Shown: one piece after another, positions 1 through 53,932 of the stretch
Position numbering within the stretch: the first letter of the stretch is position 1
Layout: every line of letters begins with the position of its first letter
DNA from: Candidatus Methylomirabilia bacterium
GTDB lineage: Bacteria; Methylomirabilota; Methylomirabilia; Rokubacteriales; CSP1-6
Direction of reading: 5' to 3'
DNA: 53,932 bases
Assembly: GCA_046758385.1 (NCBI GenBank)
Contig: JBHIAB010000002.1
Coordinates: 1 to 53,932 of the forward strand
Position numbers and translations under genes: made by a program
The notes under the pieces: model-generated
What the model was told of the DNA's origin: nothing
What the model saw: only the letters and a program-made list of their open reading frames with translations
Databases searched by the model: none

Positions 1-20
1 GCAACCCTCTGGGGGAGGCT

Positions 21-49
21 TCGGAGGGGGCCGCCGAGACCCCCTCCGA
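21..49. repeat. REP-like GC-rich palindrome, copy 1
   Basis: TCGGAGGGGG-N9-CCCCCTCCGA is a perfect 10-bp stem just past the ABC ATPase stop. The same core recurs at about 26745-26782, 50261-50285 and 53827-53857. Confidence 0.75.
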
Positions 50-54
50 GTCCT

Positions 55-846
55 TTAGAGAACGTCGCCGATAGTGGCCACGAGCTTTTGCCGGTACTCC
101 TTCGCCAGCGCCAGATCGGATCGCGCCTCCCTATCGATGCGCATTTCAGTCAGGACGCGCGCCGGGCGATCTAACGCGATCACGCGGTTCCCCACCTCGA
201 TGGCCTCTTCGATGTTGTGGGTCACGAAGACCACCGTCGTGCCTGCCCGCTTGTGCTCATCGATGGTGGTGACGAGCTGCAAGAAGTCGTTGCGGAGCCT
301 TCGGGCCGTGACCTCGTCAAGGTGCCCGAAGGCCTCGTCCAAGACCAGAATCGACGGATCCAATGCAAAGGCCCTCGCCAAGCTGACCCGTTGCCGCATC
401 CCGCCGGAAAGCTCGTGAGGGTAACGGTTCTCGAAGCTCTCAAGACCGAGCTTGGCCAGCCACTCCCGAGTCAGGTCTTGCCGCGCCTGCTTGCTGTAAC
501 CCAGAATCTCCAACCCTACCGCCGCATTGTCCAGCGCCGTCCGCCACGGCAAGAGCCGATCGGTTTGAAAGACGACGGCGATCTTTCGCTTGAGCTGAGC
601 AAACTCCGCATACGGATCCACGCCGTCAACCTCCACGCGACCCGAGCTCACCGGAATCAGCCCGTTGATGATGTTGAGGCAGGTAGATTTGCCACAGCCG
701 GTGGCACCGATGAGCGCTACACGCTCGCCCTCCCCCACCGCAAAACTCACGCCGTTGACGGCTACAAACTCCTTCTCACGGCCTGACTGTACATCGCGCA
801 CGCGGAAGGCCTTGATCACATTGTCCAGTCGTATCTTCTCGCGCAT
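55..846 (-). CDS. NitT/TauT-family ABC transporter ATP-binding protein
   Basis: Walker A GATGCGKS, signature LSGGM, Walker B LVLDE, H-loop VTH, and the VVFQTDRLLPW motif typical of TauB/SsuB. Confidence 0.95.
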   Translation of the reverse strand: MREKIRLDNVIKAFRVRDVQSGREKEFVAVNGVSFAVGEGERVALIGATGCGKSTCLNIINGLIPVSSGRVEVDGVDPYAEFAQLKRKIAVVFQTDRLLPWRTALDNAAVGLEILGYSKQARQDLTREWLAKLGLESFENRYPHELSGGMRQRVSLARAFALDPSILVLDEAFGHLDEVTARRLRNDFLQLVTTIDEHKRAGTTVVFVTHNIEEAIEVGNRVIALDRPARVLTEMRIDREARSDLALAKEYRQKLVATIGDVL

Positions 847-856
847 GACAACCTGG

Positions 857-1627
857 CTACAAAAGCTCCTTCGGCCTCCACTTCAACAGGTGGCTCTCGG
901 AGGTCTCAATCAAAGCTTCCAAAATAAGCACAAAGACCACGAGGAGGATAGTCCACGCGTAAATGAACTCGATTTCGAAGAATTCCTGCGCCAGCTGGAG
1001 CTGCGCGCCGACCCCCACCGCTGCCCCCACCAATTCGGCAATGATGACGATTCGGGTGGCATAGCCCAGGACCACCTTGGTCGTCGTGAGCACATGGGGG
1101 GTGACGAACGGGATGATCAGGATGCGAACCAGCTGCATCTTTCCGGGGCGAAACGACTTCACCATTTCCACGTAATCACGCGGAACTCCCTTGATCCCGT
1201 CGAGGACGTTCATGGCGTAGAACGGAAAGCTCGTAATCAGGATCACAAACAAGATCCGGAACTCGATATTGCCGAACCAGATCACGGCAATCAGCACCCA
1301 GCACAGGCCTGGTACGCCGATGATCAGCTTAATCAGCGTCGTCGAGCTGCGCTCGATCCGTTCCGAAAACGCCGTTACGATGCCCCAGGTCACCCCCACC
1401 ACAAAGGCCAGCGTCAATCCCTCGACGATTCGGATGAGGGTGCGGAGGAAATGCATGTATTCGGTGGCCATGATATCGCGCAGAGCCTTGAGGATGGCGT
1501 AGAGGCCAGGGGCGATAAAAGGCGGCAGGGTAAGGAACGGGAGGCTCGGCGGCTCAGCGGACACCACCTGAAACAGCAGTAGGAACCCTAGGACCGGATA
1601 GATCTCGTGCCGAGTTGGCAGCCTCAT
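857..1627 (-). CDS. NitT/TauT-family ABC transporter permease
   Basis: Several hydrophobic helices, an EAA-like loop (DGIKGVPRDYVEMVKSF), and position between the substrate-binding protein and the ATPase. Confidence 0.9.
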   Translation of the reverse strand: MRLPTRHEIYPVLGFLLLFQVVSAEPPSLPFLTLPPFIAPGLYAILKALRDIMATEYMHFLRTLIRIVEGLTLAFVVGVTWGIVTAFSERIERSSTTLIKLIIGVPGLCWVLIAVIWFGNIEFRILFVILITSFPFYAMNVLDGIKGVPRDYVEMVKSFRPGKMQLVRILIIPFVTPHVLTTTKVVLGYATRIVIIAELVGAAVGVGAQLQLAQEFFEIEFIYAWTILLVVFVLILEALIETSESHLLKWRPKELL

Positions 1628-1648
1628 CTTGGCATCGTTGTTCCCCCG

Positions 1649-2692
1649 CTAGCTCTGGTAAATGATCCCAGGCGGGATGTCCTTCACGAACCCAATCTTC
1701 ACCAGCGCTTGCATGAGCGTCGTCAACATATCCCGCTCTTCATGGGCGGGCTTCGTCGAATACCCCACCCTCCCTGCCAGGAAGGCCGCCTTAATGGGCC
1801 CGGTCCCCTTACCCGTCTTCTTCGCAACGACCTCCAGGGCGGCATCCAGGTTTGTCTTGAAGTAATTGCCCGCCTCCTGATACGTCTTGATCAGCCTGGG
1901 GACGACCTCCGGATGCTTCTTCAGAAAGGCCTCATGGGCATAGAGGACGATGACGTGCGAATCCTTGCCGGTCTTTCGGCGGTAGGCTTCACGCACGTTG
2001 ACCATGATGCGCGCATCTGGGTTCTTGCTCAAAAAGATGGACACTGCGGGCTCCCAGGAGAAGGCCACGTCGACCCTGCCCGCCGCCAGCTGTGTAGGTC
2101 CCCCGCCGGGTCCCTTGACGTTGATCAGCTCCGCGTCTTTCTGGAGATCGATGCCGTACAGCCCGGCCGTGGCCCTGGCGACCAGGAAATTGCCGGATCC
2201 GACGGGAGCCGCGATCTTCTTGCCTCGGAGGCCTTCGATACCGGTGAGTGCCGGATTCCTGGTGAGAAAGAAGGCCGCGGTAGGAGACTGGGTGGCGAAG
2301 ATGGTGGAATCTGCCCCCGCCGCCCGTTCCTTCATGGCGTTGCCGACCCCTCCCACGATGGCATCGAAGCGGCCAACGCGAAAGTCCGCATAGTAGGCCG
2401 GAATGCTGGAGCGCTTGGAGTAGTCGATGCGTAACCCATTTTGCTTGTCAAACCCCTTGTCCGAGATCACCGTGTTGATCATGGACGTGCTGCCGGCTAT
2501 CAGGGTGGGCATCCTGACGGCAATGGTGTCCTCGGCTGCACGTGCCATGCGGGGTCCCCCGGTAGGCATCAGGCTCCCGGCAGCCCACCCCAAGCCAGCA
2601 GCGGCCATCACTTTGAGAGCTGTCCTCCTGTCCACCCCCATGGATTCCAGGTTTTTGAGAGACTTTTCGACGTCGTGCCGTTCTGTCCTCAT
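1649..2692 (-). CDS. NitT/TauT (SsuA/THI5-like) ABC substrate-binding protein with twin-arginine signal
   Basis: ATG at 2692 with SD GGGAGG. Tat motif DRRTALK, then a hydrophobic stretch and an ARA cleavage site. LRGKKIAAP and GRVDVAFSWEP are typical SsuA/TauA-type motifs. Confidence 0.88.
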   Translation of the reverse strand: MRTERHDVEKSLKNLESMGVDRRTALKVMAAAGLGWAAGSLMPTGGPRMARAAEDTIAVRMPTLIAGSTSMINTVISDKGFDKQNGLRIDYSKRSSIPAYYADFRVGRFDAIVGGVGNAMKERAAGADSTIFATQSPTAAFFLTRNPALTGIEGLRGKKIAAPVGSGNFLVARATAGLYGIDLQKDAELINVKGPGGGPTQLAAGRVDVAFSWEPAVSIFLSKNPDARIMVNVREAYRRKTGKDSHVIVLYAHEAFLKKHPEVVPRLIKTYQEAGNYFKTNLDAALEVVAKKTGKGTGPIKAAFLAGRVGYSTKPAHEERDMLTTLMQALVKIGFVKDIPPGIIYQS

Positions 2693-2742
2693 GGCTTTCC
2701 TCCCTAGCACCGCGGGCGGTAAGGTCGCGTGAGTCAAGTGGG

Positions 2743-2771
2743 ATCATAGTCAAAACCCCGCCTGGAGTCAA
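2743..2771 (-). promoter_or_regulatory. sigma70-type promoter of the ABC importer operon
   Basis: Minus strand TTGACT (2771-2766), 17 nt, TATGAT (2748-2743). Confidence 0.75.
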
Positions 2772-3015
2772 ACGAAGGGCTGACTAAGCCCACCGGTGGA
2801 CCGGGGCGGTCAGGGCTCCGCGCCTTCCGGCGGCTCGTGCCGGAAGACGGGGCGACCTCCCACCATGGCGAGCCGGGCCCGAATCCGGGGAATCCGGGGG
2901 CCGTCACTGTCAAGGGCCCCTGAACTCCCACTCATGGGCTGAGCCCTCCGAGCCCTTCCAAATCGTAGCGGTATGACGCAGGGTGAAGAAATGGCCCTGA
3001 TGTGCGCGGAGACGC

Positions 3016-3045
3016 TTGACTCCGCCGGAGGAAATCGTTATGCAT
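3016..3045 (+). promoter_or_regulatory. possible sigma70 promoter of the amidohydrolase/Mo-hydroxylase operon
   Basis: TTGACT at 3016-3021, 17 nt, then a weak -10 (TATGCA). Confidence 0.35.
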
Positions 3046-3146
3046 TACCCACGATGCTTCCGATAGCTCCGGTCGAGAGCGGTCGCATCGCGACCAACGA
3101 GGCGCCGGCCCTGTAGCCGGCGCCGGGAGAGGGGGAGGAGCCACTG

Positions 3147-4148
3147 ATGGCCATCGACGTTCATGCCCACTACATCCCACCGCGCGTGCTTCGGGAGCTG
3201 GAGCGCAATCCGACCTCCTACGGTGTTGGCGTCGAACGCCAGGCCCATGGCGGCGTGCGCCTGCTCTTCCCCGGACAGGGCTACACCAGGCCGGTGCTTC
3301 CTGCGCTGCTCGACCTGGAGCGACGCGTGGACGAGCTCGCCAAGGCCGAGATCCATCATCAGCTGCTCGCCAACTGGATGGATGCCGTGGGATACGCGCT
3401 GCCTCCGGACACCGGTGCACGCTGGAGCCGTCTCTACAATGAGAGCCTGGCGGAGGCGCTGCGCGAACCAGCCGCAGCCGGCCGGTTCAGCGGCGTGGCC
3501 ACGGTGCCACTCCAGGATGGCAAGCGCGCGGCCGACGAGCTGATCCATGCGGTGCAGAGCCTGGGCCTCAAAGGGGTGCAGATCGGCACGAACGTGCTGG
3601 GGAGGAACCTTGACACGGTCGGGCTCGACGCCTTCTGGGAGATGGCCGCCGGGCTCCGCGTGCCCATCATTCTGCACCCGTGGCATGTGGCTGGCGAGGA
3701 GCGCATGCAGCGGCACGGCATGGTCCGCCTAATCGGCTATCCCGCAGATACGACGCTCGCGGCAGCCTCCATCATTTTCGGGGGCATCGCGGATCGCTTT
3801 CCGGATCTTCGTGTGGTGCTGGTTCATGCAGGCGGGTTCTACCCGTACCAGGCGGGCAGACTCCAGCGGGGGCTCACGCTTCAACCCGAGCCGAAGCCAG
3901 CGACTTCCGTGCAGGATTCGTTGCGCTGGTTCAACTACGACACCATCACTCACATGCCGGAAGCGCTGGCTTACCTCGCGGGGCTGGTGGGGATCGAGCG
4001 GATCGTTCTCGGAAGTGATGCACCGTTCGACGTGGGCGATCCCACACCAGTCGCGACCGTTCGGGCGGCCGGTCTCCGGGCCGAGCCCGCGGCAGCGATC
4101 CTCGAGCGGAATGCTGTCACGCTCTTTCGCTTGGATCCCGCGCGGTGA
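3147..4148 (+). CDS. amidohydrolase family 2 protein (ACMSD/LigW-like decarboxylase or hydrolase)
   Basis: N-terminal DVHAH metal motif, ILHP, VHAGG and GSDAPFD. SD GGAGGAG. Confidence 0.9.
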   Translation: MAIDVHAHYIPPRVLRELERNPTSYGVGVERQAHGGVRLLFPGQGYTRPVLPALLDLERRVDELAKAEIHHQLLANWMDAVGYALPPDTGARWSRLYNESLAEALREPAAAGRFSGVATVPLQDGKRAADELIHAVQSLGLKGVQIGTNVLGRNLDTVGLDAFWEMAAGLRVPIILHPWHVAGEERMQRHGMVRLIGYPADTTLAAASIIFGGIADRFPDLRVVLVHAGGFYPYQAGRLQRGLTLQPEPKPATSVQDSLRWFNYDTITHMPEALAYLAGLVGIERIVLGSDAPFDVGDPTPVATVRAAGLRAEPAAAILERNAVTLFRLDPAR

Positions 4149-5023
4149 AACCCGCCCCGTTCCGGTATGTGAAGCCCCGGACCCTCGAGGAAGCGGTTGG
4201 CATTCTGGCAGGGGCCGACGGCGATGCAAAGGTGCTCGCCGGCGGCCAGAGCCTGGTTCCGATGCTCAACATGCGACTCGCGCGCCCCCCCTTGGTCGTG
4301 GACGTCAACGGGCTCCCCGGGCTTGATGCCATCAGACCCACCCCCGACGGCGGTCTCATCGCCGGCGCGCTGGTGCGCCATGCCGACCTCGTGAGCTCAC
4401 CACTGGTGTGGGCGCGCGCGCCGTTACTGGCCGAGGCGGCAAGGCATATCGGATACCCAGCCATTAGAAATCGTGGCACGCTTGGCGGGAGCCTCGCGCA
4501 TGCCGACCCTGCAGCCGAGTTGCCGGCCGCAGTCATGGCCCTCGAGGCGGATCTGACCCTAGTCAGTGCGATGGGCACCCGAACCCTCCCGGCCGCAGCG
4601 TTCTTTCGGGGCGTCCTCACGACGGCGCTTCGCCCCGATGAGTTACTCACCGAAGTGCGCATCCCCGCCGCCGGCGCGGCCTGGGGCTTCGGGGAGTTGG
4701 CGCGACGCCCCGGCGACTATGCGCTTGCCGGCGTGGCCGCCGTGCTTCGGCCCGCGCCGGGTGATCGGCGCCGCTGCGCAGCAGCGCGCCTCGTCGCCTT
4801 CGGCGTCGGGCACGTCCCCGTTCGTCTCCAACCTGCCGAGGCGTCGGTGACAGGCGCGCTGATCGACGCCGGCACCTCGCGACGGGCCGGGCTGGCCGCA
4901 CGCCACGCATGCGAGCCGCCAGAGGATGTCCATGCCTCCGCTGAGTATCGCCGCCATCTCGCGGCGGTCTTGACCGAGCAGGTGCTGCTCGAGGCGATGA
5001 CCCGACTCCTTGGGGCCTGCTGA
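4145..5023 (+). CDS. xanthine dehydrogenase family FAD-binding subunit (CoxM/HmfB-like)
   Basis: AGGQSL and IRNRGTLGGSLAHADPAAE FAD motifs. GTGA overlap with the upstream gene. Confidence 0.95.
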   Translation: MKPAPFRYVKPRTLEEAVGILAGADGDAKVLAGGQSLVPMLNMRLARPPLVVDVNGLPGLDAIRPTPDGGLIAGALVRHADLVSSPLVWARAPLLAEAARHIGYPAIRNRGTLGGSLAHADPAAELPAAVMALEADLTLVSAMGTRTLPAAAFFRGVLTTALRPDELLTEVRIPAAGAAWGFGELARRPGDYALAGVAAVLRPAPGDRRRCAAARLVAFGVGHVPVRLQPAEASVTGALIDAGTSRRAGLAARHACEPPEDVHASAEYRRHLAAVLTEQVLLEAMTRLLGAC

Positions 5024-5529
5024 TGTCGCACGAAGGTCTCGACCGAAGCGTCGTGCGGCTCACCGTCAACGGCCGCGCCGTCGAGCAGTTGGTCGAGGCT
5101 CGGCGTTCCTTGGCGGACTTCCTGCGCGAGGATGTCGGTGTGACCGGGACCCACGTGGGTTGCGAGCATGGCGTATGCGGTGCCTGCACCGTGCTGCTCA
5201 ACGGGCGGAGCGTCAGGAGCTGTCTCCTGTTTGCGGTGCAGCTCGACGGAGCATGCATCACGACCATCGAGGGCCTGACGCCGAGGGAAGGGTTGAGCCC
5301 ACTCCAGCAAGCGTTCCGCGACCGTCACGCGCTCCAGTGCGGGTTCTGCACACCCGGCATGATCATCTCCAGTCACGAGCTGCTGAGCGAGATCCCGAGG
5401 CCGACGGAGGAGGAGATCCGGCACGCGCTGTCCGGGAACCTCTGCATGTGCACCGGCTACGTCAACATCGTCCGGGCGGTGGGGCAAGCGGCGGCGGCTC
5501 TCAGCCGCGACGCCGTTCGCGAGCCATGA
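5023..5529 (+). CDS. xanthine dehydrogenase family 2x[2Fe-2S] subunit (CoxS/HmfC-like)
   Basis: GCEHGVCGACT...C and QCGFCTPG...NLCMCTGY cysteine motifs. Confidence 0.95.
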   Translation: MSHEGLDRSVVRLTVNGRAVEQLVEARRSLADFLREDVGVTGTHVGCEHGVCGACTVLLNGRSVRSCLLFAVQLDGACITTIEGLTPREGLSPLQQAFRDRHALQCGFCTPGMIISSHELLSEIPRPTEEEIRHALSGNLCMCTGYVNIVRAVGQAAAALSRDAVREP

Positions 5530-7922
5530 CGGAACACAGGGCTGGCGGCGGCTGGGTCGGCACGGCCTGCACGGTCAAGGAAGACATACGGTTCGTCACA
5601 GGCCGCGGCCGTTTCATCGATGATCTCACGCGCCCACGGATGCTGCACGCGGCGATGCTCCGAAGCCCACACGCGCACGCTCGCATCATCGCCGTCGAGA
5701 CGCGAGAGGCAGAGGCGCTGCCCGGTGTCTTCGCCGTCCTCACAGGTGCCGAGGCCGCCACGGTTTCAAACCCCATCCGGCCGTTGATCCCGACGGCGGT
5801 GCCCCTACGCGACTACTGTCTCGCCGTCAATCGGGTGCGGTTCATGGGCGAGCCAGTCGCTGCCGTAGCAGCGGTAGATCGTGCGACGGCCGAGGATGCG
5901 CTCGAGCGAATCGTCGTGGAGTACGAGCCGCTGGAGGCGGTGGTCGATCCCGAGGCCGCGATCCGCCAAGATGTGCCGCTGCTCTACCCGGACCTCGGCA
6001 CGAACGTGCTCTGGCACGACACGCTGAGCTACGGTGACGTCGATGGGGCCTTTGCCGAGGCGGACGGCGTGCTGCAGGAGCGCTTCGAGATCCAGCGCTA
6101 TGCGTCGACCCCGCTCGAGACCTTCGGGGGTATCACCGAGTACGACCCGGCCGCCGACGGCTACCAGTTCTGGACCAACGACCAGCGGCCAGGGCTCACC
6201 ATCTCCATCCTCGCCGAGTCGCTCGGGGTGCCACAGTCCCGGCTCCGACTGAGTTGCCCCGACAGCGGCGGCGCCTTCGGGAACAAGCGGCGACCTGCCT
6301 ACCTTCTGGTGTGCGCACTGCTCGCCAAGAAGTCGGGGCGGCCCGTCAAGTGGATCGAGGACCGTCTCGAGAACCTCGGCGCGCTGATGCACGCAGCAGG
6401 CGGGATCATGAATCTGGAGCTGGCCTACCGCGCGGACGGCACGCTCCTCGGGCTTCGCGTGCGCGACATCACCGACGAAGGGAAGAACCTGATATCATCC
6501 ACGCAGCACAATCTCATCAAACTCGGCAATATCGCCAACGGATACCGCATCCCGGCCATCCAGTACGAGGCCTGGTCGGTGCTGACGAACAAGTGCCCGA
6601 GCGGGGCCAACCGCGGCATCGGCAAGCCTTTCATGTGCTTCGCCATCGAGCGGGCCGTGGCGCTCTTGGCACGGCGCCTTGGGCTCGACCCCGTCGAGCT
6701 GAGGCTCCGCAACTACGTGCGCCCCCACGAGATGCCCTACACCACGCCGCCCGGCGCCCAGTACGACAGCGGTGACTATCCCGCGACCCTTCGGAGGGCG
6801 CTGGAACGCTTCGACTACGCGCGGTGGCGCGCCACCCAAGCGGAGGCTCGGCGGGTCGGCCGTCTCCTCGGCATCGGCATCGCGACGTCCGTGGAGCCAG
6901 CTGGGACCAATCTCGCATCGTACGAACTCATCACTGGCCGCCGGACGGTCTCGGGCTCCGCCGAGGCGGCCATGGTGAGGATTGAGCCTGACGGGCACGT
7001 GCGCGCGGCGCTCGGCGATCCGGCGAGCGGCCAGAGCTACGAGACAGTGGTGGCGCAGATCGTCGCCGACGAGTTGGCCCTCAGCCCGGACCGCGTGCAG
7101 GTGGCAGCAGGCTTCGATTCGACCAGCACACCGTGGCTCTACCTCTCGGGCAACTACTCGAACAAGTTCTCGGTGACGGATGTCGGCGCCGTGGTCGGCG
7201 CGGCGCGCAAGGTACGCGACAAGCTCATCCGCCTGGCGGCGCACCGGCTCGAGATCGATCCTGCTGACCTCGAGCTGCGCGATGGGGCGGTTCGCGTCCG
7301 TGGGGTGCCGGGCCGCAGCCTGTCGTTCCAGGAACTCGCGCGGACCGCGTACGCAGACGTGCTGGGGCTCCCGCCTGGCGAGGAGCCAGGGCTCGAGGCG
7401 CGACACGCGCATCAGAACGAGCTAGCCACGCCGGTGGACGCCAGGCGGCGCGTGCGAGCCCAGCTGGTGTTTTCCAATGCCGCGCACTGCTGCCTGGTCG
7501 AGGTCAACGCGAAGACCGGGCTGGTCCGAATCCTCAAGTACGTCGTGGTGCACGACTGCGGCCGGGAGCTGAACCCGCTGATCGTCGAGGGCATGGTGCA
7601 TGGATCCACAGTGCACGGCATCGGCGCGGCGCTCCTGGAGGAGTTCCGCTACGACGAGCGCGGCCAGCTCCTGACCTCCACATTCATGGACTACCTGAAG
7701 CCCACCTCGGCCGATGTGCCCGCCATCGAGGTCGACCGGCTGGAGCACCCGTCGCCGTTCACGCCGCTCGGCGCCAAGGGTGTTGGTGAGGGAGGCGCGA
7801 TCCCGAGCCCGGCGGCGGTCGCCAACGCGGTCGAAGACGCACTGGCGCCTTCCGGCGTCACCATCCGGTCTCTGCCCGTCACACCGGAGCGGGTATGGCG
7901 CTCGATGCAGGCTCCGCCCTAA
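5526..7922 (+). CDS. xanthine dehydrogenase family molybdopterin-binding large subunit (HmfA-like clade; not form I CO dehydrogenase)
   Basis: ATG at 5526 overlaps the coxS-like stop. Motifs [47 protein letters not shown] and catalytic KGVGEGG. Confidence 0.92.
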
Positions 7923-7991
7923 CGCAGATTGGGCGACAGAGACAGGGAGAGCCTTTGAGCTGCCTCCCGTCGTGGGGCTATTCGGGCTAAA

Positions 7992-9425
7992 TCAGGACAC
8001 GAGCACCCGGCTGACGAAGTCGCGCGCCCAGGCCATCTTACCCGGCTCCATGGAGAGCTTCTCCGCGAACGGTTCTCCGAATGGCCTCGTGGCATCGATA
8101 CCGATCTTCGCCGTCAGCCCCCGCTTGCTGGCGGAGGGATCCAACATGGCGCCGAGGCTGTCGGAGATGATCACGAGGTCTCGATCCGCCCGCATCCGGG
8201 TCGCCAGGGCCCAGAACACGTCAGCCTCATCGAAGACGTCGATGTCGTCGTCCACGATCACGACGACCTTCAAGTAGTGATCTACCCCGAGCACGATGGG
8301 GATCGCGTGCTTGGCTTCCCCCGGCCGGCTCTGGGCAATGGAGACGAACGCGGTGAACGCCGCACCCCCTGAGGCAGGCACGTGCACGGCGGTGACATTC
8401 GGGACGACCCGGCTCAGCGCGCTCTTGATCTCGACCTCGCGGAGGACGCCGAGCGGCGAGATGTGGTCGGGCGCTCGACCCGAGCTGATGGACTGAAACC
8501 ACGGCCGGTCCCGCACGGACAGAGCCCTGGCGACAAAGACGTGCTCGGTGCTCCGCCTGGAGAAGTAGCCGGTGAACTCCCCAAAGGGGCCCTCGGGTTC
8601 TCTGACTCCGGCCAGGATCTCACCCTCGATGACGATCTCCCCCCAAGCGGGGATCAGCAGGTCAACGGTCGCGCACCTGGCGACCTCCATCGGCTCCTGG
8701 AACAACCCTCCCATCACCTCGAACTTCGAGATTTCGGGGGATGGGTACGAGAGCGCACCCAGGCTGACGAGCGGGTGAAGCCCGATGACGAGCGCACATT
8801 CGAGATTTTTCCCCCCAGCCTCCGCGCGCCGCTGATACTCGTACATCCGCCGACGAGAGTGCAGGCTCACGCCCATTCGACGTCTGTCCCTCACCTGAAA
8901 GCGGTGATAGCCCGCGGTCTCGACCCCGGTGTCCGGATCTTTGGCTACGGCCAGCGCGGCGGTGAGATAGGGGCTTGCATCGCCGGGATAGTAAGTCGGA
9001 ATGGGGAGCTGGCCGAGCAGGTCTACCCGGTCGCCGGTGAGGATGGTGTGGCGGAACGGAGGATCGTCCACCACCACAGGTTTCAGGTGCTGCTTGAGAC
9101 GGCCAGCGCATGTGGCCGACATCTGCGGCTCCGCGACTCCCAAAGCGTGGGCGTAGACACGCCGACTGGCCATGACATTGGAGATTACCGAGATGTCGTA
9201 GCCTTCGAGTTTCTCGAAGAGGAGAATGGGAAAGCGGCGCCGGCGCTCCAGCTCCAGCGCAATGGCCTGGAGGTCGAACCTGAGGTTGACCGGCTCGGTC
9301 ACCCGGATGAACTCACCCGGGTAGGCCGTGCCGTAGTCTTCCGCAAACGATCGGAGATCCTGTCTGGGACTTCTCACGCTGGCACCAGGCTCTTTGATGA
9401 GCCGTCGCGATGTGAGTCGAGCCAT
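7992..9425 (-). CDS. UbiD-family (prFMN-dependent) decarboxylase
   Basis: QDLRSF at the N-terminus, catalytic EGPFGEFTGY, and C-terminal DPS...AKIGIDAT. The start is uncertain because there is no clear SD. Confidence 0.92.
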   Translation of the reverse strand: MARLTSRRLIKEPGASVRSPRQDLRSFAEDYGTAYPGEFIRVTEPVNLRFDLQAIALELERRRRFPILLFEKLEGYDISVISNVMASRRVYAHALGVAEPQMSATCAGRLKQHLKPVVVDDPPFRHTILTGDRVDLLGQLPIPTYYPGDASPYLTAALAVAKDPDTGVETAGYHRFQVRDRRRMGVSLHSRRRMYEYQRRAEAGGKNLECALVIGLHPLVSLGALSYPSPEISKFEVMGGLFQEPMEVARCATVDLLIPAWGEIVIEGEILAGVREPEGPFGEFTGYFSRRSTEHVFVARALSVRDRPWFQSISSGRAPDHISPLGVLREVEIKSALSRVVPNVTAVHVPASGGAAFTAFVSIAQSRPGEAKHAIPIVLGVDHYLKVVVIVDDDIDVFDEADVFWALATRMRADRDLVIISDSLGAMLDPSASKRGLTAKIGIDATRPFGEPFAEKLSMEPGKMAWARDFVSRVLVS

Positions 9426-9474
9426 GCACGGGAGCGACTGCACCACCCCGCTCGACGCGGAGATAGTCGCTCAT
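9313..9474 (-). pseudogene. possible N-terminal remnant of an enoyl-CoA hydratase/crotonase gene
   Basis: ATG at 9474 forms an ATGA overlap with the upstream stop and reads MSDYLRVERGGAVA, like crotonase N-termini. The frame then loses similarity and overlaps ubiD out of frame. Confidence 0.4.
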
Positions 9475-10511
9475 GCCGTCCTCTCGGGGACGAGGACAAC
9501 CTTGCCGCGGTTCTTCCGGTCGATCAGGTGCTGGACCGCGTGCCCAGCCTCTGAGAGAGAAAACACGCGATCCACAACGGGGCGGAGGCGGCCGGCCTCC
9601 ACGAATTCCAGAAGGGTCCTGAGCTCCAGGATGGACCCCAGGTTGGTGCCGATGACGCGGAGGTTCTTGGAGTAGACGTGGCGAAGGTCCATGCGCCCCC
9701 AGTGGGTGTCGTGAGACCCGATGCTGATCAACGTGCCGAGGCGCGTGAGGCAGTACACGCTCCGCTCCAGGGTCTCGCCGCCGATGTGCTCGACTACCAC
9801 ATCCACGCCCCGCTTGTCGGTCCAGCGCCGGACCTCTTCGACAAAGTCCTGCCGGCGATGGTTGATCACCTGATCGGCGCCGAGCGATCGGGCAAAGTCG
9901 ATCTTCTCGTCGGCGCCCACCGTGGTGATCACCCTGGCGCCGACCAGTTTCGCGATCTGGATGGCCGCGCTCCCCACACCACTCCCAGCAGCGTGAACGA
10001 GCGCGGTCTGGCCGGGCCGCAAGGGCGCCTGGGAGACGAGCCCGTGCCACGAGGTGAGCATCGCCAGTGGGACAGCCGCACCGGCTTCAAAGCCGATCGC
10101 CTCAGGAAGCGGGATGATGTTCTCGGCCGGCGCCTTCACCAGCTCGGCGTAACCACCATCCTTGTGGGCACCGAGATAGCCGTAGCGGAGGCAGACCGTC
10201 CGCTGCGCGCGGAGGCAGAACTCGCAGCGACCGCAGGAGAAGCCAGGGAAGACGATCACGCGCCGCCCGATCGTGAGCCCGCTGACGTCGGGACCCATGG
10301 CGGCCAGGGTCCCGGTGACCTCGCAGCCGTTGACGTGCGGCAGCCCCTCGGGCGGTGGGAAACGACCGTCCAGGAGGAGCAGGTCCACCTGGTTCAGCGC
10401 GCAGGCCCGGACACGTACCAGGACCTCGCCCGGACCCGGCACCGGATCCTTGTAGTCGCCGTAGATGATCTCTTCGGAACCGCCGTGCTCTTTGAAGTAG
10501 GCCGCTTTCAT
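9471..10511 (-). CDS. MDR superfamily zinc-binding dehydrogenase / quinone oxidoreductase-like protein
   Basis: Structural-Zn CGRCEFC...C and AAGSGVG nucleotide motif. GHE is replaced by GCE and the first catalytic Cys is absent (ALNQVD). Confidence 0.9.
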   Translation of the reverse strand: MKAAYFKEHGGSEEIIYGDYKDPVPGPGEVLVRVRACALNQVDLLLLDGRFPPPEGLPHVNGCEVTGTLAAMGPDVSGLTIGRRVIVFPGFSCGRCEFCLRAQRTVCLRYGYLGAHKDGGYAELVKAPAENIIPLPEAIGFEAGAAVPLAMLTSWHGLVSQAPLRPGQTALVHAAGSGVGSAAIQIAKLVGARVITTVGADEKIDFARSLGADQVINHRRQDFVEEVRRWTDKRGVDVVVEHIGGETLERSVYCLTRLGTLISIGSHDTHWGRMDLRHVYSKNLRVIGTNLGSILELRTLLEFVEAGRLRPVVDRVFSLSEAGHAVQHLIDRKNRGKVVLVPERTA

Positions 10512-10553
10512 ACCGATCGTGGTCCTTTCGTGTGACGCGGAGTCAGGTTGGAG

Positions 10554-11951
10554 TTAGAACGGCACCTCGGCGCGTTCGTCCTTGACGCGCTTGGCCTTGT
10601 GATCCCAGCGCGGCAGGCCACCGGGCTGTGTCAGCTCCACGGTCACCCGGATCCCGAGCCCGATCCGGAGCGCTTCGGCCAGAGCCACCTGCATGCGCTG
10701 GCGCTTCTCAGGGGACAGCCCCGGCGCAGGGTCGATCCTGACCAGGATGTCATCGAGCCCCTCGGCGCGCCGGAAGATGATCTGAAACTCGTCCACGCCC
10801 CGATGGCCTCGCACGATCTCCTCGATGCGGCGGGGGTAGACGATGATGCCACGCACCTTCTTCATGTCGTCCAGACGGGCGAGCACGCCGCCCTCGAAGG
10901 CGACCAGCGTTCGGCCGCAGGTGCACGGACGATCCGCAAGCTGGACCAGATCTCGGGTCCGGTACCGGAGGAGCGGCATGGCCTTCCGGTAGAGGCTGGT
11001 GAGCACCAGCTCGCCCTTCTCCCCGGGCTTCACCGGCTGGTCCTGCTCGTCCAGGACTTCCGGATAACAGTAGTCCTCGTGGACGTGAACGAGGCCGGCC
11101 TGCGCGTCGCACTCGAAGCCCCAGGCCATGATCTCCGTGAGCCCCGGGAGGTCGAAGGCCCGGGCGCCGAACGCCGCTTCTATCCTGGCCTTGGTCGCCG
11201 GAATGGAGGCCCCTGGCTCGCCGGTGTGCCAGGTGATTCGGACCTTGCTCTCCTTGGCCAGACTGACCCCCTTCCTGCCCGCCTGCTCAGCCAGGAATAG
11301 CGCGTAGGAGGGCGTGCAGCCCAAGACCGTGATGGGATAAGTCAGGAGCGCGTCGATCCGCTGGTCGGTCGTGAGACCGCCCGCAGGAAAAACCATCGCG
11401 CCGAGATGCTGGGCCGCGTGAAAACCCAACCAGTAGCCGACCCACGGTCCGTAAGAGAACGCGGCCATCACCATGTCCGCCTTCCGCACTCCGAAGGCGT
11501 ACAGCGACCGGGCATAGGTGCGGTAGAAGCGGGCCCAGTCCCCCTCGGTGTCGACGATCGCCAGCGGCCTCCCCGTGGTGGCGGAGGTCATGTGTACACG
11601 CACACACTCCTCCAGCGGGACCGCGAGGAAGGTTCCCCAGAGGGGGTAATCGGCCTGGTCCTGCTTGAGCTCGTCCTTGGTCGTGAACGGCAGGCGCTCG
11701 AGATCTTTGAGCCGCTTGACCTGCCTGGGTGTGACGGCTGCCTCGCGGAGCTTCTCCCGGTAGAAGAGGCTCGCTCGGTAGGCATGCTCGACCTGCTCCC
11801 GGAGACGGCGTTCCTGAAGCCGCGCCAGCGTCCCTCGCGAGGCCGTCTCGATCTCTGGCTCCAGGTAGCGGGAACCGGCCTTCAGCCTCTTGGCCGAGCG
11901 AGGCCCTCTCCCGGCCTTGCGCCTGGGCTGCCTGGGGCGGCTTCGCCTCAT
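10554..11951 (-). CDS. phenylacetate-CoA ligase family (PaaK-like) aryl/heteroaryl-CoA ligase
   Basis: RLPFTTKDEL, MTSATTGRP, AFSYG, TGEPG, GELVLTSL, LLRYRTRD and the C-terminal KAKRV lysine motif. Confidence 0.92.
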   Translation of the reverse strand: MRRSRPRQPRRKAGRGPRSAKRLKAGSRYLEPEIETASRGTLARLQERRLREQVEHAYRASLFYREKLREAAVTPRQVKRLKDLERLPFTTKDELKQDQADYPLWGTFLAVPLEECVRVHMTSATTGRPLAIVDTEGDWARFYRTYARSLYAFGVRKADMVMAAFSYGPWVGYWLGFHAAQHLGAMVFPAGGLTTDQRIDALLTYPITVLGCTPSYALFLAEQAGRKGVSLAKESKVRITWHTGEPGASIPATKARIEAAFGARAFDLPGLTEIMAWGFECDAQAGLVHVHEDYCYPEVLDEQDQPVKPGEKGELVLTSLYRKAMPLLRYRTRDLVQLADRPCTCGRTLVAFEGGVLARLDDMKKVRGIIVYPRRIEEIVRGHRGVDEFQIIFRRAEGLDDILVRIDPAPGLSPEKRQRMQVALAEALRIGLGIRVTVELTQPGGLPRWDHKAKRVKDERAEVPF

Positions 11952-12391
11952 CCGGTGCTCCCGAGTTCCTGCGCCACCCGGGAGAAGAACTGGTCCAACG
12001 TCATCTTGGCCACGCCCCCCAGCATCCGCTGCCCGACTCCCGCGATCAGGCCCCCCACCTGGAGATCGGCGTGACAGGCGACCCTCGTGCCGCCGCCGAC
12101 CTCGGAGAGTTCCATGGAGGCCTCCCCGCGCATGAAGCCCTGAGCACCGCTTCCCTCCACCGCCATCTTGTACCGGGACGGTGGCTCCTTGTCGGACAAC
12201 CGCACCTTCCCATCAAACGTCCCCTTCACCGCGGCGACTCCCACCTTCAACGTCGCCTTGTACTCGTCTCCACCCACCGCTTCGAGCCTCTCGCAGCCCG
12301 GGATGACCTTGACGAGCTGCTCGGGATCGAGCAGCGCCTGCCACACTCGCTCGCGAGGAGCGGGGAGGGTGTAGCTGCCTTCGATCTTCAT
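11948..12391 (-). CDS. coxG: CoxG/SRPBCC family protein
   Basis: APRERVWQALLDPEQL...IPGCE, typical of CoxG. SD AAAGGA. Confidence 0.9.
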   Translation of the reverse strand: MKIEGSYTLPAPRERVWQALLDPEQLVKVIPGCERLEAVGGDEYKATLKVGVAAVKGTFDGKVRLSDKEPPSRYKMAVEGSGAQGFMRGEASMELSEVGGGTRVACHADLQVGGLIAGVGQRMLGGVAKMTLDQFFSRVAQELGSTG

Positions 12392-12488
12392 AGAGACAGT
12401 CCTTTCCAGACCGGATCTGAAGGTGAACCCGATCAGGCCTGAGTCAGCGTGTTTGTACGGAGACCCCTACAGAGACAGCAACGCCGGT

Positions 12489-12517
12489 AGGATACGGTGG
12501 ACAGCCGAATCTTGCAA
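12489..12517 (-). promoter_or_regulatory. sigma70-type promoter of the coxG-CoA ligase-MDR-ubiD operon
   Basis: Minus strand TTGCAA (12517-12512), 17 nt, TATCCT (12494-12489). Confidence 0.6.
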
Positions 12518-12609
12518 CCCGGGCGGCGCCGGGCCGCTGGCCCTCCGAGCTCTTCCCAGAAGGCCCCCGCGTCTTTTACGTGGGACGTCGATCGGCTGCC
12601 CGCGCCGGC

Positions 12610-13635
12610 TCAGGCGGGACGAAACTTCTGGCGACCGACGGTGACGAACGCGACGGAATCCTCGGGCACCGCTGTCTCGATCACGAGGACCTGCTTGGGG
12701 AAGTCAATGGAACGGACAATCCCGAGCCCCAACGTCTCTCGCTCGGCGTTGTCCAGCCCGGCGAGCGCCCCTTGGAAGTCGTCCAGAGAGTAGTTGACCA
12801 CCTGGCACTCGTCAAAGCGCCGGGAGATCTGCCGGATCTGGACATCCTTCAGTGGATCCGGAGTGACCAGGATCAGCTCGGTGCCTCGTCGCTCCGCCCA
12901 GAGGACCATGTCATCCAAGAGCCCCGAGACCTCCTCGAGCTGGCGACTCGGGAGCGGCTGACCAACGGAGAGGGGGGGCTGCCGGAGCACCACCCGTGAG
13001 AGGTCCAGGTGTAGCGTCCGCGTTCCGTGGAAATACGCTTGAAGGGTCCGCTCACGGTGCAGACGCCGCTCCTCCTGGGAACGCTTCCGTCCGGCCGGGC
13101 CGGGAGCCAGGCGGAGGATTTCGGGTCGACGCCCCGGGCTGTACGGCCTCAGGATGTGCTCACACTCATCCCCGCGCTGCAGGCACGCGATGAGATCCGG
13201 GTTGACCAGGTCAATCTTGTGCTGCTTGAGGGTGCGCCCCAGCTCTCCCTGGATCAAGCCGCTTGTGTCGACGAGCACGCGCCCGAGCCCACTGGAGAGG
13301 CCTTTCTCCACCATGCGCTTGGTGCCGATGACGGTCGCCAGGAGGTGGCCCTGGGGCGAGGTGGAGCCCACGAAGTACAGCCCCACGACTTCCGCCTCTC
13401 CCAGTCGCTCCACCGGCTGGCCAATCAGCCCCAACCCCACCGTGGTCGGCGGGCCAATGTCGGACTGGCCTAGGTCAGCATCGACGACACCCACCCGGAA
13501 GCCGCGCTCGACCAGGCTATTGGCCAGGTAGGTGGTGAAGGAGCTCTTCCCGGTGTCGGTCTCACCGAGGATGAGGATGACGGGAACCTCAAGAGCCCGC
13601 CGGAGCGCCTTCTCCCAGGAGGGATCCGGAATCAT
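12610..13635 (-). CDS. Clp1/Grc3-family polynucleotide 5'-hydroxyl kinase
   Basis: Walker A GETDTGKS, DADLGQSDIGPP, VDTSG, and the Arg lid RSQEERRLHRE. ATGA-coupled to the aminotransferase. Confidence 0.88.
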   Translation of the reverse strand: MIPDPSWEKALRRALEVPVILILGETDTGKSSFTTYLANSLVERGFRVGVVDADLGQSDIGPPTTVGLGLIGQPVERLGEAEVVGLYFVGSTSPQGHLLATVIGTKRMVEKGLSSGLGRVLVDTSGLIQGELGRTLKQHKIDLVNPDLIACLQRGDECEHILRPYSPGRRPEILRLAPGPAGRKRSQEERRLHRERTLQAYFHGTRTLHLDLSRVVLRQPPLSVGQPLPSRQLEEVSGLLDDMVLWAERRGTELILVTPDPLKDVQIRQISRRFDECQVVNYSLDDFQGALAGLDNAERETLGLGIVRSIDFPKQVLVIETAVPEDSVAFVTVGRQKFRPA

Positions 13636-14822
13636 CCGTCCAGCGACCGGACAGCGTCGGCCATCCGGCCCAACCCCTCCGTGATGGTGCCGAGCCCCGC
13701 CGCGTAGGAGAAGCGCACATGGTGGTCCGAGGCAAAGTCGAGCCCAGGCACCACCGCCACCCGCGCCGCCTCGAGGAAAAAAGCCGCGACGGCTGAGGAA
13801 CCGGTCACAGCCGTGCCGTGCCAGTGCTTCCCGAAGAGCCCTGAGACATCGGGGAACGCGTAGAAGGCGCCTCGGGGCATCACGCAGGGGATCCCGACAA
13901 TCGAGTTGAGCCCCTCCACAAGAGCCCGGCGTCGGCGGTCAAACTCTCCGACCATCTTGGCCACATCGTCCTGCGGACCGGTCAGCGCCTCAACGGCCGC
14001 CCACTGCGCGACGGAAGACGGGTTGGAGGTCACCTGGCTCTGCACGTCCGCCATGGCGGCGGCCAGGGGCTCAGGGCCCGCCGCGTAGCCGATCCGCCAG
14101 CCGGTCATGGCATAGGCCTTGGAGCAGGTGTTGACCACGATGGTCCGGGCCTTGATCTCTGGGCCCAGGGTCGCGATGGAGACTCGCCGCAACCCGTAGG
14201 TGAGGGCCTCGTAGCATTCGTCCGAGATGACCCAGAGGTCCCGCTCGACTGCAAGCGCGGCGATGGCCCGGAGAGCCTCCGCAGAGAACACGGCTCCGGT
14301 GGGGTTGTTTGGGCTGTTGAGGACAATGGCCCTGGTGCGAGGGGTGACTGCCGCGCGCAAGCGATCCGGGTCCACCTCAAAGCCTCGAGACTCCTCGGTG
14401 GGAACCGCCACCGGCACGCCACCGAGGAGCTTGACCTGCTCGGGATAGGAGACCCAGTAGGGGCTCGGGATGAGAACCTCGTCCCCCTCATTCAGGAGTG
14501 CCAGGAAGATGTTGTAGAGGGTATGCTTGGCCCCGCAGGAAATCACGACTTCGGCGGGCCGGTACTCGAGGCCGTTGTCGCGCCGGAGCTTCTGGCAGAC
14601 TGCCTCCCGGAGCTCCGGGATCCCCGCGACCTCGGTGTACTTGGTCTGGCCCCGCTCGAGCGCGCGGCACGCCGCCTGCTTGATCCGCTCCGGGGTATCG
14701 AAGTCCGGCTCTCCCAAGCTGAAGGAGATGACGTCGATCCCCCGGGCGCGCATGGCCTTGGCCTTGGCCTGGACGGCCAGTGTGGCAGAGGGCTGAAGGG
14801 ACTTGAGCCGGTCGGCGAACAT
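13632..14822 (-). CDS. PLP-dependent class I/II aminotransferase (aspartate aminotransferase-like)
   Basis: GEPDF, NSPNNPTG, SDECY, and the PLP lysine motif SKAYAMTGWRIG. Confidence 0.95.
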   Translation of the reverse strand: MFADRLKSLQPSATLAVQAKAKAMRARGIDVISFSLGEPDFDTPERIKQAACRALERGQTKYTEVAGIPELREAVCQKLRRDNGLEYRPAEVVISCGAKHTLYNIFLALLNEGDEVLIPSPYWVSYPEQVKLLGGVPVAVPTEESRGFEVDPDRLRAAVTPRTRAIVLNSPNNPTGAVFSAEALRAIAALAVERDLWVISDECYEALTYGLRRVSIATLGPEIKARTIVVNTCSKAYAMTGWRIGYAAGPEPLAAAMADVQSQVTSNPSSVAQWAAVEALTGPQDDVAKMVGEFDRRRRALVEGLNSIVGIPCVMPRGAFYAFPDVSGLFGKHWHGTAVTGSSAVAAFFLEAARVAVVPGLDFASDHHVRFSYAAGLGTITEGLGRMADAVRSLDG

Positions 14823-14830
14823 CCGGACGG

Positions 14831-15316
14831 CTACTTCTTGGAGAACTTTTCCTTGAGGGCCGTCTCGACGTTCTCGGGGACCATGCCGGCCACCGACGCG
14901 CCGTAGCTGGCGACCTCCTTGATGAGGCGGGATGAGATGTAGGTGTACCTCTCGTGGGGCATCATGAAGACGGTTTCCACGCTGTCGCGGAGCTTCCGGT
15001 TCATCAGCGCCATCTGAAACTCGTACTCGAAGTCGGAGACCGCCCGGACGCCCCTCACGATCACATTGGCCCCCTCTCGCGTCACCAGGTCCACGAGGAG
15101 AGCATCGAAGGAGGTAATGCGGAAGTTGGCCAGCCCGCCGGTGGCCTCATCGATCAGGTCCATGCGCTCCTTCACCGTGAAGAGGGGCTCCTTCGCGGGG
15201 TTGGCCACCACGGCCACAATCAGCTGATCGAAGATCTGCAAGCTGCGCGTGATCAGATCCAGGTGCCCGTTATGGACCGGATCGAACATGCCGGGATACA
15301 CTGCCCGTTTCCCCAC
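14831..15316 (-). CDS. coaD: phosphopantetheine adenylyltransferase
   Basis: YPGMFDPVHNGH, VRGVRAVSDFEYE and ISSRLIKEVA. GTG start with SD GAGGAGG. Confidence 0.97.
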   Translation of the reverse strand: MGKRAVYPGMFDPVHNGHLDLITRSLQIFDQLIVAVVANPAKEPLFTVKERMDLIDEATGGLANFRITSFDALLVDLVTREGANVIVRGVRAVSDFEYEFQMALMNRKLRDSVETVFMMPHERYTYISSRLIKEVASYGASVAGMVPENVETALKEKFSKK

Positions 15317-15366
15317 GCGCCGCCTCCTCTCAGGTGGGTGGAACCCATGACAAAACCCCGCTGATC

Positions 15367-15921
15367 TTAGGCTCCGGCGCGGAAAAAAGTCAAGGTCGTT
15401 TCCCCGAACCGCCGACGTTTAAAGGTGCGCAAGCAGCCGACCCGATCGGGATGCGCGCGCTTGGTGAGGTGTTGGAGCGTGACGACGCCGCCGGGGATGA
15501 GGAGGACGCCGTCGGCGAGCCGGCCGAGTGCCTCCTCGGCCTCGGGGCTTTCATACGGCGGATCGAGGAAGATCAGCGTGAACGGTCTCCCCTCGCGCTT
15601 GAGGAGATCGAGGGTCGGGAGCACATCGCGGCCGAGGACGCGGCTCCGGCCCTCGAGGGCGAGATGCGTGAGGTTCTCGCGGAGCGCCTGGACGGCGAAG
15701 CGGCCGCGCTCGACAAAGACGCATGCGGCCGAGCCGCGAGAGAGGGCCTCAATGCCTACCCCCCCGGCCCCCGCGTAGAGATCGAGAAAGCGCGACCCGG
15801 GGAGCCACGGCGCGAGGGTGTCCAGGCACGCGATCCGCACCTGGTCGGCGGTGGGTCGCGTCCGTCTCCCCTGCGGGAGCCTGAGCCGCTGGCCTTTCAG
15901 CTCACCGGCAATGACCCGCAC
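15367..15921 (-). CDS. rsmD: 16S rRNA m2G966 methyltransferase
   Basis: GTG start at 15921 giving VRVIAGELKG, plus RPTAD, FLDLYAGAGGVGIEALSRG and DPPY. Confidence 0.95.
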   Translation of the reverse strand: MRVIAGELKGQRLRLPQGRRTRPTADQVRIACLDTLAPWLPGSRFLDLYAGAGGVGIEALSRGSAACVFVERGRFAVQALRENLTHLALEGRSRVLGRDVLPTLDLLKREGRPFTLIFLDPPYESPEAEEALGRLADGVLLIPGGVVTLQHLTKRAHPDRVGCLRTFKRRRFGETTLTFFRAGA

Positions 15922-15925
15922 GGGC

Positions 15926-18037
15926 CTACCCCGCACTGGCCAGGTCCAGCTTCCCCTGCCACCGGGAGAGCAGAGCCTCCCGAAGGACGCGATGCTCGGG
16001 GCGCACCAGAACGGGATCGGCCGCGACCAGTCCGAACGCCTCCTGGCGGGCTTCCTCGAGCACGCGACCATCCTGGAGCAGGTTTGCGACCCGAAATTCT
16101 GGAAGGCCCGACTGGCGCGTGCCGAAAAAGTCCCCCGGGCCGCGGAGCTCCAGGTCCACCTCGGCGATCCGAAAGCCGTCCTGGCTCTTCACCATCGCCT
16201 GAAGCCGCTGGCGCGCCTCTCGGCTCGCCGTCTCCGCGGCCAGCAGGATGCAGTAAGACTTCCACGGCCCGCGCCCGATGCGCCCGCGGAGCTGGTGAAG
16301 CTGGGCTAGGCCGAAGCGCTCGGCATGCTCCACCAACATGACCGTGGCGTTGGGGACATCGATTCCGACCTCGATCACCGTCGTCGAGACCAGGATCTTG
16401 ATCTCCCCCGCCTTGAAGGCGGCCATGATAGCCTCCTTTTCCTCGAAACGCATCCGGCCGTGAAGGAGGCCCACTCGGACCTCGGGAAAAACCTCCTGGG
16501 CCAGGCGCACGGCCATCTCGGAGGCGGCCTTGAGGTCCGAGGCCTCCGACTCCTCCACCAACGGGCACACCACATAGACCTGCCGCCCTTCCCGGATCTG
16601 CTCGCCGAGGAAGGTATAAATCCGGGCTCGACGGGACTCCTTCCTGACCCCCGTGACCACCGGCTGACGTCCCGGAGGCATCTGGTCGATCACCGAGAGG
16701 TCCAGGTCGCCGTACAGGGTGAGGGCAAGCGTGCGCGGGATGGGAGTCGCGGTCATTACCAGGAGATGGGGACGCACACCCTTGGCCCTCAGGCTGGCGC
16801 GCTGGATCACGCCGAAACGGTGCTGTTCATCCACCACGGCGAGGCCCAGTCGCTGGAACACCACCTCCTCCTGAATCAGTGCGTGGGTCCCGATGACCAC
16901 CGGGCTCACCCCGCGTGCCACCTCATCCAGCCGGGCTTCCCGTTCCTTTCCTTTCACGCCCGAGGTGAGAAGCGTGACGCGCAGGCCCAAGGGCGACAGA
17001 ATCTGCGACAGGGTCAGAAAGTGCTGCTCGGCCAAGATCTCTGTGGGCGCCATGAGGGCGGCCTGATGGCCAGCCTCGACGGCAGTCAGCATGGCCATGG
17101 CCGCCACGATGGTCTTTCCTGAGCCGACATCCCCTTGCAGGAGCCGGTTCATCGGCACCGACCGGGCCAAGTCCTCGCCGATCTCCTCCAACACCCGCTC
17201 TTGGGCCGTCGTCAGCGCGTACGGCAGGGACCTGCGCAAACGGTGCAGCAGCACCCCCGCCGATCGTATGGGGACCCCGCTCTCCTGCCCCTCCCGCTGC
17301 CGTCTGATCGCCAGTCCGAGCTGGAAGAGGAAGAAGTCCTCGAACACCAGGCGCCGGCGCGCCGCCGCGAGAGCGTCCCGACTTTCGGGGAAGTGAATGC
17401 TCCGGAGCGCCTGAGACAGCGGGAGGAGCATTCGCCGGGCGAGGACGACCTCGGGCAGGGTCTCACGCGCCTGGTCGGCGAAGCTTTCCACGACCCGCCA
17501 GAGAAGCGCACGGAGCTGGCGCTGCCCGAGCCCCTCGGTCAGGTGATAGACAGGGACCAGGCGGCCGGTGTGGAGGGTTTCCTCCTCGTCGCCGTCCAGG
17601 ATCTCGAAATCCGGGTGCTGCATCTGGAGCGGCCCGCCCTCGAAGCGGGTGACCTTGCCGTAGAGCACCAGGCGCTGCCCACGGCTCAGCACCTTCTGCA
17701 GATACGGCTGGTTGAACCAGACCGCGGTGAGGTAGCCCGACCCATCGCGGAGCAGCGCCTGGAGCGGCAGCCTGCGCTTCGCCCGCGGCGCCGGGCTGAC
17801 CCCGACGATGGTCCCCGAGCATGACTGAAACAGGCCGGGAGTGAGCGACCGGAACGGTGTCAGGCGACTCCGGTCCTCGTGACGAGCGGGGCAGAAGAAG
17901 AGGGCATCCTCAGCGGTAAGGAGTCTGAGGTGGGAAAGCAATTCCGACCGCTGGGGGCCGACCCCCTTCAGGTACCTCAGGGGTGTCTGAAGGCCCTGGG
18001 CCGTGTCGGAGGGAGGAGGGACGCCGTGAGACGTCAA
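15926..18037 (-). CDS. recG: ATP-dependent DNA helicase RecG
   Basis: LKGVGP, wedge domain WFNQPY, QGDVGSGKT, DEQH, MTATPIPRTL and QLHQLRGRIGRG. Confidence 0.97.
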   Translation of the reverse strand: MTSHGVPPPSDTAQGLQTPLRYLKGVGPQRSELLSHLRLLTAEDALFFCPARHEDRSRLTPFRSLTPGLFQSCSGTIVGVSPAPRAKRRLPLQALLRDGSGYLTAVWFNQPYLQKVLSRGQRLVLYGKVTRFEGGPLQMQHPDFEILDGDEEETLHTGRLVPVYHLTEGLGQRQLRALLWRVVESFADQARETLPEVVLARRMLLPLSQALRSIHFPESRDALAAARRRLVFEDFFLFQLGLAIRRQREGQESGVPIRSAGVLLHRLRRSLPYALTTAQERVLEEIGEDLARSVPMNRLLQGDVGSGKTIVAAMAMLTAVEAGHQAALMAPTEILAEQHFLTLSQILSPLGLRVTLLTSGVKGKEREARLDEVARGVSPVVIGTHALIQEEVVFQRLGLAVVDEQHRFGVIQRASLRAKGVRPHLLVMTATPIPRTLALTLYGDLDLSVIDQMPPGRQPVVTGVRKESRRARIYTFLGEQIREGRQVYVVCPLVEESEASDLKAASEMAVRLAQEVFPEVRVGLLHGRMRFEEKEAIMAAFKAGEIKILVSTTVIEVGIDVPNATVMLVEHAERFGLAQLHQLRGRIGRGPWKSYCILLAAETASREARQRLQAMVKSQDGFRIAEVDLELRGPGDFFGTRQSGLPEFRVANLLQDGRVLEEARQEAFGLVAADPVLVRPEHRVLREALLSRWQGKLDLASAG

Positions 18038-18041
18038 GCCC

Positions 18042-18070
18042 TTGCCTCGTTCACGAATGTATGCTATAAA
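18042..18070 (+). promoter_or_regulatory. sigma70 promoter of rpmB
   Basis: TTGCCT (18042-18047), 17 nt, TATAAA (18065-18070), with an extended -10 TG. Confidence 0.75.
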
Positions 18071-18118
18071 ACGTTCTCGTCTGCAGCAACCTTAACTCCC
18101 GTCTTCCGAGGAGTCACC

Positions 18119-18310
18119 ATGGCGCTGCGCTGCGATATCTGCGGGAAGGGACCCGCCGTCGGCTACCGGATCAGCCACGCCCACAACGCGACCAAACGGC
18201 GCTGGCGGCCCAACCTGGTCTCGATCCGGGCGCTCATCGGCGGCGGCCCCCGGCGGGTTCGCATCTGCACCCGGTGCCTGAAGAGCGGGAAGGTGACCAA
18301 AGTGGTGTAG
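18119..18310 (+). CDS. rpmB: 50S ribosomal protein bL28 (zinc-ribbon, C+ form)
   Basis: MALRCDICGKGP...SHAHNATKRRWRPNL...ICTRCLKSG. SD GAGGAG. Confidence 0.97.
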   Translation: MALRCDICGKGPAVGYRISHAHNATKRRWRPNLVSIRALIGGGPRRVRICTRCLKSGKVTKVV

Positions 18311-18339
18311 GACGCCATGGGGAAGGACCGGTGAAATGA

Positions 18340-18401
18340 CGAGGGGGTGTCGCCACACCCCCTCGGGATGAGTGCCGGTGGGAGGCCGCCACCCCCCACC
18401 G
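18340..18401. terminator. two GC-rich stem-loops between convergent rpmB and the microprotein genes
   Basis: CGAGGGGGTGT-CGCC-ACACCCCCTCG is a perfect 11-bp stem (18340-18365). A second stem is CGGTGGG...CCCACCG (18376-18401). Neither has a U-tract. Confidence 0.5.
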
Positions 18402-18417
18402 ATGACTGCGGGCTAGC

Positions 18418-18465
18418 TTATCTCTTCTTCTTTTTCTTTGCCGCAGCCTTCTTCTTTTTAGCCAT
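18418..18465 (-). CDS. Lys-rich microprotein B, 15 aa: MAKKKKAAAKKKKKR
   Basis: Read by hand: ATG at 18465, TAA at 18420-18418, SD AAAGGAGGTGA shortly upstream. Paralogous to 18554-18607. Confidence 0.75.
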   Translation of the reverse strand: MAKKKKAAAKKKKKR

Positions 18466-18553
18466 GCCCAGTTCTCACCTCCTTTCCCCCATGAGGGGAT
18501 ACCCCCTCCTGCGCTCCCATGGAGTATCTCCCTCAGGTCGGCAACGAGGGATA

Positions 18554-18607
18554 CTACTTCTTCTTTTTCGCGGGCTTCTTGGCGGCCGCCTTCTTCTTCT
18601 TGGCCAT
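18554..18607 (-). CDS. Lys-rich microprotein A, 17 aa: MAKKKKAAAKKPAKKKK
   Basis: Read by hand: ATG at 18607, TAG at 18556-18554, SD AAAGGGGGTGA, and GC3-rich codons (AAG/GCC). Starts 24 nt after the upstream stop. Confidence 0.75.
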   Translation of the reverse strand: MAKKKKAAAKKPAKKKK

Positions 18608-18631
18608 GCGCGAGCTCACCCCCTTTCAGGC

Positions 18632-19678
18632 TCAGTAGCCTATCGCCTCACGCCGCAAGTACTCGGCCTGCTCCTTGCCACGCCGCTCGTAGTGGTACAG
18701 GTCGACGTACAGCTGCGGGAGGCACACCAGCGAGAGGCCCCCTTTCTCCAGCGGGGCATGGAACACCCCCTGATCGTACGGAGCCAGGAGGTGAACATTC
18801 CCTTCCCCTTCGCCGGGACGAAGACCAAGGGATCGCCCCAGGCTCTCCGACTCTCCCTCCAGGTAGCAGTGGATCTCAGGGACGCGAATGTTGGGAGCCA
18901 CCAGGGCGGCCCCCGAATGGAGGGTAAAGGCGTAGCGTCGTCCCTGGGCCTGAGCGGCTCGGGCAATCTCCACCATGAGCTTGCGCGTAATTCGCTCCGC
19001 TGAGAAGTAGGCGGCAAGAGCGTTCTGCCGATAGGTGTAGGCCTCGCGCCAGGCCTCCAGGAGTTCGGCAGGCTTGGCCAGGCGAATCCGCTGCTGCTCA
19101 CCACGATCCACCCAGGACAGTTCCTCGAGACGCTTGACGACATTGTGGGCGTGGCCCAGGCTCACCCCCGCGGCTTGCGCGAGCGCCTCGAGCCGCCAGG
19201 CCTGATAGGGGCTGACGAGCAGCGTCCGTACCACCCGGGTAGCCCGCGATGCGAAGAGCGACTTGAGCGGGCGGGTGGAAGGGTGAACGTTCGGCTTCCC
19301 CTCTTTCTCGATCAGGATGTTCTCGAGGGCCAGGTAGCAGTTTCCGGAGAGGTCCAGGTAGCCCAACCCGTTTCGGCGGAGAATGGCGGCGCTCTCAGGG
19401 CTGATGTACACAGAAACCGCGACCGGGTAGGCGCCGGGAAGCTCGCGATGGATTTCGTTCAGGCGGGTCACGGCCGCTCTGATCTGCCGAGGCTGTCCCA
19501 GCCCGGTCACTTCCAGCACGAGTGTGTGGTCGTACTCACCCATGCGAAATTTCACAACGACATCGGTGGCTTGGCTGCCAATTCGCTCGTCGGAGGTCTC
19601 TTCCCAGGCCCTTGCCTTCGGAAAGAGCTCCCGAAGCCGTTGGACCACCAGCCGCCCGATTTGCTTGTCATTAAGCAT
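18632..19678 (-). CDS. AbiEi_2-like (DUF2186-type) type IV antitoxin / transcriptional regulator
   Basis: ATG at 19678. GLGYLDLSGNCYL, a winged HTH (RLEALAQAAGVSLGHAHNVVKRL), and C-terminal RYAFTLHSGA...PQLYVDL...RGKEQAEYL, characteristic of this family. Confidence 0.8.
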   Translation of the reverse strand: MLNDKQIGRLVVQRLRELFPKARAWEETSDERIGSQATDVVVKFRMGEYDHTLVLEVTGLGQPRQIRAAVTRLNEIHRELPGAYPVAVSVYISPESAAILRRNGLGYLDLSGNCYLALENILIEKEGKPNVHPSTRPLKSLFASRATRVVRTLLVSPYQAWRLEALAQAAGVSLGHAHNVVKRLEELSWVDRGEQQRIRLAKPAELLEAWREAYTYRQNALAAYFSAERITRKLMVEIARAAQAQGRRYAFTLHSGAALVAPNIRVPEIHCYLEGESESLGRSLGLRPGEGEGNVHLLAPYDQGVFHAPLEKGGLSLVCLPQLYVDLYHYERRGKEQAEYLRREAIGY

Positions 19679-19696
19679 CGTTTCACTTGTCCCGGC

Positions 19697-19744
19697 GTTT
19701 TCAGCATTTGCTGAAAACATAGGAAAGGTTGAAACCCTTGTCAA
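19697..19744 (-). promoter_or_regulatory. consensus sigma70 promoter overlapped by an operator palindrome
   Basis: TTGACA (19744-19739), 17 nt, TATGTT (19721-19716). The perfect inverted repeat GTTTTCAGCA-TT-TGCTGAAAAC at 19697-19718 covers the -10 and the start site. Confidence 0.85.
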
Positions 19745-19873
19745 GCAAAAAACATCCGGCACTGATATGTCGTTTGAGTTGAGCTGCAAAACGCTGGTTC
19801 AGGCGGCCTCTGGAGGCCAGTGAAAGGACCGGACGACGATGCCGGCTGAGGCCCCCGTTGGGGCCGACGACGG

Positions 19874-20251
19874 CTACTTCCCTTCTGGCTGCTCGAGCTC
19901 TTCCATCCGCTCGTCGTCGAGGCCAAAGTAATGGCCGACCTCGTGGATGACCACGTCACGAATCAGCTCGCTCATCTCATCCTCGTCGGCAGAGTCTTGC
20001 TCGATCGGGCCCTGGTAGATCGTAACGGTGTCCGGAAGCACGTTCCCGTAAAACGAGTCGCGGTGGGGAAAGTCCACACCCCGGTAGAGGCCGTAGAGGG
20101 TGTCGGGCGGGGCGATCTCCATTTCCTCAAGCGTCGCGGCGTCGGGCCAATCTTCCACCACCACAGCGATGTTCCGGAGCCGCCGCTTGAAACGACGCGG
20201 AAGGGACTTGAGGGCAGAGGAGACGAGAGACTGGAACTGCTCCCGGGTCAC
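19874..20251 (-). CDS. zinicin-like metallopeptidase family protein
   Basis: LYGLYRG, PDTVTIYQGPI and HEVGHYFG (HExxH). Confidence 0.9.
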   Translation of the reverse strand: MTREQFQSLVSSALKSLPRRFKRRLRNIAVVVEDWPDAATLEEMEIAPPDTLYGLYRGVDFPHRDSFYGNVLPDTVTIYQGPIEQDSADEDEMSELIRDVVIHEVGHYFGLDDERMEELEQPEGK

Positions 20252-20274
20252 GGTGCTCCAGCACGGGGGCAGGC

Positions 20275-22431
20275 TTAAAGCCCCTGCACGCGCTCCACGT
20301 TGATGACGTCCTCCACGTGGTGGATGGCCGTCATGATCTCCCTGAGCTGCGCGAGGTCCTCTACCTCCACCACGAAGCGATTCATCCCCTTGCGGTCCTC
20401 GGTAACGGTAATCTCGGCCCTTGTGATGTTTCCACGCCGCGAGGAGATGGCGCTGCTGATCTCAGCCAAGAGCCCAGGACGATCGCGCCCGATGTAGACA
20501 TCGATCTTCACCGGGCGAACCTTGGGCTCGGCCACCTCCCACTCCACCCCCACCAGCCGGTCCCGGTCCAGAACGCCCTGAGCCACGGTGGAACACTCCC
20601 TGGTGTGAACGGTGAGGCCGCGGCCGCGGGTGATGAACCCGACGATGCCATCCCCCGGAACCGGCGAGCAACACTTGGCGAAGCGAATCAAGAGGTCTTC
20701 CACGCCTCGAATCTTGACGCCCCCCTCGCTCCTCGCTGCGGGCTTGGCGGCCTTCTGAGGCCTGGCTGCTGGTACCCGCTCGGCCTCCGGCGCCTCGCTG
20801 GAGACCAACTTTCTCATCACCTGGTGGACCGAGGTCCTCCCGTAGCCGATGGAGGCCAGCAACTCGTCGACGGTTGGGAAGCCAAGATCAGCTAACGTCC
20901 TCCCCGCCTCGTCTGAGGCCAGGAGGTTGGACGGCGAGAGGCGGTGCTTCCTGGCCTCCCGCTCGAAGATCTCGCGCCCCAGGCTGAGTGAGCGGACGCG
21001 CTCCTCGCCCTTGAGCCACTGCTTGATCTTGGAGCGGGCGCGCGTGGACTTGACCACCTTGAGCCAGTCACGGCTCGGATGCTGTGTGGGAGAGGTCAGA
21101 ATCTCCACGATGTCGCCCTGCCGGAGGGTGTAGCGAAGGGGGACCAGCTTGCCGTTGACCTTGGCCCCCATGCAATGATGCCCCACCTCGGTGTGGACCG
21201 CGTAGGCGAAATCGATGGAGCACGACGCTTCGGGGAGCGCTTTCACGTCTCCCTTGGGCGTGAAGACATAGACCTCGTCCGGGAAGAGATCGAACCGGAC
21301 CGAGTCCATGAACTCCCGCGGGTCCTTCATGTCTTGCTGCCACTCCATGAGCTGGCGCAGCCAGAGGAACCCTCGGTCGAATCTGTCCTTCTCGCTCTTC
21401 CCTTCCTTGTAAAGCCAGTGGGCCGCGATCCCCTCTTCGGCCACCCGGTGCATCTCCCGCGTGCGGATCTGGATTTCTACCGGATCGCCCGTCGGCCCGA
21501 TCACCGTGGTGTGCAACGACTGATACATGTTGACCTTCGGCATGGCGATGAAGTCTTTGAAGCGCCCCGGCACCGGCTTCCAGAGCGAGTGGATCACACC
21601 CAGCGCCCCGTAGCAGTCGCGCACGGAGTTGACGATCACCCGGACCGCGGTGAGATCGTAGATCTCGTCGAACTCTCGCCCCTGGTCGTGCATCTTTTTC
21701 CAGATGGAGTAAAAGTGCTTGGGCCGCCCCTGGATCTGCGCCTCGATTCCCACCTCCCGAAGCTTCTTCCCCACGATGGCGATGACCCGGTTGATCTCCA
21801 CCTCCCGCTCCAGGCGCCGCTTGGCGACCTGTCGCTGGAGCTCCTCGTAATCCACCGGATGGAGGGCCTTCAGGGCCAAGTCTTCCAGCTCCGTCTTGAC
21901 CTGGGCCATGCCGAGGCGATGAGCAAGCGGGGCATAGATCTGGAGGGTCTCCTCGGCCACCTTCCGTGTCCTGGGCGGGGCCAAGTAGTGGAGGGTGCGC
22001 ATGTTGTGCAGACGGTCGGCCAGCTTGACCATCAGGACCCGGATATCCTGGGCCATGGCCACGAGCATCTTGCGGAAATTCTCGGCCTGCCGCTCCTCCC
22101 GGGAAGAGAAGGCAAGCTTGCCGATCTTGGTTACCCCATCGACGAGCTCGGCGATCTCGGAGCCAAACTCCCGGGTCAGGTCGTCCTTGGTCGCTTTGCT
22201 ATCCTCGATGACGTCGTGGAGGAGACCGGCAGTCACCGTCATGACGTCCATCCTGAATCTGACCAGCAGGTCGGCGACCTCCACGGGATGGGAGAGGTAC
22301 GGCTCGCCAGAGGCACGCTGCTGTCCCTGGTGAGAACGCTCGGAAAAGCGGAAGGCACGCTGGAGTATGTCCAGATCGGCGCCCGGCTGGTACTTCGGAA
22401 TCTCTTCGAGTAGAGTCTGAAGCTCTGTCAT
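20275..22431 (-). CDS. rel: long bifunctional (p)ppGpp synthetase/hydrolase (Rel/SpoT)
   Basis: Intact HD motif HDVIED, KLADRLHN, synthetase GRPKH/YQSLHT/EIQIRT, then TGS, CC zinc-finger and ACT domains. Confidence 0.97.
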   Translation of the reverse strand: MTELQTLLEEIPKYQPGADLDILQRAFRFSERSHQGQQRASGEPYLSHPVEVADLLVRFRMDVMTVTAGLLHDVIEDSKATKDDLTREFGSEIAELVDGVTKIGKLAFSSREERQAENFRKMLVAMAQDIRVLMVKLADRLHNMRTLHYLAPPRTRKVAEETLQIYAPLAHRLGMAQVKTELEDLALKALHPVDYEELQRQVAKRRLEREVEINRVIAIVGKKLREVGIEAQIQGRPKHFYSIWKKMHDQGREFDEIYDLTAVRVIVNSVRDCYGALGVIHSLWKPVPGRFKDFIAMPKVNMYQSLHTTVIGPTGDPVEIQIRTREMHRVAEEGIAAHWLYKEGKSEKDRFDRGFLWLRQLMEWQQDMKDPREFMDSVRFDLFPDEVYVFTPKGDVKALPEASCSIDFAYAVHTEVGHHCMGAKVNGKLVPLRYTLRQGDIVEILTSPTQHPSRDWLKVVKSTRARSKIKQWLKGEERVRSLSLGREIFEREARKHRLSPSNLLASDEAGRTLADLGFPTVDELLASIGYGRTSVHQVMRKLVSSEAPEAERVPAARPQKAAKPAARSEGGVKIRGVEDLLIRFAKCCSPVPGDGIVGFITRGRGLTVHTRECSTVAQGVLDRDRLVGVEWEVAEPKVRPVKIDVYIGRDRPGLLAEISSAISSRRGNITRAEITVTEDRKGMNRFVVEVEDLAQLREIMTAIHHVEDVINVERVQGL

Positions 22432-22499
22432 GGCAATCCGCCCGGTGTCCCTATTTTGCCACTAGAACGCGTTTCTGAAAAGCCGTTGCGCCGGGAAGC

Positions 22500-22676
22500 C
22501 TATTTCTTCGCCCACTTGCCATTCTCGGTCTGGATCCACTCACCAGCCCTCGCCTTGTCCCGTTGAATCTTGGCGAACGCCGCCTGGACCCGCCTGAGCT
22601 CTCCGGGCGGCATCTTGTTCTGCTCGACCAGGATTCGATAGATGGTCATGCGATCACGGTTCTCCGCGCTGATGAG
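22500..22676 (-). pseudogene. C-terminal fragment of a YdbL/DUF1318-family protein
   Basis: Translates as LISAENRDRMTIYRILVEQNK...AFAKIQRDKARAGEWIQTENGKWAKK*, like DUF1318 C-termini. An in-frame stop at 22763-22761 leaves no N-terminal half. Confidence 0.6.
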
Positions 22677-23229
22677 CCCGCGGCCGCTACCTGCGAGAGA
22701 TCCACCCGACTCTGGTGCGGATAGTACGCGGCTGAAATCGAAAGCGCCAGTGGCGGCCCCTCAGCTATCGGCGTGAGAGTCGCCTGGCCTGCCAGGTCGA
22801 CTCGGCGTCGCCCGGGCAGCCGAAGGGTCGCCCCTGCAGACAGATGCCTGATCGCGGGCAGTGCCGCAAGCCAACCCTCACCGAACGCCCGGGGATCACC
22901 CTCAGCGGCGAGGTCCACTGGTTTACCAGCGACAAGACTGTCCCCGCGACGGCTGCGATTGTGGCGCAGCGCCGAGGCTCAGCTCTTGAGGGACTCCCTG
23001 GAAACAATCAGATTCAGGGTCCTGCGAGTGGACGGCACGCTCCCTGTTTAGCGCGAAAAGGGTCTAGACAACGAAGAGTTACGCGCCAAAGCTCGCTGCG
23101 ATGCGGGTGGCGGCCCCCAAGATCTTGTGCCTGGATCACCTGTTTAGTGCATATCCGGCTGACAAGGGTGGGGTCCTCGCCTAATATTGGGGGTTAAAAG
23201 ACCTCCACGCCGCCACAAGTGGTGAGGCA

Positions 23230-24144
23230 ATGAAGCCCTTTTACGAGACACAACTCGGCAAGGCCTACCTCGGCGACGCCCTCGCGGTGACGCGGGGGTT
23301 TTGCAGCGAATCGGTCAACCTGATCGTTACCTCCCCACCGTTCCCACTGACATTCCAGAAGAAGAAGCCCTACGGCTCGGTCAAGATCGAAGAGTACGTC
23401 ACGTGGTTCCTCCCGATGGCCGACGAGTTCAAGCGGATCCTCACACGCGACGGGAGCTTTGTCATCGACATCGGCGGAGTGTGGAATAAGGGCGAGCCCA
23501 CCCGAAACCTCTACCAGTATCACCTGCTAATCGCGCTCTGCGAGAAAGTCGGCTTCCACCTCGCCCAAGACTTCTACTGGTATAATCCCGGTGCTTTGCC
23601 GGCGCCTGCCGAGTGGGTGAACGTGCGCCGCATCCGAGCCAAGTGCGCCGTCAATCTCGTGTGGTGGCTCAGCAAAACCCCCTGGCCGAAGGCCGACAAC
23701 CGGAAGGTTCTCAGAGATTACAGCGATGACATGCTCCGACTGTTAAGGCGCGGCTATCGGGTCAAGACACGTCCGAGTGGGCACAACATCACCCCGAAGT
23801 TCACCAAGAACCACGGCGGCGCCATCCCGCCCAATCTGATCGAGCTCGGAAACAACGACTCGAATGGCGGTTACCTCAAGAAGTGCCTAGCGTCCCGTCT
23901 ACCTGTCCATCCGGCACGATTCCCCCGCGGGCTACCCGAATTCTTCATAAAGCTTTGCACGGATCGCGGACACATGGTGATGGACCCGTTCGCGGGATCA
24001 AACGTGACGGGAGAAGCGGCTGAGCGACTGGATCGCCGGTGGATTGCCGTCGAACTGGTAAAGGAGTATCTCGAAGCCTCCAAGCTGCGGTTCGAAGAAC
24101 CACCACTGCTCGCCCTTATGAATCAGCGGAAGCGTAACCCTTAG
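23230..24144 (+). CDS. beta-class N4-cytosine DNA methyltransferase, M.PvuII-like
   Basis: Motif IV TSPPF at the N-terminus and motif I DPFAGS at the C-terminus. Segments FYWYNP...PAEWVN.RRIR, RPSGH, GGAIPPNL and HPARFP match M.PvuII as recalled. Confidence 0.93.
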   Translation: MKPFYETQLGKAYLGDALAVTRGFCSESVNLIVTSPPFPLTFQKKKPYGSVKIEEYVTWFLPMADEFKRILTRDGSFVIDIGGVWNKGEPTRNLYQYHLLIALCEKVGFHLAQDFYWYNPGALPAPAEWVNVRRIRAKCAVNLVWWLSKTPWPKADNRKVLRDYSDDMLRLLRRGYRVKTRPSGHNITPKFTKNHGGAIPPNLIELGNNDSNGGYLKKCLASRLPVHPARFPRGLPEFFIKLCTDRGHMVMDPFAGSNVTGEAAERLDRRWIAVELVKEYLEASKLRFEEPPLLALMNQRKRNP

Positions 24145-24153
24145 CCTTCCCGT

Positions 24154-24786
24154 TTGGAAGATTTTCAGAGATTCGTTCACAGTCTCAGCGACATCTTCAA
24201 ACAGGGTCCCGTTGACATTCGCGAGGTCTGCAAGGTCTTCGCGATCAACCGCATCCTCGGGGGCGAGCGTCTAGAATCCGTCTGTACTGAACTGAAGCTC
24301 CAGCGGCACGGCATCGAGCGGCTCAACAATGCGCTGAAGCGCCAGGAGTCGGAGAAGCTCCCGTACGTGTTCCTTGTGCTCAGCGTCCCCGAGTTGGGCG
24401 CGGGCGATGTTGCCAAGCTGGTCCCCGACGAGTACGTCTGGACGCTCGCCGTCCTCGAGGGTCGGAGGGTCATGGAGGAGGCCATCGTTGAACGGCTCCG
24501 CTCCCCGGAGCCCCTCGACCGCTTCAACCCCATCGTCGAGAAGATGCCGGAAGGGAAGTTCAGGGTCATTTCCGCCAAAAAGGCGGATAGCCTTCTACGC
24601 GCGAAGCTCTTTGAACGGGTTCAGGCACTTTCCCTCAAAGGGTTTACCAGGAGGTTCCGCAATGCCGAGGTTGACATGCATCTCTCGCTCTCGACGGAAC
24701 TGACTCCGGTCAGGACGTTCTTCGAGCTTTTGGTTCAGGAGAGCCCCCAGAAGTTCGCGGTCAGACTTTACATAGGAGATTATTGA
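24154..24786 (+). CDS. hypothetical protein, 210 aa, in frame with the methyltransferase
   Basis: Gene-like GC3 bias. Only a TTG start with no SD. Same frame as the MTase, with 9 nt between its TAG and this TTG. Confidence 0.7.
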   Translation: MEDFQRFVHSLSDIFKQGPVDIREVCKVFAINRILGGERLESVCTELKLQRHGIERLNNALKRQESEKLPYVFLVLSVPELGAGDVAKLVPDEYVWTLAVLEGRRVMEEAIVERLRSPEPLDRFNPIVEKMPEGKFRVISAKKADSLLRAKLFERVQALSLKGFTRRFRNAEVDMHLSLSTELTPVRTFFELLVQESPQKFAVRLYIGDY

Positions 24787-25503
24787 GGACAGCAGAGTTA
24801 CCAGAGTGGGGTGACATGTTTGGGGTCGGGACATCGGTCTCGCAGACGCGGGGTGAAGAAGAGCTAGTCTGGAAGCTCGTCACGCCGAACTTGCCATTGA
24901 CCAGTTGTAGAGACTGGTAACAACGCTCGATCGGCTGCTGGTGGAATCGCTCTGAGACTGAGGTGTTGTTGCAGAGGGTACCCGACAGTTGGTATCCGTG
25001 GAACAGAGCGATCCTGGAAGTAGAGCTGATGGCAGCCAGTAGCGGCGAGTGGCGAGCGTCAAGATCGGTAGGCCACAGGAAGGGGTAGCGGCGGAGGGGT
25101 TATGGCTGTGGCAGAGACGCTGTGAGTCTTTATAGATGGGAGATCTCGAGTTCTCGGGGTTGCCGTGACACGTTGCTACCGGGACCTTGAGCGGCAACGA
25201 GGTCGAGATCCTGCGGAGGCAATAGCGCAGGTAGCATATCGGGAGATGATGCTGATGGTTCGAAGGCAGTGGCCAAACTCGCCCGGCCTCCAAAAGGGGA
25301 CAGCATTGTGGAGGCGTTGTTACTTGCGTCAGGCGTGCCGGTCGAGGAAGTGCCTACAATCTCGAAACGTTATCGAAGGCCAAACGCGTCGGTTGACCTC
25401 AGTCATTCTGCTAGAGAGTTACGAGCTAAGTGAGGGAAGGCGTCATCCTGGAACTAAGTGACCTCGGGAATCTGCAAGCCTTGCCTTGAGATAGGCGACA
25501 CCG

Positions 25504-26223
25504 ATGGGAAAGCGAAGAGGTGCTCCAAGAAAGCGCAGTCAGGTCGGGCCTCGGATCGTACGGGCGTGGTTCGATACCGTCATTAATCCACTGCTTTCGT
25601 ATTTGGAGAGGGAGCAGAAGCTCGTAGCTCGCAAGAATTGGACGTGGCGCTTTAGACCCGGGGCCCTAGAGGCGATACGAGAAGTTAATGCGTACGTGGG
25701 TCCGGAGGCTCGACCTAATTTGGAGCAGTTCAACATGCTTTATCCAGATGTAAAGCGTGGCGAGGAAGAACACGATAAGAAAGTGTCGGCGCTTAGAGAC
25801 AAGTGTCGAGGACTTTACAAGACCTTGGGCACGAGCGAACTGTTGGGCGACCTCTTCCGCAGAGTGACATCCCCGGAGGCTTTAGCGAGCCTGGGCAGGG
25901 AGGTAACTGTCAAGGATTTGTTTGGGGCGTATCCTGAGTCGGATTATTTGGATCTTCTCGGGGAGTACATCATTAACAGCACGGGTGAGCTGCCGAACTA
26001 CTACACGACGGCGCCTCTTTGGAATAAGCATAAGGACGAGTTCTTAGCGATGCTAGATCGCCCTGCGATTCGAAGACGCTACCAAGAAACTGTTTCTGCG
26101 GGAAACGCGCTCTTCAGTGCGACGGATAGGCTAGTGGGATTGTTGAAGGAGCATCGACTAAGGCTTTCTCTAGAGCACGACGTGCCCTTCGTCGCAACAG
26201 GAACCGAGTCTGCCGAGCCGTAA
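25504..26223 (+). CDS. hypothetical protein, 239 aa, in AT-richer DNA
   Basis: Long ORF with ATG, basic N-terminus and helical composition. No family recognised. Confidence 0.7.
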   Translation: MGKRRGAPRKRSQVGPRIVRAWFDTVINPLLSYLEREQKLVARKNWTWRFRPGALEAIREVNAYVGPEARPNLEQFNMLYPDVKRGEEEHDKKVSALRDKCRGLYKTLGTSELLGDLFRRVTSPEALASLGREVTVKDLFGAYPESDYLDLLGEYIINSTGELPNYYTTAPLWNKHKDEFLAMLDRPAIRRRYQETVSAGNALFSATDRLVGLLKEHRLRLSLEHDVPFVATGTESAEP

Positions 26224-26237
26224 AAGACCAGAGAACA

Positions 26238-26672
26238 ATGATAGTCCCGACCACGACGAGGGCAGTGATTGACAGCGGACTTGTGTTTACGCTACTCACC
26301 TTGAACTACGTGGAAAGAGCAGCGCTACCAGGGCTGAAAGGAGCTGCGATCCTGAAGAGAGCGGTAGATGCGGAAATAGTTGAAAGCGAAAGCACGCAGC
26401 AGGAGTATTTGCTGCTATTCAGGCAGATTCGGACGCCTTTGATTACTTCCCACGTCGTTGGTGAGCTGCAGGGTCTCCAATCAAGTCGGTTGCGGTTGAG
26501 AGGTGAGGACCTTAGGTATTTTTGGTTGCACAGCCTGGAATTTCTTCTGATGAGCAATTTCGACGAAAAGTTGGTCCGGTTGCTTGACATGAATGGCAGA
26601 GAAGACATACGTGACGCGATTTACCGGTGTGGGCCGGCAGACGCTGGTCTAATTGATTTAGCGCGCTCGGAA
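26238..26672 (+). pseudogene. PIN-domain-like protein, apparently 3'-truncated
   Basis: AVIDSG, LITSHVVGEL and GPADAGLIDLARSE PIN motifs are present. The expected final LLTxD strand is absent, and the frame runs into hairpins and antisense to the acyl-CoA dehydrogenase until 26936. Confidence 0.6.
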
Positions 26673-26783
26673 CGATACGACGGGCCGCTCCGAGCGCGCA
26701 CCCACGCCTTCGGCGTGGGTGCGCGGCCCGCACAACCCGGACGGGGGGGAGGTTCGGAAGGGGGGCGGAGCCCCCCTCCGAGG
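26661..26783. repeat. composite hairpin / REP-like element
   Basis: 11-bp IR at 26661-26671/26689-26699, 14-bp stem at 26695-26708/26712-26725, then GGGGGAGGTTCGGAAGGGGGGCGGAGCCCCCCTCCGAG. Confidence 0.75.
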
Positions 26784-27953
26784 CTAATACGAGCGTGGCA
26801 GTCTCAGCACGTGCTCGGAGAGATAGTTGAGCACCATCTGCTGGGAGACCGGCGCGATCTTGTAGAGGCGGATCTCCCGCCAGAGCCGCTCCACGTAGAA
26901 TTCCTTGGCGTAGCCGAAGCCGCCGAAGGTCTGTAGCACTCTGTCACAGGCCTCGAAGCCGGCCTCCGCGGCCAGCAGCTTGGCGGTGTTGGCCTCGGGG
27001 CCGCAGGGGCGACCCTGATCGTACAGCCAGGCGGCCTTCCAGCACATCAGCTCCGCTGTCTCCAGCTTGGCCCACGCCTCAGCCAGGGGGTGAGCGATCG
27101 CCTGATTCTGTCCGATGGGTCGATCGAAGACGATGCGCTCTTTGGCGTACTGAACGCCCCGCTCCAGGGCCGCCTTGCCGATCCCCACGGCCTCGATGGC
27201 CGTCAGGATCCGCTCGGGGTTCAGCGAATCGAGGAGGTGGTAAAACCCCTCCCCAACCTGGCCCACCACGTCCTCCTCGGGAGCTTCCAGATCCTCGATG
27301 AACAGCTCGTTGGAATCCACGGCGGCCCGGCCCAGCTTCTCGATCTCTCGCACGGCGATCCGGGATCGATCGAAGTCGGTGAAGAAGAGCGTCATTCCCT
27401 TGAACGGCCGGCCTGCGGTCTCTTCGCGCGGCGTGGTGCGGGCCAAAAGCAGGATCTTGGTGGCGTGCTGAGCGTTGGTGTTCCAGACCTTGTGCCCGTT
27501 GATGATCCACCGATTCCCGCGCTTCTCGGCGCGAGTCTGAATTCGCGAGGTGTCCGTGCCCGCGTTGGGCTCGGTCACGCCGAAGGACATGACGATCTCG
27601 CCGGTGGTGATCTTCGGGAGATTCTCCTGCTTGAGGCCCTCGCTCCCGTGCTTGATCAGCGGAAGCGGGGGGAAAACGTAGAAATGAATCGGGGAGGCCC
27701 CGCTAGTCCCCGCCCCCGAGGCGCAGATCTCGTGGAGCAGGATCGAGGCTTCGGTGACACCGAGCCCGGAGCCGCCGTACTGCTCGGGCACGATGATCCC
27801 GAGCCAGCCGTTCCTGGCGAAGGCGTCGATGAACTCCTGGGGGTACTCGGCCTTCCGATCCTTGTCGAGCCAGTAGTCCAATGAGAAGGAGCGCGCCAGG
27901 GCCGCGACTTCCTTCCGAATCATCTCTTGCTGCTCGGTCAGCGCGAAGTCCAT
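26784..27953 (-). CDS. acyl-CoA dehydrogenase
   Basis: Start MDFALTE at 27953. FGVTEPNAGTD, INGHKVWNT, FDRPIGQNQ and FGGFGYAKE. Confidence 0.95.
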   Translation of the reverse strand: MDFALTEQQEMIRKEVAALARSFSLDYWLDKDRKAEYPQEFIDAFARNGWLGIIVPEQYGGSGLGVTEASILLHEICASGAGTSGASPIHFYVFPPLPLIKHGSEGLKQENLPKITTGEIVMSFGVTEPNAGTDTSRIQTRAEKRGNRWIINGHKVWNTNAQHATKILLLARTTPREETAGRPFKGMTLFFTDFDRSRIAVREIEKLGRAAVDSNELFIEDLEAPEEDVVGQVGEGFYHLLDSLNPERILTAIEAVGIGKAALERGVQYAKERIVFDRPIGQNQAIAHPLAEAWAKLETAELMCWKAAWLYDQGRPCGPEANTAKLLAAEAGFEACDRVLQTFGGFGYAKEFYVERLWREIRLYKIAPVSQQMVLNYLSEHVLRLPRSY

Positions 27954-28102
27954 ATCCCACTCCCGACGACCCGCCCGCACGGCAGGTGTCCGCTGAGAAA
28001 TGGCCCCTTCCGGGCCCACATGCCTCAAGGCACCCCGAGTATAGCCGCAAAGCCGAGGCGTCGGAAAGTCCCGCCCGCGCTCACGGAACCGGGCGCGGAG
28101 GG

Positions 28103-28131
28103 TTGGCAAGGCGAACACCCTGTGCCATAAT
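28103..28131 (+). promoter_or_regulatory. sigma70 promoter giving a probable leaderless mRNA
   Basis: TTGGCA (28103-28108), 17 nt, CATAAT (28126-28131) with an extended TG. The ATG lies 7 nt downstream and has no SD. Confidence 0.65.
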
Positions 28132-28138
28132 CCGCAGC

Positions 28139-28894
28139 ATGGCGGTCAGGGCCTTATACGCGTTCCAGAACGGGTTCATGGGGCTCGAGCGTAACGGGCT
28201 CTTCTACGGCGAGCGCTCCGGGGAGCGGGTGCAGATTCCCATCGCCTGCTATCTCGTGAAAACCTCCGATGGATCCATCCTCTTCGACACCGGCCTTTCG
28301 CCGCGCGCGGTGCCTGGCCTGCTCAGGAACGACCCTCTAGCCCGCTTCACCGATCAGGACCTCCTGGTCCACCGGCTCGGCTCCATCGGGCTCAAGCCTG
28401 ACGCCGTGGACACGGTGGTCATCTCCCACCTGCACTACGATCACGCCGGGGGCGCCTTTCTCTTCCCCAAGTCCGAGCTGATCGTCCAGCAGGACGAGTA
28501 TGCCTACGCTCACTACCCGGCCTCCTTCTTCTCGTCGATGTACTACCGGAAGAACTTCGACCTTCCCGGCTACCGTTGGCGGCTCATCGAGGGGGACCTC
28601 GAGCTGGTTCCAGGAGTGACCGCGCTCCGGACTGACGGCCACACCCCGGGCCACCAGTCGCTCCTCGTCGAGCTCCCCGAGTCCGGGCCGATTATCCTGG
28701 CGGGCGACTCGTGCTACTGGCAGGAGCACATTGACCAGGAGCGCGTCCCCGGCGTGGTCTGGAATCCGACCCTGGCCCTCTACTCCATCAAGCGGCTGAA
28801 GACGCTCGCGCGTTTGGTGAACGGTCGGATCTTCCCCAACCACGACCCTGTGTTCTGGAAAACCGTGCGGCAAGCCCCCGACTGCTACCGGTGA
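28139..28894 (+). CDS. metallo-beta-lactamase fold N-acyl-homoserine lactonase family protein
   Basis: SHLHYDHAGG (HxHxDH), GHTPGHQS, AGD and HD motifs of AiiA-like lactonases. Confidence 0.88.
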   Translation: MAVRALYAFQNGFMGLERNGLFYGERSGERVQIPIACYLVKTSDGSILFDTGLSPRAVPGLLRNDPLARFTDQDLLVHRLGSIGLKPDAVDTVVISHLHYDHAGGAFLFPKSELIVQQDEYAYAHYPASFFSSMYYRKNFDLPGYRWRLIEGDLELVPGVTALRTDGHTPGHQSLLVELPESGPIILAGDSCYWQEHIDQERVPGVVWNPTLALYSIKRLKTLARLVNGRIFPNHDPVFWKTVRQAPDCYR

Positions 28895-28946
28895 GGTCAC
28901 ACCCGCCACCACCATGCGGGGGGGAGACATCCTAAAGGAGAGCTCA

Positions 28947-30146
28947 ATGCCTGGAGTCCTTGACGGTATCAAGATCCTGGAGCTCGCGCGGGTGGCCCCG
29001 GGCGAGTTCTGCACCATGATGCTGGCCGACATGGGGGCCGAGGTGCTGAAGATCGAAACACCACCCTCAGACGGTGAACCTCAGCCTCAGGACGAAAAGC
29101 GCCGAGCGGCCCATGTCTTCGTCAACCGGAACAAGCGGTCAATGACGCTGAACCTCAAGGCCCCCGAAGGCCAAGCCATCTTCCAGCGGTTGGCTGCCAA
29201 CGCCGATGTGATCGTCGAGGGCTTCCGACCCGGCGTCACGAAGCGCCTCGGCGGCGACTACGAAACGATCAAGCGCCTGAACTCGCGCATCATCTACTGC
29301 TCGCTGTCGGGATTCGGCCAGGACGGCCCCTACAGAGACTATCCCGCCCACGACCTCAACTACCTCTCCCTGGCCGGCGTCCTCGGGCTCATCGGTGACC
29401 CATACCAGAAGCCGGCGATTCCACTGAACATCATCGCCGACTACGGCGGGGCCAGTCTCCACGGCGCCCTCGGCATCGTCCTGGCCCTCTTCGCCCGCGA
29501 GCGCACCGGGAAAGGACAGATGGTGGATGTCGCCTACCTGGACACCACCCTCTCCCTTCTCGCCGCCACTCCCGCGTTATGGGCTCTCTTCAGCGACGGC
29601 CTGGCCCCGCGCCGAGGGGGAGGCTTCCTCGGCGGCTCCTATCCGTACTACGCCGTGTACGACACCAAAGATCGGAAGCTCCTCACCATCGGCTGCACCG
29701 AGCCCTGGCTCTGGGAGAACTTCTGCAAGGCGATCAACCGCCCGGAGCTCGCCAAATACGCCCGGAAGCCCGACCAGTTCGTCCGCGCTGCCAACGCCGA
29801 AGAGGTCCGGGCACGCGAGGAGATCGAAGCCATCATCCGGACCAGGACGCGGGATGAGTGGTACGACTTCCTGGTCAAGCACGACGTCTGTGTGGGGAAG
29901 GTTCACGACGTCGAGGAGGTGGTTAAGGATCCGCAAGTCCAGCACCGCCAGATGGTGGTGGAGACCGAGCACCCGGAGGTCGGCAAGGTGAAGCAGTTCG
30001 GGGTCGCCATCAAGCTGTCGGAGACGCCGGGCTCGGTTCGCCGCGCGTCCCCCTACCGGGGCGAGCACACCGACGAGGTGCTCCGGAGCCTCGGGATGGC
30101 AGCCCAGGAGATCCAGACGCTCAAAGAGAAAAAGGTCGTCGCCTGA
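28947..30146 (+). CDS. CaiB/BaiF family III CoA-transferase
   Basis: LADMGAEVLKIE, NRNKRS, EGFRPG, GFGQDGPY and HDLNY. SD AAGGAG. Confidence 0.95.
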   Translation: MPGVLDGIKILELARVAPGEFCTMMLADMGAEVLKIETPPSDGEPQPQDEKRRAAHVFVNRNKRSMTLNLKAPEGQAIFQRLAANADVIVEGFRPGVTKRLGGDYETIKRLNSRIIYCSLSGFGQDGPYRDYPAHDLNYLSLAGVLGLIGDPYQKPAIPLNIIADYGGASLHGALGIVLALFARERTGKGQMVDVAYLDTTLSLLAATPALWALFSDGLAPRRGGGFLGGSYPYYAVYDTKDRKLLTIGCTEPWLWENFCKAINRPELAKYARKPDQFVRAANAEEVRAREEIEAIIRTRTRDEWYDFLVKHDVCVGKVHDVEEVVKDPQVQHRQMVVETEHPEVGKVKQFGVAIKLSETPGSVRRASPYRGEHTDEVLRSLGMAAQEIQTLKEKKVVA

Positions 30147-30285
30147 CCCCGCGGCCCGGACCCACCCCGCCGCCGCGCTCCGTCCAGGAGATCTCACATT
30201 CACGCTCCTGACGTGGCCACCGGCGGCACCCGACGCACCCGAAGAAGGCGTCTGCCCCCACCCGCCGACGTCAACTCTCTGCCTG

Positions 30286-30465
30286 ATGGACATCTATCGA
30301 TGCGAGGCTAACGGCGACTTCGACCCTGTCCTTGTCTCTGGCGTCGTGCTCACGATGGACCGGGGCGCCCACTCGGATAGCGCCGACACTTCCGTGACCA
30401 GCAGGTTCGGGAACTTTGGACCTGAGGGGAGGAACTATGAGGAAAACTGGAAGCCAACCGCCTAG
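30286..30465 (+). pseudogene. 59-aa ORF / probable 3' remnant of an integron-type cassette gene
   Basis: MDIYRCEANGDFD...GRNYEENWKPTA*. The stop TAG lies inside the R''-like box of the adjacent attC-like site. Confidence 0.35.
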
Positions 30466-30555
30466 CCCGCGGCTTAAGACTGATGCCGAACCAGTTAGCG
30501 CTGGTGGAGGGCACTTTTGAAGTGTTCGGCGCAGCTTAGCTGTCATCCATTATCT
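30460..30555 (+). mobile_element. degenerate integron attC-like site
   Basis: R''-like GCCTAGC, 5 nt, L'' GCTTAAGA, arm CTGATGCCGAAC pairing with GTTCGGCGCAGCTTAGC via extrahelical bases, then R'-like ATTAT. Layout resembles VCR-type attC. Confidence 0.6.
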
Positions 30556-30569
30556 CTCCAACGCGAGAC

Positions 30570-30608
30570 TTGACTCGTATGTCAGAATAATACATATTGA
30601 TGCATATG
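30570..30608 (+). promoter_or_regulatory. vapBC promoter with operator inverted repeats (leaderless)
   Basis: TTGACT (30570-30575), 17 nt, CATATT (30593-30598), with the ATG at 30606. IRs are CATAT-N6-ATATG and TATGT-N9-ACATA. Confidence 0.6.
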
Positions 30609-30806
30609 AGGACTACACTGAACATCGATGACTCGCTTCTGCGCCGGGCGGCCAAGCTCACCGGCGTCAAGGAGAAGACTTCGCTGGTTCGCTTAGGGCT
30701 CGAGGCGTTGGTGGCCCGAGAGAGTGCACGGCGCCTTGCCGAGCTCGGCGGGACCGAGAAGCGGCTCCGCCCCGTTCGCAGACGGCGACCGGGCAGGGCT
30801 GCGTGA
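30606..30806 (+). CDS. vapB: type II TA antitoxin, VapB family (RHH)
   Basis: MRTTLNIDDSLL...KTSLVRLGLEALV. GTGA overlap with vapC. Confidence 0.9.
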   Translation: MRTTLNIDDSLLRRAAKLTGVKEKTSLVRLGLEALVARESARRLAELGGTEKRLRPVRRRRPGRAA

Positions 30807-31159
30807 CTCTCGTCGACACCTCAGTCTGGATCGAACATTTGCGAGCCGGCAGCGGACGCTTGAGATCTCTGCTATTTGATGAGCAGGTTCTCTGTCATCC
30901 GTTTGTCGTTGGCGAGTTAGCCTGTGGAGACCTGCGGAATAGGGAGGAAGTGCTTGGCTTACTGGCCGCCCTGCCCGAAGCTCGCGTTGCAGAGCATGAA
31001 GAGGCTTTGCATCTGTTAGAGTTGGAGCGGCTCTCCAGCCGAGGGCTGGGCTGGATCGACGTGCATCTGCTGGCGTCGGCACTCCTCACTGGCTGTTCAC
31101 TGTGGACTCTTGACGGGCCTCTCCGGAGGGCAGCGGCTGCTCTAAAGGTCTCCGCTTAA
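30803..31159 (+). CDS. vapC: type II TA toxin, VapC PIN ribonuclease
   Basis: LVDTSVWI, VVGEL, IDVHLLASA and LWTLD, the complete PIN acidic set. Confidence 0.92.
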   Translation: MTLVDTSVWIEHLRAGSGRLRSLLFDEQVLCHPFVVGELACGDLRNREEVLGLLAALPEARVAEHEEALHLLELERLSSRGLGWIDVHLLASALLTGCSLWTLDGPLRRAAAALKVSA

Positions 31160-31491
31160 CCCATGGCCCCGTATCCTGGCTCTCCCGTAACCTGGGGCTA
31201 TGCGGGGGACGCTATCCTCGACGCAGAGACGGGCAGGGACGAGACGACAGCAGTCCGGCCCTCCCTCCGCCGTGGGCCGGAAGGGCCGAGAAGGGCCTTT
31301 GTGTTGGCTATGCTCTTAACGCCAGTCGTTTCTCCTTTGGCGCGCGTATTCCTCCGGGGTGCTCGCCCCTCCAGGGAGGCAAAGCCCCGCCGCCAAAGGA
31401 AGGAAATCGCTTCGATGACACCGGCCGGAGAGGGGCAAGTCAAGAGCGTTTCGTGAGGGCGTGCTACAATGGCCGAAGCTTGGAGGGGAAG

Positions 31492-31863
31492 GTGGGCGCG
31501 TTTCAGGTCGAGGTCACGGTAAAAAACTTTCGGGAGCCGGGCCGGAGCCAAACTTTATCGGTCGTGGTGGACACCGGCGCCACCTACATGACGTTGGCCC
31601 GAGACGTGATGGAGGCTCTTGGTTGCCAACCCATCGGCAGTCGACGGGTCTTGTTGGCCGACGGGCGCGAAGAGGAGTGGCCTGTTGCCGCGGTGTTGCT
31701 TACCCTGGAGGGACAAGAAGGGCCCACGTTCTGCCTGATCGGCCCGAACGGAGGTCCGACCCTCCTCGGCGCGGTGACCTTGGAGGAATTCGCCCTGGGT
31801 GTCGACCCGGTCGCGAAGCGGCTGGTGCCCGTCCGAAGCTACCTGACCTGTTCGGTGGCCTGA
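31492..31863 (+). CDS. clan AA (retropepsin-like) aspartic protease
   Basis: GTG at 31492 with SD GGAGG. VDTGAT, LADGR and LLGAVTLEEF...VDP. An extended -10 TGCTACAAT lies at 31462-31470. Confidence 0.88.
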   Translation: MGAFQVEVTVKNFREPGRSQTLSVVVDTGATYMTLARDVMEALGCQPIGSRRVLLADGREEEWPVAAVLLTLEGQEGPTFCLIGPNGGPTLLGAVTLEEFALGVDPVAKRLVPVRSYLTCSVA

Positions 31864-31958
31864 CCCGGGTCAGCGGAACCGGGACATCACCTTCCAGGCG
31901 AACAGTTCCGGGTTGTCGAGCACCTGCTCGTGGGGCGCGAGACCCTGGTTAGCGCGGG

Positions 31959-32717
31959 CTATCCGCGGACGTAGGACCCGCCGCTGATGCAGAAGATTTC
32001 ACCCGTGATGTAGGCCGAGTCGTCGCTCGCCAGGAAAAGGGCCAGGTTCGCCACCTCGGCGGGCTCGCCGAGACGCCCGAGAAGGGCCTGTTCTTTCCGC
32101 GCCTCGAAGTAACCGGGCGGATAGATCCGCGAGAGGAACTCGTTGTAGATCACCCCCGGAGCAATGGCGTTGGCGCGGATCTCGTGCTTGCTGCACTCGG
32201 CGGCCACCGCCCGGGTGAACGCCATGATTCCGGCCTTCGCCGCACAGTAGTGCGCCTGACCGGCATCGGACGCCATCCACCCCGCGATGGAGGCCATGTT
32301 GACGACGGTGCCCCGCCGCTGCCGGATCATGTGGGGTAACACGGCGCGGGTCACGTAGAAGGTGCCGGTGAGACAGACGTTCAGGACGAGGTTCCACGTC
32401 TCATCCGACATCTCCCACACCGGCTCCAGCTTGTTGATCCCGGCGTTGTTGAAGAGGATGTCGATCCGCCCGAAGCGCTCCGCCGTGGCCTGGACCATGG
32501 CCTCCACCTGGTCTTTGCGGGTCACATCCACCCCGAACGCCGGCACCTCGCGGCCGTAGTCCTTCTGCATCTTCGCGGCCACCTCTTGCACCCGCCTGGC
32601 ATGGGCGTCGGAAATCACGACCTGCGCCCCTTCCTCTGCGAAGCGCCGCGCCACCGCCTGCCCGATCCCCGCCCCCGCCGCCGCCGTCACGATCGCTACC
32701 CGATCCGTGAGCTTCAT
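31959..32717 (-). CDS. SDR oxidoreductase (IpdF/Rv3559c-like N-terminus)
   Basis: TAAAGAGIG, VVISDAHARR, NNAG and YCAAK. SD AAGGAGG. Confidence 0.92.
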   Translation of the reverse strand: MKLTDRVAIVTAAAGAGIGQAVARRFAEEGAQVVISDAHARRVQEVAAKMQKDYGREVPAFGVDVTRKDQVEAMVQATAERFGRIDILFNNAGINKLEPVWEMSDETWNLVLNVCLTGTFYVTRAVLPHMIRQRRGTVVNMASIAGWMASDAGQAHYCAAKAGIMAFTRAVAAECSKHEIRANAIAPGVIYNEFLSRIYPPGYFEARKEQALLGRLGEPAEVANLALFLASDDSAYITGEIFCISGGSYVRG

Positions 32718-32759
32718 CTCGCCCTCCTTGGCCGCCCGCGTGTGGATGCAACCTCCCAC

Positions 32760-32888
32760 TCACTCCCCGCGGAAGGCCGGCCTGCGCTTCTCAAGCATCG
32801 CCGTATTCAGCGCGTTGCGCTTCTCCGGGCGATTCAGCTTCACCGTCGCGATGCCACCCTGAATCGAACACAGGATTTCGTCTGCCAT
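32760..32888 (-). pseudogene. truncated enoyl-CoA hydratase, 42 aa
   Basis: Strong SD GGAGGAG, then MADEILCSIQGGIATVKLNRPEKRNALNTAMLEK, then a stop after 9 unrelated codons. Confidence 0.75.
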
Positions 32889-32997
32889 CTACTCCTCCAC
32901 TCCCGACGAAGGCCGGGCAGTCCCTACCGCGCCTCGAGGGCGTGGTCGACCAAGCGTCGGTGGGGGCGAGGGAACGGTCGCGCTCGCTTCCTCAAAC

Positions 32998-33891
32998 CTA
33001 CGAACGCGGAGGCGGCCAGAGGATCCCCAGCGCGTCGAAGCGGCGCAGCCGATCCTGACCGAGCGCAGTGTCGTAGACGTCCGCGAGCGCCTCCGGAGTC
33101 CACCCCTCGCGGCTGGTGACCGCCCGCAGCGGCGCTGGGTGCGACCAGAGGCTCACTTGGTTGCCGCGCACGTGAATGACCTGGCCGGTCACGTGGCCCG
33201 CCCGGTCGCTGGCGAGGAACGCCACGACCGGCGCCACTGCCTCGGGCGGAGCCGCCGCCTGGCCCCTTCGCGCGTCCGGCAACCGTTCGGTCATTCGCGT
33301 CTCGGCGGTCGGCGACACGCAGTTGACCGTGACGCCGTATTTCGCCATGGCCAGCGCCGTCGAGCGCGTGAGCCCGACGATTCCCCCTTTCGCCGCCGAG
33401 TAGTTCGGCTGACCCGGGCTCCCCTCGAGCCCGGCAGTGGAGGTAAACGTAATGATGCGCCCACGACGCTGTTCACGCATGTGACGAGTCGCGGGCCGCA
33501 TGACGGTAAAGTGGCCCTTCAAGTGGACGGCGACCACCGCGTCCCACTCCTCCTCGCTCATGTTGAAGATCATCCGTTCCCGGAGGATCCCGGCGCAGCA
33601 GACGAGAACGTGGAGGCCCCCGAACCGCCTGAGCGCGGTGTCGATGATAGCTTGCCCACCGGCCGTGGTCGCGACGCTCTCGACATTCGCCGCCGCCTGC
33701 CCGCCCAAGGCCTCGATCTCCTTCACCACCACCTGGGCCGGTGCGCTCGATGGCTCCCGGCCGTGCACCGTCACGCCGTAGTCGTTGACGACGACCTTCG
33801 CTCCTGCGCGGGCGAGCCCGAGGGCGACGGCGCGGCCGATGCCGTTCCCGGCGCCGGTGACCACCGCCACCTTTCCGTCCAAGAGCCCCAT
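32998..33891 (-). CDS. SDR 3-hydroxyacyl-CoA dehydrogenase-like (MFE-2/Rv3548c type)
   Basis: TGAGNGIG, VVVNDYG, AGILR, VHLKGHF and NYSAAK. Confidence 0.92.
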   Translation of the reverse strand: MGLLDGKVAVVTGAGNGIGRAVALGLARAGAKVVVNDYGVTVHGREPSSAPAQVVVKEIEALGGQAAANVESVATTAGGQAIIDTALRRFGGLHVLVCCAGILRERMIFNMSEEEWDAVVAVHLKGHFTVMRPATRHMREQRRGRIITFTSTAGLEGSPGQPNYSAAKGGIVGLTRSTALAMAKYGVTVNCVSPTAETRMTERLPDARRGQAAAPPEAVAPVVAFLASDRAGHVTGQVIHVRGNQVSLWSHPAPLRAVTSREGWTPEALADVYDTALGQDRLRRFDALGILWPPPRS

Positions 33892-33900
33892 CTTCTCCTC

Positions 33901-35370
33901 CTACTCTCCGGCCGCGTGGATCCCGGCCAGGCGACCGAACACCGCGCCGGCGACGAGACCACTGCCGCCCGGATAGTTCATGTAGAACAAACCGCCCACC
34001 ATCTCGCCACACGCGTAGAGACCGGGGATCGGCTGCCAGGCAGTGCTCAGGACCTGGGCCCGCTCGTTCACCCGAATGCCACCGAAGGTGAAGGTAATCC
34101 CACAAGTCACCGGATAGGCGGCATACGGGGGCGTGTCCAGCCTCTGCGCCCAGTTCGACTTCGGCAGGGCCAGCCCCTTTGTCGCGACTCCGTCACGCTC
34201 GGAGGGGTCGAAGCGGCCCGGGACCACCGCAGCGTTGCACTCCTCCAAAGTCTCCAGCGCCGCTGCTCGGTCAACGGGGAGCTGCCTGACGAGGTCTTCC
34301 AGCGAGTCCGCCACGATCGGCGTCCGCGTGCGGTACCGCGCTTCCAGGAGCGGGGTGACCTTGGCATCAAAGAGCTGGAAGGCAAGCCCCCGAGGTTGGT
34401 TCAGGATCGCTGCCCCGTACTTGGCGTACGTGTAGAATTGGAAGTCCTCGCCCTCGTCCACGAAGCGCCGTCCTTGAAGATTCAACATCACGCCGAGCGT
34501 GTAGGAGAGGCGGTTGGTCTTATCCGTCAGCCGGCGATCACCGTAGGGGGGCGCGTCAGCATCGATCGGCGTCGCGTGAGCCCCCGTCCACTGGCCGTGC
34601 GGAAGCGCCCCGACCTCCACAGCCGTCCGGAGGCCGTCGCCCGTGTTAAATCGTGTGCCCCGCACCTTCACCAGGTCCCAGGGTCGCCCGAGATACCGGG
34701 CGCGCCACTCGGGGTTGGCCTCGAAGCCACCGCACCCAAGCACCACCGCGCGTGCCGTAATGTCCTCGAACCCGTCGGGCCCCTTGACCGTGACCCCGGT
34801 CACCCGGCTGCGGCGATCCTGGAGGAGGCGTACCGCATGGCTCTCGTAACGGACCTCGATGCCCCGCCGGCCGACGATGTCGAACCACATGCGTGAGAGC
34901 CCCACACCCTCGCCGCGGGCGCGGAGAACAGCTCCGGACGGCCACTTGACAGCGCCATCCACCGTGACCCCGCTCAGCGAGACGGCGGGCTCCAGCTCGA
35001 TCCCCTGCGCCACCATCCATCTCACGGTGGTCTGGGAGCGCCGAATGAGAATGTCGGCCAGCTCTGGCTCCGACCGGTTCTCGGTCACTCGCATGAGGTC
35101 GCCCAGGAACCGCGCCTCCGGGTAGGGTTCGGCTCCGGCGAGGACACCGAGCTCGCCTCGGGCGGCCTGGGGCAGGAGTGGGAGGAGATCGGCGGCGCCA
35201 TCGAAGGCGAAGCGCAGGAGCCCGCCGCTGTAATGGGTGTTGCCACCGCGTAGTTCCTCGGACGCCTTCTCGAGGACCAGCACTCGCCCGGCGCCCTGCT
35301 CACGCGCGGAGACAGCAGCCGCGAGAGCCGCGTTCCCCGCTCCCACCACCACCACATCGTAGCCGGCCAT
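33901..35370 (-). CDS. FAD-dependent tricarballylate dehydrogenase TcuA-like flavoprotein
   Basis: VGAGNAAL, RGGNTHYSGG, GGFEANPEWR, RGTRFNTGDG, TFTFGG and GLYACGEMVGG. Confidence 0.88.
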   Translation of the reverse strand: MAGYDVVVVGAGNAALAAAVSAREQGAGRVLVLEKASEELRGGNTHYSGGLLRFAFDGAADLLPLLPQAARGELGVLAGAEPYPEARFLGDLMRVTENRSEPELADILIRRSQTTVRWMVAQGIELEPAVSLSGVTVDGAVKWPSGAVLRARGEGVGLSRMWFDIVGRRGIEVRYESHAVRLLQDRRSRVTGVTVKGPDGFEDITARAVVLGCGGFEANPEWRARYLGRPWDLVKVRGTRFNTGDGLRTAVEVGALPHGQWTGAHATPIDADAPPYGDRRLTDKTNRLSYTLGVMLNLQGRRFVDEGEDFQFYTYAKYGAAILNQPRGLAFQLFDAKVTPLLEARYRTRTPIVADSLEDLVRQLPVDRAAALETLEECNAAVVPGRFDPSERDGVATKGLALPKSNWAQRLDTPPYAAYPVTCGITFTFGGIRVNERAQVLSTAWQPIPGLYACGEMVGGLFYMNYPGGSGLVAGAVFGRLAGIHAAGE

Positions 35371-35520
35371 TCGTCCTATCTCTTCACTTCGTTCAGCCCG
35401 GCTGATCACGACGTAGAAGCACAGCGACGGTTAGGCCGCAGCCGGGTGCGCAGCCACGCAACGCCTCCGGTGACCCACTTGCGGCCCGAGGCCCCCTCTC
35501 CCTGAACCTTCAGGTTGCCG

Positions 35521-36672
35521 CTAACGGAAGGGGGTGAATTCCCGGCCGTAGACCTCACGTGCGACGAGCCCCTTCATGATCTCGGGGGCGCCATCGCCGA
35601 TCTCCAGTCCGATGACGTCACGCAGCCGTTGCTCGAGCGGCAGCTCCTGGTTGTATCCGTAGTGACCGTGGAGGAGCAGGCAGGCGTGGATCGCGTCGAC
35701 GGCGGCCTTGGGCCCGAGCCACTTCGACATGGCCGACTCCCTCGTATGAGGCAGGCCCTGATCTTTCAGCCAGAGACACTTGTAGGCGAGCAGGCGGGCA
35801 CCTTCGATCATGGTCAGGTGCTCGGCCACCTGGAACGACACCCCCTCAAACTTCGCCAGGGGCCGGCCGAAGGCCTGACGGGTCTTCGTGTATTCCACGG
35901 TCTCGTCGAGTGATTGGATCGCGGCTCCCACGCATGACAGCGCGATCAGCGCCCGGTTGTAGTCGAAGGACGCCATCGCGTTGACGAACCCTTCCCCTTC
36001 CTCGCCGAGCCTGAAGCGGGCGGGGATTCGCGTTCCATCAAAGAAAAGTGATCCACAGCCGGTGAGGCGTCCTCCCGGGCTCTGATACCCCTGGCGCGTG
36101 ACCCCCGGCCGGTCCAGCGGCACGAGAAACGTGGAGACCCCGCGAGAGCCTGATTCTCCGGTTCGGGCAAACACGATACAGGCGTCGGCGTAGCTGGCGA
36201 AGGTGATGGAGGCTTTCTCGCCAGTGATGACATACTCGTCGCCTTGCTTGACGGCGCGGGTCACCAGCTTGGCGGCGTCCGAGCCCACGGCAGGCTCGGT
36301 GAGGCCGAAGGAAAAGACTGACTCGCCGAGGGCCAGGCGAGGGCACCACTCGGCCTGCAGCTCGGGGCTTGCCTTCTCGCGCAGGAGCTCGGCCGGAATG
36401 CAGGTGAGCTGGATGAACTGGGCATAGTTGAAATCGCCGCGGGACAGTTCTTCGGAGGCGATCCCACAGCTCACGAAGGGCGCGTCCTGCCCCCCATAGC
36501 GTTCGGGTATCCGGAGGCCGAGGAGTCCAAGTCGTCCCAGCTCCAGAATCTTCTCGCGCGGAAACTTCTCGCCTCGGTCCCACCGGTGGTAGCTGGGCAA
36601 GAGCTCCGCCTTGGCGTACTGCCGAAGGGTCCTCTCGAGGAGAAGCTGCTCTTCGCTGAACGCGAAATCCAT
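35521..36672 (-). CDS. acyl-CoA dehydrogenase, cyclohexanecarboxyl-CoA dehydrogenase (AliB)-like
   Basis: LTEPAVGSDA, GEKASI, and C-terminal LWLKDQGLPH...KW...HGHYGY...EQRLRDV.G.EIGDG, as recalled for AliB. Confidence 0.88.
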   Translation of the reverse strand: MDFAFSEEQLLLERTLRQYAKAELLPSYHRWDRGEKFPREKILELGRLGLLGLRIPERYGGQDAPFVSCGIASEELSRGDFNYAQFIQLTCIPAELLREKASPELQAEWCPRLALGESVFSFGLTEPAVGSDAAKLVTRAVKQGDEYVITGEKASITFASYADACIVFARTGESGSRGVSTFLVPLDRPGVTRQGYQSPGGRLTGCGSLFFDGTRIPARFRLGEEGEGFVNAMASFDYNRALIALSCVGAAIQSLDETVEYTKTRQAFGRPLAKFEGVSFQVAEHLTMIEGARLLAYKCLWLKDQGLPHTRESAMSKWLGPKAAVDAIHACLLLHGHYGYNQELPLEQRLRDVIGLEIGDGAPEIMKGLVAREVYGREFTPFR

Positions 36673-36742
36673 TTACGCAGCCTACCACGCGGCGAGTACG
36701 CGCGACGCGAGAAGTGGGAGCGAGGGCAACGCCGTGCTCGAT

Positions 36743-37645
36743 TCAGAAGATCGCCAGCGGATTTGCGGGGGCGCCGGTGCTACCGACGAGCCGTATCGGC
36801 GTCGCCGTGAAGAGAAACTCGTGGCGTCCGGCCTCCGCACAGGCCGCGACCAGCTTTTCAGGATTGACATTGTCGATCAGGGCCAGCCCGAGGAAGGGGA
36901 TGGCCAGGTGAGTGCCCATCCCGTAACCAGCATAGCCGATGGGGCGCTCGTCCATCATGTCCCAGGCAATGGCCGCGATGTCACGCTCGCGAAACCACTC
37001 CAGGCAAGAAATGTGCAGGCCCGGATGCGGAGAGACGCGCGGCACCCAGCCGGGATTGGCCCGCTGAAAGGCCTCCTGGCCGCTGCGGACCACCACGACG
37101 TCACCCGGCTCGACCTTCACCCCCGCGTGCGCGGCCACCGAGTCCAGCTCATGGGGTGTGACGGGCTTGCCCACCGTGACGTATCCCTCCTTGCGCCCGG
37201 CGGCGACGTCCAGGAAGGCACCGCGCGTGGTGATCCCATCGAAGAGAGGATCGATTGGGCACCAGGTGGCCCCCGCGGCAGTCAGGCTCTGACCGAACGG
37301 GCGCCCGTTGTAGAGCTGCCCGTCGAACGCCACGTGACAGAGAGCATCGATGTGGGTGATGGTGAAGCCGTGGTAGACGAGATCGAAGCGATCGAGCATC
37401 ACGTCGGCCCGCTCCCGGTTCGACGGGAACGTGACGTGATACATCAGCGCGGGCTGCGGCCCCATGTCTCGCGCCAGCGACACTGTCCGGCCGGTGCGGA
37501 CGAGGGCCTGCGCCTGCGCCCGTTTCTGCGCCGTGATCAGGTTTACGGTGCCGAGCTGATCGCTATCGCCCCAGCGTCCCCAGTTGTTCAGCTCCTTGAA
37601 ATACCCTTCGATACGGGCTTGCGTCGGTCCCGTCCAATCCGACAT
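36743..37645 (-). CDS. cyclase family (kynurenine formamidase-like) metal hydrolase
   Basis: NNWGRWG..DQLGTVN, THIDALCH and EFLF...P....GS.GAP.NP.A. SD GAGGAG. Confidence 0.88.
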   Translation of the reverse strand: MSDWTGPTQARIEGYFKELNNWGRWGDSDQLGTVNLITAQKRAQAQALVRTGRTVSLARDMGPQPALMYHVTFPSNRERADVMLDRFDLVYHGFTITHIDALCHVAFDGQLYNGRPFGQSLTAAGATWCPIDPLFDGITTRGAFLDVAAGRKEGYVTVGKPVTPHELDSVAAHAGVKVEPGDVVVVRSGQEAFQRANPGWVPRVSPHPGLHISCLEWFRERDIAAIAWDMMDERPIGYAGYGMGTHLAIPFLGLALIDNVNPEKLVAACAEAGRHEFLFTATPIRLVGSTGAPANPLAIF

Positions 37646-37704
37646 GGGCGTGCTCCTCTCGTGCCGACATCGCAACACAAATTAGACCAAGAGCGGGTCG
37701 CACG

Positions 37705-38439
37705 TCAAGAAGGCGCCCGCTGTGCGAAGACGGTGCCGAGAACGGCGTGTGGAACCTCGGCGAGTGAGACGGGGCGGTCACTCGTAAACTCGATAGAGAT
37801 CGGTCCCTCGTCACGGGAGGGATCGATCTCCACGGTGAGGTACATGGGAGAGCCCGGCCAGCCGTAGACGAGCTCACCTGCCGCGCCTTCCGTACACTCG
37901 CCCTTCAGGATGAGCTCCCACTGGGTCTGCGCACGCTCGCGGGCTCGGGCCCGCAGCCTGAGCCCCAGGATGGTGACGGGTGGGGGCGGATTCGCCGGTC
38001 CTGGTGGCGGCCGCCAGTCCCGTCGGCCTCCCCCCCCTCCGGCGGCTCTCAACTCGGCGAACTGCACCACGATGCCGAGAGCCTGCTTGGGATGAAGGAA
38101 CGCCTCCGCCCAGCGCGGATCCGAGTCATCGTACGCGACGATGGTGTAGCCGTGCGCCTCGGCCCGATCACAGGCCTCGCGTAGACTGGGGACCCTGAAG
38201 GTCACGTGGTGGATTCCCGGGCCACGCCGAGCCAGGAAGCGGTGCACGAAACCGTCCTCCCCCATCGGCTCGATGATCTCGATGCACCCTCCCCCCTCGA
38301 AGCGCCACGTCCCCCAGCGGAAGACGCCGGAGGGCATTCCGAGCTCGGGCACGCCACCGAGCTCTCCCACGAGAACCGCCGGCGCGCTGGCCATACTCTC
38401 CATTGCGATCGCGATGTGATCGAAGTAAATCTGGGACAT
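37705..38439 (-). CDS. VOC family protein (methylmalonyl-CoA epimerase-like)
   Basis: DHIAIA, IEIIEP, GIHHVTF and FLHPK...GIVVQFAE. Confidence 0.85.
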   Translation of the reverse strand: MSQIYFDHIAIAMESMASAPAVLVGELGGVPELGMPSGVFRWGTWRFEGGGCIEIIEPMGEDGFVHRFLARRGPGIHHVTFRVPSLREACDRAEAHGYTIVAYDDSDPRWAEAFLHPKQALGIVVQFAELRAAGGGGGRRDWRPPPGPANPPPPVTILGLRLRARARERAQTQWELILKGECTEGAAGELVYGWPGSPMYLTVEIDPSRDEGPISIEFTSDRPVSLAEVPHAVLGTVFAQRAPS

Positions 38440-38518
38440 CGGGGCCGCCTGCGGGGCCCAGCCTTGTAGTGTACAATGCGGTGAGCGTCAATGGAACAGC
38501 AGGACAGGGCGACCTCGC

Positions 38519-40582
38519 TCACGCCGAAAGCCTTGCCACTTCCACCATGGCGTCGAACGCCGCTTGTCCCGCCGAGAACCCGAAGAGATCGACGGCGTCA
38601 TCAGGAATCGACGCGCGTCCCGACGTCAGAACATTGAGGCCTTCCCACCCATCGCGCATCCACACGGTCCCCGATCGGATCTTGTTCGTGACGCACGCGC
38701 GGGCCCGGAACTCTCCGCGCTCGTTGTAGACGCGAATCGCCGCACCATCCTCGACCCCACGCCCGTCGGCGTCCGACGGCGAGATCCAGAGATAGGGCTC
38801 GGGATCCACCTTCGCCAGCGTCGGCAAGGCGCGTCCGTGGTCATAGAACCCGTGAAACTGGGTCAACGTCCGCCCTTGCCGAAAGGCGAGCGGATAGCTC
38901 GAGGCGGGCAAGTCTTCGTGCGCCGGCAGCGGCGGAAGCCCGAGTGTCCGCGCCCGCTCCGAGTAGAACTCGACCTTGCCCGACGGCGTATGGAACACGC
39001 GGTCCGGGTACGCGACATGCGAGATCCTGAGTGCCCGCATCCCGCCTTCTGCGCGGAGCGCGGCGACCGTGGCGTGTCCCGTGGACGGATGGTCGAGGAT
39101 GGCGTCGATCGGCTCCTCATCGCTCTCCCACGGAAAGAACTCCGTGAGGCCGAGGCGCCGGGCAAGCTCCTTCAGAATCCACGCGATCGAGCGGGTTTGT
39201 CCCGGCGGAGGCAAGACCTGCGACATCAAGTAGAGATGGGTGTTTGTGCTCTTGCAGCCGAGCTCCTCCAGCCAGCAGGTCGCCGGCAAGAGCACGTCGG
39301 CAAACCGGCGCGCAGTGTCATTCAGGAACAGGTCGTAGCTTGTGACCAGGTCCGCGCGCGCGAGGCCCTCGGCCAGGCGTTCGGCATCGGCGAATGACGA
39401 CAGCATGTCGGTCCCGAACAGGAGGAGCACGCGGACCCGTTGTTTGAGGAGCGCTTCGGTGAGGCGCGACATCTGGTTCGGGACGTAGTCACCCGGCGGA
39501 CGTCGGTCAAGGGCGGCGATGCTCGTGAGCGCCTGGCCGCGTGTGGCGCTGCCGTGGCGGGGCCCCAGACCGCCACCCCGCACGCCGAGGTTACCGGTGA
39601 GCGCCGGGAGACAGCCGACGGCCCGTCCGCCCTGCCAGCCGTTGGCGCCCTTGTGCATAGAGCTGCCGCCGAGGAGGATCATCGCAGGCTTCGTCGTCGC
39701 ATAGCGGCGCGCGAGCGCGGTAATGCGCGCAGCAGGAATGCCGGTGACAGCCGCCGCCCACGCCGGCGAGTGTTTCTGCACATGCGCTGCCAGCTCATCG
39801 AACCCGACCGTGTGCCGGGCCACGAACTCCCGATCGTAAAGTCCCTCCGTGATCAGGACGTGGATCATCCCGAGCGCGAGCGCGGCATCGGTGCCGGGAC
39901 GCAGCAGCAGGACTTCGTCTGACTGCGCCGCCGCCTCGGTCTCCCGCACGTCGATGGTGACGATGTAAGCCCCGCGGTGCTTCGCTGCCGCGAGGTGGCG
40001 TCCCGTGTTCGGCTGGCTCGCCAGATTCGCGCCCCAGAGCACGATGAAAGCCGCGTACCCTCCCATGTCTTCCTTGGTGTTCGTTTCCAGCACGCCGGTG
40101 AGCCCCAGCCCGAACCCGCCGAGCCCCCAGCAGACCATCGTCGGGTTCCACCACTGGCAGCCGTAGAAATTGGAGAACCGGCGGATCAGATGTGACGCGA
40201 TCCGGGTTCCGTAGTTGTTGGCAAACGCGCCGTGGCCGGACCAAGTGCCCACCGCCTCCCGACCAACGGCCAGCATACGCTCGGCAATCAGGTCGAGGAC
40301 TTCGTCCCAGCTCGCCTGACGCCACGCATCGTCCGTGCGCCGGGCCCGGACGAGCGGATGCAGCCGCCGCCGCGGGTTCTCGATGATCTCCCGCGACGCC
40401 TGACCGCGGATGCACAGGAAGCCCTGACTGTCCGGGTTCTCCCTGTCGCCGTGGACTCCTACCAGGCGCCCGTCCTCGACCTCGACCAGCATGCCGCACA
40501 AGGTCGGATGACAGTTCATCGGACACATGGTCCGGATCATGCGAGGCCCGCTGCCGGGCACCGCATCAACGCGAGCGTTCAT
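38519..40582 (-). CDS. DMSO-reductase-family molybdopterin oxidoreductase
   Basis: ATG at 40582 just after the upstream stop. CPMNCHPTLCG...LCIRG Fe-S motif, LLRPGTDAALA, DVLLPA..WLE and a C-terminal MGD domain. No Tat signal. Confidence 0.92.
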   Translation of the reverse strand: MNARVDAVPGSGPRMIRTMCPMNCHPTLCGMLVEVEDGRLVGVHGDRENPDSQGFLCIRGQASREIIENPRRRLHPLVRARRTDDAWRQASWDEVLDLIAERMLAVGREAVGTWSGHGAFANNYGTRIASHLIRRFSNFYGCQWWNPTMVCWGLGGFGLGLTGVLETNTKEDMGGYAAFIVLWGANLASQPNTGRHLAAAKHRGAYIVTIDVRETEAAAQSDEVLLLRPGTDAALALGMIHVLITEGLYDREFVARHTVGFDELAAHVQKHSPAWAAAVTGIPAARITALARRYATTKPAMILLGGSSMHKGANGWQGGRAVGCLPALTGNLGVRGGGLGPRHGSATRGQALTSIAALDRRPPGDYVPNQMSRLTEALLKQRVRVLLLFGTDMLSSFADAERLAEGLARADLVTSYDLFLNDTARRFADVLLPATCWLEELGCKSTNTHLYLMSQVLPPPGQTRSIAWILKELARRLGLTEFFPWESDEEPIDAILDHPSTGHATVAALRAEGGMRALRISHVAYPDRVFHTPSGKVEFYSERARTLGLPPLPAHEDLPASSYPLAFRQGRTLTQFHGFYDHGRALPTLAKVDPEPYLWISPSDADGRGVEDGAAIRVYNERGEFRARACVTNKIRSGTVWMRDGWEGLNVLTSGRASIPDDAVDLFGFSAGQAAFDAMVEVARLSA

Positions 40583-40583
40583 C

Positions 40584-41378
40584 TCAATCGCGCCGCTTGC
40601 GGAAACGAGAGAAATCCGGCTTCCGCTTCTCGATGAACGCCCGCGCCCCTTCCTGCTGTTCTTCCTTCCAGAACTCCGGCGTGACAACGAGACGGCGAAT
40701 GGCGTCCCCGTGCCCCAGAATCTGCTCGAACTCCGCCACAAACGACGCCTTGAGGATCTTGAGGCACGTCGGCGACAGGGCGAGCAGTTCCTCACACCAG
40801 TTTCCCACCTCCTCGTCCAGTCGCTCGTACGGCACCACCGCGTTGGCGAGCCCCCACTCGAGGGCCTGACGCGCCGTATAGCGGCGGCAGAGCATCCACA
40901 TCTCCCGCGCCCGCTTGTGCCCGACAAGCCGCGTCAGATAGCTCACGATCGGCCCCCCGGCCGGGCTGCCGACCCGCGGGCCGTTCTGGCCGAAGACCGC
41001 ATGCTCGGCAGCAATGGTGAAATCGCAGAAATACGCCAGGTGGTTGCCACCCCCGATGGCGTAGCCGTTCACCCGCGCGATCACCGGCTTCGGACAGCGA
41101 GAGACCGTGAGGTGCAGCATGTACGGCTCCAGCGCCTGCCGCTCGAGCCCTCCCTCCCTCTCCCAGTTCACGTCCCCACCAGCGGAGAAGGCTTTGTCCC
41201 CCGCGCCGGTGAGCACGACCACGCCCACCTCCTCGTCAACCCCGGCGTCCTCGAACGCCAGCGTCAGCTCCTTGAGGGTGTCACCGGTGAAGGCGTTGTA
41301 CTGCTTGGGGCGGTTGATCGTGATTCGCACCACCTGGGCCTTCTTCTCGTAGAGGATGTCTGTGAATTCACGAGGCAT
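40584..41378 (-). CDS. MenB/BadI-like crotonase (2-ketocyclohexanecarboxyl-CoA hydrolase-like)
   Basis: INRPKQYNAF, DKAFSAGGD, GYAIGGG, FGQNGPRVGS and GHKRAREMW. Confidence 0.88.
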   Translation of the reverse strand: MPREFTDILYEKKAQVVRITINRPKQYNAFTGDTLKELTLAFEDAGVDEEVGVVVLTGAGDKAFSAGGDVNWEREGGLERQALEPYMLHLTVSRCPKPVIARVNGYAIGGGNHLAYFCDFTIAAEHAVFGQNGPRVGSPAGGPIVSYLTRLVGHKRAREMWMLCRRYTARQALEWGLANAVVPYERLDEEVGNWCEELLALSPTCLKILKASFVAEFEQILGHGDAIRRLVVTPEFWKEEQQEGARAFIEKRKPDFSRFRKRRD

Positions 41379-41467
41379 GCTACGCTCCTTCCAGTAGATT
41401 GAGCCACTCCGACTCCCGGCGTTCGGCCGGCCTTACGTGGACCACGATCTCGAGGAGGGAGACCACA

Positions 41468-41902
41468 TTATCGCCGCGACGGAAGCGCGGCGACGAAGCT
41501 CCCGCTGATGAGCGTGTCGCCTTTCTGATTGACGGCGCGCAGCTCTCCCTCGATCCATTTTTCACCCGCCTCCTCGAACTTTCGCGTCACCCGGCCGGAG
41601 CAGATCACGTGGTCGCCCGGCCACGCCCGGGTGGCGAAGCGCACCTTGAAGCGGCGGACGTTAGGACGGCCGACATATCGGGTCGCGACCTGGCTCAGGA
41701 TCCCCGCGTTGAGCATTCCCATCGCGAACACGGTCGGGTTGCCAGAGGCTTCCGCAAAGGTCTGGTCATGGTGAATGGGATTGAAATCCCCCGAGGCCCC
41801 CGCGTAGCGGACGAAGTCCGTCCGCGTGAGCCCCTCTACCCGCACCTCCGGCAAAGCCTCGCCTTCCTGCACCTCTTCCCAGCTACGCTTGATCGCTGGC
41901 AT
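41468..41902 (-). CDS. MaoC-family dehydratase subunit
   Basis: YAGASGDFNPIHHD, the hydratase-2 motif. Confidence 0.9.
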   Translation of the reverse strand: MPAIKRSWEEVQEGEALPEVRVEGLTRTDFVRYAGASGDFNPIHHDQTFAEASGNPTVFAMGMLNAGILSQVATRYVGRPNVRRFKVRFATRAWPGDHVICSGRVTRKFEEAGEKWIEGELRAVNQKGDTLISGSFVAALPSRR

Positions 41903-41916
41903 GGCGCCTCCTCTCC

Positions 41917-42375
41917 TCAGTCCTTCACCACCTGGCCGGTCTCGACAGTGACCTGGCGGGCGCGGGCGACCACCTCACCCCGCTGGTTCGTGAACTCGGT
42001 CTCGGTCACGGCAAACGTCATCGTCCCCCCGCGCTTCCCCGCCTTCTCGTAGAGGTCCGTGATCCGGCCCACGGCCGTCAACACATCACCGGCGAAGATG
42101 GGCGCGAGCAAGTCGAACTCCTGCTCCCCGTGAAGCGTGCGCTTGAGATCAAATGGAAGCCTGGGTCGCCCCCGGCCATCGTCCCAGTGCGTGATGGTTT
42201 GAAGAAACGTGACGGGAGGCATGATCCCGCCCGCCTCGCGCGTGGCGTACTGCTCGTCGAAGTACACCGGATCGCTGTCCTTGATCGCCTTGGCAAACTC
42301 GCGGATCTTTCCCCGCTCGACGTGCATCGTGACGGGCTCGCCGCTCTTGCCGATGTAGCTTCGGTCAACAGGCAT
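41917..42375 (-). CDS. MaoC-family (FAS1-like N-terminal) dehydratase subunit
   Basis: ERGKIREFAKAI.D.DP.Y, PPVTF and LHGEQEF. Confidence 0.9.
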   Translation of the reverse strand: MPVDRSYIGKSGEPVTMHVERGKIREFAKAIKDSDPVYFDEQYATREAGGIMPPVTFLQTITHWDDGRGRPRLPFDLKRTLHGEQEFDLLAPIFAGDVLTAVGRITDLYEKAGKRGGTMTFAVTETEFTNQRGEVVARARQVTVETGQVVKD

Positions 42376-42435
42376 GTTGTCGTCCTCCGTAGGTTCCCCC
42401 GCCTTCTTGGGCGCTTGGCCTCGCCGCGGCCGGGC

Positions 42436-43239
42436 TCAGCATCGTCGCCCTTCCTGCCCCCCGGGAAAGACCGGCGTGCGCTTCTCCACGAAGGCCCGGA
42501 GCCCTTCGGCCGCGTCGGCGGAGCGCATGTGCGCTCCCACCAGCGCGATCTCCATTTCCAGTCCGCTCGCGAGGTCCGTGTCGAGAGCGCGGTTCACCAG
42601 GGCCTTCACCGTACGGTTGGCCGAGCCACTCTTCAAGGCCAGGGCTCTAGCCAGCTCTTCGACCGTCTCGCCAAGCTTCCCCGCAGGAGCCAGCCGGTTG
42701 ACAAGCCCCCACTCCAGCGCCTGCTGGGCGGTGAGCCACCCGCCCAGCAGCATCAGCTCCTTGGCGCGGCGTACGCCGACCAGGCGGGGGAGCCGCTGGC
42801 TCCCGCCTCCACCCGCCACCAGACCAAAGCTGGCATGCTGGTCCCCCAGCCGAGCCTCCTCGTCCGCCACGACCAGGTCTGCCACCAGCGCCAGCTCCAA
42901 CCCCCCGGCCAGCGCGAAGCCGTGCACCCCGGCGATAACCGGCATGGGAAGGGTCTCGATCCGATTGTAGACCTCGTGCCAGAGGCGGATGAAGTCATTC
43001 CACTTTGCCGGGTCCGGCGCCAGCTCCCGCACCGCCTTCAGGTCGGCCCCGGCACAGAAGGCGCGCCCCGCGCCCGTGAGGGCCACCACCTTGATAGACG
43101 GATCCCGCTCGATGCTCTCACACACGTTCCAGAGTTCTCGCAGGAGCTCAGGGTTGACCGCGTTCAACTGCTCCGGCCGATTCAGGGCCACGCTGGCCAC
43201 GCCCGCGCCCACGGTGAACTTGACACAGGTGAGCGTCAT
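42436..43239 (-). CDS. enoyl-CoA hydratase/isomerase
   Basis: ATG at 43239 with SD GAGGAG. LNRPEQLNA, FCAGADL and ALAGGLEL. Confidence 0.92.
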   Translation of the reverse strand: MTLTCVKFTVGAGVASVALNRPEQLNAVNPELLRELWNVCESIERDPSIKVVALTGAGRAFCAGADLKAVRELAPDPAKWNDFIRLWHEVYNRIETLPMPVIAGVHGFALAGGLELALVADLVVADEEARLGDQHASFGLVAGGGGSQRLPRLVGVRRAKELMLLGGWLTAQQALEWGLVNRLAPAGKLGETVEELARALALKSGSANRTVKALVNRALDTDLASGLEMEIALVGAHMRSADAAEGLRAFVEKRTPVFPGGQEGRRC

Positions 43240-43466
43240 GGTCGTCTCCTCAGTCATTTCTGTCAGCGTCCCCGCCGAGGCCCAGCGCGCTGGCCAGCGG
43301 CTGGTCAAGCTGGAGTCCATCCACTTTTACGATCACGAAGTCGATCACCTCCCGGCTGGCTTCAGCTGGTCCAGGATGCGGGTGAGCGTGGCGTCCGCTT
43401 CACCCTCGACGCGCGCTAGCAGCTCCGCTCGGTAAGCCGCGTGCGGCTCATGCCCGTCGCCTCCCC

Positions 43467-44255
43467 TCAGAACAAGCCCAACGGCGACACAAGCGCGAGC
43501 CCGCCGTCCAGGACCACCGTCTGCCCGGTGAGGAAGTCGGCCTCCTCGGAGCAGAGGAAGGCCACCAGGTTCGCGACGTCCTCGGGCCGCCCGAGCCGCC
43601 GCCGGGGGGTGAAGGCGATCAGCCGCGCTTCGGCAGGGGTCGGATCAACGCCGAGCCCCTGCGCCAGGTACATCCGGTACGAGTCGGTCTCGACGAGGCC
43701 CGGGCTTACCCCGTTGACGGTGACCCCCCGCGGGCCCAGCTCACACGCCAGGTAGCGAACCAGCGTCTCCATGGCGGCCTTGGCCGCGCCGAGGGCGCCA
43801 TGCCCCGGGATGACGTCCCTCGCGTCGAAGCCGGAGAGTGCCACAATGCGGCCGAATCCCTCCCCCATCAGCGCCGCCGCCCGCTGGGCGGCCAGCACGA
43901 AGGCCGTGACCGTGATCGCAAAGGTTCGCGTCACGTTGTAGTCCTTGACCTCCATCAGGGGGCGGAAGGCTGTGGCCGCGGCGTTGGCCACGAAGATGTC
44001 CAGCCGACCAAACTGAGCCCGCGTCGCCTCGAACATTCGTTCGACATCCTCGCTCTGTTCCAGGTCGGCCCGCACCGCGATAACGCGACGGCCGAGCACG
44101 GTGACCGCCCCCACCACCTCCTCCGCAAGCCCCTGCTCCCTGCGGTAGGTGACAACCAGGTCCGCCCCCTCGGACGCCAACCGCAGGGCAATGGCGCGTC
44201 CCATGCCCCGGGAACTGCCCGTGACTAGTGCCACACGACCGTCGAGACGGCTCAT
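43467..44255 (-). CDS. FabL-like enoyl-thioester reductase (SDR)
   Basis: TGSSRGMG, FVANAA...RPLME, KAAMETLVRYLA.ELGP. His replaces the usual catalytic Tyr. Confidence 0.85.
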   Translation of the reverse strand: MSRLDGRVALVTGSSRGMGRAIALRLASEGADLVVTYRREQGLAEEVVGAVTVLGRRVIAVRADLEQSEDVERMFEATRAQFGRLDIFVANAAATAFRPLMEVKDYNVTRTFAITVTAFVLAAQRAAALMGEGFGRIVALSGFDARDVIPGHGALGAAKAAMETLVRYLACELGPRGVTVNGVSPGLVETDSYRMYLAQGLGVDPTPAEARLIAFTPRRRLGRPEDVANLVAFLCSEEADFLTGQTVVLDGGLALVSPLGLF

Positions 44256-44460
44256 GCCCCGAACTTGGAGAAGCCTACGGCACGTTCATCCGTGATGCCG
44301 TGCGGGATGTCGATAAGGAAGGTTGGACGTCAGGGCTTCGTCCTCCTCTCCGCGGGCCCGATCGGCTCAAGTCCGCGGGCTCTGAGTCAGCCGAGGACGA
44401 GGCCGGAGAATTGCTGGGCGACCTCCCTCGCAGCAAGTCGCCCCTCGACGTCGCACTCTT

Positions 44461-44490
44461 TTGACCAAACGATTGGTCGACTCATAGCAT
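44461..44490. promoter_or_regulatory. operator-like inverted repeat overlapping a promoter-like sequence between divergent SDR genes
   Basis: GACCAA-N4-TTGGTC at 44463-44478. TTGACC, 18 nt, TAGCAT. Related TGAC-N7-GTCA at 44561-44575. Confidence 0.5.
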
Positions 44491-44568
44491 GCCCCCGGCA
44501 CCACTGTCAACGGCGCGGACCGCCTAACTCGAAGCGGACGGGTCAATGGTTGCCCACTCGTGACTATA

Positions 44569-44598
44569 TTGGTCATTTTGGTCTAGATATCCTACAAT
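44569..44598 (+). promoter_or_regulatory. possible sigma70 promoter for SDR 44690
   Basis: TTGGTC (44569-44574), 18 nt, TACAAT (44593-44598). Confidence 0.5.
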
Positions 44599-44689
44599 GT
44601 GTGGCGCCCAAGACCCATCCGCTGATCGCTCCGATAACCCTCACCCTGACCCGCTTCCCAGATGTGAGAGGGAAAAGGAGAGCTGAGCA

Positions 44690-45454
44690 ATGAGACTGAA
44701 GAACAAGATCGCCATCGTCACGGGCGGCGGCACAGGCATTGGCCGGGCGATTGCCTTCATGTTCGGACGGGAAGGGGCCACCGTGGTAGTGAATGGCCGC
44801 CGTCCCGGACCCATCGAGGCGGTCGCCAAGCAGATCTCGACGACGGGAGGACGTGCACTGGCAGTCCCCGGGGACATGATCGAGGTCGCCGACATCCAGC
44901 GCCTGGTCCGGACTGCCGTGGATACCTACGGGCAGCTCGACGTCCTGGTGAACAATGCCGGCATGATCGCCTCTCGCACCCCGGCGGGCGAGTGCACCGA
45001 GGAGGAGTGGCAGAAGATGCTCGAGGGTAACCTCACCAGCGTCTTCCTCTGCTCGAAGTACGTGCTCGCGGACCTCATCCGGGCCAGGGGGAACATCGTC
45101 AACATCGCCTCCATGGCCGGGCTCAAGGGCACGCGGAGCCGGGCTGGGTACGGGGCAGCCAAGGGCGGCGTGGTCATCCTGACCAAGGAGATGGCGCTCG
45201 ACTACGCCCGGCACGGGGTCCGGGTCAATGCCATCTGCCCCGCCTTCGTCGAGACGGACATCAACCGGGACTTCCTGGCGGAACTCAAGCAGACCCGGCA
45301 GTACGAGGAGCTGCTGAAGCGCCACCCGCTGGGGTTCCTCGGCGACCCGGACGATGTTGCCCACGCCGCGGTGTACCTGGCCAGCGATGAGGCGCGCTGG
45401 GTGACAGGTGTTGCCCTCCCCGTGGACGGCGGGATGGGCGCAGGCGTGGCGTAA
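44690..45454 (+). CDS. classical SDR oxidoreductase
   Basis: TGGGTGIG, NNAG, YGAAK, NAICP and VDGG. Confidence 0.93.
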   Translation: MRLKNKIAIVTGGGTGIGRAIAFMFGREGATVVVNGRRPGPIEAVAKQISTTGGRALAVPGDMIEVADIQRLVRTAVDTYGQLDVLVNNAGMIASRTPAGECTEEEWQKMLEGNLTSVFLCSKYVLADLIRARGNIVNIASMAGLKGTRSRAGYGAAKGGVVILTKEMALDYARHGVRVNAICPAFVETDINRDFLAELKQTRQYEELLKRHPLGFLGDPDDVAHAAVYLASDEARWVTGVALPVDGGMGAGVA

Positions 45455-45461
45455 AACACGC

Positions 45462-46391
45462 TTAGCCGAGGCCGCCGCGGAGCCGCGGGTCGGTTTCGTC
45501 GCGGACCGAGTCCCCGAGCAGATTGAGCCCGAAGACCGCAAGGCTGATCGCCAGCCCGGGGAAGAACACGATCCAGGGCGCCCGCTCGAGCGAATCGAGG
45601 CCGGCCGAGAGCATGGTTCCCCAGGAGGGCTCGTCGGCCGGCGCCCCGAGGCCCAGGAAGGAGAGCGCGGCCTCCACCACGATCGCGTAGGCGAGGTTCA
45701 GGGTGACGAGGACGATGTAGGTGGCGAAGCTATTCGGCACAATGTGGAGCAGAATGACTCGCCAGTGCGAGCACCCGGCTGCGAGCGCCGCCTCGACGAA
45801 GGGACGCTCCTTGATACTGAGCGCGACCGAGCGGAGCGTGCGTGCGGCGGTGGGGGCCAGCAGCACGGTTAAGGCTAAGATCACGTTGTTCACCGACTGG
45901 CCCAGTGCGGCCATGAGCGATAGCGCCAGGATGATCGGCGGCAGCGACATGAGCGTATCCACGACCCGTTGGCTCAGGGTGTCTGCCGGCCCCCCGAAGT
46001 AAGCAGTGGCGACGCCCCAGAGGGCCCCCAGGGTGATCCCCAGGAAGGCCGAGGCCAGCCCGACGTAGAGCGATAGCCGGGCGCCCCAGATGACGCGACT
46101 CAGGATGTCGCGCCCCAGGTGATCGGTCCCGAGGGGGAACTCTGCGCTCGGCGCGAGGTAGTTGTCGAAGCTGACGTCCTTGGGCCCATAGGGGGCGAGC
46201 ACCGGGGCGAAGACAGCCACGGTGACAAGCGCGAAAACAATGACGCCCCCCACGGCGCCGAGCGGCTGCCGGGCGGCAAAGCGAAGGAGCGCCCGCGCAA
46301 CCCCGGGACGCGCCCGCGGCACCTCCAAGCCCAGCGCCGCAGACGGGCTGGCGGGCGGGGCGCCGACGAAGCTGGCTCGAGCCCGGGCCAT
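45462..46391 (-). CDS. peptide/nickel ABC transporter permease (DppC-like)
   Basis: ATG at 46391 overlaps the dppB-like stop. PLGTDHLGRDILSR, EAALAAG and EPSWG. Confidence 0.92.
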   Translation of the reverse strand: MARARASFVGAPPASPSAALGLEVPRARPGVARALLRFAARQPLGAVGGVIVFALVTVAVFAPVLAPYGPKDVSFDNYLAPSAEFPLGTDHLGRDILSRVIWGARLSLYVGLASAFLGITLGALWGVATAYFGGPADTLSQRVVDTLMSLPPIILALSLMAALGQSVNNVILALTVLLAPTAARTLRSVALSIKERPFVEAALAAGCSHWRVILLHIVPNSFATYIVLVTLNLAYAIVVEAALSFLGLGAPADEPSWGTMLSAGLDSLERAPWIVFFPGLAISLAVFGLNLLGDSVRDETDPRLRGGLG

Positions 46392-47353
46392 CAGGCGTAC
46401 CGGATCCTGGGATCCAGCCAGGCGTAGAGCAGGTCCACCACCAGGTTGATCATCAGGAATACCAACGCCATGATGAAGATGATGGCCTGCACCGTGGGGT
46501 AGTCCCGGTGCTGGACCGCCTCGATAAGCCCCGTGCCCATGCCGGGGACGGCGAAGATGATCTCCATAACCACGATGCCACCCAGGAGCCGCCCTCCCCA
46601 CCAGCCCACGAAGGTCACCACTGGCAGCAAGGAGTTGCGAAGGGCGTGGCTGTAAACGACCGCACGTTCCCCGAGCCCCTTGGCTCGGGCGGTCCGCACG
46701 TAGTCCTCCCGAATCACCTCGAGCATCTGGGAGCGTGTGAGTCGCGTGATCGGGGCACTGATGTAGTACGCCTGGACGAGGGCGGGCCAGATGAGCTGCT
46801 TGAGGTTCTCGGCAGGGTTCTCGAAGAGACCGTGATATTCGAGCGGCGGAAGCCACCGGAAGAACCGGACGAGGCTGTAGATGATCAGGATGCCGGTGAA
46901 GTAGATCGGCATGCTGAGCCCGCTGATGCTGACGACGCGCACCAGGTAGTCACGCCAGCTGTTCTGGTACACGGCCGAGACCACGCCGAACGGAACCGCG
47001 AAGAGGACGGCCACGATCACGGTCATGATCGCGAGCTGCATCGAAACCGGGAAACGCTCGCGCACGATCTGCATCACCGGTCGGTCCTGCCAGTAGGAGT
47101 AGCCGAAATCGCCCTGCGCCGCCTTGACCAGCCACATCACATACTGGACAGGGACGGGGCGGTCGAGGCTGAGTTCGTGGCGGATCTGCTGGATCTGCTG
47201 CTCCTGGACTTCGCTAAACTCGGTGCCCGCCTCGTAGACCAGGATCTCGGCGATGTCACCGGGAACGAGGCGCATCAGCACGAAGATCAAGAGGGAGGCG
47301 CCGAAGAGCGAGGGTACGAAGAGCAGCAGGCGTCGCAGGACATGCTTCTGCAT
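46391..47353 (-). CDS. peptide/nickel ABC transporter permease (DppB-like)
   Basis: GDFGYSY, DYVRTARAKG, HALRN and RDYP. Confidence 0.93.
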   Translation of the reverse strand: MQKHVLRRLLLFVPSLFGASLLIFVLMRLVPGDIAEILVYEAGTEFSEVQEQQIQQIRHELSLDRPVPVQYVMWLVKAAQGDFGYSYWQDRPVMQIVRERFPVSMQLAIMTVIVAVLFAVPFGVVSAVYQNSWRDYLVRVVSISGLSMPIYFTGILIIYSLVRFFRWLPPLEYHGLFENPAENLKQLIWPALVQAYYISAPITRLTRSQMLEVIREDYVRTARAKGLGERAVVYSHALRNSLLPVVTFVGWWGGRLLGGIVVMEIIFAVPGMGTGLIEAVQHRDYPTVQAIIFIMALVFLMINLVVDLLYAWLDPRIRYA

Positions 47354-47376
47354 CGTGAGTCGTCAGACCACTGACC

Positions 47377-47403
47377 CGGAGGGCCCCTCAACGGGGCCCT
47401 CCG
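47377..47403. other. intercistronic stem-loop after the substrate-binding protein gene
   Basis: CGGAGGGCCCC-TCAAC-GGGGCCCTCCG, a perfect 11-bp stem. Confidence 0.6.
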
Positions 47404-47431
47404 CGAGGACGGGTACTGCTCGTTGGCCTCC

Positions 47432-49033
47432 CTACTTCTTCAGCCACACCTTCATGAAGGTGCTGTTGTCATAGATGGTATTGGCAGGCTTGTAGTTCTG
47501 CACCCGCTTGTCCTTGAAGAACCACCCCTCCACCCAGGCGATGGGGATTGCGCCGCTGTCCTGGGTGAGGATGTAGCGCTGAAGCTCGTGGTAGATCTTC
47601 ACGCGCTTGGCGTGATCTCGCTCCCGGAGCCCCTTCGCCGCCAGCTCGTCGATCTTGGGGTCGGAAAACTTCTCCCAGTTCCGCCCCGCCTTGGTCGTGT
47701 AGAGGATGCTAAACGCGCTCGAGGGATCCGCGACCACCATGGCCGTGTCCTGGGTGCCGATCATGGTGAAGGCACCCTTCCCGTAGACCCCGTAGCCCGC
47801 GGCGCTCTCATAGGTCTTGAGTTTCCCGCGGATACCGATCTTGCGGAGCCCGGCGAGCACCAGCTGGACCCGGTCGACGTAGTTGCCCACCGTGCGCACG
47901 ACCACATCGATATCGAGGCCTCCCGGATAGTGCTTCTCCACCAGGCGCTTCGCCTCGGCGATGTCGTCGGCCTTCTTGTCCTGGCGGCAGCCGGGGATCT
48001 TCTGCACCTCCTCGAGCGGGAGGGCGTAGTCCCCGACCAGCTTGGGGTCGAGAACCGTGCAGGGGGCGCCCGCGCCCTCGAGCCCCTTGGCGACCAGCGC
48101 GGCGCGGTCCAGCCCCAGGTGCACCGCGCGACGAATGTCCTTGTTGTTGAACGGAGGCTTCGTGGCGTTCATGTGCACCATCCAGAGCACATTGATGGGC
48201 CACCGATAAAGCTCGATAGTGTCACCACGGGCCCGCTTGAGCTCATCGGCTACGGTCTTCGACATCGGCGGCCAGGTGTCCCAGAGCATCACCCTGCCGG
48301 CCTTGGCCGCGGCGAGCATCGTCGCCTTCCCCTTGAGGACGAACTGCTTCACCCCGTCGAGATATGGGAGCCCCTTGATGAAGTAGTCGGGGTTCCGCTC
48401 CCACTCGATGACGCTCCCCCGGGTGTATTTCTTGAACTTGAACGGACCGGTGCCGATCTGAGCCTCGGGCTTTTTTAGATCGCCGTACTTGTCGAGGACG
48501 TGCTTGGGGACGATCCGGCACCAGGCCGACGCGATCGAGGGAATGAACGGGGCCGCGGGAAACTTGAGCCGGATCTGGATCGTGTGAGAGTCGGGCGCCT
48601 CGACGCCTGCGACCAGGGGCTTGAGCATCGCCCCGCAGCGCGGGCTCCTGAACTTGGGGTTGAGCACCCGGTCCAGCGAGGTCTTCACGTCCGCCGAGGT
48701 GAAGGGCTTGCCGTCGTGCCACTTCACTCCCTTGCGGAGGTGGAAGGTGTAGGTGAGGCCGTCGGCCGAAGCCTCGTAGCGCTCAGCAAGGTCCGGGATG
48801 ATCTTGGTCGGGTCATCGGGGTTATACTGCAGGAGGCTGCTGTAGATCCCTGCTACAGCCTGCTGGACGCCGAGGGGCGACTCGCTGTGGATGTCGAGGC
48901 GCGCGGGGTCGGCGTAGTCAAACCAGGTGAGGACTCCGCCGTACTGGGGCTTCTCAGCGGCGGCTACGCCGCCGGAGGCTAGCACCACCACGAGTGCGGA
49001 GATCACCCCCAGAGCGATTGTGAGCTTCTTCAT
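47432..49033 (-). CDS. family 5 ABC substrate-binding protein
   Basis: Sec signal, PDLAERYE.S.DG.TYTFHLRKGVKWHDG, IGTGPFK and NPDYF. Confidence 0.93.
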   Translation of the reverse strand: MKKLTIALGVISALVVVLASGGVAAAEKPQYGGVLTWFDYADPARLDIHSESPLGVQQAVAGIYSSLLQYNPDDPTKIIPDLAERYEASADGLTYTFHLRKGVKWHDGKPFTSADVKTSLDRVLNPKFRSPRCGAMLKPLVAGVEAPDSHTIQIRLKFPAAPFIPSIASAWCRIVPKHVLDKYGDLKKPEAQIGTGPFKFKKYTRGSVIEWERNPDYFIKGLPYLDGVKQFVLKGKATMLAAAKAGRVMLWDTWPPMSKTVADELKRARGDTIELYRWPINVLWMVHMNATKPPFNNKDIRRAVHLGLDRAALVAKGLEGAGAPCTVLDPKLVGDYALPLEEVQKIPGCRQDKKADDIAEAKRLVEKHYPGGLDIDVVVRTVGNYVDRVQLVLAGLRKIGIRGKLKTYESAAGYGVYGKGAFTMIGTQDTAMVVADPSSAFSILYTTKAGRNWEKFSDPKIDELAAKGLRERDHAKRVKIYHELQRYILTQDSGAIPIAWVEGWFFKDKRVQNYKPANTIYDNSTFMKVWLKK

Positions 49034-49350
49034 CACGGGGTCCTCCTCCGATGTGGGTTAAGGTTCCTCGCCCCAACTGCCGGTCCCTCTCAGTTCGGAC
49101 CGTTCGGCCAGCGCCCCGCCGGACCAGCCCGCCGTTCAGGTTGCCCGCCAGGGCAGCCGCTCGATGGGCCCGAGGATAGGCCCGAAGGGGCCCCTCGTCA
49201 AGTAGCCCAGTCTTTCTCCGCTGAGCCGGCGACCCACGGCCGACGCAGGATGGTGTAGCGACCGGGAGCCCGTCCTGGTACAATAGCGACCCACGGCAAG
49301 GCAGGAGGAGTCGTAGTCGGACACACGGTGAAGATCTCCGAGGAGAAGCG

Positions 49351-50040
49351 ATGAAAGCCAAGGATATTATGACAACCAAGGTGGTAAGCGTGAGGCGCGA
49401 CACCCCGGTCAACGAGATCGCGACCCTGCTCCTCGATCGGCACATCAGCGGCGTGCCGGTTACCGATGCGGAGGGCCACGTGCTGGGAGTCGTCACGGAG
49501 GGCGATTTGATCCAACGGGCCGAGGCCCCGCCACGCCGCTCCTGGTGGCTGGCCTTCTTCTCGGACGCCGACGTCATGGCACGGGAGTTTGTCAAATCCC
49601 ACGGGCTCAAAGCCTGGGACGTCATGACCAAGGAGGTCCTCACAGTCACCGAGGACACTTCTCTCGCGGACATCGCCCGGCTCCTCGAGGAGAAGCGAAT
49701 CAAGCGGGTCCCGGTGGTTCGGGACGGACACCTCGTCGGCATCGTCAGCCGGGCAGACGTGATCAGAGCGCTCGCCGCGCGGGGGGTCGAGCCGGCGCCG
49801 CCGGAGGCCAAAGAGGATGAAACCATCAGGAAGCAGCTCCTGGAGGCTCTCAGGCGCGAGCCATGGGCAGACACCCATCTGCTCAACATTGTGGTGGACC
49901 GGGGGATCGTTCACATCTGGGGCCTGGTCCGATCTCCCAACGAGCGCCGGGCTCTCCGTGTGGCCGCCGAGAACATCCCCGCCGTTCGGCATGTGAGTGA
50001 CCACACGGTCTTGTGGGAGGACGTACCGCCGGGGGTGTGA
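49351..50040 (+). CDS. CBS-pair plus BON domain protein
   Basis: Two CBS repeats (ISGVPV...GVVTEGDL; IKRVPV...GIVSRAD) and a C-terminal BON domain (GIVHIWG). SD GGAGAAG. Confidence 0.92.
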   Translation: MKAKDIMTTKVVSVRRDTPVNEIATLLLDRHISGVPVTDAEGHVLGVVTEGDLIQRAEAPPRRSWWLAFFSDADVMAREFVKSHGLKAWDVMTKEVLTVTEDTSLADIARLLEEKRIKRVPVVRDGHLVGIVSRADVIRALAARGVEPAPPEAKEDETIRKQLLEALRREPWADTHLLNIVVDRGIVHIWGLVRSPNERRALRVAAENIPAVRHVSDHTVLWEDVPPGV

Positions 50041-50223
50041 CCGGAGGAGCCTCGTTCCGAGACGCCGAGCCCGATCCCGCGCTCCGGGTCAGTTCATGCC
50101 AGCCTAAGGCCGCGTTGCACTGATCTCACAACTCTTTGGCTGCCCAGAGAGCGTAGTAAACATACCAGGCATTCTCAGGGCCTCCTGGAGAAACAACCAA
50201 GGGAGAGCGCCGTCCCTCCTCTT

Positions 50224-50285
50224 GGGGAGGCTGCGGAGAGCGCGAGCCAGCGGCGAGCGTAGGGGGGGCGGAGCCCCCCTCCGAG
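50224..50285. repeat. REP-like palindrome, copy 3
   Basis: GGGGAGGCTGCGG...AGGGGGGGCGGAGCCCCCCTCCGAG, just upstream of the next gene. Confidence 0.7.
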
Positions 50286-50304
50286 GGAGAAGGAGCGGAA
50301 GAGG

Positions 50305-51477
50305 GTGAAAGCTCACATTGTCATCATCGGTGGAGGAGCGACCGGCACCAGCATCGCCTACCATCTGGCCAAGCGGGGAGTCCGCGATGTGATCGTCCTC
50401 GAGAAACACTTCCTGGCCTCGGGCGGCACCGGGAAGAGCTCGGCGTGCGTCCGGCAACACTACTCCACCGAGGAGACGTGCCGAATGGTCCTCAAATCTC
50501 TCCGGTTCTTCGAGCAGTTCGAAGAGCTGACCGGGGGGCGGACCGCATCCTTTGTGAGGACGGGCTACCTCCTAGGCGTGGATGATCGGCTCCGCCGACA
50601 GATGGAGGCCTCGGTGGCGCTCCAGCAGTCGGTGGGGATCAACGTCAGGCTCGTCTGTCCGGATGAGATGCGTGAGCTCGAGCCGCGGCTCCGGACCGAT
50701 GACCTCCTGGTGGGGTGCTACGAGCCCGACTCGGGGTATGCCGACCCCTCGCAAACGACGCAGGGCTACGCCGGCGCGGCGCGCGACCTCGGCGTCCGGA
50801 TCATGGAGCAGACCGAGGTGCTCGACGTCCTCGCCCGCGCAGATCGGCTTACGGGCGTGAAGACCAGCAAGGGCGAAATCGAAGCGCCTATCGTGGTCAA
50901 TGCCACCGGTACGTGGGGGGACCGAATCGGCAGGATGGTCGGCCTGGAGGTGCCGATCACGGTCTGCCGGCACAAGATCAACCTCATCGCCTGGCCCCAG
51001 GAGGCACGCCGCCCCCACCCACTGGTGTATGACTTCGTCACCAACATCTACACGCGCCCTGAGACCGGGGACCTCATTCTGGTAGGCGGGCTCGACTCCG
51101 AGGAGATGCACGATCGGGCTGATCCTGACGCGTATCAGGAAGGGGTCACCTTCGATGAGACCCTGGATGCATTGGGCCGGGCCGCGACGCGCTTTCCCGT
51201 GCTCGAGCACGGCAACGTGGCCAAAGGCTACGCCGGCTGCTTCGACGTAACGCCGGACTGGCACCCGATCCTGGATCAGGCCGGCCCGCAGGGACACTAC
51301 CTCGCGGTGGGCTTCTCGGGGCACGGCTTCAAGCTTTCCCCGGCAGTGGGGGAGATGATGGCCGAGCTGATCACCGAGGGTCCCCGCGCAGGGTCGGACA
51401 TCTCTGCCTTCCGCCTCTCCCGGTTTGCCGAGGGCAAGCCGATCCGTGGCACCTACGGCGACTGGCTCATGTGCTGA
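50305..51477 (+). CDS. FAD-dependent amine oxidase (sarcosine oxidase beta / DAO family)
   Basis: IGGGATG, ASGGTGKSS, TPDWHPIL and GFSGHGFK. Confidence 0.9.
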   Translation: MKAHIVIIGGGATGTSIAYHLAKRGVRDVIVLEKHFLASGGTGKSSACVRQHYSTEETCRMVLKSLRFFEQFEELTGGRTASFVRTGYLLGVDDRLRRQMEASVALQQSVGINVRLVCPDEMRELEPRLRTDDLLVGCYEPDSGYADPSQTTQGYAGAARDLGVRIMEQTEVLDVLARADRLTGVKTSKGEIEAPIVVNATGTWGDRIGRMVGLEVPITVCRHKINLIAWPQEARRPHPLVYDFVTNIYTRPETGDLILVGGLDSEEMHDRADPDAYQEGVTFDETLDALGRAATRFPVLEHGNVAKGYAGCFDVTPDWHPILDQAGPQGHYLAVGFSGHGFKLSPAVGEMMAELITEGPRAGSDISAFRLSRFAEGKPIRGTYGDWLMC

Positions 51478-51590
51478 GCGCGATTGTAACCGAGCGCCTC
51501 AGGCCCTCGAGCCCGGGCCCTCCTGAGGATCCGTCCGGGCGATGAGCCCCGGAGTGTCGCCGCAACACGAGAGCAATAAGGGCAGACTTC

Positions 51591-52841
51591 ATGGCCATCC
51601 GCACTGAAACCCTCGTCATCGGCGGCGGGGTCATCGGCGTCTGCTCCGCCTATTATCTGGCGCAGCAGGGGCGAGAGGTCACCGTTGTCGACAAAGGTGC
51701 GATCTGCTCCGGCTCTTCCTACGGGAATGCGGGGCTCATCGTGCCGAGCCACAGCGTGCCGCTGGCGGCGCCGGCCGTCCTGCTCAAAGGGCTCAGGTGG
51801 ATGCTGAATCCTGAGAGCCCGTTTTATATCAAGCCCCGGCTCGACCGGGATCTCATCTCGTGGCTCTGGAAGTTCCGCGGCGCCTGCAACGAGCGGCATG
51901 TCCGCCGGGCCATGCCGCTGATCCATGATCTGAGCCGCGCGAGCCTTGCGCTTTATCGCGAGCTGGCGGCCATCGAGGGACTCTCCTTCGGCTACCACCA
52001 GAACGGGCTCCTGACAGTGTTCCGAACAGAGCGAGGGCTCGAGGAGGCCAGAGAAGAGTCTCATCTGCTGGCGGAGGCAGGGGTTGCTGGGAAAATCCTG
52101 GATGCCGGCGGGGCGCGTGTGATGGAGCCCATGCTCTCGCCCGATGTGGTCGGCGGGCTGTTTTTCCCCGACGATGCGCATCTCACTCCCGATCGCTTTG
52201 TCAACGGCCTGGCCGAGATCGCCGAGCACATGGGGGTCCGTTTCCACCCCTCCACCGAGGTCCTGGGGTTCAGCAGGAGAGGCCGGAGGATCACGGCCGT
52301 TGAAACGACTCGGGGGGATTTCGAGACCGACGAAGTGGTCCTGACCGCGGGCTCATGGTCGTCGGAGATTGCGAGTGCCCTCGCCCTGAGTCTGCCGATC
52401 CAGCCCGCCAAGGGCTACAGCGTGACCCACCGCCGGCCCCGCCAGAGCCCGGCAGTGCCGCTGCTGCTCGCTGAGGCCCGCGTGGCCGTCACGCCCATGG
52501 GGGAGACGCTCCGCTTTGCCGGCACCCTGGAGCTGGCGGGCCTCGATCTCACAATCAACCGCAGGCGGGTCGACGCCATAAGGCGAGCCGCGGCCCGCTA
52601 CCTGACCGGCACCGAGGATCTCGAGACGATCGAGATCTGGCGGGGGTTGCGCCCCTGCACGCCCGACGGGTTGCCAATCATCGGGCGACCGGCCCAGCTT
52701 CAAAACCTGATCCTCGCCACCGGACATGCCACGATCGGGGTCTCGCTGGGGCCGATCACCGGCAAGCTGGTCTCCCAGCTCGCGGCTCACCAGGAGCCAA
52801 TGCTCAACCTGGGCCTCCTAGACCCGGGGAGATTCAAGTGA
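51591..52841 (+). CDS. D-amino acid dehydrogenase (DadA-like)
   Basis: IGGGVIG, SSYGNAG, PAKGYS, WRGLRPCTPDG and ATGH. Confidence 0.92.
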   Translation: MAIRTETLVIGGGVIGVCSAYYLAQQGREVTVVDKGAICSGSSYGNAGLIVPSHSVPLAAPAVLLKGLRWMLNPESPFYIKPRLDRDLISWLWKFRGACNERHVRRAMPLIHDLSRASLALYRELAAIEGLSFGYHQNGLLTVFRTERGLEEAREESHLLAEAGVAGKILDAGGARVMEPMLSPDVVGGLFFPDDAHLTPDRFVNGLAEIAEHMGVRFHPSTEVLGFSRRGRRITAVETTRGDFETDEVVLTAGSWSSEIASALALSLPIQPAKGYSVTHRRPRQSPAVPLLLAEARVAVTPMGETLRFAGTLELAGLDLTINRRRVDAIRRAAARYLTGTEDLETIEIWRGLRPCTPDGLPIIGRPAQLQNLILATGHATIGVSLGPITGKLVSQLAAHQEPMLNLGLLDPGRFK

Positions 52842-52852
52842 GGAAGACTGCC

Positions 52853-53824
52853 ATGAGCCTGCACGACCAACTGATTGTCTTCGATGGCCTGATCGTGTCC
52901 AACTGGGGGCCGGAGGTGTTCAAAGCGTTGCGCGCCGGAGGCATCACGGCGGTCAACGCCACCTGCGCGGTCTGGGAGAACGCCCGCCAGACCCTCGACA
53001 ACATCGCGCGGTGGCTCCAGTGGTTCGACCACCACACGGACCTGATCACGCCGGTGCGGCGGGCCGATGACATCGCCGCTGCCAAGGCAGCGGGGAAGAC
53101 GGGGATCGTCCTGGGCTTCCAGAACGGGAGCCCCATCGAGGACCGCCTCGACTACCTGGGCCTATTCAAGCAGCTCGGCGTCGGGATCATCCAGCTCACG
53201 TACAATACGCAGAACCTGATCGGAAGCGGCTGCTACGAGTCGCGCGATTCGGGGCTCTCCGACTTCGGGCGGGAGGTCATCGCCGAGATGAATCGTGTGG
53301 GCATCGCCGTCGACCTCTCGCACGTGGGGGTCAAGACGAGCGATGATGCCATCCGAGCCTCGCGGGACCCCGTGCTGTTTTCACACGTGCTGCCGAGCGA
53401 GCTGAAAACACACCCGCGCAACAAGGAGACCCGCCAGCTCAAGGCTGTCGCCGACCGGGACGGCCTCATCGGCGTCACCATGTTCCCGGCGTTCCTGCCG
53501 AAAGGCACCGCCTCAACCGTCGACGACTACGCCGAGATCATCGGGTGGATGGTCAACCAGTGCGGCGAGGACCACGTCGCCTACGGGACCGATTTCACGC
53601 AGGGCTACGACCGGCCATTCTTCGAGTGGCTCACCCGCGACAAAGGCTACGCGCGGACGCTCACCGAGTTCGGCGAGATCAAGAACCCCAGGGGGATCGA
53701 GCGGATCGAGGAGACGGCAAACCTCACGGCGGCGCTCGAGCGGCGCAAGTGGCCAGCCGCGCGCATCGAGAAGGTGATGGGCCTGAACTGGGTCGCCTAT
53801 CTAAGGCGGGTCTGGCACGACTGA
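52853..53824 (+). CDS. M19 membrane dipeptidase family protein, PA5396-like
   Basis: ATG at 52853. DGL, LGFQN, YNTQNL.G.GCYE, DLSHVG, HPRNK, GTDFTQG and FFEWLTRDKGYAR. Confidence 0.92.
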   Translation: MSLHDQLIVFDGLIVSNWGPEVFKALRAGGITAVNATCAVWENARQTLDNIARWLQWFDHHTDLITPVRRADDIAAAKAAGKTGIVLGFQNGSPIEDRLDYLGLFKQLGVGIIQLTYNTQNLIGSGCYESRDSGLSDFGREVIAEMNRVGIAVDLSHVGVKTSDDAIRASRDPVLFSHVLPSELKTHPRNKETRQLKAVADRDGLIGVTMFPAFLPKGTASTVDDYAEIIGWMVNQCGEDHVAYGTDFTQGYDRPFFEWLTRDKGYARTLTEFGEIKNPRGIERIEETANLTAALERRKWPAARIEKVMGLNWVAYLRRVWHD

Positions 53825-53826
53825 GA

Positions 53827-53857
53827 CCTCGGAGGGGGGCTCCGCCCCCCTCCGAGG
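53827..53857. repeat. REP-like palindrome, copy 4
   Basis: CCTCGGAGGGGGG-CTCCG-CCCCCCTCCGAGG, a perfect 13-bp stem 3 nt after the dipeptidase stop. Confidence 0.8.
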
Positions 53858-53932
53858 CAGCGAGGTCGCGCACCTCGGGGAGGGAAGCCAGAGGGCAATG
53901 TCTGGGAAGAGGACAATGATCCCGATGGCCAG

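Follow-up and report, generated by a model that had tools for sequence, protein, structure and literature searches.

Gene content and organization of the locus

Eleven genes lie between positions 55 and 12,391 of the window (the whole stretch of 53,932 nucleotides analysed here), with nothing unrelated interrupting the run, and are arranged as a pair of convergent operons and a divergently transcribed transporter. In this respect a previous sequence-only reading of the same DNA was right, as all the genes it listed were found in place with strong family matches (Pfam E-values of 1e-14 to 1e-74). On the minus strand, an ABC importer consists of a NitT/TauT-type ATPase (55–846; ABC_tran, 3.7e-34), a permease (857–1627; BPD_transp_1, 4.7e-18) and an NMT1/SsuA-type periplasmic binding protein (1649–2737; NMT1, 2.8e-8; TIGR01728, 6e-22, under its cut-off). 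The plus strand carries an Amidohydro_2 enzyme of the ACMSD branch, a probable Zn-dependent non-oxidative decarboxylase (3147–4148; PF04909, 3e-29), followed by the three subunits of a Mo hydroxylase: FAD-binding medium subunit (4145–5023; FAD_binding_5, 4e-49, and CO_deh_flav_C, 1e-18), 2Fe-2S small subunit (5023–5529; recognized by its identity to HmfC and its visible cysteine motifs) and molybdopterin large subunit (5526–7922; Ald_Xan_dh_C, MoCoBD_1 and MoCoBD_2). Each gene of this operon overlaps the next at its stop and start codons.

Converging on it from the minus strand are a UbiD-family (prFMN) decarboxylase (7992–9377; TIGR00148 at 314 bits, passing the cut-off of 245), a Zn-type medium-chain dehydrogenase/reductase (MDR; 9471–10511; ADH_N and ADH_zinc_N), a PaaK-family acyl/aryl-CoA ligase (10554–11951; AMP-binding and AMP-binding_C_2) and an hmf-type CoxG/SRPBCC accessory protein (11948–12391; COXG, 3.4e-26), whose gene overlaps that of the ligase by 4 nt. 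A Clp1-like P-loop protein, a class I/II aminotransferase and CoaD, all recognized by Pfam, make up a conserved backbone upstream (12610–15316, minus strand). UbiX is absent from the window, as had been remarked before, and HmfD, HmfE, luciferase-like and HmfA-clade genes were likewise not found in its 54 kb; since the contig ends 54 bases past the importer, such genes may sit just beyond it. The complete eleven-gene set occurs in none of the ~150 related loci examined, so that the co-occurrence assumed for the set as a whole did not hold. Sub-clusters do recur in other genomes, which makes the clustering more than chance.

The importer and the molybdenum hydroxylase operon

Orthologues of the importer (77–84% identical) are rare and every one of them adjoins XDH-family enzymes, including LuDH-like large subunits. 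Those of the ATPase (67–81% identical) and of the permease (79–84%) stand next to Mo hydroxylases in L165–L167, while the binding protein, with only 7 homologues at E≤1e-20 among 5.8 billion proteins, lies beside XDH-family Mo enzymes in all three of its other contexts. Translation of the binding protein likely starts at Met33 (base 2641), and a twin-arginine signal (DRRTAL) comes next.

The best structural relative of the Amidohydro_2 enzyme is human 2-amino-3-carboxymuconate-6-semialdehyde decarboxylase (ACMSD; PDB 4ofc, 1.9e-41 over residues 1–305). Although only ~30% identical to ACMSD, it retains the metal, catalytic and carboxylate-binding residues (H6, H8, R47, H174, H224, R235 and D291), which comprise the Zn ligands, His224 and the two arginines that bind the substrate. 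As every catalytic residue of ACMSD is kept, it is, judging from these residues, most likely a decarboxylase and not the lactam opener proposed by the sequence-only reading. Instead of the 3-hydroxyanthranilate dioxygenase or aminomuconate-semialdehyde dehydrogenase that accompany ACMSD, its conserved neighbour, seen in L091/L162, L092, L094, L095, L165 and ~20 more distant loci, is a Mo hydroxylase. Even for distant homologues, a Mo large subunit is nearly always next door; homologues from cultured bacteria (33–35% identical) occupy meta-cleavage contexts. The entire operon recurs with a divergent ABC importer in L091/L162 (69/63/79/80% identical for the Amidohydro_2, FAD, 2Fe-2S and Mo proteins), loci in which no ligase, CoxG or UbiD was found, and the Amidohydro_2–Mo hydroxylase operon is also present in L092, L094 and L095. 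The enzyme thus belongs to a conserved hydroxylase operon, and does not appear to stand in for HmfE as had been supposed.

The FAD subunit of the hydroxylase is 41% identical to HmfB, and its 2Fe-2S subunit 55–60% identical to HmfC and 49% to a LuDH small subunit. The large subunit has quinoline 2-oxidoreductase (2e-151) and CoxL (6e-148) as best PDB matches; its identity to HmfA (38–43%) is close to that with quinoline oxidoreductase, and it is 32% identical to LuDH. It has the catalytic Glu and an active-site loop reading ANRGIG, not AYxCSFR, and by its sequence it belongs neither to the CO dehydrogenases nor to the HmfA clade. In simple neighbour-joining (NJ) trees with few characterised references, those for HmfA, HmfD, HmfE and xanthine-8-carboxylate decarboxylase (XCDC) being picked by cluster synteny and not from published sequences, the large subunit falls in a clade of its own (clade W) with a cox-type gene order (M-S-L). 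The nearest sister of clade W is the Hmf clade, at a weak 64.5%, and given this proximity the clade-W enzyme may take CoA esters as well.

The CoxG–ligase–MDR genes and the UbiD decarboxylase

CoxG had been grouped with the Mo hydroxylase, but its gene lies in the ligase operon, which has no Mo partner. CoxG shares 39% identity with the C-terminal HmfA domain from Burkholderia, 41% with its counterpart in the hmf cluster of pHTA426 and 31% with a further CoxG; in 44 loci it precedes the ligase. The ligase scores 269 bits against the PaaK equivalog (cut-off 646), its PDB matches being PaaK1 (1.5e-68) and 2-hydroxyisobutyryl-CoA synthetase (3.8e-65). Homologues align only from about residue 27, so that its true start may lie downstream; those of Syntrophaceae and Desulfobacteraceae MAGs are 56–58% identical. 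The MDR (PDB match 2eih, 7.6e-81), whose orthologues (73–79% identical) come after the ligase in 37 loci, carries a Cys4 structural zinc motif and a Cys37/Cys63-Glu64 catalytic-zinc-like site. These zinc motifs bring it closer to Zn alcohol dehydrogenases than to enoyl reductases, which amends its earlier label of MDR reductase.

By synteny, these three genes open a cluster that is conserved across Rokubacteria/Methylomirabilota: 28 loci retain the order coaD, aminotransferase, (clp1), CoxG, ligase, MDR, and the relatives continue beyond MDR with HmfD-like, HmfE-like and luciferase-like genes and UbiD/UbiX. An HmfE-like ECH (44–49% identical to HmfE) follows ligase–MDR in 29 loci and an HmfD-like ligase (46–52% identical to HmfD) in ~24, values to be compared with the 48% (HmfE) and 54% (HmfD) that separate the two hmf reference clusters, on a Burkholderia aenigmatica plasmid (L087) and on Geobacillus kaustophilus pHTA426 (L088). 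Because the PaaK-type ligase coexists with true HmfD-like ligases in these relatives, it is not a replacement for HmfD, the counterpart it had been taken for. An HmfA-clade Mo large subunit, grouping with both HmfA references at 100% bootstrap, is found in 11 loci. In ten of them a ligase homologue (65–82% identical) comes just after MoL, (CoxG), FAD and FeS in hmf order, and in the eleventh (L084) MoL lies 6.9 kb downstream. More than 25 loci with the CoxG–ligase–MDR genes have no Mo enzyme inside 10 kb. In the window, synteny with the relatives breaks directly after MDR, between MDR and UbiD.

The UbiD matches HmfF (PDB 6h6v, 1.6e-80), with 36–38% identity to HmfF and to putative XCDC alike. 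In 95.5% of NJ bootstraps its sister group is the clade of putative XCDC, and in 1% it groups with HmfF, against the kinship with HmfF expected earlier. The EGPFGE motif is retained, as is a His at the position of HmfF H296/297; R331 is not. Its gene lies on the ligase strand, 24–93 bases after MDR, and 20 of 74 loci have a UbiD-family gene no more than 10 kb from the ligase. L017/L163, where UbiX is also present, and L021 have members of its own clade near the ligase, and these never adjoin an Amidohydro_2 gene. UbiD is probably part of the ligase side, an assignment made less certain by L094 (see below).

Comparison with characterized pathways

With the hmf pathway for furoate and 2,5-furandicarboxylate (HmfABCDE and HmfFG of Cupriavidus basilensis HMF14), the locus has in common a UbiD, a CoA ligase, a three-subunit XDH-family Mo enzyme and CoxG. 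The idea of a single variant hmf pathway finds support in part, namely in its link to hmf, through CoxG (39–41% identical to hmf CoxG) and the HmfA-clade, HmfD-like and HmfE-like genes borne by relatives of the ligase operon. None of the window enzymes qualifies as an hmf orthologue: the large subunit does not fall in the HmfA clade, with genes ordered M-S-L instead of L-(CoxG)-M-S, the UbiD falls outside the HmfF clade and has no CRYH motif, the ligase is of PaaK type and not class I, and HmfD, HmfE and HmfG/UbiX are missing.

Two other systems act on N-heterocycles. In lumazine/pterin cluster I of Cupriavidus sp. LA-1, LuDH, DHLI and XCDC/UbiX act on a free N-heterocycle (PMC12391406). Here too, a Mo hydroxylase is combined with an Amidohydro_2-family enzyme and a prFMN UbiD; in contrast, the window enzyme is a single-copy, ACMSD-type protein of 333 aa with no detectable similarity to the DHLI alpha/beta pair, and the GTPase chaperone, UbiX and nucleobase permease are lacking. 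The pic cluster of Alcaligenes faecalis JQ135 couples Mo-dependent hydroxylation of a pyridine carboxylate, picolinate, by the dehydrogenase PicA to Zn-dependent non-oxidative decarboxylation by the Amidohydro_2 enzyme PicC (bioRxiv 10.1101/457895). However, PicC is on the branch of gamma-resorcylate decarboxylase, sharing 45% identity with that enzyme, whereas the window enzyme carries the ACMSD-branch HxH motif, and the window has no PicB-type monooxygenase or ring-cleavage genes.

A proposed pair of adjoining modules

Taken together, the eleven genes look like a shortened version of an hmf-like cluster that is common in uncultured soil Rokubacteria, next to a separate unit for import, hydroxylation and decarboxylation, and are probably not a single new pathway. 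Our preferred reading, to which we give a probability of about 0.5, is that two modules meet here in a Rokubacteria/Methylomirabilota-type genome, both directed at carboxylated heteroaromatic acids that probably contain nitrogen; an N-heterocyclic substrate, as suggested earlier, remains plausible. Gene families, catalytic residues, clade placements and the synteny with its break are observed directly, whereas the substrates and the order of steps given below, like any sharing of a substrate by the two modules, are inferred. Module A (55–7922) would be self-contained and CoA-independent: the importer would bring in the acid, the Mo hydroxylase would add a water-derived hydroxyl, and the ACMSD-type Zn enzyme would remove a carboxyl from the hydroxylated product, a chemistry that would parallel the breakdown of picolinate by PicA/PicC and of lumazine by LuDH/DHLI/XCDC. 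Module B (9471–12391, probably with UbiD) would be the front end of the phylum-wide hmf-like cluster, in which UbiD would strip one carboxyl from a (hetero)aromatic diacid, the ligase would form the CoA thioester, and a Mo hydroxylase aided by CoxG would then hydroxylate it, be it an enzyme encoded elsewhere or perhaps the neighbour in module A.

Could A and B nevertheless form one pathway? The only XDH-family enzyme of the window is in A while CoxG is in B, without a Mo partner in its own operon; L025/L026 carry an A-like operon (Amidohydro_2 58%, MoL 62%) right after a full hmf-like cluster; and the Bacillota locus L084 unites the same functions, with two UbiDs, ligase, Amidohydro_2, HmfA-clade enzyme and CoxG on one strand. 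The sequence-only reading had all eleven genes in one hmf-like route, from import through UbiD decarboxylation, PaaK-type CoA activation, Mo/CoxG hydroxylation of the CoA ester and MDR reduction to ring opening by Amidohydro_2 in HmfE's stead. The uninterrupted contiguity, the loss of the HmfE-like gene that follows MDR in 29 relatives, the position of clade W and the ability of Amidohydro_2 enzymes to attack a ring amide, as DHLI does (PMC12391406), also speak for it. Yet module A exists without ligase, CoxG or UbiD, module B without a nearby Mo enzyme, and the full combination in no related locus; the Amidohydro_2 enzyme has the arginines and the whole residue set of a decarboxylase and no likeness to DHLI, and the MDR bears alcohol-dehydrogenase motifs. 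We regard a single pathway as a serious but rather unlikely alternative.

More doubtful is a lumazine-type route on free acids, in which importer, Mo hydroxylase, Amidohydro_2 and UbiD would work without CoA and CoxG–ligase–MDR would be an unrelated conserved neighbour. It would account for the enzyme triad (PMC12391406), the XCDC affinity of the UbiD, the LuDH-like neighbours of the importer orthologues and the synteny break between MDR and UbiD. In L094, moreover, a Mo enzyme, NMT1 binding protein, cupin, UbiD, Amidohydro_2 (46%), FAD and FeS genes share a single strand, with UbiD directly upstream of the Amidohydro_2-FAD-FeS operon and no ligase, and L111 has, along with a nucleobase permease, an Amidohydro_2 gene (40%) and a UbiD gene that converge. 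However, the UbiDs of L094 and L111 fall in other clades than that of the window, which is on the ligase strand just after MDR and whose same-clade relatives keep to the ligase and not to Amidohydro_2; the DHLI pair, an LA1_0143-type GTPase and UbiX are missing, and identity to LuDH is only 32%.

An isophthalate-type order within module B, in which the ligase would first activate a (hetero)aromatic dicarboxylate and UbiD then decarboxylate the CoA thioester, is improbable: Syntrophorhabdus aromaticivorans does encode a PaaK-family isophthalate:CoA ligase that works with a UbiD-family isophthalyl-CoA decarboxylase and UbiX (PMC9516798), ligase and UbiD share one operon here, and ligase homologues occur in Syntrophaceae and Desulfobacteraceae MAGs, but the nearest characterised UbiD relatives, HmfF and XCDC, use free acids, the isophthalate system as described feeds benzoyl-CoA and has neither Mo hydroxylase nor CoxG, and CoxG with the HmfA-clade link of the relatives points to hydroxylation rather than a route through benzoyl-CoA.

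Returning to module A in the two-module reading, the divergent region between its importer and hydroxylase operon (2738–3146) contains one sigma-70-like site (2771–2743, minus strand), identified by consensus match only, and an importer orthologue and an Amidohydro_2 homologue (48% identical) are found together in one other context, L165.

Gene content and organization of the region

The region from 55 to 12391 contains eleven intact genes with a high third-position G+C (the G+C content of the window being 59-69%), and their list and layout agree with the sequence-only reading. On the minus strand, a transporter operon encodes an ABC ATPase (55-846), an ABC permease (857-1627) and an NMT1/SsuA-type binding protein (1649-2737) with a twin-arginine signal after Met33, the contig ending 54 bases beyond this importer. 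Diverging from it, a plus-strand operon encodes an Amidohydro_2 protein (3147-4148) and the FAD (4145-5023), 2Fe-2S (5023-5529) and molybdopterin large (5526-7922) subunits of a hydroxylase of the XDH family, with start and stop codons overlapping at each junction. A convergent minus-strand operon comprises the genes for a UbiD decarboxylase (7992-9377), a medium-chain dehydrogenase (MDR, 9471-10511), a PaaK-family ligase (10554-11951) and CoxG (11948-12391). Terminator and promoter scans of the region were uninformative.

We consider, with a probability of about one half, that these genes represent two adjacent modules and not one pathway: module A (55-7922), with the importer, the Amidohydro_2 protein and the Mo hydroxylase, and module B (9471-12391), with CoxG, the ligase and the MDR. 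In its logic the region blends several known schemes (hmf, i.e., the degradation of furoate and 2,5-furandicarboxylate, picolinate, lumazine, and possibly isophthalate), without qualifying as a family member of any of them.

An ACMSD-type protein recurrently coupled to a Mo hydroxylase

The best match of the Amidohydro_2 protein is human ACMSD (1.9e-41 over 305 residues, the next families being at about 1e-15), and all seven residues of the ACMSD set are kept: H6 and H8 (HxH), R47, H174, H224, R235 and D291. Among 58 homologues, Arg235 is conserved in 58, His174 in 57, His224 in 56 and Arg47 in 46, and the other positions are invariant or near-invariant. This residue set is predicted to be that of a non-oxidative decarboxylase acting on a carboxylate-bearing substrate. 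With all ACMSD decarboxylase residues kept, the role of lactam opener formerly proposed for this protein is unlikely, although a hydrolytic Amidohydro_2 precedent is provided by DHLI, from the lumazine cluster (PMC12391406). The context of ACMSD proper (3-hydroxyanthranilate dioxygenase, aminomuconate-semialdehyde dehydrogenase) is not matched: in the window, as in related loci, the gene lies next to those for Mo hydroxylase subunits.

Scanning metagenomes for the Amidohydro_2 protein retrieved the same Amidohydro_2-FAD-FeS-large subunit operon in L091/L162 at 69/63/79/80% identity. An ABC importer again diverges from it, and genes for a ligase, CoxG or UbiD are lacking within 10 kb. More diverged copies occur in L092, L094 and L095, and the Mo large subunit is usually still adjacent to Amidohydro_2 homologues of only 35-41% identity. 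The binding protein has just seven homologues at E<=1e-20 among 5.8 billion proteins: a first search of the related loci returned none, and the rare orthologues came from a dedicated search. The three other importer contexts (transporter 77-84% identical) all adjoin XDH-family enzymes, one of them together with an Amidohydro_2 protein at 48%. Because of this recurring operon and these transporter neighbours, the importer, the Amidohydro_2 protein and the Mo hydroxylase are predicted to form one functional unit, in which the ABC importer would take up the substrate, the Mo hydroxylase would hydroxylate it using water, and the Amidohydro_2 protein would carry out a non-oxidative decarboxylation. 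Such a recurrent coupling of an ACMSD-type decarboxylase and a Mo hydroxylase is an uncharacterised two-enzyme unit, offering clear candidates for biochemistry.

In its logic, module A is like picolinate degradation (PicA/PicC), but PicC lies in a different Amidohydro_2 branch, which rules out orthology. Orthology of the Amidohydro_2 protein and the large subunit with the lumazine cluster is likewise ruled out, by the absence of similarity to DHLI and by an identity of 32% to LuDH; neither the DHLI alpha/beta pair nor the LA1_0143-type GTPase has a blastp or tblastn match in the window. In the literature searched, nothing usable turned up about gene clusters for thiophene- or pyrrole-carboxylates or about a 6-hydroxyquinolinate decarboxylase.

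Position of the large subunit relative to HmfA

A search of plasmid records provided two reference clusters with the full hmf organisation. The first, on a Burkholderia aenigmatica plasmid (L087), contains LysR, UbiD, UbiX, a 1010-aa large subunit, FAD, FeS, AMP-ligase, enoyl-CoA hydratase, GMC oxidase and MFS transporter genes; the second, on Geobacillus kaustophilus pHTA426 (L088), contains UbiD and, further on, large subunit, CoxG, FAD, FeS, AMP-ligase and hydratase genes. Pathway roles were taken from PMC8091172, the Hmf and XCDC (xanthine-8-carboxylate decarboxylase) references being assigned by synteny and not from published accessions, and the neighbour-joining (NJ) trees come from MAFFT alignments that include few characterised references.

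The nearest solved relatives of the large subunit are quinoline 2-oxidoreductase (Qor, 2e-151) and mycobacterial CoxL (6e-148), and its active-site loop is ANRGIGKPF, with the catalytic Glu kept. An aerobic CO dehydrogenase (form I CoxL) is ruled out, as the loop is not AYxCSFR and the TIGR02416 score is 533 bits for a cut-off of 991. In the NJ tree, the window large subunit belongs to a clade of its own (clade W, 100% bootstrap), while HmfA_Ba and HmfA_Gk, the HmfA proteins of the two references, group with 11 Rokubacteria/Bacillota loci in an Hmf clade also at 100%; the sister relation between both clades is weak (64.5%). The window subunit is 42.8% identical to HmfA_Gk, 38.5% to HmfA_Ba and 39% to both Qor and CoxL, which is under the 45% cut-off used in PMC8091172, whereas HmfA_Gk and HmfA_Ba share 47.7%. 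The tree rules out that it is an HmfA orthologue. Clade W comprises thousands of homologues at about 80% identity and is very abundant in Rokubacteria. Starting from the large subunit, three clade-W loci were compared: they have only (FAD-)FeS-large subunit in common, and none contains a ligase, CoxG or UbiD gene.

The window also departs from the hmf scheme in organization. Gene order is large subunit(+CoxG)-FAD-FeS-ligase-hydratase in both references, and Amidohydro_2-FAD-FeS-large subunit in the window. CoxG, an element common to both systems, is associated with the hmf enzyme in the references, but sits in the opposite operon here. HmfD has no tblastn match in the window, and the only ECH genes present are 28-35% identical to HmfE and located 30 kb away.

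The ligase operon and the hmf-like cluster of Rokubacteria

With the ligase as query, species-representative genomes yielded 76 loci (L010-L085), which were mapped by tblastn. Nearly all come from MAGs of Rokubacteria/Methylomirabilota, and many in the Rokubacteria are orthologous regions of related genomes rather than independent observations. Their canonical order is coaD, aminotransferase, (Clp1-like), CoxG, PaaK-type ligase and MDR, followed by optional genes. The front part, from coaD to MDR, is complete in 28 loci. Optional genes include an HmfD-like class I ligase (about 24 loci, 46-52% identical to pHTA426 HmfD), an HmfE-like hydratase (29 loci, 44-49%), a luciferase-like gene (26 loci) and a UbiD of another clade (13 loci, two of them with UbiX); the two reference clusters share 48% (HmfA, HmfE) and 54% (HmfD) with each other. 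Large subunit-(CoxG)-FAD-FeS genes directly precede the ligase, in hmf order, in 10 of 11 loci, the exception being L084, with the large subunit 6.9 kb downstream, and these 11 large subunits form one clade with both HmfA references (100% bootstrap). Examples of the coaD-adjoining cluster are L039:7784-15611 and L163:1-11383; its identities to the reference hmf genes are as high as those between both references.

Only CoxG, the ligase and the MDR are shared by the window with this canonical cluster, synteny stopping right after the MDR, and no HmfD-like, HmfE-like, luciferase-like, UbiX or HmfA-clade gene occurs in the whole window; the lack of UbiX had already been pointed out. Judging from gene order and homology, the ligase operon of the window appears to be the front of a phylum-wide hmf-like cluster. 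The ligase itself belongs to the PaaK fold family only: a true PaaK is ruled out by TIGR02155 (269 bits, cut-off 646) and NF041878 (295, cut-off 700). With a Cys4 motif for structural zinc and Cys37/Cys63-Glu64, the MDR looks like a Zn alcohol dehydrogenase. CoxG is 39% identical to residues 845-986 of HmfA_Ba and 41% to the CoxG of pHTA426. These residues are the C-terminal CoxG domain of the 1010-aa HmfA_Ba (L087:13999-17031), while CoxG is a separate gene in pHTA426 (L088:11962-14852) and in Rokubacteria (window 11948-12391), pointing to fusion or fission of this accessory protein with the large subunit.

Rokubacteria/Methylomirabilota are abundant, uncultured bacteria of soils and aquifers, and their carbon sources are poorly known. 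Furan-type and related heteroaromatic acids arise from the decay of plant polymers. The fixed position of the hmf-like cluster next to coaD in most of the ligase-bearing loci recovered from this phylum suggests that such acids are a regular substrate, and the phylum may have the catabolism of furan-type acids as a core trait. This conserved cluster and the recurrent ACMSD-type/Mo hydroxylase pairing are the more general result of the analysis.

In several loci (L013, L016, L021 at 6231-14234, and others), two different large subunits flank one FAD/FeS pair and the ligase, with an HmfA-clade subunit upstream and a subunit of a distinct clade, 'D', downstream, which suggests that both Mo subunits share the same electron-transfer subunits. 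Between the aminotransferase and CoxG, the window also contains a gene for a Clp1/Grc3-like P-loop protein (12610-13635, minus strand; CLP1_P 1e-37, with a weak NOL9-like C-terminal match), a position kept in many Rokubacteria loci. The Clp1/Grc3 family is known chiefly for RNA kinases of eukaryotes and archaea.

Affiliation of the UbiD decarboxylase

The UbiD protein is a member of its family by TIGR00148 (313.7 bits, cut-off 244.85) and by the conserved EGPFGEF stretch (E(D)-R-E/EGPFGE motif). Its best solved relative is Pelotomaculum HmfF (6h6v, 1.6e-80), but in NJ trees its clade is sister to UbiDs of Sinorhizobium, Paracoccus and Cupriavidus clusters in 95.5% of bootstraps, against 1% that group it with the HmfF clade. 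An HmfF orthologue is thus ruled out. The Sinorhizobium and Paracoccus clusters correspond to the lumazine cluster of PMC12391406 (two short amidohydrolases, UbiD, purine permease, GTPase), with a Mo dehydrogenase in addition in Sinorhizobium; the Cupriavidus locus has no annotation, and tblastn detected there only UbiD, followed by FAD, FeS and large-subunit genes. Identities are 36-38%, alike to the HmfF and XCDC-like groups, and although the protein falls in the sister clade of the XCDC-like UbiDs, it is only 36-37% identical to these references, themselves picked by synteny. The His conferring furan specificity on HmfF (H296/297) has an aligned His in all three UbiD clades, and the CRYH motif of HmfF is not kept. 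Membership in the hmf pathway would call for an HmfF-clade UbiD with an adjacent UbiX (HmfG), whereas the UbiD of the window is outside the HmfF clade and without UbiX. Members of clades such as this one, between HmfF and XCDCs, are of interest as reversible (de)carboxylation catalysts.

At six loci searched from UbiD, the neighbours are mostly unrelated (MR_MLE, Amidohydro_3 and luciferase-like genes, TRAP transporters). UbiDs of the same clade lie less than 10 kb from the ligase in L021 and L017/L163, directly after UbiX in the latter, while UbiDs of other clades lie directly upstream of an Amidohydro_2-FAD-FeS operon in L094, and convergent to Amidohydro_2 in L111. The assignment of UbiD to either module is uncertain; given its strand and spacing, and the fact that the canonical cluster includes a UbiD, we lean slightly towards the ligase module rather than module A. 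In the canonical-cluster UbiDs (L039:14172-15611, L050, L052, L163:7826-9316 and about 10 more), Asn replaces the furan-specifying His of HmfF (ENS for EH), as does N318 in the pyrrole-2-carboxylate decarboxylase HudA.

JGI automatic names for homologues at 70-83% identity are '2,5-furandicarboxylate decarboxylase 1' (UbiD) and '2-furoyl-CoA dehydrogenase large subunit'. Such labels ('FDCA decarboxylase', '2-furoyl-CoA dehydrogenase') look over-specific, because the trees put both proteins outside the HmfF and HmfA clades. The clade-W Mo hydroxylase, its ACMSD-type partner, the clade-W UbiD and the PaaK-type ligase with MDR in an hmf-like cluster are uncharacterised subfamilies.

One pathway or two modules?

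A single pathway using all eleven genes, as in the sequence-only reading, with the amidohydrolase in place of HmfE and an N- or S-heterocycle as substrate, would account for a CoxG without Mo partner in its own operon. It is also in line with L025/L026, where an operon of Amidohydro_2 (58%), FeS and large subunit (62%) genes comes two genes after a full hmf-like cluster, and with Bacillota L084, where two UbiDs, a ligase (68%), Amidohydro_2, an HmfA-clade large subunit and CoxG are on one strand. However, each module repeatedly occurs on its own, and the exact combination of the window is absent from about 150 related loci, so that the co-occurrence of the full gene set in other genomes is not borne out; we regard cooperation of all eleven genes as possible but rather unlikely. 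The L084 cluster (3731-21141, from a Bacillota MAG) reads, on one strand, UbiD, ABC importer, PaaK-type ligase, second UbiD, ADP-forming acyl-CoA synthetase, GntR, DUF2848, CN-hydrolase, Amidohydro_2, HmfA-clade large subunit and CoxG, and could represent, in a different phylum, a CoA-dependent pathway for an N-heterocycle.

More doubtful still, and in our view quite improbable, is that the clade-W hydroxylase represents a second type of acyl-CoA hydroxylase beside HmfABC, and forms with the ligase, CoxG, UbiD and the ACMSD-type enzyme a new CoA-dependent pathway for N-heteroaromatic dicarboxylates. The substrate would then be, for example, a pyridine or pyrrole dicarboxylate, and the ACMSD-fold enzyme would act on the CoA-bound hydroxylated ring. 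We know of no sequence signature for CoA-ester binding by Mo hydroxylases, the one pointer to such an activity being the weakly supported place of clade W beside the Hmf clade.

Other features of the window

Between relA/spoT and an acyl-CoA dehydrogenase gene, a stretch of lower G+C (18347-26223; 0.57-0.62) encodes an AbiEi-like regulator, a Zincin_1 protein, an N6/N4 DNA methylase and ORFs without Pfam match; it possibly represents a small mobile or defence islet. Further on, a large acyl-CoA metabolism cluster (26784-44255) contains genes for two acyl-CoA dehydrogenases, a family III CoA-transferase, several SDRs, a KstD-like FAD_binding_2 protein, a cyclase, a glyoxalase-fold protein, a bis-MGD molybdoenzyme (38519-40927), two MaoC-type hydratases and an enoyl-CoA hydratase, and is a candidate pathway for a lipid-like or alicyclic substrate.

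What the first reader, a model, noticed from the sequence alone, without database searches (positions are those of the whole stretch)
18418..18607. Two tandem, strongly translated-looking Lys-rich microproteins missed by ORF callers
Seen: two minus-strand ORFs, MAKKKKAAAKKPAKKKK (18607-18554) and MAKKKKAAAKKKKKR (18465-18418). Each has a near-perfect SD with a shared leader (AAAGG[A/G]GGTGAG). The two differ at synonymous positions (GCC AAG vs GCT AAA) while keeping the MAKKKKAAAKK protein sequence, which points to selection on the peptide after duplication. Known: K/A/P-rich repeats occur in histone H1 tails, chlamydial Hc1/Hc2 and Pseudomonas AlgP, and tiny basic proteins also occur on ribosomes (eL41, bTHX, bS22). 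Inference: these may be minimal nucleoid-condensing, polyphosphate/RNA-binding or ribosome-associated peptides. They converge on rpmB.
Basis: partly seen in the sequence, partly recalled or inferred. Interest (0 to 1): 0.88.

Follow-up and report, generated by a model that had tools for sequence, protein, structure and literature searches.

The report
Conserved tiny oligolysine genes in Methylomirabilota
Two unannotated mini-genes encoding 15- and 17-residue lysine-rich peptides are real and conserved across the whole phylum Methylomirabilota, sitting where related operons carry a toxin gene, but what the peptides do is still unknown.

Summary
Minus-strand ORF1 (18607-18554) and ORF2 (18465-18418) exist as described, each with a very strong Shine-Dalgarno (SD) site.

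I retrieved 80 metagenomic loci through the neighbouring gene, not through the peptides. Of the 77 with enough downstream sequence, ORF2 is intact in 77 and ORF1 in 73. Three loci of a deeper clade have both. Start, stop and GGAGGTGA SD are kept. Among 1029 codons there is no Asp, Glu, Asn, Gln, aromatic, Leu, Ile or Cys codon. Lys is exchanged with Arg, mostly through CGN codons. Identical peptides differ only at synonymous sites. This is selection on a cationic peptide, not on a purine tract.

The ORFs end an operon: sigma-70 promoter, palindromic operator, 348-aa AbiEi-like regulator, ORF1, ORF2, conserved hairpin, intrinsic terminator, then convergent rpmB. Four of five distant homologues examined carry an AbiEii-type toxin gene in that slot, and none has lysine-rich micro-ORFs.

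No Pfam, NCBIfam, PDB or Rfam match was found, and five literature searches found no description.

Best reading: translated, trans-acting oligolysine peptides that bind RNA, ribosomes or DNA. That mechanism is inferred. A lysine-sensing attenuator is unlikely. Ribosomal, toxin and cis-regulatory roles remain open.

The parts
19716..19744 (-). Sigma-70-type promoter of the operon: -35 TTGACA (19744-19739), 17-nt spacer, -10 TATGTT (19721-19716), with a T-run upstream.
   Evidence: Found by the promoter scan. The cTTGACA box and the -10 region are conserved in the alignment of 60 distinct upstream regions. Sequence read.
19698..19717 (-). Palindrome TTTTCAGC-AAAT-GCTGAAAA overlapping the -10 box and the likely transcription start; putative operator for autorepression by the AbiEi-like protein.
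   Evidence: TTTCAGC...GCTGAAA is invariant or nearly so across loci. Distant AbiEi/AbiEii operons have a different palindrome at the same place. Binding is inferred, not tested.
18632..19678 (-). AbiEi-like regulator, 348 aa (start MLNDKQ): N-terminal nuclease-like domain, winged-helix domain, C-terminal AbiEi_2 domain.
   Evidence: Pfam PF09952 scores 27 bits against a cut-off of 21. More than 1300 homologues were found, and most of the best 120 are 348 aa. The AlphaFold2 model has pLDDT 73. Foldseek hits are weak (E about 1e-3): NucS/EndoMS and PaqCI nuclease folds, and MarR/IclR winged helices.
18615..18626 (-). SD of ORF1 (AAAGGGGGTGAG), 5 nt after the stop codon of the AbiEi-like gene.
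   Evidence: Sequence read. The SD is invariant between the window and L002 while the SD-to-ATG spacer varies. A GGRGGTGR core is present in all 59 distinct loci that have ORF1.
18554..18607 (-). ORF1, MAKKKKAAAKKPAKKKK plus TAG (17 aa, net charge about +10).
   Evidence: An orthologue is present in 73 of 77 loci at 13-24 aa. There are 28 distinct peptides, 65% Lys+Arg, with no acidic, amide, aromatic, Leu, Ile or Cys residues.
18491..18553 (-). Spacer between the ORFs, with local hairpins (GTATCCCTC...GAGGGAGATAC and GAGGGGGTATCCCCTC).
   Evidence: Folding. A stem is kept in L002 with sequence changes. The spacer is not conserved in sequence across clades, so its role is unknown.
18474..18485 (-). 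SD of ORF2 (AAAGGAGGTGAG); its first 11 nt (AAAGGAGGTGA) are perfectly complementary to the canonical 16S 3' end.
   Evidence: Longest perfect SD in the window. AAAGGAGGTGA occurs in 42 of 62 distinct loci and AAAGGGGGTGA in 14.
18418..18465 (-). ORF2, MAKKKKAAAKKKKKR plus TAA (15 aa, net charge about +10).
   Evidence: Intact in 77 of 77 loci and in L002 and L105-L107, at 11-15 aa. In 41 distinct loci the peptide is MAKKKKAAKKKKK, encoded by 5 different DNAs that differ only at third positions. L106 has GTG starts.
18375..18401 (-). Hairpin H1: CGGTGGGGGG-TGGCGG-CCTCCCACCG(G). A 10-bp stem that starts 10-17 nt after the ORF2 stop in 75 of 77 loci (27 nt in two).
   Evidence: Single copy in the window and in each locus. 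98% of cells are paired; wobble pairs are G.U only on the ORF strand; covariation is slight. It is one of only two consensus helices found by RNAalifold. The deep clade has a hairpin of different sequence at the same place.
18333..18364 (-). Intrinsic terminator T: GAGGGGGTGT-GGCG-ACACCCCCTC plus GTCATTTC tail.
   Evidence: Sequence, folding. Orthologous GC-rich hairpins are followed by T-runs and vary between clades. The simple terminator scan missed it because the window's T-run is weak.
18119..18310 (+). Convergent rpmB (ribosomal protein L28, 63 aa), the conserved downstream neighbour.
   Evidence: Pfam PF00830, E = 9e-21. Convergent in 68 of 68 loci, 262-387 nt from the stop of the AbiEi-like gene. 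It stays adjacent in L107, where the other synteny is lost.

Best explanation
ORF1 and ORF2 are real, efficiently translated protein-coding mini-genes. They are the last two cistrons of an operon conserved across the phylum Methylomirabilota (Rokubacteria): a sigma-70 promoter with a palindromic operator, a 348-aa AbiEi-like DNA-binding regulator, ORF1, ORF2, a stable hairpin and an intrinsic terminator.

Their products are oligolysine peptides of 11-24 residues with a net charge of about +8 to +15. Selection keeps them cationic and free of acidic, amide, aromatic, Leu, Ile and Cys residues.

The operon most likely descends from a type IV AbiEi-AbiEii module. The nucleotidyltransferase toxin gene was replaced by the micro-ORFs, and the module became fixed in the core genome next to rpmB.

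The most likely mode of action is in trans. The regulator has a weak SD and the peptides have maximal SDs on the same mRNA, so the peptides should be made in large excess over the regulator. As small polycations they would bind cellular polyanions: rRNA or ribosomes, other RNA (possibly the conserved hairpin on their own mRNA), or DNA.

Shown: the anatomy, the conservation, the coding signature and the replacement of AbiEii. Inferred: translation, co-transcription, autorepression and the polyanion-binding role.
For: **Unbiased conservation.** 80 loci were fetched through the neighbouring protein (66-74% identical to the window's). ORF2 is present in 77 of 77 loci with at least 260 nt downstream, and ORF1 in 73 of 77. 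A second deep clade, whose neighbouring protein is 54% identical, also has both ORFs. Synonymous sites of the neighbouring gene are close to saturation, with third-position entropy of about 1-1.7 bits.

**Coding signature.**
- ATG (GTG in L106), 10-23 sense codons, then a stop, always 9-15 nt after GGRGG.
- 0 Asp, Glu, Asn, Gln, aromatic, Leu, Ile or Cys codons among 1029 codons. A purine-tract constraint would tolerate GAR (Glu), which is never seen.
- Thr, Ala, Pro, Val and Gly codons, which break the purine run, do occur.
- 87 Arg codons, 78% of them CGN.
- Window against L002 in ORF2: only synonymous changes, including AGA to CGG, plus two whole-codon indels.
- Identical peptides are encoded by up to 5 DNAs that differ only at synonymous sites.
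- Antisense ORFs are not conserved in frame.

**Translation signals.** ORF2 has the strongest SD in the 54-kb window. The AbiEi-like gene has no GGAGG-type SD.

**Operon structure.** Conserved promoter and operator. The AbiEi-like gene stops 5 nt before the ORF1 SD. A terminator follows ORF2. No embedded conserved promoter is visible in the last 240 nt of the regulator gene.

**Toxin slot.** In four of five Chloroflexota, Actinomycetota and Hakubella contexts examined, the homologous gene is followed 7-13 nt later by a mutually homologous 283-295-aa gene. Two of these match AbiEii: PF08843 at 28.7 bits (cut-off 22.5) in L104, and below cut-off in L102. None of these loci has a Lys-rich micro-ORF.

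**Precedent.** Tiny, highly basic, unannotated ribosomal proteins keep being found by cryo-EM (PMC10618245).
Against: - There is no expression, Ribo-seq or proteomic evidence; everything is comparative.
- An (AAG)n tract slips naturally in 3-nt units, so in-frame indels are weak evidence. AAG codon bias explains part of the third-position conservation.
- The metagenomic loci are not phylogenetically independent, and they were all chosen for having the AbiEi-like gene.
- Peptides of 11-13 residues with no hydrophobic residue may be degraded quickly, and no binding partner is identified.
- Nucleotide conservation of ORF2 exceeds what the peptide alone requires: 5 DNAs in 41 loci. The adjacent hairpin H1 is strongly conserved. 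Both hint at an RNA-level or cis role.
- An autorepressed operon is not the obvious way to make an abundant product.
Confidence: 0.5

Rival explanations
1. Cis-acting regulatory translation. What matters is the act of translating the polybasic mini-ORFs, not the released peptide. Examples: ribosome loading or pausing on Lys/Arg runs that controls the stability or 3'-end processing of the operon mRNA, antisense read-through into rpmB and recG, or sensing of lysyl-tRNA or of free ribosomes.
For: - Runs of one amino acid are the hallmark of attenuator leader peptides.
- ORF2 is followed at a near-fixed distance (10-17 nt in 75 of 77 loci) by a conserved hairpin and then a terminator.
- The SDs are maximal.
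- ORF2 is more conserved at the nucleotide level than the peptide requires.
- recG lies on the same strand beyond the 192-nt rpmB in 47 of 53 loci.
Against: - There is no co-oriented gene between the terminator and convergent rpmB in 68 of 68 loci.
- RNAalifold finds only two independent hairpins and no conserved alternative (antiterminator) pairing.
- The terminator sequence drifts freely between clades, as constitutive terminators do.
- Lys is often replaced by Arg through CGN codons, which argues against sensing of Lys-tRNA.
- A ribosome at the stop codon would barely reach H1, which starts 10-17 nt downstream.
Confidence: 0.2
2. Dedicated ribosomal micro-proteins. ORF1 (typically 23-24 aa) and perhaps ORF2 would be stoichiometric ribosome components that fill rRNA pockets, as bS22, eL41, bL37 or bTHX do.
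For: - ORF1 has the size and charge of eL41, which the paper describes as one helix of 24 residues, and of bS22, at 61% Lys+Arg (PMC10618245).
- The ORFs are in the core genome across the phylum.
- The SD is the strongest in the window.
- Adjacency to rpmB persists even where other synteny breaks.
- bS22 was unannotated in Borrelia, and the authors predicted it would turn up in other species.
Against: - No hit to any Pfam or NCBIfam model, nor to any PDB chain, at E up to 10.
- No hydrophobic or aromatic anchor residues.
- Length varies from 11-15 aa and from 13-24 aa, and ORF1 is lost in four loci. Both are unusual for structural ribosomal proteins.
- The ORFs sit in an AbiEi-type, apparently autorepressed operon on the strand opposite to rpmB.
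- At 11-15 aa, ORF2 would be shorter than any ribosomal protein I know of (my own knowledge).
Confidence: 0.12
3. A toxin-antitoxin-like module. The polycationic peptides would be growth-inhibiting effectors that replaced AbiEii and are held in check by the AbiEi-like protein.
For: - The ORFs occupy the AbiEii position behind an AbiEi-family gene with a promoter-proximal palindrome. The same layout is seen in the AbiEi/AbiEii-type operons of other phyla.
- Polycations can be toxic to cells (my own knowledge).
Against: - The locus is syntenic in the core genome across a phylum, unlike mobile and patchy toxin-antitoxin or defence loci.
- The putative toxins have far stronger translation signals than the putative antitoxin, the reverse of usual toxin-antitoxin logic.
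- No PADLOC AbiE model hits the regulator.
- There are two tandem copies rather than one.
Confidence: 0.1
4. A non-coding element. The AAG-rich tracts and SD-like motifs would work only as RNA or DNA (for example a ribosome or protein sponge, or part of the rpmB 3' region), and the ORFs would be incidental.
For: - High nucleotide conservation of ORF2 and H1.
- On the rpmB strand the region carries two near-exact mimics of the 16S 3' end. This follows directly from the sequence.
Against: - Start and stop are intact in every locus, including ATG-to-GTG switches.
- GAR codons are never seen, although they would preserve a purine tract, while pyrimidine-containing Thr, Ala, Pro, Val and CGN Arg codons are accepted.
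- G.U pairs place H1 on the ORF strand.
- No Rfam match.
Confidence: 0.05

Closest known systems
Tiny basic ribosomal proteins (bS22, eL41, mS38, bL37, bTHX)
   Same: Very short, with about 60% or more Lys+Arg. Often missed by annotation. Conserved within lineages. ORF1 (23-24 aa in most loci) matches eL41 and bL37 in size (PMC10618245).
   Different: No sequence match to any family model or PDB chain. No hydrophobic or aromatic residues. Variable length. ORF2 is only 11-15 aa. Ribosome association is untested.
AbiEi-AbiEii type IV toxin-antitoxin / abortive-infection operons
   Same: Same first gene family (PF09952), the same promoter-plus-palindrome layout, and a tightly following second cistron.
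   Different: The AbiEii nucleotidyltransferase is absent and is replaced by two oligolysine micro-ORFs. The locus is in the core genome and syntenic across the phylum rather than mobile.
Amino-acid-sensing leader peptides (hisL, pheL, thrL, trpL)
   Same: A peptide of 11-24 codons dominated by one amino acid, with a strong SD, followed by hairpins that include an intrinsic terminator.
   Different: Located at the 3' end of an operon with no co-oriented gene downstream. No alternative pairing. Lys is exchanged with Arg.
Bacterial histone-H1-like Lys/Ala/Pro-rich proteins (Hc1/Hc2, AlgP and the long Lys/Ala-rich proteins seen in L004, L005, L009)
   Same: Same composition, and even the same N-terminus: MAKKKKAAAKK starts the 81-, 96- and 156-aa Lys/Ala-rich proteins in other phyla.
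   Different: Several-fold shorter, with no repeat array. DNA condensation by peptides this short inside cells is unproven.

Membership tests
bS22 / eL41-type ribosomal micro-proteins | Sequence match to the family profile or to a ribosome-bound chain in the PDB | tested here: not met
   NCBIfam and Pfam at E up to 10 gave no family for 10 peptide variants. phmmer of the commonest ORF1 against the PDB at E up to 10 gave no hit. Low complexity limits the sensitivity of these searches.
bS22 / eL41-type ribosomal micro-proteins | Very short (about 24-33 aa), about 60% or more Lys+Arg | tested here: inconclusive
   ORF1 is 13-24 aa with 65% Lys+Arg, which fits. ORF2 is 11-15 aa with 72% Lys+Arg, which is shorter than known members.
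bS22 / eL41-type ribosomal micro-proteins | Physical presence in purified ribosomes | not testable with these tools
   Needs cryo-EM or intact-mass spectrometry of Methylomirabilota ribosomes.
Attenuator leader peptides | Lies upstream of, and co-oriented with, the regulated gene(s) | tested here: not met
   The terminator is followed by convergent rpmB in 68 of 68 loci.
Attenuator leader peptides | Mutually exclusive terminator and antiterminator structures | tested here: not met
   RNAalifold on 20 diverse sequences gave only H1 and T as independent hairpins.
Attenuator leader peptides | Cluster of codons for the sensed amino acid, kept as that amino acid | tested here: inconclusive
   Lys runs are present, but 66 of the 363 basic residues in ORF1 are Arg, mostly encoded by CGN.
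AbiE (AbiEi-AbiEii) type IV toxin-antitoxin system | AbiEi-family antitoxin/regulator gene | tested here: met
   PF09952 at 27 bits, cut-off 21. Winged-helix fold hits. Homologues are named AbiEi by NCBI and JGI. No PADLOC hit.
AbiE (AbiEi-AbiEii) type IV toxin-antitoxin system | AbiEii nucleotidyltransferase toxin encoded directly downstream | tested here: not met
   In the window and in about 80 Methylomirabilota loci, only the micro-ORFs lie between the AbiEi-like gene and rpmB. A partner gene is present in four of five distant-homologue contexts; it matches PF08843 at 28.7 bits in L104 and below cut-off in L102.
AbiE (AbiEi-AbiEii) type IV toxin-antitoxin system | Autoregulation through inverted repeats in the promoter | tested here: inconclusive
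   A conserved palindrome overlaps the -10 box. Binding was not tested.
Type I toxin peptides | Hydrophobic membrane-spanning peptide with an antisense RNA antitoxin | tested here: not met
   No Leu, Ile, Phe, Trp, Tyr or Cys in any variant; Met only as the start codon, apart from one internal Met in a single ORF2 variant; Val is rare.
Histone-H1-like Lys/Ala/Pro-rich nucleoid proteins | Long array (tens to hundreds of residues) of Lys/Ala/Pro repeats | tested here: not met
   Peptides are 11-24 aa. Long Lys/Ala-rich proteins with the same N-terminus exist elsewhere.

The most novel reading that the evidence does not exclude
Genetically encoded oligolysines are an unrecognised class of cellular polycation: ribosomally made peptides of 11-24 residues that act as protamine-like or polyamine-like counter-ions, or as new ribosome-bound or RNA-bound micro-subunits. 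In Methylomirabilota they were captured under an AbiEi-type regulator in place of a toxin. Similar stand-alone mini-genes (MAKKKKAAAKK..., 14-22 aa, most with an SD and two with a terminator-like hairpin) seen in Phycisphaerae, in Verrucomicrobiota/Planctomycetota, and in Asgard and DPANN archaea would then belong to the same widespread, unannotated class.
Probability: 0.2. Interest if true: 0.9.

Novelty: new variant of a known kind. Interest (0 to 1): 0.7.

Why it matters
These would be among the shortest protein-coding genes shown to be conserved across a whole bacterial phylum. They are invisible to standard gene callers, which instead call a spurious antisense ORF here.

They give a clean comparative test case for annotating ORFs of fewer than 25 codons in low-complexity sequence.

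They also document a new evolutionary fate for a toxin-antitoxin or abortive-infection module: the regulator is kept and fixed in the core genome, while the enzyme toxin is swapped for micro-ORFs.

If the peptides bind ribosomes or RNA, they would extend the list of lineage-specific translation components. If they act as bulk polycations, they would be a new kind of cellular counter-ion.

Tried and rejected
- **Known RNA.** Rfam at gathering thresholds on the whole window gave nothing. An E-value scan of 18250-18700 gave only noise. There are no tRNA or tmRNA genes.
- **Known protein family.** Pfam, NCBIfam and PDB sequence searches with 10 peptide variants gave no hits. Low complexity limits these searches.
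- **Antisense coding.** This is the 39-aa Phe-rich ORF that gene callers pick. Its frame relative to ORF2 varies across loci (offset 0 in 17, offset 1 in 27, offset 2 in 12, none in 6), so it was rejected.
- **Recoding or frameshifting on the A-rich run, stimulated by H1.** Considered by eye and rejected. The region between H1 and the terminator has indels that are not multiples of three, and no conserved extended frame was seen.
- **Lys-sensing attenuator.** Rejected as the main model.
- **Remnant of the AbiEii N-terminus.** AbiEii-like N-termini are not Lys-rich.
- **H1 as a dispersed repeat.** It is single-copy in the window and in each locus.
- **H1 as a DNA operator or an rpmB-strand structure.** Its G.U pairs would be C.A mismatches on the other strand.
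- **Embedded promoter in the 3' end of the regulator gene.** No run of conserved synonymous sites was found.
- **Codon counts by length class.** This mixed peptides in different registers and was uninformative. It was replaced by per-peptide counts.
- **Failed scripts.** Searches failed on a file name and an index error and were rerun.
- **Literature.** Five full-text searches found no description of such genes.
Full report
**1. The observation**

On the minus strand, ORF1 runs from ATG 18607 to TAG 18554 and encodes MAKKKKAAAKKPAKKKK. ORF2 runs from ATG 18465 to TAA 18418 and encodes MAKKKKAAAKKKKKR. Their SDs are AAAGGGGGTGAG (18626-18615) and AAAGGAGGTGAG (18485-18474).

A degenerate DNA pattern for MAKKKKAAAKK matches only these two sites. 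It gave no match in 100 dinucleotide-preserving shuffles, even with three mismatches allowed. The two copies differ at six third-codon positions and at no non-synonymous site.

The window is about 65% G+C, and the local dip to 55% coincides with the ORFs. Of 1449 ORFs of 8-40 codons in the window, only these are Lys-rich. ORF2's SD is the longest perfect complement to the anti-SD in the whole window; first-ATG candidates of long ORFs reach at most 7 nt.

**2. Context in the window**

In minus-strand order the region reads:
- relA/spoT (20275-22431)
- a Zincin_1 protein (19874-20251)
- an AbiEi_2-domain protein (18632-19678)
- ORF1 and ORF2
- two hairpins
- rpmB, convergent on the plus strand (18119-18310)
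- recG (15926-18037), then 15367-16071 and 14831-15316 (probably rsmD and coaD, judged by eye)

Homologues are named Methylomirabilota or Rokubacteria by their sources. A Logan contig carries an identical copy of the region. There the gene caller predicted only a 39-aa Phe-rich ORF on the opposite strand.

**3. Conservation, sampled without reference to the peptides**

A strict peptide-pattern scan of one genome per GTDB species found a syntenic Ca. Methylomirabilia MAG, L002. Between the window and L002:
- The ORF1 SD is invariant while the SD-to-ATG spacer differs.
- ORF1 differs by one synonymous and two non-synonymous changes (Pro-Ala to Thr-Thr).
- ORF2 differs only by synonymous changes, including AGA to CGG (both Arg), plus two whole-codon indels.

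To avoid ascertainment on the peptides, I fetched 80 metagenomic loci through the neighbouring AbiEi-like protein, which is 66-74% identical to the window's. Of 77 loci with at least 260 nt downstream, all 77 have ORF2 and 73 have ORF1. In L016 ORF1 is visibly degenerate. In L034 and in L059/L062 it is absent.

A second, deeper clade has a neighbouring protein only 54% identical to the window's. It shows the same pair (MAKKKAAKKKK and MAKKKAAKKKK(K)) with GGAGGTGA SDs. In L106 both starts are GTG.

Third-codon positions in the last 80 codons of the neighbouring gene have entropies of about 1-1.7 bits. The loci are therefore well diverged.

**4. Coding signature**

Over 62 distinct loci:
- ORF1 has 28 distinct peptides of 13-24 aa. 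The commonest is MPKRKKAVKKGGKKKATKKGKRK.
- ORF2 has 11 distinct peptides of 11-15 aa. MAKKKKAAKKKKK occurs in 41 loci.
- ORF1 residue counts: K 297, A 96, R 66, G 45, T 21, V 15, S 11, P 9, H 2.
- ORF2 residue counts: K 91, A 30, T 6, R 3, M 1.
- Among 1029 codons there is no Asp, Glu, Asn, Gln, Phe, Tyr, Trp, Leu, Ile or Cys.

This separates a peptide constraint from a purine-tract constraint. AAG to GAG (Glu) would keep a purine run but is never seen. Pyrimidine-containing codons for Thr, Ala, Pro, Val and Gly are accepted, and 78% of the 87 Arg codons are CGN.

Identical peptides are encoded by up to five DNAs that differ only at synonymous sites. Antisense ORFs change frame from locus to locus.

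Caveats:
- AAG repeats slip in 3-nt units anyway.
- AAG codon bias is strong.
- The loci are related to each other.
- ORF2 is more conserved at the DNA level than the peptide alone requires.

**5. The transcription unit**

Upstream of the AbiEi-like gene every locus has cTTGACA, 17 nt, then a TATGTT-like -10 box. This is followed by the palindrome TTTCAGC-N-GCTGAAA (window 19744-19698). The layout is that of an autorepressed promoter.

The regulator gene has no GGAGG-type SD. Its stop codon lies 5 nt before the ORF1 SD.

After ORF2 comes hairpin H1 (18401-18375, CGGTGGGGGG-TGGCGG-CCTCCCACCG), which starts 10-17 nt past the stop in 75 of 77 loci and 27 nt in two.
- It is single-copy in the window and in each locus and almost invariant within the main clade.
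- 98% of cells are paired, and all wobble pairs are G.U on the ORF strand. Covariation is slight.
- L002 has a different loop.
- The deep clade has a hairpin of different sequence 9 nt after the stop.

A GC-rich hairpin with a T-run, terminator T (window 18364-18333), follows and varies between clades. RNAalifold finds only H1 and T, with no alternative pairing.

Then comes convergent rpmB: 68 of 68 loci, 262-387 nt from the regulator's stop. The Zincin_1 gene is upstream in 69 of 69 loci, and recG is downstream on the same strand in 47 of 53. In L107 the relA, Zincin_1 and recG synteny is lost, but the AbiEi-like gene, the micro-ORFs and rpmB stay together.

**6. The neighbouring protein and what normally sits in the micro-ORF slot**

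- PF09952 (AbiEi_2) matches the C-terminal half of the protein.
- The AlphaFold2 model has pLDDT 73.
- Its Foldseek matches are weak, at E about 1e-3. The N-terminal part matches PD-(D/E)xK nucleases (NucS/EndoMS, PaqCI), and the middle part matches MarR/IclR winged helices.
- An exhaustive search finds 3727 cluster representatives.

I examined five distant-homologue contexts, L096-L104, from Dehalococcoidia, other Chloroflexota, Actinomycetota and Ca. Hakubella. Their query, P0130, is 36% identical to the window's protein.
- In four of the five, the gene is followed 7-13 nt later by a 283-295-aa gene.
- The fifth, L100, has no co-oriented gene after it.
- These partner genes are homologous to each other.
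- Two of them match AbiEii: PF08843 at 28.7 bits (cut-off 22.5) in L104, and 18.6 bits, below cut-off, in L102.
- Two of the contexts carry resolvase or relaxase genes, and L100 carries a TIR gene.
- Two of the operons have a palindrome after the -10 box.
- None of these loci has a Lys-rich micro-ORF.

In Methylomirabilota, therefore, a regulator of the AbiEi family is fixed in a housekeeping neighbourhood, and two oligolysine micro-ORFs stand where the toxin gene stands in its relatives.

**7. Interpretation**

Shown:
- The ORFs, their SDs, starts and stops are under purifying selection across a phylum.
- The selected property is a cationic composition free of acidic, amide, aromatic, Leu, Ile and Cys residues.
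- They end an AbiEi-type operon and are followed by a conserved hairpin and a terminator.

Inferred:
- They are translated, and far more efficiently than the regulator.
- The peptides act in trans by binding polyanions: ribosome or rRNA, other RNA (possibly H1), or DNA.

I put about 0.8 on "translated genes selected at the peptide level" and about 0.5 on the full trans-acting polycation model.

Rivals:
- **Cis-regulatory translation (0.2).** It would explain H1 and the extra nucleotide conservation. It lacks a target gene and an alternative RNA structure.
- **True ribosomal micro-proteins (0.12).** There is precedent in bS22, bL37 and bL38 found by cryo-EM (PMC10618245). There is no family match, and length and composition are unusually loose.
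- **Toxin-like effectors of a domesticated toxin-antitoxin module (0.1).** The gene order fits. Core-genome fixation and the reversed translation strengths do not.
- **Non-coding element (0.05).**

**8. Comparison with known systems and novelty**

No Pfam, NCBIfam, PDB or Rfam entry matches. Five full-text literature searches found no description.

The element resembles tiny basic ribosomal proteins in size and charge. It resembles leader peptides in its codon monotony, and AbiE operons in its architecture. It fails a defining feature of each (see the membership table). I rate it a new variant of a known kind: conserved micro-protein genes in a remodelled AbiE-type operon. There is a real chance that it marks something broader.

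**9. Beyond the phylum**

The strict pattern scan also found stand-alone tiny ORFs with the same N-terminus in other lineages:
- 22 aa in two Phycisphaerae MAGs, with an SD and a terminator, divergent from a gene that looks like dapB.
- 18 aa in a Chthoniobacterales MAG and a Planctomycetaceae MAG.
- 20 aa in a Hodarchaeota MAG.
- 14 aa in a Woesearchaeota MAG.

Long Lys/Ala-rich proteins and ordinary enzymes with a MAKKKKAAAKK N-terminus turned up as well. The pairs of MAGs are too similar to each other to test conservation. The tiny ORFs are a lead, not evidence.

Noticed in passing
window 18375-18401 (minus strand): Hairpin H1 (CGGTGGGGGG-TGGCGG-CCTCCCACCG) is nearly invariant across loci whose synonymous sites are saturated. 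It is followed by a conserved GACTCAT. Its 5' arm and loop resemble those of the downstream terminator in the main clade (CGGYGGGGGGTGGCG). Its function is unknown.
   Followed up: partly
window 19698-19744 (minus strand): Conserved sigma-70 promoter with a T-run and a perfect palindrome (TTTTCAGC-AAAT-GCTGAAAA) overlapping the -10 box; probably the autoregulatory operator of the AbiEi-like protein. Distant AbiEi/AbiEii operons carry a different palindrome at the same place (L102 and L104: TTTTCCCGTACGGGAAAA).
   Followed up: partly
window 18519-18638 (+); L001 2179-2298: Automatic gene calling predicts a 39-aa Phe-rich ORF (MEYLPQVGNEGYYFFFFAGFLAAAFFFLAMRELTPFQAQ) antisense to ORF1. Its frame is not conserved across loci, so it is a mis-call caused by the complement of the AAG run.
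   Followed up: yes
L006 1689-1721 (-), L013 2099-2131 (-): In two Phycisphaerae MAGs a 22-aa ORF (MAKKKKAAAKKAAKKTAKKKSK), with an SD and a clear intrinsic terminator, lies divergent from a gene whose N-terminus looks like dapB (dihydrodipicolinate reductase, lysine biosynthesis). The dapB call is by eye only.
   Followed up: no
L008 304-336 (-), L010 214-246 (+), L007 3419-3451 (-), L011 5673-5705 (+): Stand-alone tiny ORFs that start MAKKKKAAAKK (18, 18, 20 and 14 aa) occur in a Chthoniobacterales MAG, a Planctomycetaceae MAG, a Hodarchaeota MAG and a Woesearchaeota MAG. L008 and L010 have near-identical flanks despite their different taxonomic labels.
   Followed up: partly
L016, L034, L059, L062 (downstream of the AbiEi-like gene): ORF1 is degenerate (L016: MAKKRGRGRPDV...) or absent, while ORF2, H1 and the terminator remain. 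ORF2 is therefore the more indispensable of the two.
   Followed up: yes
window 18632-19678 (minus strand): The AbiEi-like protein has an N-terminal domain with a PD-(D/E)xK nuclease-like fold (weak Foldseek hits to NucS/EndoMS and PaqCI) ahead of the winged helix and the AbiEi_2 domain. Homologues paired with AbiEii are of similar length (354-362 aa), so they may have the same architecture.
   Followed up: partly
L107 1501-3041: In this Methylomirabilota contig the relA, Zincin_1 and recG synteny is broken, but the AbiEi-like gene, both micro-ORFs and convergent rpmB stay together. This suggests that the link to rpmB is more than inherited gene order.
   Followed up: no
window 18607-18418; L105-L107; L017-type loci: ORF1 and ORF2 resemble each other within some clades (the window clade shares MAKKKKAAAKK; the deep clade has MAKKKAAKKKK twice) but not in the main clade. 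This is compatible with repeated duplication or gene conversion between the two copies.
   Followed up: no

Follow-up and report, generated by a model that had tools for sequence, protein, structure and literature searches.

The window, the whole 53.9-kb stretch (53,932 nt) of Candidatus Methylomirabilia DNA analysed here, carries on its minus strand a gene for an AbiEi_2-like regulator, followed by two lysine-rich micro-ORFs (A and B) and two hairpins that face the convergent gene rpmB (Table 1). This order of regulator, one to three poly-Lys ORFs, hairpins and convergent rpmB was found in 86 of the 86 Methylomirabilota loci examined, with identical synteny across both clades of this soil phylum. 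The loci were collected by a profile search of genome contigs with a closer alignment; only Methylomirabilota occurred among the matches listed, 92 lower-scoring species matches were left out of the locus set, and the genome and metagenome scans covered at least 80 loci each. Since the regulators of the compared loci are 53–80% identical to one another, the loci are not near-clonal. In one of them (L002) the upstream genes differ, yet regulator, micro-ORF and rpmB remain together. Together with the host-like G+C content of the locus, the synteny in both clades bore out the proposal of a sequence-only reading that the locus has long resided in core DNA; by its context, it is vertically inherited core DNA rather than a defence island. 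Searches with the regulator against PADLOC and NCBIfam returned nothing significant, and an Rfam search of positions 17000–21000 (E ≤ 1) returned nothing but a chance Ysr141 match inside recG.

Table 1. Features of the regulator locus and its flanks, in window coordinates.
Feature	Position	Strand	Remarks
rel	20275–22431		Upstream flank of the regulator; a Zincin_1 gene also lies upstream
−35 hexamer, TTGACA	19739–19744	−	A T-rich, UP-like tract, TGTTTTTTGC, lies before it
−10 hexamer, TATGTT	19716–19721	−	17-nt spacer from TTGACA
Palindrome, putative operator	19697–19718	−	Perfect 10+2+10, GTTTTCAGCA-AA-TGCTGAAAAC
Extra half-site, GTGAAAC	19680–19686	−	Directly before the regulator start codon, at the usual Shine-Dalgarno position
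Regulator ORF, 348 aa	18632–19678	−	PD-(D/E)xK-like domain, winged HTH and AbiEi_2 domain
Micro-ORF A, MAKKKKAAAKKPAKKKK	18554–18607	−	Begins 24 nt after the regulator TGA; Shine-Dalgarno GGGGGTGA
Extended Shine-Dalgarno of micro-ORF B, AAAGGAGGTGA	18475–18485	−	
Micro-ORF B, MAKKKKAAAKKKKKR	18418–18465	−	Tandem copy of A (direct repeat, 85% identical over 34 nt)
Hairpin 1, GGTGGGGGG-TGGCGG-CCTCCCACC	18377–18400	−	Begins 16 nt after the micro-ORF B stop
Hairpin 2, G+C, CGAGGGGGTGT-GGCG-ACACCCCCTCG	18340–18365	−	Inverted repeat
rpmB	18119–18310	+	Convergent, downstream flank; recG also lies downstream

HMM search and structure prediction (Pfam, AlphaFold and Foldseek) agreed with the earlier description of the regulator as an AbiEi_2-like winged-HTH protein. 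Residues 199–346 matched the Pfam family AbiEi_2 (PF09952) at 27.3 bits against a gathering cut-off of 21, covering profile positions 1–142 of 143, and homologues carry the same annotation. The AlphaFold model, built on a 69-sequence alignment, had a pLDDT of 89.8. Its winged HTH (about residues 140–200, pLDDT above 90) is central rather than N-terminal; residues 144–208 gave weak Pfam winged-HTH matches, and Foldseek matched this part to the HTH domains of IclR, MarR and CosR. The N-terminal domain (about residues 1–125) is PD-(D/E)xK-like, matching NucS/EndoMS (E 3.5e-4, rmsd 3.9 Å over 118 columns) as well as AF1548, MspJI, FokI and PaqCI. Its restriction-endonuclease-like alpha-beta-beta-beta-alpha-beta fold was present in this model and in an earlier one made from 23 close sequences (pLDDT 59), in which the C-terminal half stayed unmodelled and the N-terminal fold matches were the same. 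In the better model the C-terminal domain had no PDB match by fold or profile, and the regulator sequence matched no solved structure.

The catalytic D...(D/E)xK set is incomplete in the window regulator, which has D39 and E56 and a threonine, T58, in place of the lysine. Among 51 distant relatives, D39, E56 and K58 are kept in 51, 50 and 47, respectively; the motif lysine is kept in 0 of 18 Methylomirabilota sequences, which have T, R, S or V there. More than 1000 homologues occur in Methylomirabilota at 67–80% identity, and the protein is under strong purifying selection, with a mean column identity of 77%.

Upstream of the regulator, on the minus strand, lay both the consensus promoter and the overlapping perfect 10-bp inverted repeat that had been noticed earlier. 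This promoter is the sole sigma70-like site within positions 17900–20400, where 0.2 were expected. Of the 83 upstream regions read, almost all have TTGACA at the same position (TTGACG or TTGACT in a few), and the −10 position reads TAtgGT, TAGGTT or TAAGGT in other loci. The palindrome shares the last 3 nt of the −10 hexamer and covers the likely transcription start; its core, TTTCAGC-N4-GCTGAAA, was present in exactly one copy, at the same place, in 83 of 83 loci. The extra half-site before the start codon is kept as (C)AAGTGAAA(C/G) in most upstream regions read, with variants such as ACGAAAC, GAGAAAC and ATGAAAC, and a TTTCA matching it lies in the promoter spacer (19730–19734). The Shine-Dalgarno complementarity of the regulator gene to the 16S 3′ end is only 4–6 nt. 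Conservation in position relative to the −10 hexamer supports the palindrome as a putative operator. AbiEi proteins use promoter inverted repeats for negative autoregulation (PMC3985639; PMC7319586; bioRxiv 10.64898/2026.01.19.700257), and the strong promoter with its inverted repeat is of this kind. A dimer of the regulator would bind the palindrome and repress the promoter.

AbiE systems, in which an AbiEi antitoxin is paired with an AbiEii (DUF1814) nucleotidyltransferase toxin, have been described in Streptococcus agalactiae and Lactococcus, and the MenA/MenT pairs in Mycobacterium tuberculosis (PMC3985639; PMC7319586; bioRxiv 10.64898/2026.01.19.700257). The window regulator resembles these proteins in its winged HTH and AbiEi-family C-terminal domain, and its distant relatives (30–40% identity) are paired bicistronically with an AbiEii-like nucleotidyltransferase in defence or mobile islands. 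All six such relatives were directly followed by a partner with the nucleotidyltransferase motif IGGW..HxGSxDIDL. The Pfam AbiEii and NTP_transf_8 matches of these partners were below threshold, and one partner was truncated; the settings were a BREX system, or adjoining integrase or PemK genes. The arrangement of promoter and palindrome in the toxin-linked relatives is that of the window regulator, with a like palindrome after the −10 hexamer. The regulator differs from the S. agalactiae AbiEi in fitting AbiEi_2, a different Pfam model, and from AbiE proteins in general in its extra N-terminal domain; to our knowledge, characterised AbiEi proteins have no N-terminal PD-(D/E)xK-like domain. 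A further difference is its vertical inheritance in core DNA throughout the phylum rather than in a mobile context.

Another contrast with AbiE is the lack of a downstream toxin gene in the window and the related loci, which have micro-ORFs only. A tblastn search with the nucleotidyltransferase partner of the family was negative across the 53.9-kb window (best E 0.14), in agreement with the earlier claim that no such gene is present, and no homologue was found in 84 Methylomirabilota loci. Conversely, poly-Lys micro-ORFs were never found after the canonical toxin-linked relatives. Given distant relatives that share the promoter–palindrome arrangement and have a nucleotidyltransferase partner, the window regulator is, on comparative grounds, a domesticated, toxin-less descendant of the AbiEi_2-type antitoxin/repressor family. 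Both the toxin gene and the motif lysine would have been lost in Methylomirabilota, and the regulator fixed between rel/zincin and rpmB. The locus is a clear case of domestication of a toxin–antitoxin component, in which a phylum retains the antitoxin/repressor and a putative operator after loss of the toxin. Placed in a housekeeping neighbourhood (rel, rpmB, recG), the gene offers a concrete system for the function of “orphan” AbiEi proteins.

The DNA pattern of the micro-ORFs occurs twice in the window, where 0.00 occurrences were expected by chance. Across 83 related loci, 140 such ORFs were found in this one intergenic space, all with a Shine-Dalgarno sequence, and none in the other 1.34 Mb of the same loci, scanned on both strands; the micro-ORFs are therefore beyond chance. 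Every Methylomirabilota locus examined has one to three of them, and start, stop and Shine-Dalgarno sequence are always kept. Their length is 10–25 codons: the common form is a Lys/Ala peptide of 10–13 aa with 7–10 Lys codons, and longer, proximal variants have 22–25 aa (e.g., MPKRKKAVKKGGKKKATKKGKRK). The start codon is ATG, about 10–11 nt after GGAGG. Perfect complementarity to the 16S 3′ end averages 9.9 nt (up to 14 nt) for the distal micro-ORFs of the 83 loci, compared with 3.5–5.2 nt for rel, rpmB, zincin, recG and the regulator. DNA variants that preserve the peptide are common, and pairwise differences are mostly in third positions. That the frames are functionless products of an A/G-rich spacer would fit their shortness, low complexity and lack of annotation. 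This reading is already contradicted by their conservation, and by the 67 of the 84 listed metagenome matches to the pattern that end 0–2 codons after it, and its probability is practically negligible.

Gene callers missed the micro-ORFs in annotated loci. A long antisense ORF spanning the micro-ORFs (18347–19003, plus strand) might have encoded a hydrophobic peptide resembling a type I toxin. It was discarded, as its start is not conserved (locus L001 has no ATG), it has no Shine-Dalgarno sequence and it just mirrors the AAG repeats on the opposite strand. We found no description of poly-Lys micro-ORFs in Rfam, NCBIfam, PDB sequences or the searchable literature. Six long variants matched no NCBIfam family at E ≤ 10, and the longer K-peptides matched no PDB chain at E ≤ 10, the 10–17-aa forms being too short for such searches. 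In viral contigs, the sole match to the pattern was at the N-terminal end of a longer phage protein that is unrelated. We infer that the product is most likely an unstructured, translated polycationic peptide that binds RNA or ribosomes. The very small, highly basic ribosomal proteins bL37, bS22, Thx and eL41 resemble the 22–25-aa variants in size, extreme basicity, a strong ribosome-binding site and, at this locus, an adjoining ribosomal-protein gene. Unlike them, the long variants lack an NCBIfam or PDB-chain match, copy number and length differ among close relatives, and the 10–13-aa Lys/Ala form carries too little information for a specific rRNA pocket.

The micro-ORFs had been described as the only downstream partners of the regulator. 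They are indeed its only co-directional neighbours, at a median distance of 30 nt, and have no detectable promoter of their own at this locus, but they are not its dedicated partners, as set out below. A motif scan found a promoter-like site between the regulator start and the last micro-ORF in 0 of 83 loci; the same criteria recovered the upstream promoter in 59 of 82 loci. Because the gap is so short and no promoter-like site lies between the regulator start and the micro-ORFs, the regulator and the micro-ORFs are likely co-transcribed. The transcript would continue through the one to three tandem micro-genes and end at the pair of hairpins facing rpmB, as the anatomy of the locus suggests, and the repressor would thereby determine how abundant the mRNAs of these micro-genes are.

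Coupling of this kind competes with mere adjacency, in which an independent micro-ORF array beside rpmB has its own unrecognised promoter or is released by processing, and the regulator controls itself or distant targets. The micro-ORFs could be uncoupled from the regulator by a promoter of a class other than sigma70 or by processing of the RNA, and a strict gene order can persist by descent throughout one phylum with no functional tie between the genes. As rpmB and recG are as syntenic as the regulator, gene order alone is no proof of coupling, and the retention of the block in L002 is expected of any tightly packed genes. Elsewhere, moreover, the micro-ORF forms a complete unit by itself, equipped with its own promoter, a leader, and either hairpins or a terminator. 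These considerations are opposed by the gap of 24–60 nt in 63 of 83 loci, by the lack of a sigma70-like site in the regulator gene or spacer across the 83 loci and of a terminator between the regulator and micro-ORF A, and by the lack of synonymous-site constraint at the 3′ end of the regulator gene, hence of any mark of an embedded promoter. We regard mere adjacency as rather unlikely; the regulator probably sets transcription of this particular set of micro-gene copies.

Near-identical micro-ORFs, MAKKK(K)AAKKKK, occur under their own promoters and without an AbiEi-like regulator in a candidate-phyla-radiation (CPR) bacterium, Omnitrophota, Verrucomicrobiota and a DPANN archaeon. These stand-alone units carry a promoter, a leader and hairpins or a terminator, and an Rfam search of 13 of their loci found tRNAs only. 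In Methylomirabilota themselves, a second locus consists of a phosphoribosyltransferase (PRTase) gene, the promoter TTGACA-17-TAGAGT, the micro-ORF MAKKKAAKKKKKK, hairpins and a DMT-family transporter gene starting about 12 nt after the hairpin, so that micro-ORF and hairpins form its leader. In another lineage, the micro-ORF precedes secA; the genes downstream in further lineages are riboflavin synthase, ftsK, a TYW1-like gene, a deaminase and rpsI, unrelated to one another or to lysine. As the same micro-genes stand alone in many other bacteria and archaea, they are not private partners of the regulator, and the earlier idea of dedicated partners or peptide effectors is not supported; independent occurrence under a separate promoter is what the sequence-only reading had itself named as counting against it. 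Comparison across lineages places them in a broad class of stand-alone poly-Lys micro-ORFs that is not regulator-specific. Because the peptides are of very low complexity, the similarity across phyla could be convergent rather than homologous.

The sequence-only reading had left a choice between a domesticated regulator and a toxin–antitoxin system with peptide effectors; toxin-less domestication stood, and the dedicated module was supported only in part. In a toxin–antitoxin or Abi system of that type, the role of toxic effector would have passed from the nucleotidyltransferase to the poly-Lys peptides, and the AbiEi-like protein would serve as their antitoxin and repressor. The micro-ORFs do hold the exact position of the toxin gene in canonical relatives and have very strong ribosome-binding sites, and the regulator retains its putative operator and strong purifying selection. 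However, several lineages encode the same peptides by themselves, behind good promoters and in the absence of any gene resembling AbiEi, and this is hard to square with a toxin dependent on its cognate antitoxin. The vertically inherited core setting outside any defence island, the copy number varying from one to three, the absence of a true match in viral contigs and of a significant PADLOC hit also speak against peptide toxins, which we consider very improbable.

Downstream of micro-ORF B, hairpin 1 occurs in one copy only in the window and is identical in 57 of 83 loci; its stem is backed by RNAalifold and a few compensatory changes (e.g., GGGAGG/CCTTCC). Hairpin 2 is kept in position in other loci with a variable sequence, and a T-rich stretch usually comes after it on the same strand; it is probably a terminator shared with the convergent rpmB. 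Pairing of the micro-ORF B Shine-Dalgarno sequence with the CCUCC of hairpin 1 was discarded, as it amounts to only about 6 bp against a G-C stem of 9–10 bp. The sequence conservation of the 3′ hairpin, loop included, is not accounted for by a repressor acting on micro-genes. Conservation of the 3′ hairpins exceeds what a plain terminator needs, and this favours a reading of the micro-ORFs as RNA or translation devices acting in cis or trans, either titrating 30S subunits or ribosomes through the extended Shine-Dalgarno sequence or serving as a leader rich in Lys codons, a sensor of Lys-tRNA or of the capacity for translation. In the leader version, the window locus would adjust termination so as to limit antisense transcription running on into rpmB.

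The titration version has a precedent in rreB and rreR, small mRNAs of alpha-proteobacteria: rreB has a 17-nt Shine-Dalgarno sequence (16–17 nt including the GTG start) and a 14-aa sORF, binds 30S subunits, is weakly translated and has been proposed to titrate or park 30S subunits or ribosomes (PMC5711450). Poly-Lys units likewise combine a tiny ORF (14–18 codons in rreB/rreR) with an abnormally long complement to the 16S 3′ end and an unstructured or low-complexity peptide, and elsewhere each makes up a small transcript by itself, with a promoter of its own and a hairpin at the 3′ end. They differ in the shorter complement of 9–14 nt, in an ATG about 10–11 nt downstream instead of a GTG, and in being lysine-rich, the RreB peptide having aromatic residues and not being rich in lysine (PMC5711450). 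The window micro-ORFs, furthermore, lie behind a protein-coding gene without a promoter of their own, and lack the complementarity of at least 16 nt into a GTG that marks the rreB type.

Attenuators have amino-acid leader peptides such as hisL, leuL, thrL and pheL. The micro-ORFs share with these a very short frame rich in the codons of one amino acid (7–10 Lys codons in 10–13) followed by G+C hairpins, and in the second Methylomirabilota locus they are placed ahead of a transporter gene. Against attenuation, no complement to the AAG-rich ORF is available for an alternative anti-terminator pairing, hairpin 1 lies outside the footprint of a terminating ribosome, the window has no co-directional gene downstream (rpmB being convergent), and the genes downstream in other lineages have nothing to do with lysine. 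The peptide sequence is, in addition, preserved through synonymous changes. An RNA or translation device is, in our view, improbable.

Our preferred account is a domesticated, toxin-less AbiEi_2 repressor whose transcript would run through the poly-Lys micro-genes to the hairpins facing rpmB, which we consider somewhat better than an even proposition. A broader reading is possible but tentative: poly-Lys micro-genes may be an undescribed translated class across both prokaryotic domains, each with 10–14 codons, a strong or extended Shine-Dalgarno sequence and a conserved 3′ hairpin, and acting on the ribosome or RNA as peptide or small mRNA. One tandem Methylomirabilota set of them, by rpmB and rel, would have come under a recruited AbiEi-derived repressor after loss of its toxin and of its nuclease-like active site. 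If so, a defence-system regulator would have been recruited to control a housekeeping micro-gene. The comparison has in any case uncovered a widespread poly-lysine micro-gene left uncalled by annotation pipelines. If translated, the micro-ORFs would rank with the shortest genes known to be conserved, with a bearing on the cellular use of ribosomally made polycations or of ribosome-binding small mRNAs. The cultured Opitutus sp. GAS368, linked to the micro-ORF only by its membership in a cluster, at 90% identity, of the 4-alpha-glucanotransferase encoded next to the micro-ORF, may make these questions testable in culture if it carries the micro-ORF.

Pfam analysis of the regulator gave an AbiEi_2 match above threshold over residues 199–346, which confirmed the AbiEi_2-like identity read earlier from the sequence alone, and weak helix-turn-helix (HTH) matches at residues 144–208. 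Its AlphaFold model, confident with a deep alignment (pLDDT 89.8), predicts a PD-(D/E)xK restriction-endonuclease-like domain at residues 1–125, with Foldseek matches to NucS/EndoMS, AF1548, MspJI, and FokI, and a winged HTH of the IclR/MarR type at residues 140–200. For the C-terminal AbiEi_2 domain, neither fold nor profile comparison matched any solved structure.

More than 1000 homologues with 67–80% identity were found in Methylomirabilota (Rokubacteria). Relatives were detected in 172 species when one genome of each species was scanned; the best 80 of these 172 were fetched as loci, and frequencies among them are sample figures. The order regulator, micro-ORF(s), hairpins, convergent rpmB, and recG was found in all Methylomirabilota loci compared, including those of a second clade with approximately 54% identity to the regulator and an identical layout, and rel and the zincin gene lay upstream in most. 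Mean column identity among 23 diverse family members was 77%, and the G+C content of the window locus was host-like. The regulator belongs to the core genome of the phylum, and the long residence proposed for the locus is borne out by this gene order and G+C content. The promoter, palindrome, regulator gene, and two micro-ORFs of the window locus (listed in the table with their neighbours and a second locus type) had been described correctly in every detail by the sequence-only reading. Zincin-regulator spacing was increased by 1–2 kb of extra DNA in one sub-clade (zincin approximately 2.2 kb upstream; loci L047–L083). In one genome (locus L002) the flanks were rearranged (1–4500 and 8000–11047) and contained DDE transposases, a fragment of an integrase, and recG in truncated form, while the block of regulator, single micro-ORF, hairpin, and rpmB was intact.

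Features of the regulator locus in the window and of the second Methylomirabilota locus
Feature	Position	Strand	Remarks
rel	20275–22431	minus	first in gene order
Zincin_1 (PF06262) metallopeptidase gene, 125 aa	19874–20251	minus	between rel and regulator
Promoter TTGACA-17-TATGTT	19744–19716	minus	sigma70-like
Palindrome GTTTTCAGCA-AA-TGCTGAAAAC	19718–19697	minus	overlaps -10
Regulator gene, 348 aa	19678–18632	minus	Pfam AbiEi_2
Micro-ORF A, MAKKKKAAAKKPAKKKK	18607–18554	minus	ATG 24 nt past regulator TGA
SD of micro-ORF B, AAAGGAGGTGA	18475–18485	minus	
Micro-ORF B, MAKKKKAAAKKKKKR	18465–18418	minus	diverged tandem copy of A
Two hairpins	3′ of micro-ORF B	minus	followed by convergent rpmB
First of these hairpins, 24 nt, GGTGGGGGGTGGCGGCCTCCCACC	18377–18400	minus	after distal stop; equivalent in fetched locus L001 at 6246–6269
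rpmB	18119–18310	plus	convergent; recG beyond
Second Methylomirabilota locus	L154 8830–9010		PRTase gene, TTGACA-17-TAGAGT promoter, ~50-nt leader, MAKKKAAKKKKKK, two hairpins, DMT/EamA transporter gene

An exhaustive HMMER search matched the regulator to 380 representative clusters at E<1e-30, of equal length and 30–40% identity, belonging to Chloroflexota, Actinomycetota, Nitrospirota, and others. At locus level, all six of the canonical relatives examined had a partner protein encoded directly 3′ (253–283 aa, one truncated to 74 aa), overlapping or after a gap of a few nt. The partners were mutually 36–90% identical, carried the nucleotidyltransferase (NTase) motif IGGW..HxGSxDIDL, and had sub-threshold Pfam matches to AbiEii and NTP_transf_8; these relatives are predicted to be classic AbiE-like pairs. 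They occurred in defence or mobile settings, either inside a BREX system or adjoining an integrase or a PemK toxin. In locus L216 (1–7077) a three-domain AbiEi_2 and NTase pair was located inside a BREX system, flanked by its PglX-like methyltransferase and its BrxL, and in locus L087 (2324–9077) such a pair adjoined an integrase and a PLD-helicase (DUF3427) protein.

A homologue of the NTase partner was found neither in the window nor in 84 related Methylomirabilota loci, as the earlier remark that no such gene lies nearby had indicated. For the nuclease-like triad D39/E56/K58, toxin-linked relatives retained the three residues in 51/51, 50/51, and 47/51 cases, respectively; in each of the 18 Methylomirabilota sequences compared, T, R, S, or V stood in place of the lysine. 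The palindrome core TTTCAGC-N4-GCTGAAA was present once, at constant position, in 83/83 loci. The canonical relatives and the window share a promoter layout of TTGACA, a TTTCA-containing spacer, an A/T-rich -10, and then a palindrome (in the relatives, e.g., TTTTCAGCA-AG-TGTTGAAAA and TTTCACCGTATGGTGAAA), indicating that promoter and palindrome belong to the AbiEi-like gene; two canonical relatives had an extra copy farther upstream, that of L088 being identical to the window palindrome. AbiEi proteins autoregulate via inverted repeats, which fits this layout (PMC3985639, PMC7319586), and the regulator probably binds its palindrome. Because the toxin is gone, the triad lysine lost, and the operator-like palindrome kept, the regulator is, as judged from sequence, an orphan, domesticated, toxin-less AbiEi_2-type repressor. 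Further half-sites were located in the promoter spacer and directly before the regulator ATG. The Shine-Dalgarno sequence (SD) of the regulator was almost absent, and its position (19680–19690, minus strand) holds a conserved ACAAGTGAAAC resembling an extra operator half-site, so translation initiation may be unusual or occluded by bound repressor.

Micro-ORFs were defined by an ATG start, 8–40 codons, and at least 55% Lys+Arg. Between regulator and rpmB, 140 such ORFs were found in 83 loci, all 140 with an SD, some GTG-initiated copies being left out; elsewhere in those loci none occurred in 1.34 Mb on both strands. The micro-ORFs are real. Proximal copies encoded 12–25 aa (e.g., MPKRKKAVKKGGKKKATKKGKRK) and distal copies 10–13 aa (e.g., MAKKKKAAKKKKK, MAKKKAAKKKKK, MKKKAKKKKK), with two or three copies in the second clade. 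Of the lysine codons, 1199 were AAG and 65 were AAA. Up to seven different DNA sequences specified identical peptides, and pairwise differences were most frequent at third positions. Our preferred guess is that the product is a translated polycation that would bind RNA or ribosomes. The distal SD was extended, with a mean 16S 3′-end complementarity of 9.9 nt (maximum 14 nt), vs. 3.5–5.2 nt for five ordinary genes in the same loci. A live alternative is that the micro-genes act like rreB, a small mRNA that binds ribosomes (PMC5711450). Extended distal SDs reached 13–14 nt (AGAAAGGAGGTGA), with the ATG 10–11 nt past GGAGG, more than the usual spacing. A 218-aa antisense ORF across both micro-ORFs (18347–19003, plus strand) was judged spurious because its start was not conserved; it reads LFFFFFAAAFFFL since it is the complement of AAG repeats.

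The gap between the regulator and the first micro-ORF ATG had a median of 30 nt and did not exceed 60 nt in 63/83 loci, with no terminator between regulator and micro-ORF A. A sigma70-like site was found in 0/83 loci from the regulator start to the last micro-ORF, the same criteria recovering the upstream promoter of the regulator in 59/82 loci; between 17900 and 20400 there was one such site vs. 0.2 expected. Synonymous-site variability did not drop at the regulator 3′ end, giving no sign of a promoter embedded there. Co-transcription of regulator and micro-ORFs is the most economical reading of these data. Downstream, the 24-nt hairpin was identical in 57/83 species-level loci, where the flanking protein was only 63–80% identical. 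It showed a few compensatory changes, its loop was conserved too, beyond the needs of a terminator stem, and its 3′ arm includes CCUCC. The second hairpin had a G+C-rich, variable sequence and a T-rich tail, and abutted the rpmB stop codon. An Rfam match to the Yersinia sRNA Ysr141 (17000–17199, plus strand; 26.9 bits vs. a gathering score of 196) lay inside the recG CDS and was judged a chance match.

A metagenome scan by micro-ORF DNA pattern returned at least 80 loci, and the following are sample figures among the 84 matches listed: 75 were ORFs of at most 30 codons, 67 stopped within two codons of the pattern, 29 small ORFs lay 3′ of a regulator homologue, and 43 (G+C 0.27 to 0.72) had no such homologue. 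This absence is real, as 26 of these 43 listed copies had at least 1300 nt upstream. The regulator-less copies are self-contained units: in 29 of the 43, a promoter-like site lay no more than 160 nt upstream, and many had conserved hairpins or an intrinsic terminator on their 3′ side. Poly-Lys ORFs were absent beside toxin-linked relatives of the regulator. Neighbours of the regulator-less copies were mutually unrelated (DMT/EamA transporter, secA, ftsK, riboflavin synthase, TYW1-like radical-SAM enzyme, ATP-dependent DNA ligase, M50 protease, rpsI). Exact look-ups of neighbouring proteins placed some of the carriers: Candidatus Moranbacteria (a CPR bacterium), Candidatus Omnitrophota, a Nanoarchaeia (DPANN) archaeon, and Opitutaceae (Verrucomicrobiota), the last via a protein cluster including cultured Opitutus sp. 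GAS368. The cross-phylum likeness of poly-Lys ORFs could be convergent.

The recurrent high-G+C lineage of regulator-less copies was Methylomirabilota itself. The layout of its second locus recurred in eleven further loci (L100, L114, L118, L123, L125, L140, L146, L151, L163, L164, and L174; promoter TTGACA-17-TAnAGT), with sequence-conserved hairpins (GGCGCCA..TGGCGC and GGCCCTGTCGG..CCGGCAGGGCC); neither an AbiEi-like gene nor the TTTCAGC palindrome occurred there. Stand-alone copies with their own promoter are the situation that the sequence-only reading had specified as refuting its proposal, and the micro-ORFs are not the regulator's own partners. Only a weak form of the proposed module stands, in which one tandem poly-Lys set in Methylomirabilota would lie in the regulator's transcription unit and is probably subject to its putative operator. 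Small-genome organisms and this second same-phylum locus encode the same peptides on their own, which makes a toxin-antitoxin system with peptide effectors, also suggested earlier, unlikely.

The transporter gene of the second locus begins approximately 12 nt past the hairpin without an obvious SD, and this layout resembles a uORF-type leader of the transporter. A translation-sensing leader is likewise a live alternative for the micro-genes in general. Classical attenuation was not supported at the window locus: the AAG-rich ORF lacks a partner for alternative pairing, the hairpin begins 16 nt beyond the stop codon, and no gene downstream runs in the same direction. In another lineage (L108, approximately 850–1100; L116, L124, L130, L155, and L173), a conserved structured leader (GCATCGA ... 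GGTCGAnCGATGC) preceded the micro-ORF, which had no SD and was followed by a strong intrinsic terminator, with secA next in three loci.

Follow-up and report, generated by a model that had tools for sequence, protein, structure and literature searches.

In the operon of the Cfr9I restriction-modification (R-M) system, the m4C methylase gene reportedly lies upstream, and initiation at the endonuclease gene is said to be limited next to the methylase stop codon. Translational control of this methyltransferase (MTase)-endonuclease pair is attributed in PMC12707154 to Lubys et al. (1994, Gene 141:85). Translational coupling by re-initiation has a classical anatomy, in which a poor initiation site is located at the stop codon of the upstream gene (PMC2997769). 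The PvuII system comprises a divergently arranged C protein and an endonuclease of 157 aa (PMC2997769), and MTases occurring as orphans are described as widespread in PMC12707154 and PMC6471742.

In the stretch of 53,932 nucleotides analysed here (the window), an MTase gene is directly followed by a co-directional partner gene, an arrangement which differs from that of the PvuII system. The partner furthermore belongs to a family of ~326 aa proteins (hereafter X) which is unrelated to the PvuII endonuclease and carries its own N-terminal helix-turn-helix (HTH), and the PvuII endonuclease chain is absent from the PDB matches of a profile search with X. The MTase itself is 51% identical to M.PvuII across 291 columns (PDB 1boo; E-value: 4.9e-99), a level of identity which does not fix the recognition site, and shares with it the same beta-class motif order and a similar length. 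In its layout, the operon of the X family can be likened to that of Cfr9I, as an m4C methylase gene is likewise located upstream of a putative endonuclease gene, but no start-occluding hairpin was detected at the X junctions folded and the window copy has been inactivated. The locus also resembles solitary MTases, in that an intact MTase gene stands beside a deleted endonuclease gene and decay is recurrent in the family, yet it represents a recent and recognisable intermediate rather than a lineage-conserved orphan. We suggest that the locus is probably a horizontally acquired type II R-M operon in decay, with a core-deleted partner, a solitary MTase and a shared reading frame that has no function (Table 1).

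Table 1. Features of the MTase-X locus, with positions numbered from the first letter of the window
Feature	Position	Strand	Basis
Sigma-70-like promoter match (CTGACA-17-TAATAT), upstream of the MTase gene	23159..23188	+	Consensus match only; putative function
M.PvuII-like beta-class N4-cytosine DNA methyltransferase gene, intact, 304 aa, TAG end	23230..24144	+	PF01555, 1boo match, motifs
TAG stop codon of the MTase gene, ordinary terminator	24142..24144	+	No tRNA-CUA; TAG common in genome
Pyrimidine-rich 9-nt spacer CCTTCCCGT, no Shine-Dalgarno; CCT TCC CGT, three sense codons	24145..24153	+	Sequence
Partner (putative restriction endonuclease) gene remnant, 210 aa, TTG start	24154..24786	+	Alignments to X family
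Junction of 348-nt (116-codon) in-frame deletion, ...ATC GAG CGG CTC / AAC AAT GCG...	~24320..24326	+	DNA alignment to L108
Lower-GC island with R-M remnant and two unknown ORFs	23000..26750	.	GC 0.53-0.60 vs flanks 0.63-0.65

The methyltransferase gene and its junction with the downstream frame

The MTase ORF starts with the ATG at 23230 and comprises 304 codons, and products of the same length are common to the relatives L023, L024 and L108. Its translated product matches PF01555 (123.9 bits; cut-off: 26.7; E-value: 1.2e-35), with residues 29-285 covering profile positions 1-220 of 221. The motifs are whole, TSPPF aligning with TSPPF of M.PvuII and DPFAGSNVTG with DIFGGSNTTG, and follow one another with the catalytic SPPF motif in the N-terminal part and the AdoMet-binding FxGxG motif in the C-terminal part. 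From its sequence, the enzyme is assigned to the M.PvuII subgroup of the beta-class m4C methylases. A promoter search upstream of the gene returned two overlapping matches, where 0.7 would be expected.

The initial annotation had described an M.PvuII-like MTase and a next ORF that share one frame and are separated by a single amber codon, and the sequence is exactly as quoted there, reading ...CGT AAC CCT TAG CCTTCCCGT TTG GAA GAT. The offset of 924 nt and the read-through product of 518 aa which it had given were both confirmed: the MTase ORF and the 210-aa X ORF, 9 nt apart, are in the same frame because 24154-23230 = 924 = 308 x 3, and the span from 23230 to 24786 amounts to 519 codons. Its statement that the downstream ORF has only a TTG start and lacks a Shine-Dalgarno (SD) sequence likewise holds. 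The TTG at 24154 is the sole ATG, GTG or TTG from the preceding in-frame stop up to residue 106 of the X ORF, and no SD-like 4-mer is present in the 30 nt upstream of it.

No tRNA with a CUA anticodon (amber suppressor) could be identified in the genome from which the window derives, a 92%-complete MAG, in which TAG ends 453 of the 1503 long open frames (30%). A tRNA-Sec (UCA) is present, but is irrelevant to TAG. The junction in the window is predicted to fold as poorly as shuffled sequence does (z = -1.0), and no stable structure was seen on folding the region 3′ of the MTase stop. A start-occluding or read-through-stimulating hairpin was rejected after eight junctions had been folded, which gave z values between -1.0 and +1.3 and revealed no hairpin that they share. 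A CCTCC-like pyrimidine motif before the TTG, picked out by eye in several close relatives, was also discarded, being inconsistent in the family and having no pairing partner. A scan of positions 22400-27000 against Rfam returned one sub-threshold chance match only.

The partner family and the loss of its core in the window

A search of 5.8 billion proteins identified 152 relatives of X, most of which are ~326 aa in length, while 331 members of the family were obtained from 1.84 billion representatives with a profile as query. Many of the X entries in the databases, namely those of 235 aa, are wrongly called, as the TTG start adjoining the MTase stop is overlooked by gene callers. Apart from a weak match to the N-terminal HTH, X has no match in Pfam, NCBIfam or PADLOC, and nothing further was found in a sequence search of the PDB (with single sequence and profile) or among the PLSDB plasmids. 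With 331 representative clusters and no Pfam, NCBIfam or PADLOC model, X constitutes a candidate new endonuclease family.

Structure modelling suggests that full-length X likely consists of an N-terminal HTH, a PD-(D/E)XK-like core and a C-terminal domain. The HTH takes up the N-terminal ~70 residues and is matched weakly in several members, passing the Pfam HTH_23 cut-off in P0184, while conservation across the family is highest in the C-terminal part. Sixteen residues (E99, E118, R124, D126, T127, D128, Y129, P138, R141, N143, K145, H147, G148, D164, Y171 and K172) are invariant in 24 full-length members. In the AF2 model of one of these proteins, P0016 (pLDDT: 86; pTM: 0.80), the invariant residues are located on a helix (79-110) and on strands 116-119, 129-132 and 138-147, followed by a helix and a further strand, and this modelled topology fits the alpha-beta-beta-beta-alpha-beta order of the PD-(D/E)XK core. 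The candidate catalytic layout comprises E99 on the helix, D126/D128 where strand 2 begins and N143-x-K145 within strand 3, so that the third catalytic position is occupied by N, not by D or E. A non-acidic third catalytic residue is also found in the PD-(D/E)XK nuclease MspI (D-N-x-K). X resembles the MspI-type nucleases in its N143-x-K145, its invariant helix Glu and its D126/D128, but differs from them in that no solved nuclease matches X significantly, be it in structure or in sequence, and the activity is as such a candidate one. When the full-length model was compared with the PDB by Foldseek, none of the matches was significant, the best local ones (Hjc resolvase, tRNA-splicing endonuclease, HincII, SwaI and BstEII) being sub-threshold with E-values of 0.2-3, and the nuclease fold is therefore taken as likely, not proven. 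Judging by where its gene lies, by the topology of the model and by its conserved residues, X is most probably the cognate restriction endonuclease.

The X copy in the window begins as a family member should, with TTG 24154 falling at the conserved N-terminus. Its residues 1 to ~57 correspond to family residues 1 to ~62, and its residues ~58-210 to family residues ~172/174-326. In a pairwise DNA alignment to L108, reference position 166 is joined to 515 at window position 24319/24320, and the deletion junction is ambiguous by a few nt, with microhomology of at most ~2 nt. Missing from the window copy are family residues ~63-173, and with them the whole core and all candidate catalytic residues, while the HTH and the C-terminal domain are kept. 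The AF2 model of the remnant (pLDDT: 67; pTM: 0.51) falls below a pLDDT of 50 at the junction and at residues 151-177. The nearest full-length relatives are ~80% identical in protein sequence, a distance at which synonymous sites would be saturated, and the window copy nests beside the full-length proteins P0002, P0003 and P0122. No second X copy is present in its own genome. As judged from these alignments, the core of the putative nuclease gene has been lost by an in-frame deletion which left a solitary MTase. Since the MTase looks intact and the partner lacks its core, the system now consists of this MTase plus a remnant.

Homologous loci and the shared frame

Homologous loci were gathered from reference genomes (15) and metagenomes (80), with several further contigs being added through exact protein look-up. 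An M.PvuII-like MTase gene is located directly upstream of X, in the same orientation, in 77 loci in which both genes are readable. These derive from many phyla, with hosts including Thermoanaerobaculia, Chromatiales, Rokubacteria/Methylomirabilia, Burkholderiaceae, Vicinamibacterales, Dehalococcoidia, Nitrospirales, Caulobacteraceae, Gemmatimonadaceae and Methylocystis. Once near-identical junctions had been collapsed, 62 non-redundant junctions were retained. X is in the frame of the MTase in 12 of these, in the +1 frame in 17 and in the +2 frame in 33, and the same frame (19%) is thus rarer than the one-third expected by chance (binomial p = 0.02). The MTase genes end with TGA (30 junctions), TAG (18) or TAA (14), and in L026 and L032 a second in-frame stop immediately precedes the X start. 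The exact layout of the window (304 aa, TAG, 9 nt, TTG) recurs in L024. Spacers in the relatives with the most similar MTases measure 5 nt (L109, L049), 14 nt (L108, L068/069), 22 nt (L023, L042) and 24 nt (L037), and a spacer of 27 nt is also found among the close relatives. Among 42 curated junctions, X starts with TTG in 15, GTG in 17 and ATG in 10, and the conserved X N-terminus coincides with the start codon. An SD-like 4-mer accompanies the start in 15 of the 42 and is lacking in the other 27. The X start is positioned -14 to +35 nt from the MTase stop (42-45 curated junctions), the commonest overlaps of stop and start being ATGA or GTGA (gap: -4) and TGATG or TAATG (gap: -1).

Among the options raised by the initial annotation was programmed read-through of the amber codon, by which a little of the 518-aa MTase-X fusion would be made and the partner thereby rationed. 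The shared frame, with a single TAG and three sense codons between the ORFs, the weak X start without an SD and the identical layout of L024 are all consistent with this proposal. However, a shared frame, which that annotation had itself regarded as a one-in-three coincidence and as suggestive only, is rarer among the homologues than chance would have it, and the closest MTase relatives, with spacers of 5, 14 and 22 nt, are out of frame. All three stop codons are in use, two loci interpose a second one, and the conserved X N-terminus falls on a start codon in the homologues. The genome lacks a suppressor tRNA and closes 30% of its long frames with TAG, database searches revealed no fused protein, no stable structure follows the stop, and the nuclease core that could be rationed is gone from the window partner. 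The other option was that a nonsense mutation had split an ancestral single-chain MTase-nuclease fusion (type IIC-like). That R-M enzymes occur in fused form, together with the one frame and the one stop between the ORFs, speaks for such an origin. Against it, none of the 77 loci has both parts as one ORF, and homologues are always two genes. A search for fusions, restricted to proteins of 351-1116 aa so that the 326-aa single proteins were left out, yielded P0121 as its sole match. In this 384-aa protein, MTase residues 1-93 are joined to X residues ~45-326, which marks it as a deletion chimera and not as a full-length or ancestral fusion. The longest protein among the best 150 of the 331 family members is 488 aa in length, and an MTase domain is absent from the three longest of these 150. 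Searches of two very large collections of proteins yielded none of the full-length fused homologues that the initial annotation had suggested looking for. With no full-length fusion, varied frames and no suppressor tRNA, neither programmed read-through nor an ancestral fusion is therefore supported, the former being very improbable and the latter exceedingly so, and the locus is refuted as a recoding candidate. A false lead, which would have amounted to an unusual rationing of a toxic nuclease, is thereby removed.

Re-initiation, which the initial annotation had also listed, agrees with the layout of the family as read from its sequences, in which the MTase stop and the X start are overlapping or at most 35 nt apart, TTG or GTG serves as the start in 32 of 42 junctions and an SD-like 4-mer precedes the start in only 15 of the 42. 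The coupling anatomy is present in the window as well, with a gap of 9 nt, a TTG start and no SD, and it is from this anatomy only that we infer coupling between MTase and X. The homologues are indeed separate genes in varying frames, an outcome which the initial annotation had named as refuting its proposal, although the SD of their own that it had coupled with this is lacking in most of them. Its notion of a toxic nuclease partner is plausible for the X family, but does not extend to the window copy, from which the nuclease core has been lost. Overall, the interpretation given in the initial annotation is partly supported.

Under the preferred reading of an R-M operon in decay, the ancestral operon would have consisted of the MTase gene and, directly after it, a gene encoding the partner of ~326 aa, which is most probably the cognate restriction endonuclease. 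The partner gene would have had a weak TTG or GTG start without an SD, overlapping or closely following the MTase stop, and with such a weak start at this position the partner was probably made at a low level. It was probably translated only by ribosomes that had just finished the MTase (termination-reinitiation coupling), so that the nuclease would stay scarce and would depend on the MTase having been synthesised first. The 348-nt in-frame deletion has removed the partner core, leaving restriction dead and the MTase solitary. No fusion protein would be expected beyond background read-through, and the frame shared across the TAG would follow from the spacer being 9 nt long, without having a function.

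Decay of the operon and its genomic setting

The same MTase-TAG-9 nt-TTG-X allele is found in two other assemblies. One of these, L105, is another deposited MAG, which is 99.9% identical over 3421 nt and differs by three SNPs (25046, 26053 and 26064) that lie outside both genes. The other, the single-run Logan assembly L106, is 100% identical over 2539 nt. A different in-frame core deletion is present in P0082, which is nested among full-length genes of another clade. This deletion spares the N-terminal start as well as the C-terminal 155 aa, and its 3′ boundary is no more than one codon away from that in the window. Other copies are frameshifted or have lost 31-51 aa (L006, L049, L055, L061, L068/069 and L092), while genomes of the same taxonomic family hold only scraps of X (L021, L022). 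Comparison of these copies indicates that X has decayed repeatedly and independently within its family.

As the window derives from a MAG of 354 contigs, the deletion and/or the TAG could be an artefact of assembly, with the real locus harboring a full-length partner. However, an identical sequence was assembled independently in the single-run Logan assembly and is also present in another MAG, and the own genome lacks a second X copy able to cause a collapse. From the matching assemblies we conclude that the window allele is no assembly accident, and an artefact is highly unlikely. The deletion being real, its product might still have been maintained: the 210-aa remnant, composed of the HTH and the C-terminal domain, would then be a functional protein made by re-initiation after the MTase, and could serve as a DNA-binding regulator of the MTase operon or as a dominant-negative or anti-restriction partner. 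In keeping with this, the in-frame deletion leaves the ORF intact in three assemblies, the C-terminal part is the most conserved in the family, the N-terminal HTH passes the HTH_23 cut-off in P0184, and P0082 has independently kept the same N- and C-terminal parts with a 3′ boundary one codon apart. The three assemblies are, however, nearly identical and therefore uninformative on selection. Only two such cases are known among the copies collected, the other decayed copies being frameshifted or deleted elsewhere, and ORF-based searches see precisely the in-frame survivors. The remnant is furthermore modelled by AF2 with poor confidence in comparison with the full-length protein. Maintenance of the remnant is as such unlikely, although two independent in-frame deletions which keep the same parts leave a small chance that remnants are kept for a DNA-binding role. 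A broader scheme, in which X would be an undescribed type II endonuclease family whose HTH acts as a fused C-protein-like controller, whose synthesis is gated by re-initiation and whose remnants are retained for DNA binding, regulation or protection, is similarly speculative and rather improbable. The state of the window copy is that of ordinary R-M decay, an orphan-methylase intermediate, and the locus provides a clear example of the R-M life cycle, from acquisition in a low-GC island through deletion of the endonuclease to a surviving MTase.

In L024, the locus which shares the exact layout of the window, a SIR2-STAND gene follows X, and no remnant of such a gene was matched by tblastn in the gap at 24787-25503 of the window. 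The lower-GC island has rel/spoT on one side and an acyl-CoA dehydrogenase gene on the other. Among 61 related genomes, only five contain X or its remnants, a distribution which fits horizontal acquisition.

Deletions and decay in the X family

The putative restriction endonuclease X has lost its core by in-frame deletion both in the window and in the family member P0082 (see table below). These are independent events in separate clades, with 3′ boundaries lying no more than one codon apart, just before the ..NNAL/RNALRRQ.. motif. This near-identity may reflect chance, a domain boundary at which the product survives selection, or a recombination-prone spot. Further remains of X are found in two genomes of the window's own taxonomic family, G014 (locus L021) and G020 (locus L022), where the gene is reduced to scraps of about 55-70 amino acids, one of them with an internal stop, accompanied in L022 by a 28 amino acid scrap of the methylase. 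These scraps represent the same decay at later stages, in related genomes.

In the chimeric protein P0121, X residues ~45-326 are joined behind methylase residues 1-93, the product of a deletion that took out the last two-thirds of the methylase gene along with the 5′ end of X. As the methylase is destroyed while the candidate nuclease core of X is intact, this state should be lethal to the host, unless the N-terminal HTH is needed for activity or another methylase provides protection.

Coordinates of the features discussed
Feature	Position	Description
X core deletion junction	window 24320-24326	in-frame
P0082 (X with core deletion)	L107:2501-3085	in-frame deletion
P0121 chimera gene	L016:4001-5155, also L031	in-frame join of methylase and X parts
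X genes with upstream TTG start	L108:2228-3208; L109:2731-3708	
Stretch after X remnant	window 24787-25503	717 nt
ORF	window 25504-26223	239 aa; co-directional with next ORF, same low-GC island
ORF	window 26238-26936	232 aa; co-directional with preceding ORF, same low-GC island
SIR2_2 and nSTAND-NTPase protein gene	L024:5017-7551	844 aa; directly 3′ of MTase-X pair

Start and stop codons

Many database forms of X, including P0023, P0053, P0059, P0068 and others, are 235 amino acids long. As seen at L108 and L109, the frame stays open upstream as far as a TTG that coincides with the conserved N-terminus and lies 5-14 nt past the methylase stop. These entries are mis-called, a later ATG having been picked by gene callers.

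A tRNA-Sec (anticodon UCA) was detected by Aragorn in the whole genome to which the window belongs, and the organism therefore probably uses selenocysteine. This tRNA is irrelevant to the TAG codon at the methylase end.

Neighbourhood of the methylase-X pair

GC skew is unusually strong along the stretch that follows the X remnant, at +0.24 to +0.30. This stretch contains no convincing ORF, matches nothing in Rfam and does not resemble the SIR2-STAND gene found 3′ of X in L024. The two ORFs that follow were unmatched in Pfam, NCBIfam and PADLOC. In L024, a close relative, the methylase-X pair is intact and directly followed by the SIR2_2 and nSTAND-NTPase gene; the restriction-modification pair therefore travels in defence islands.
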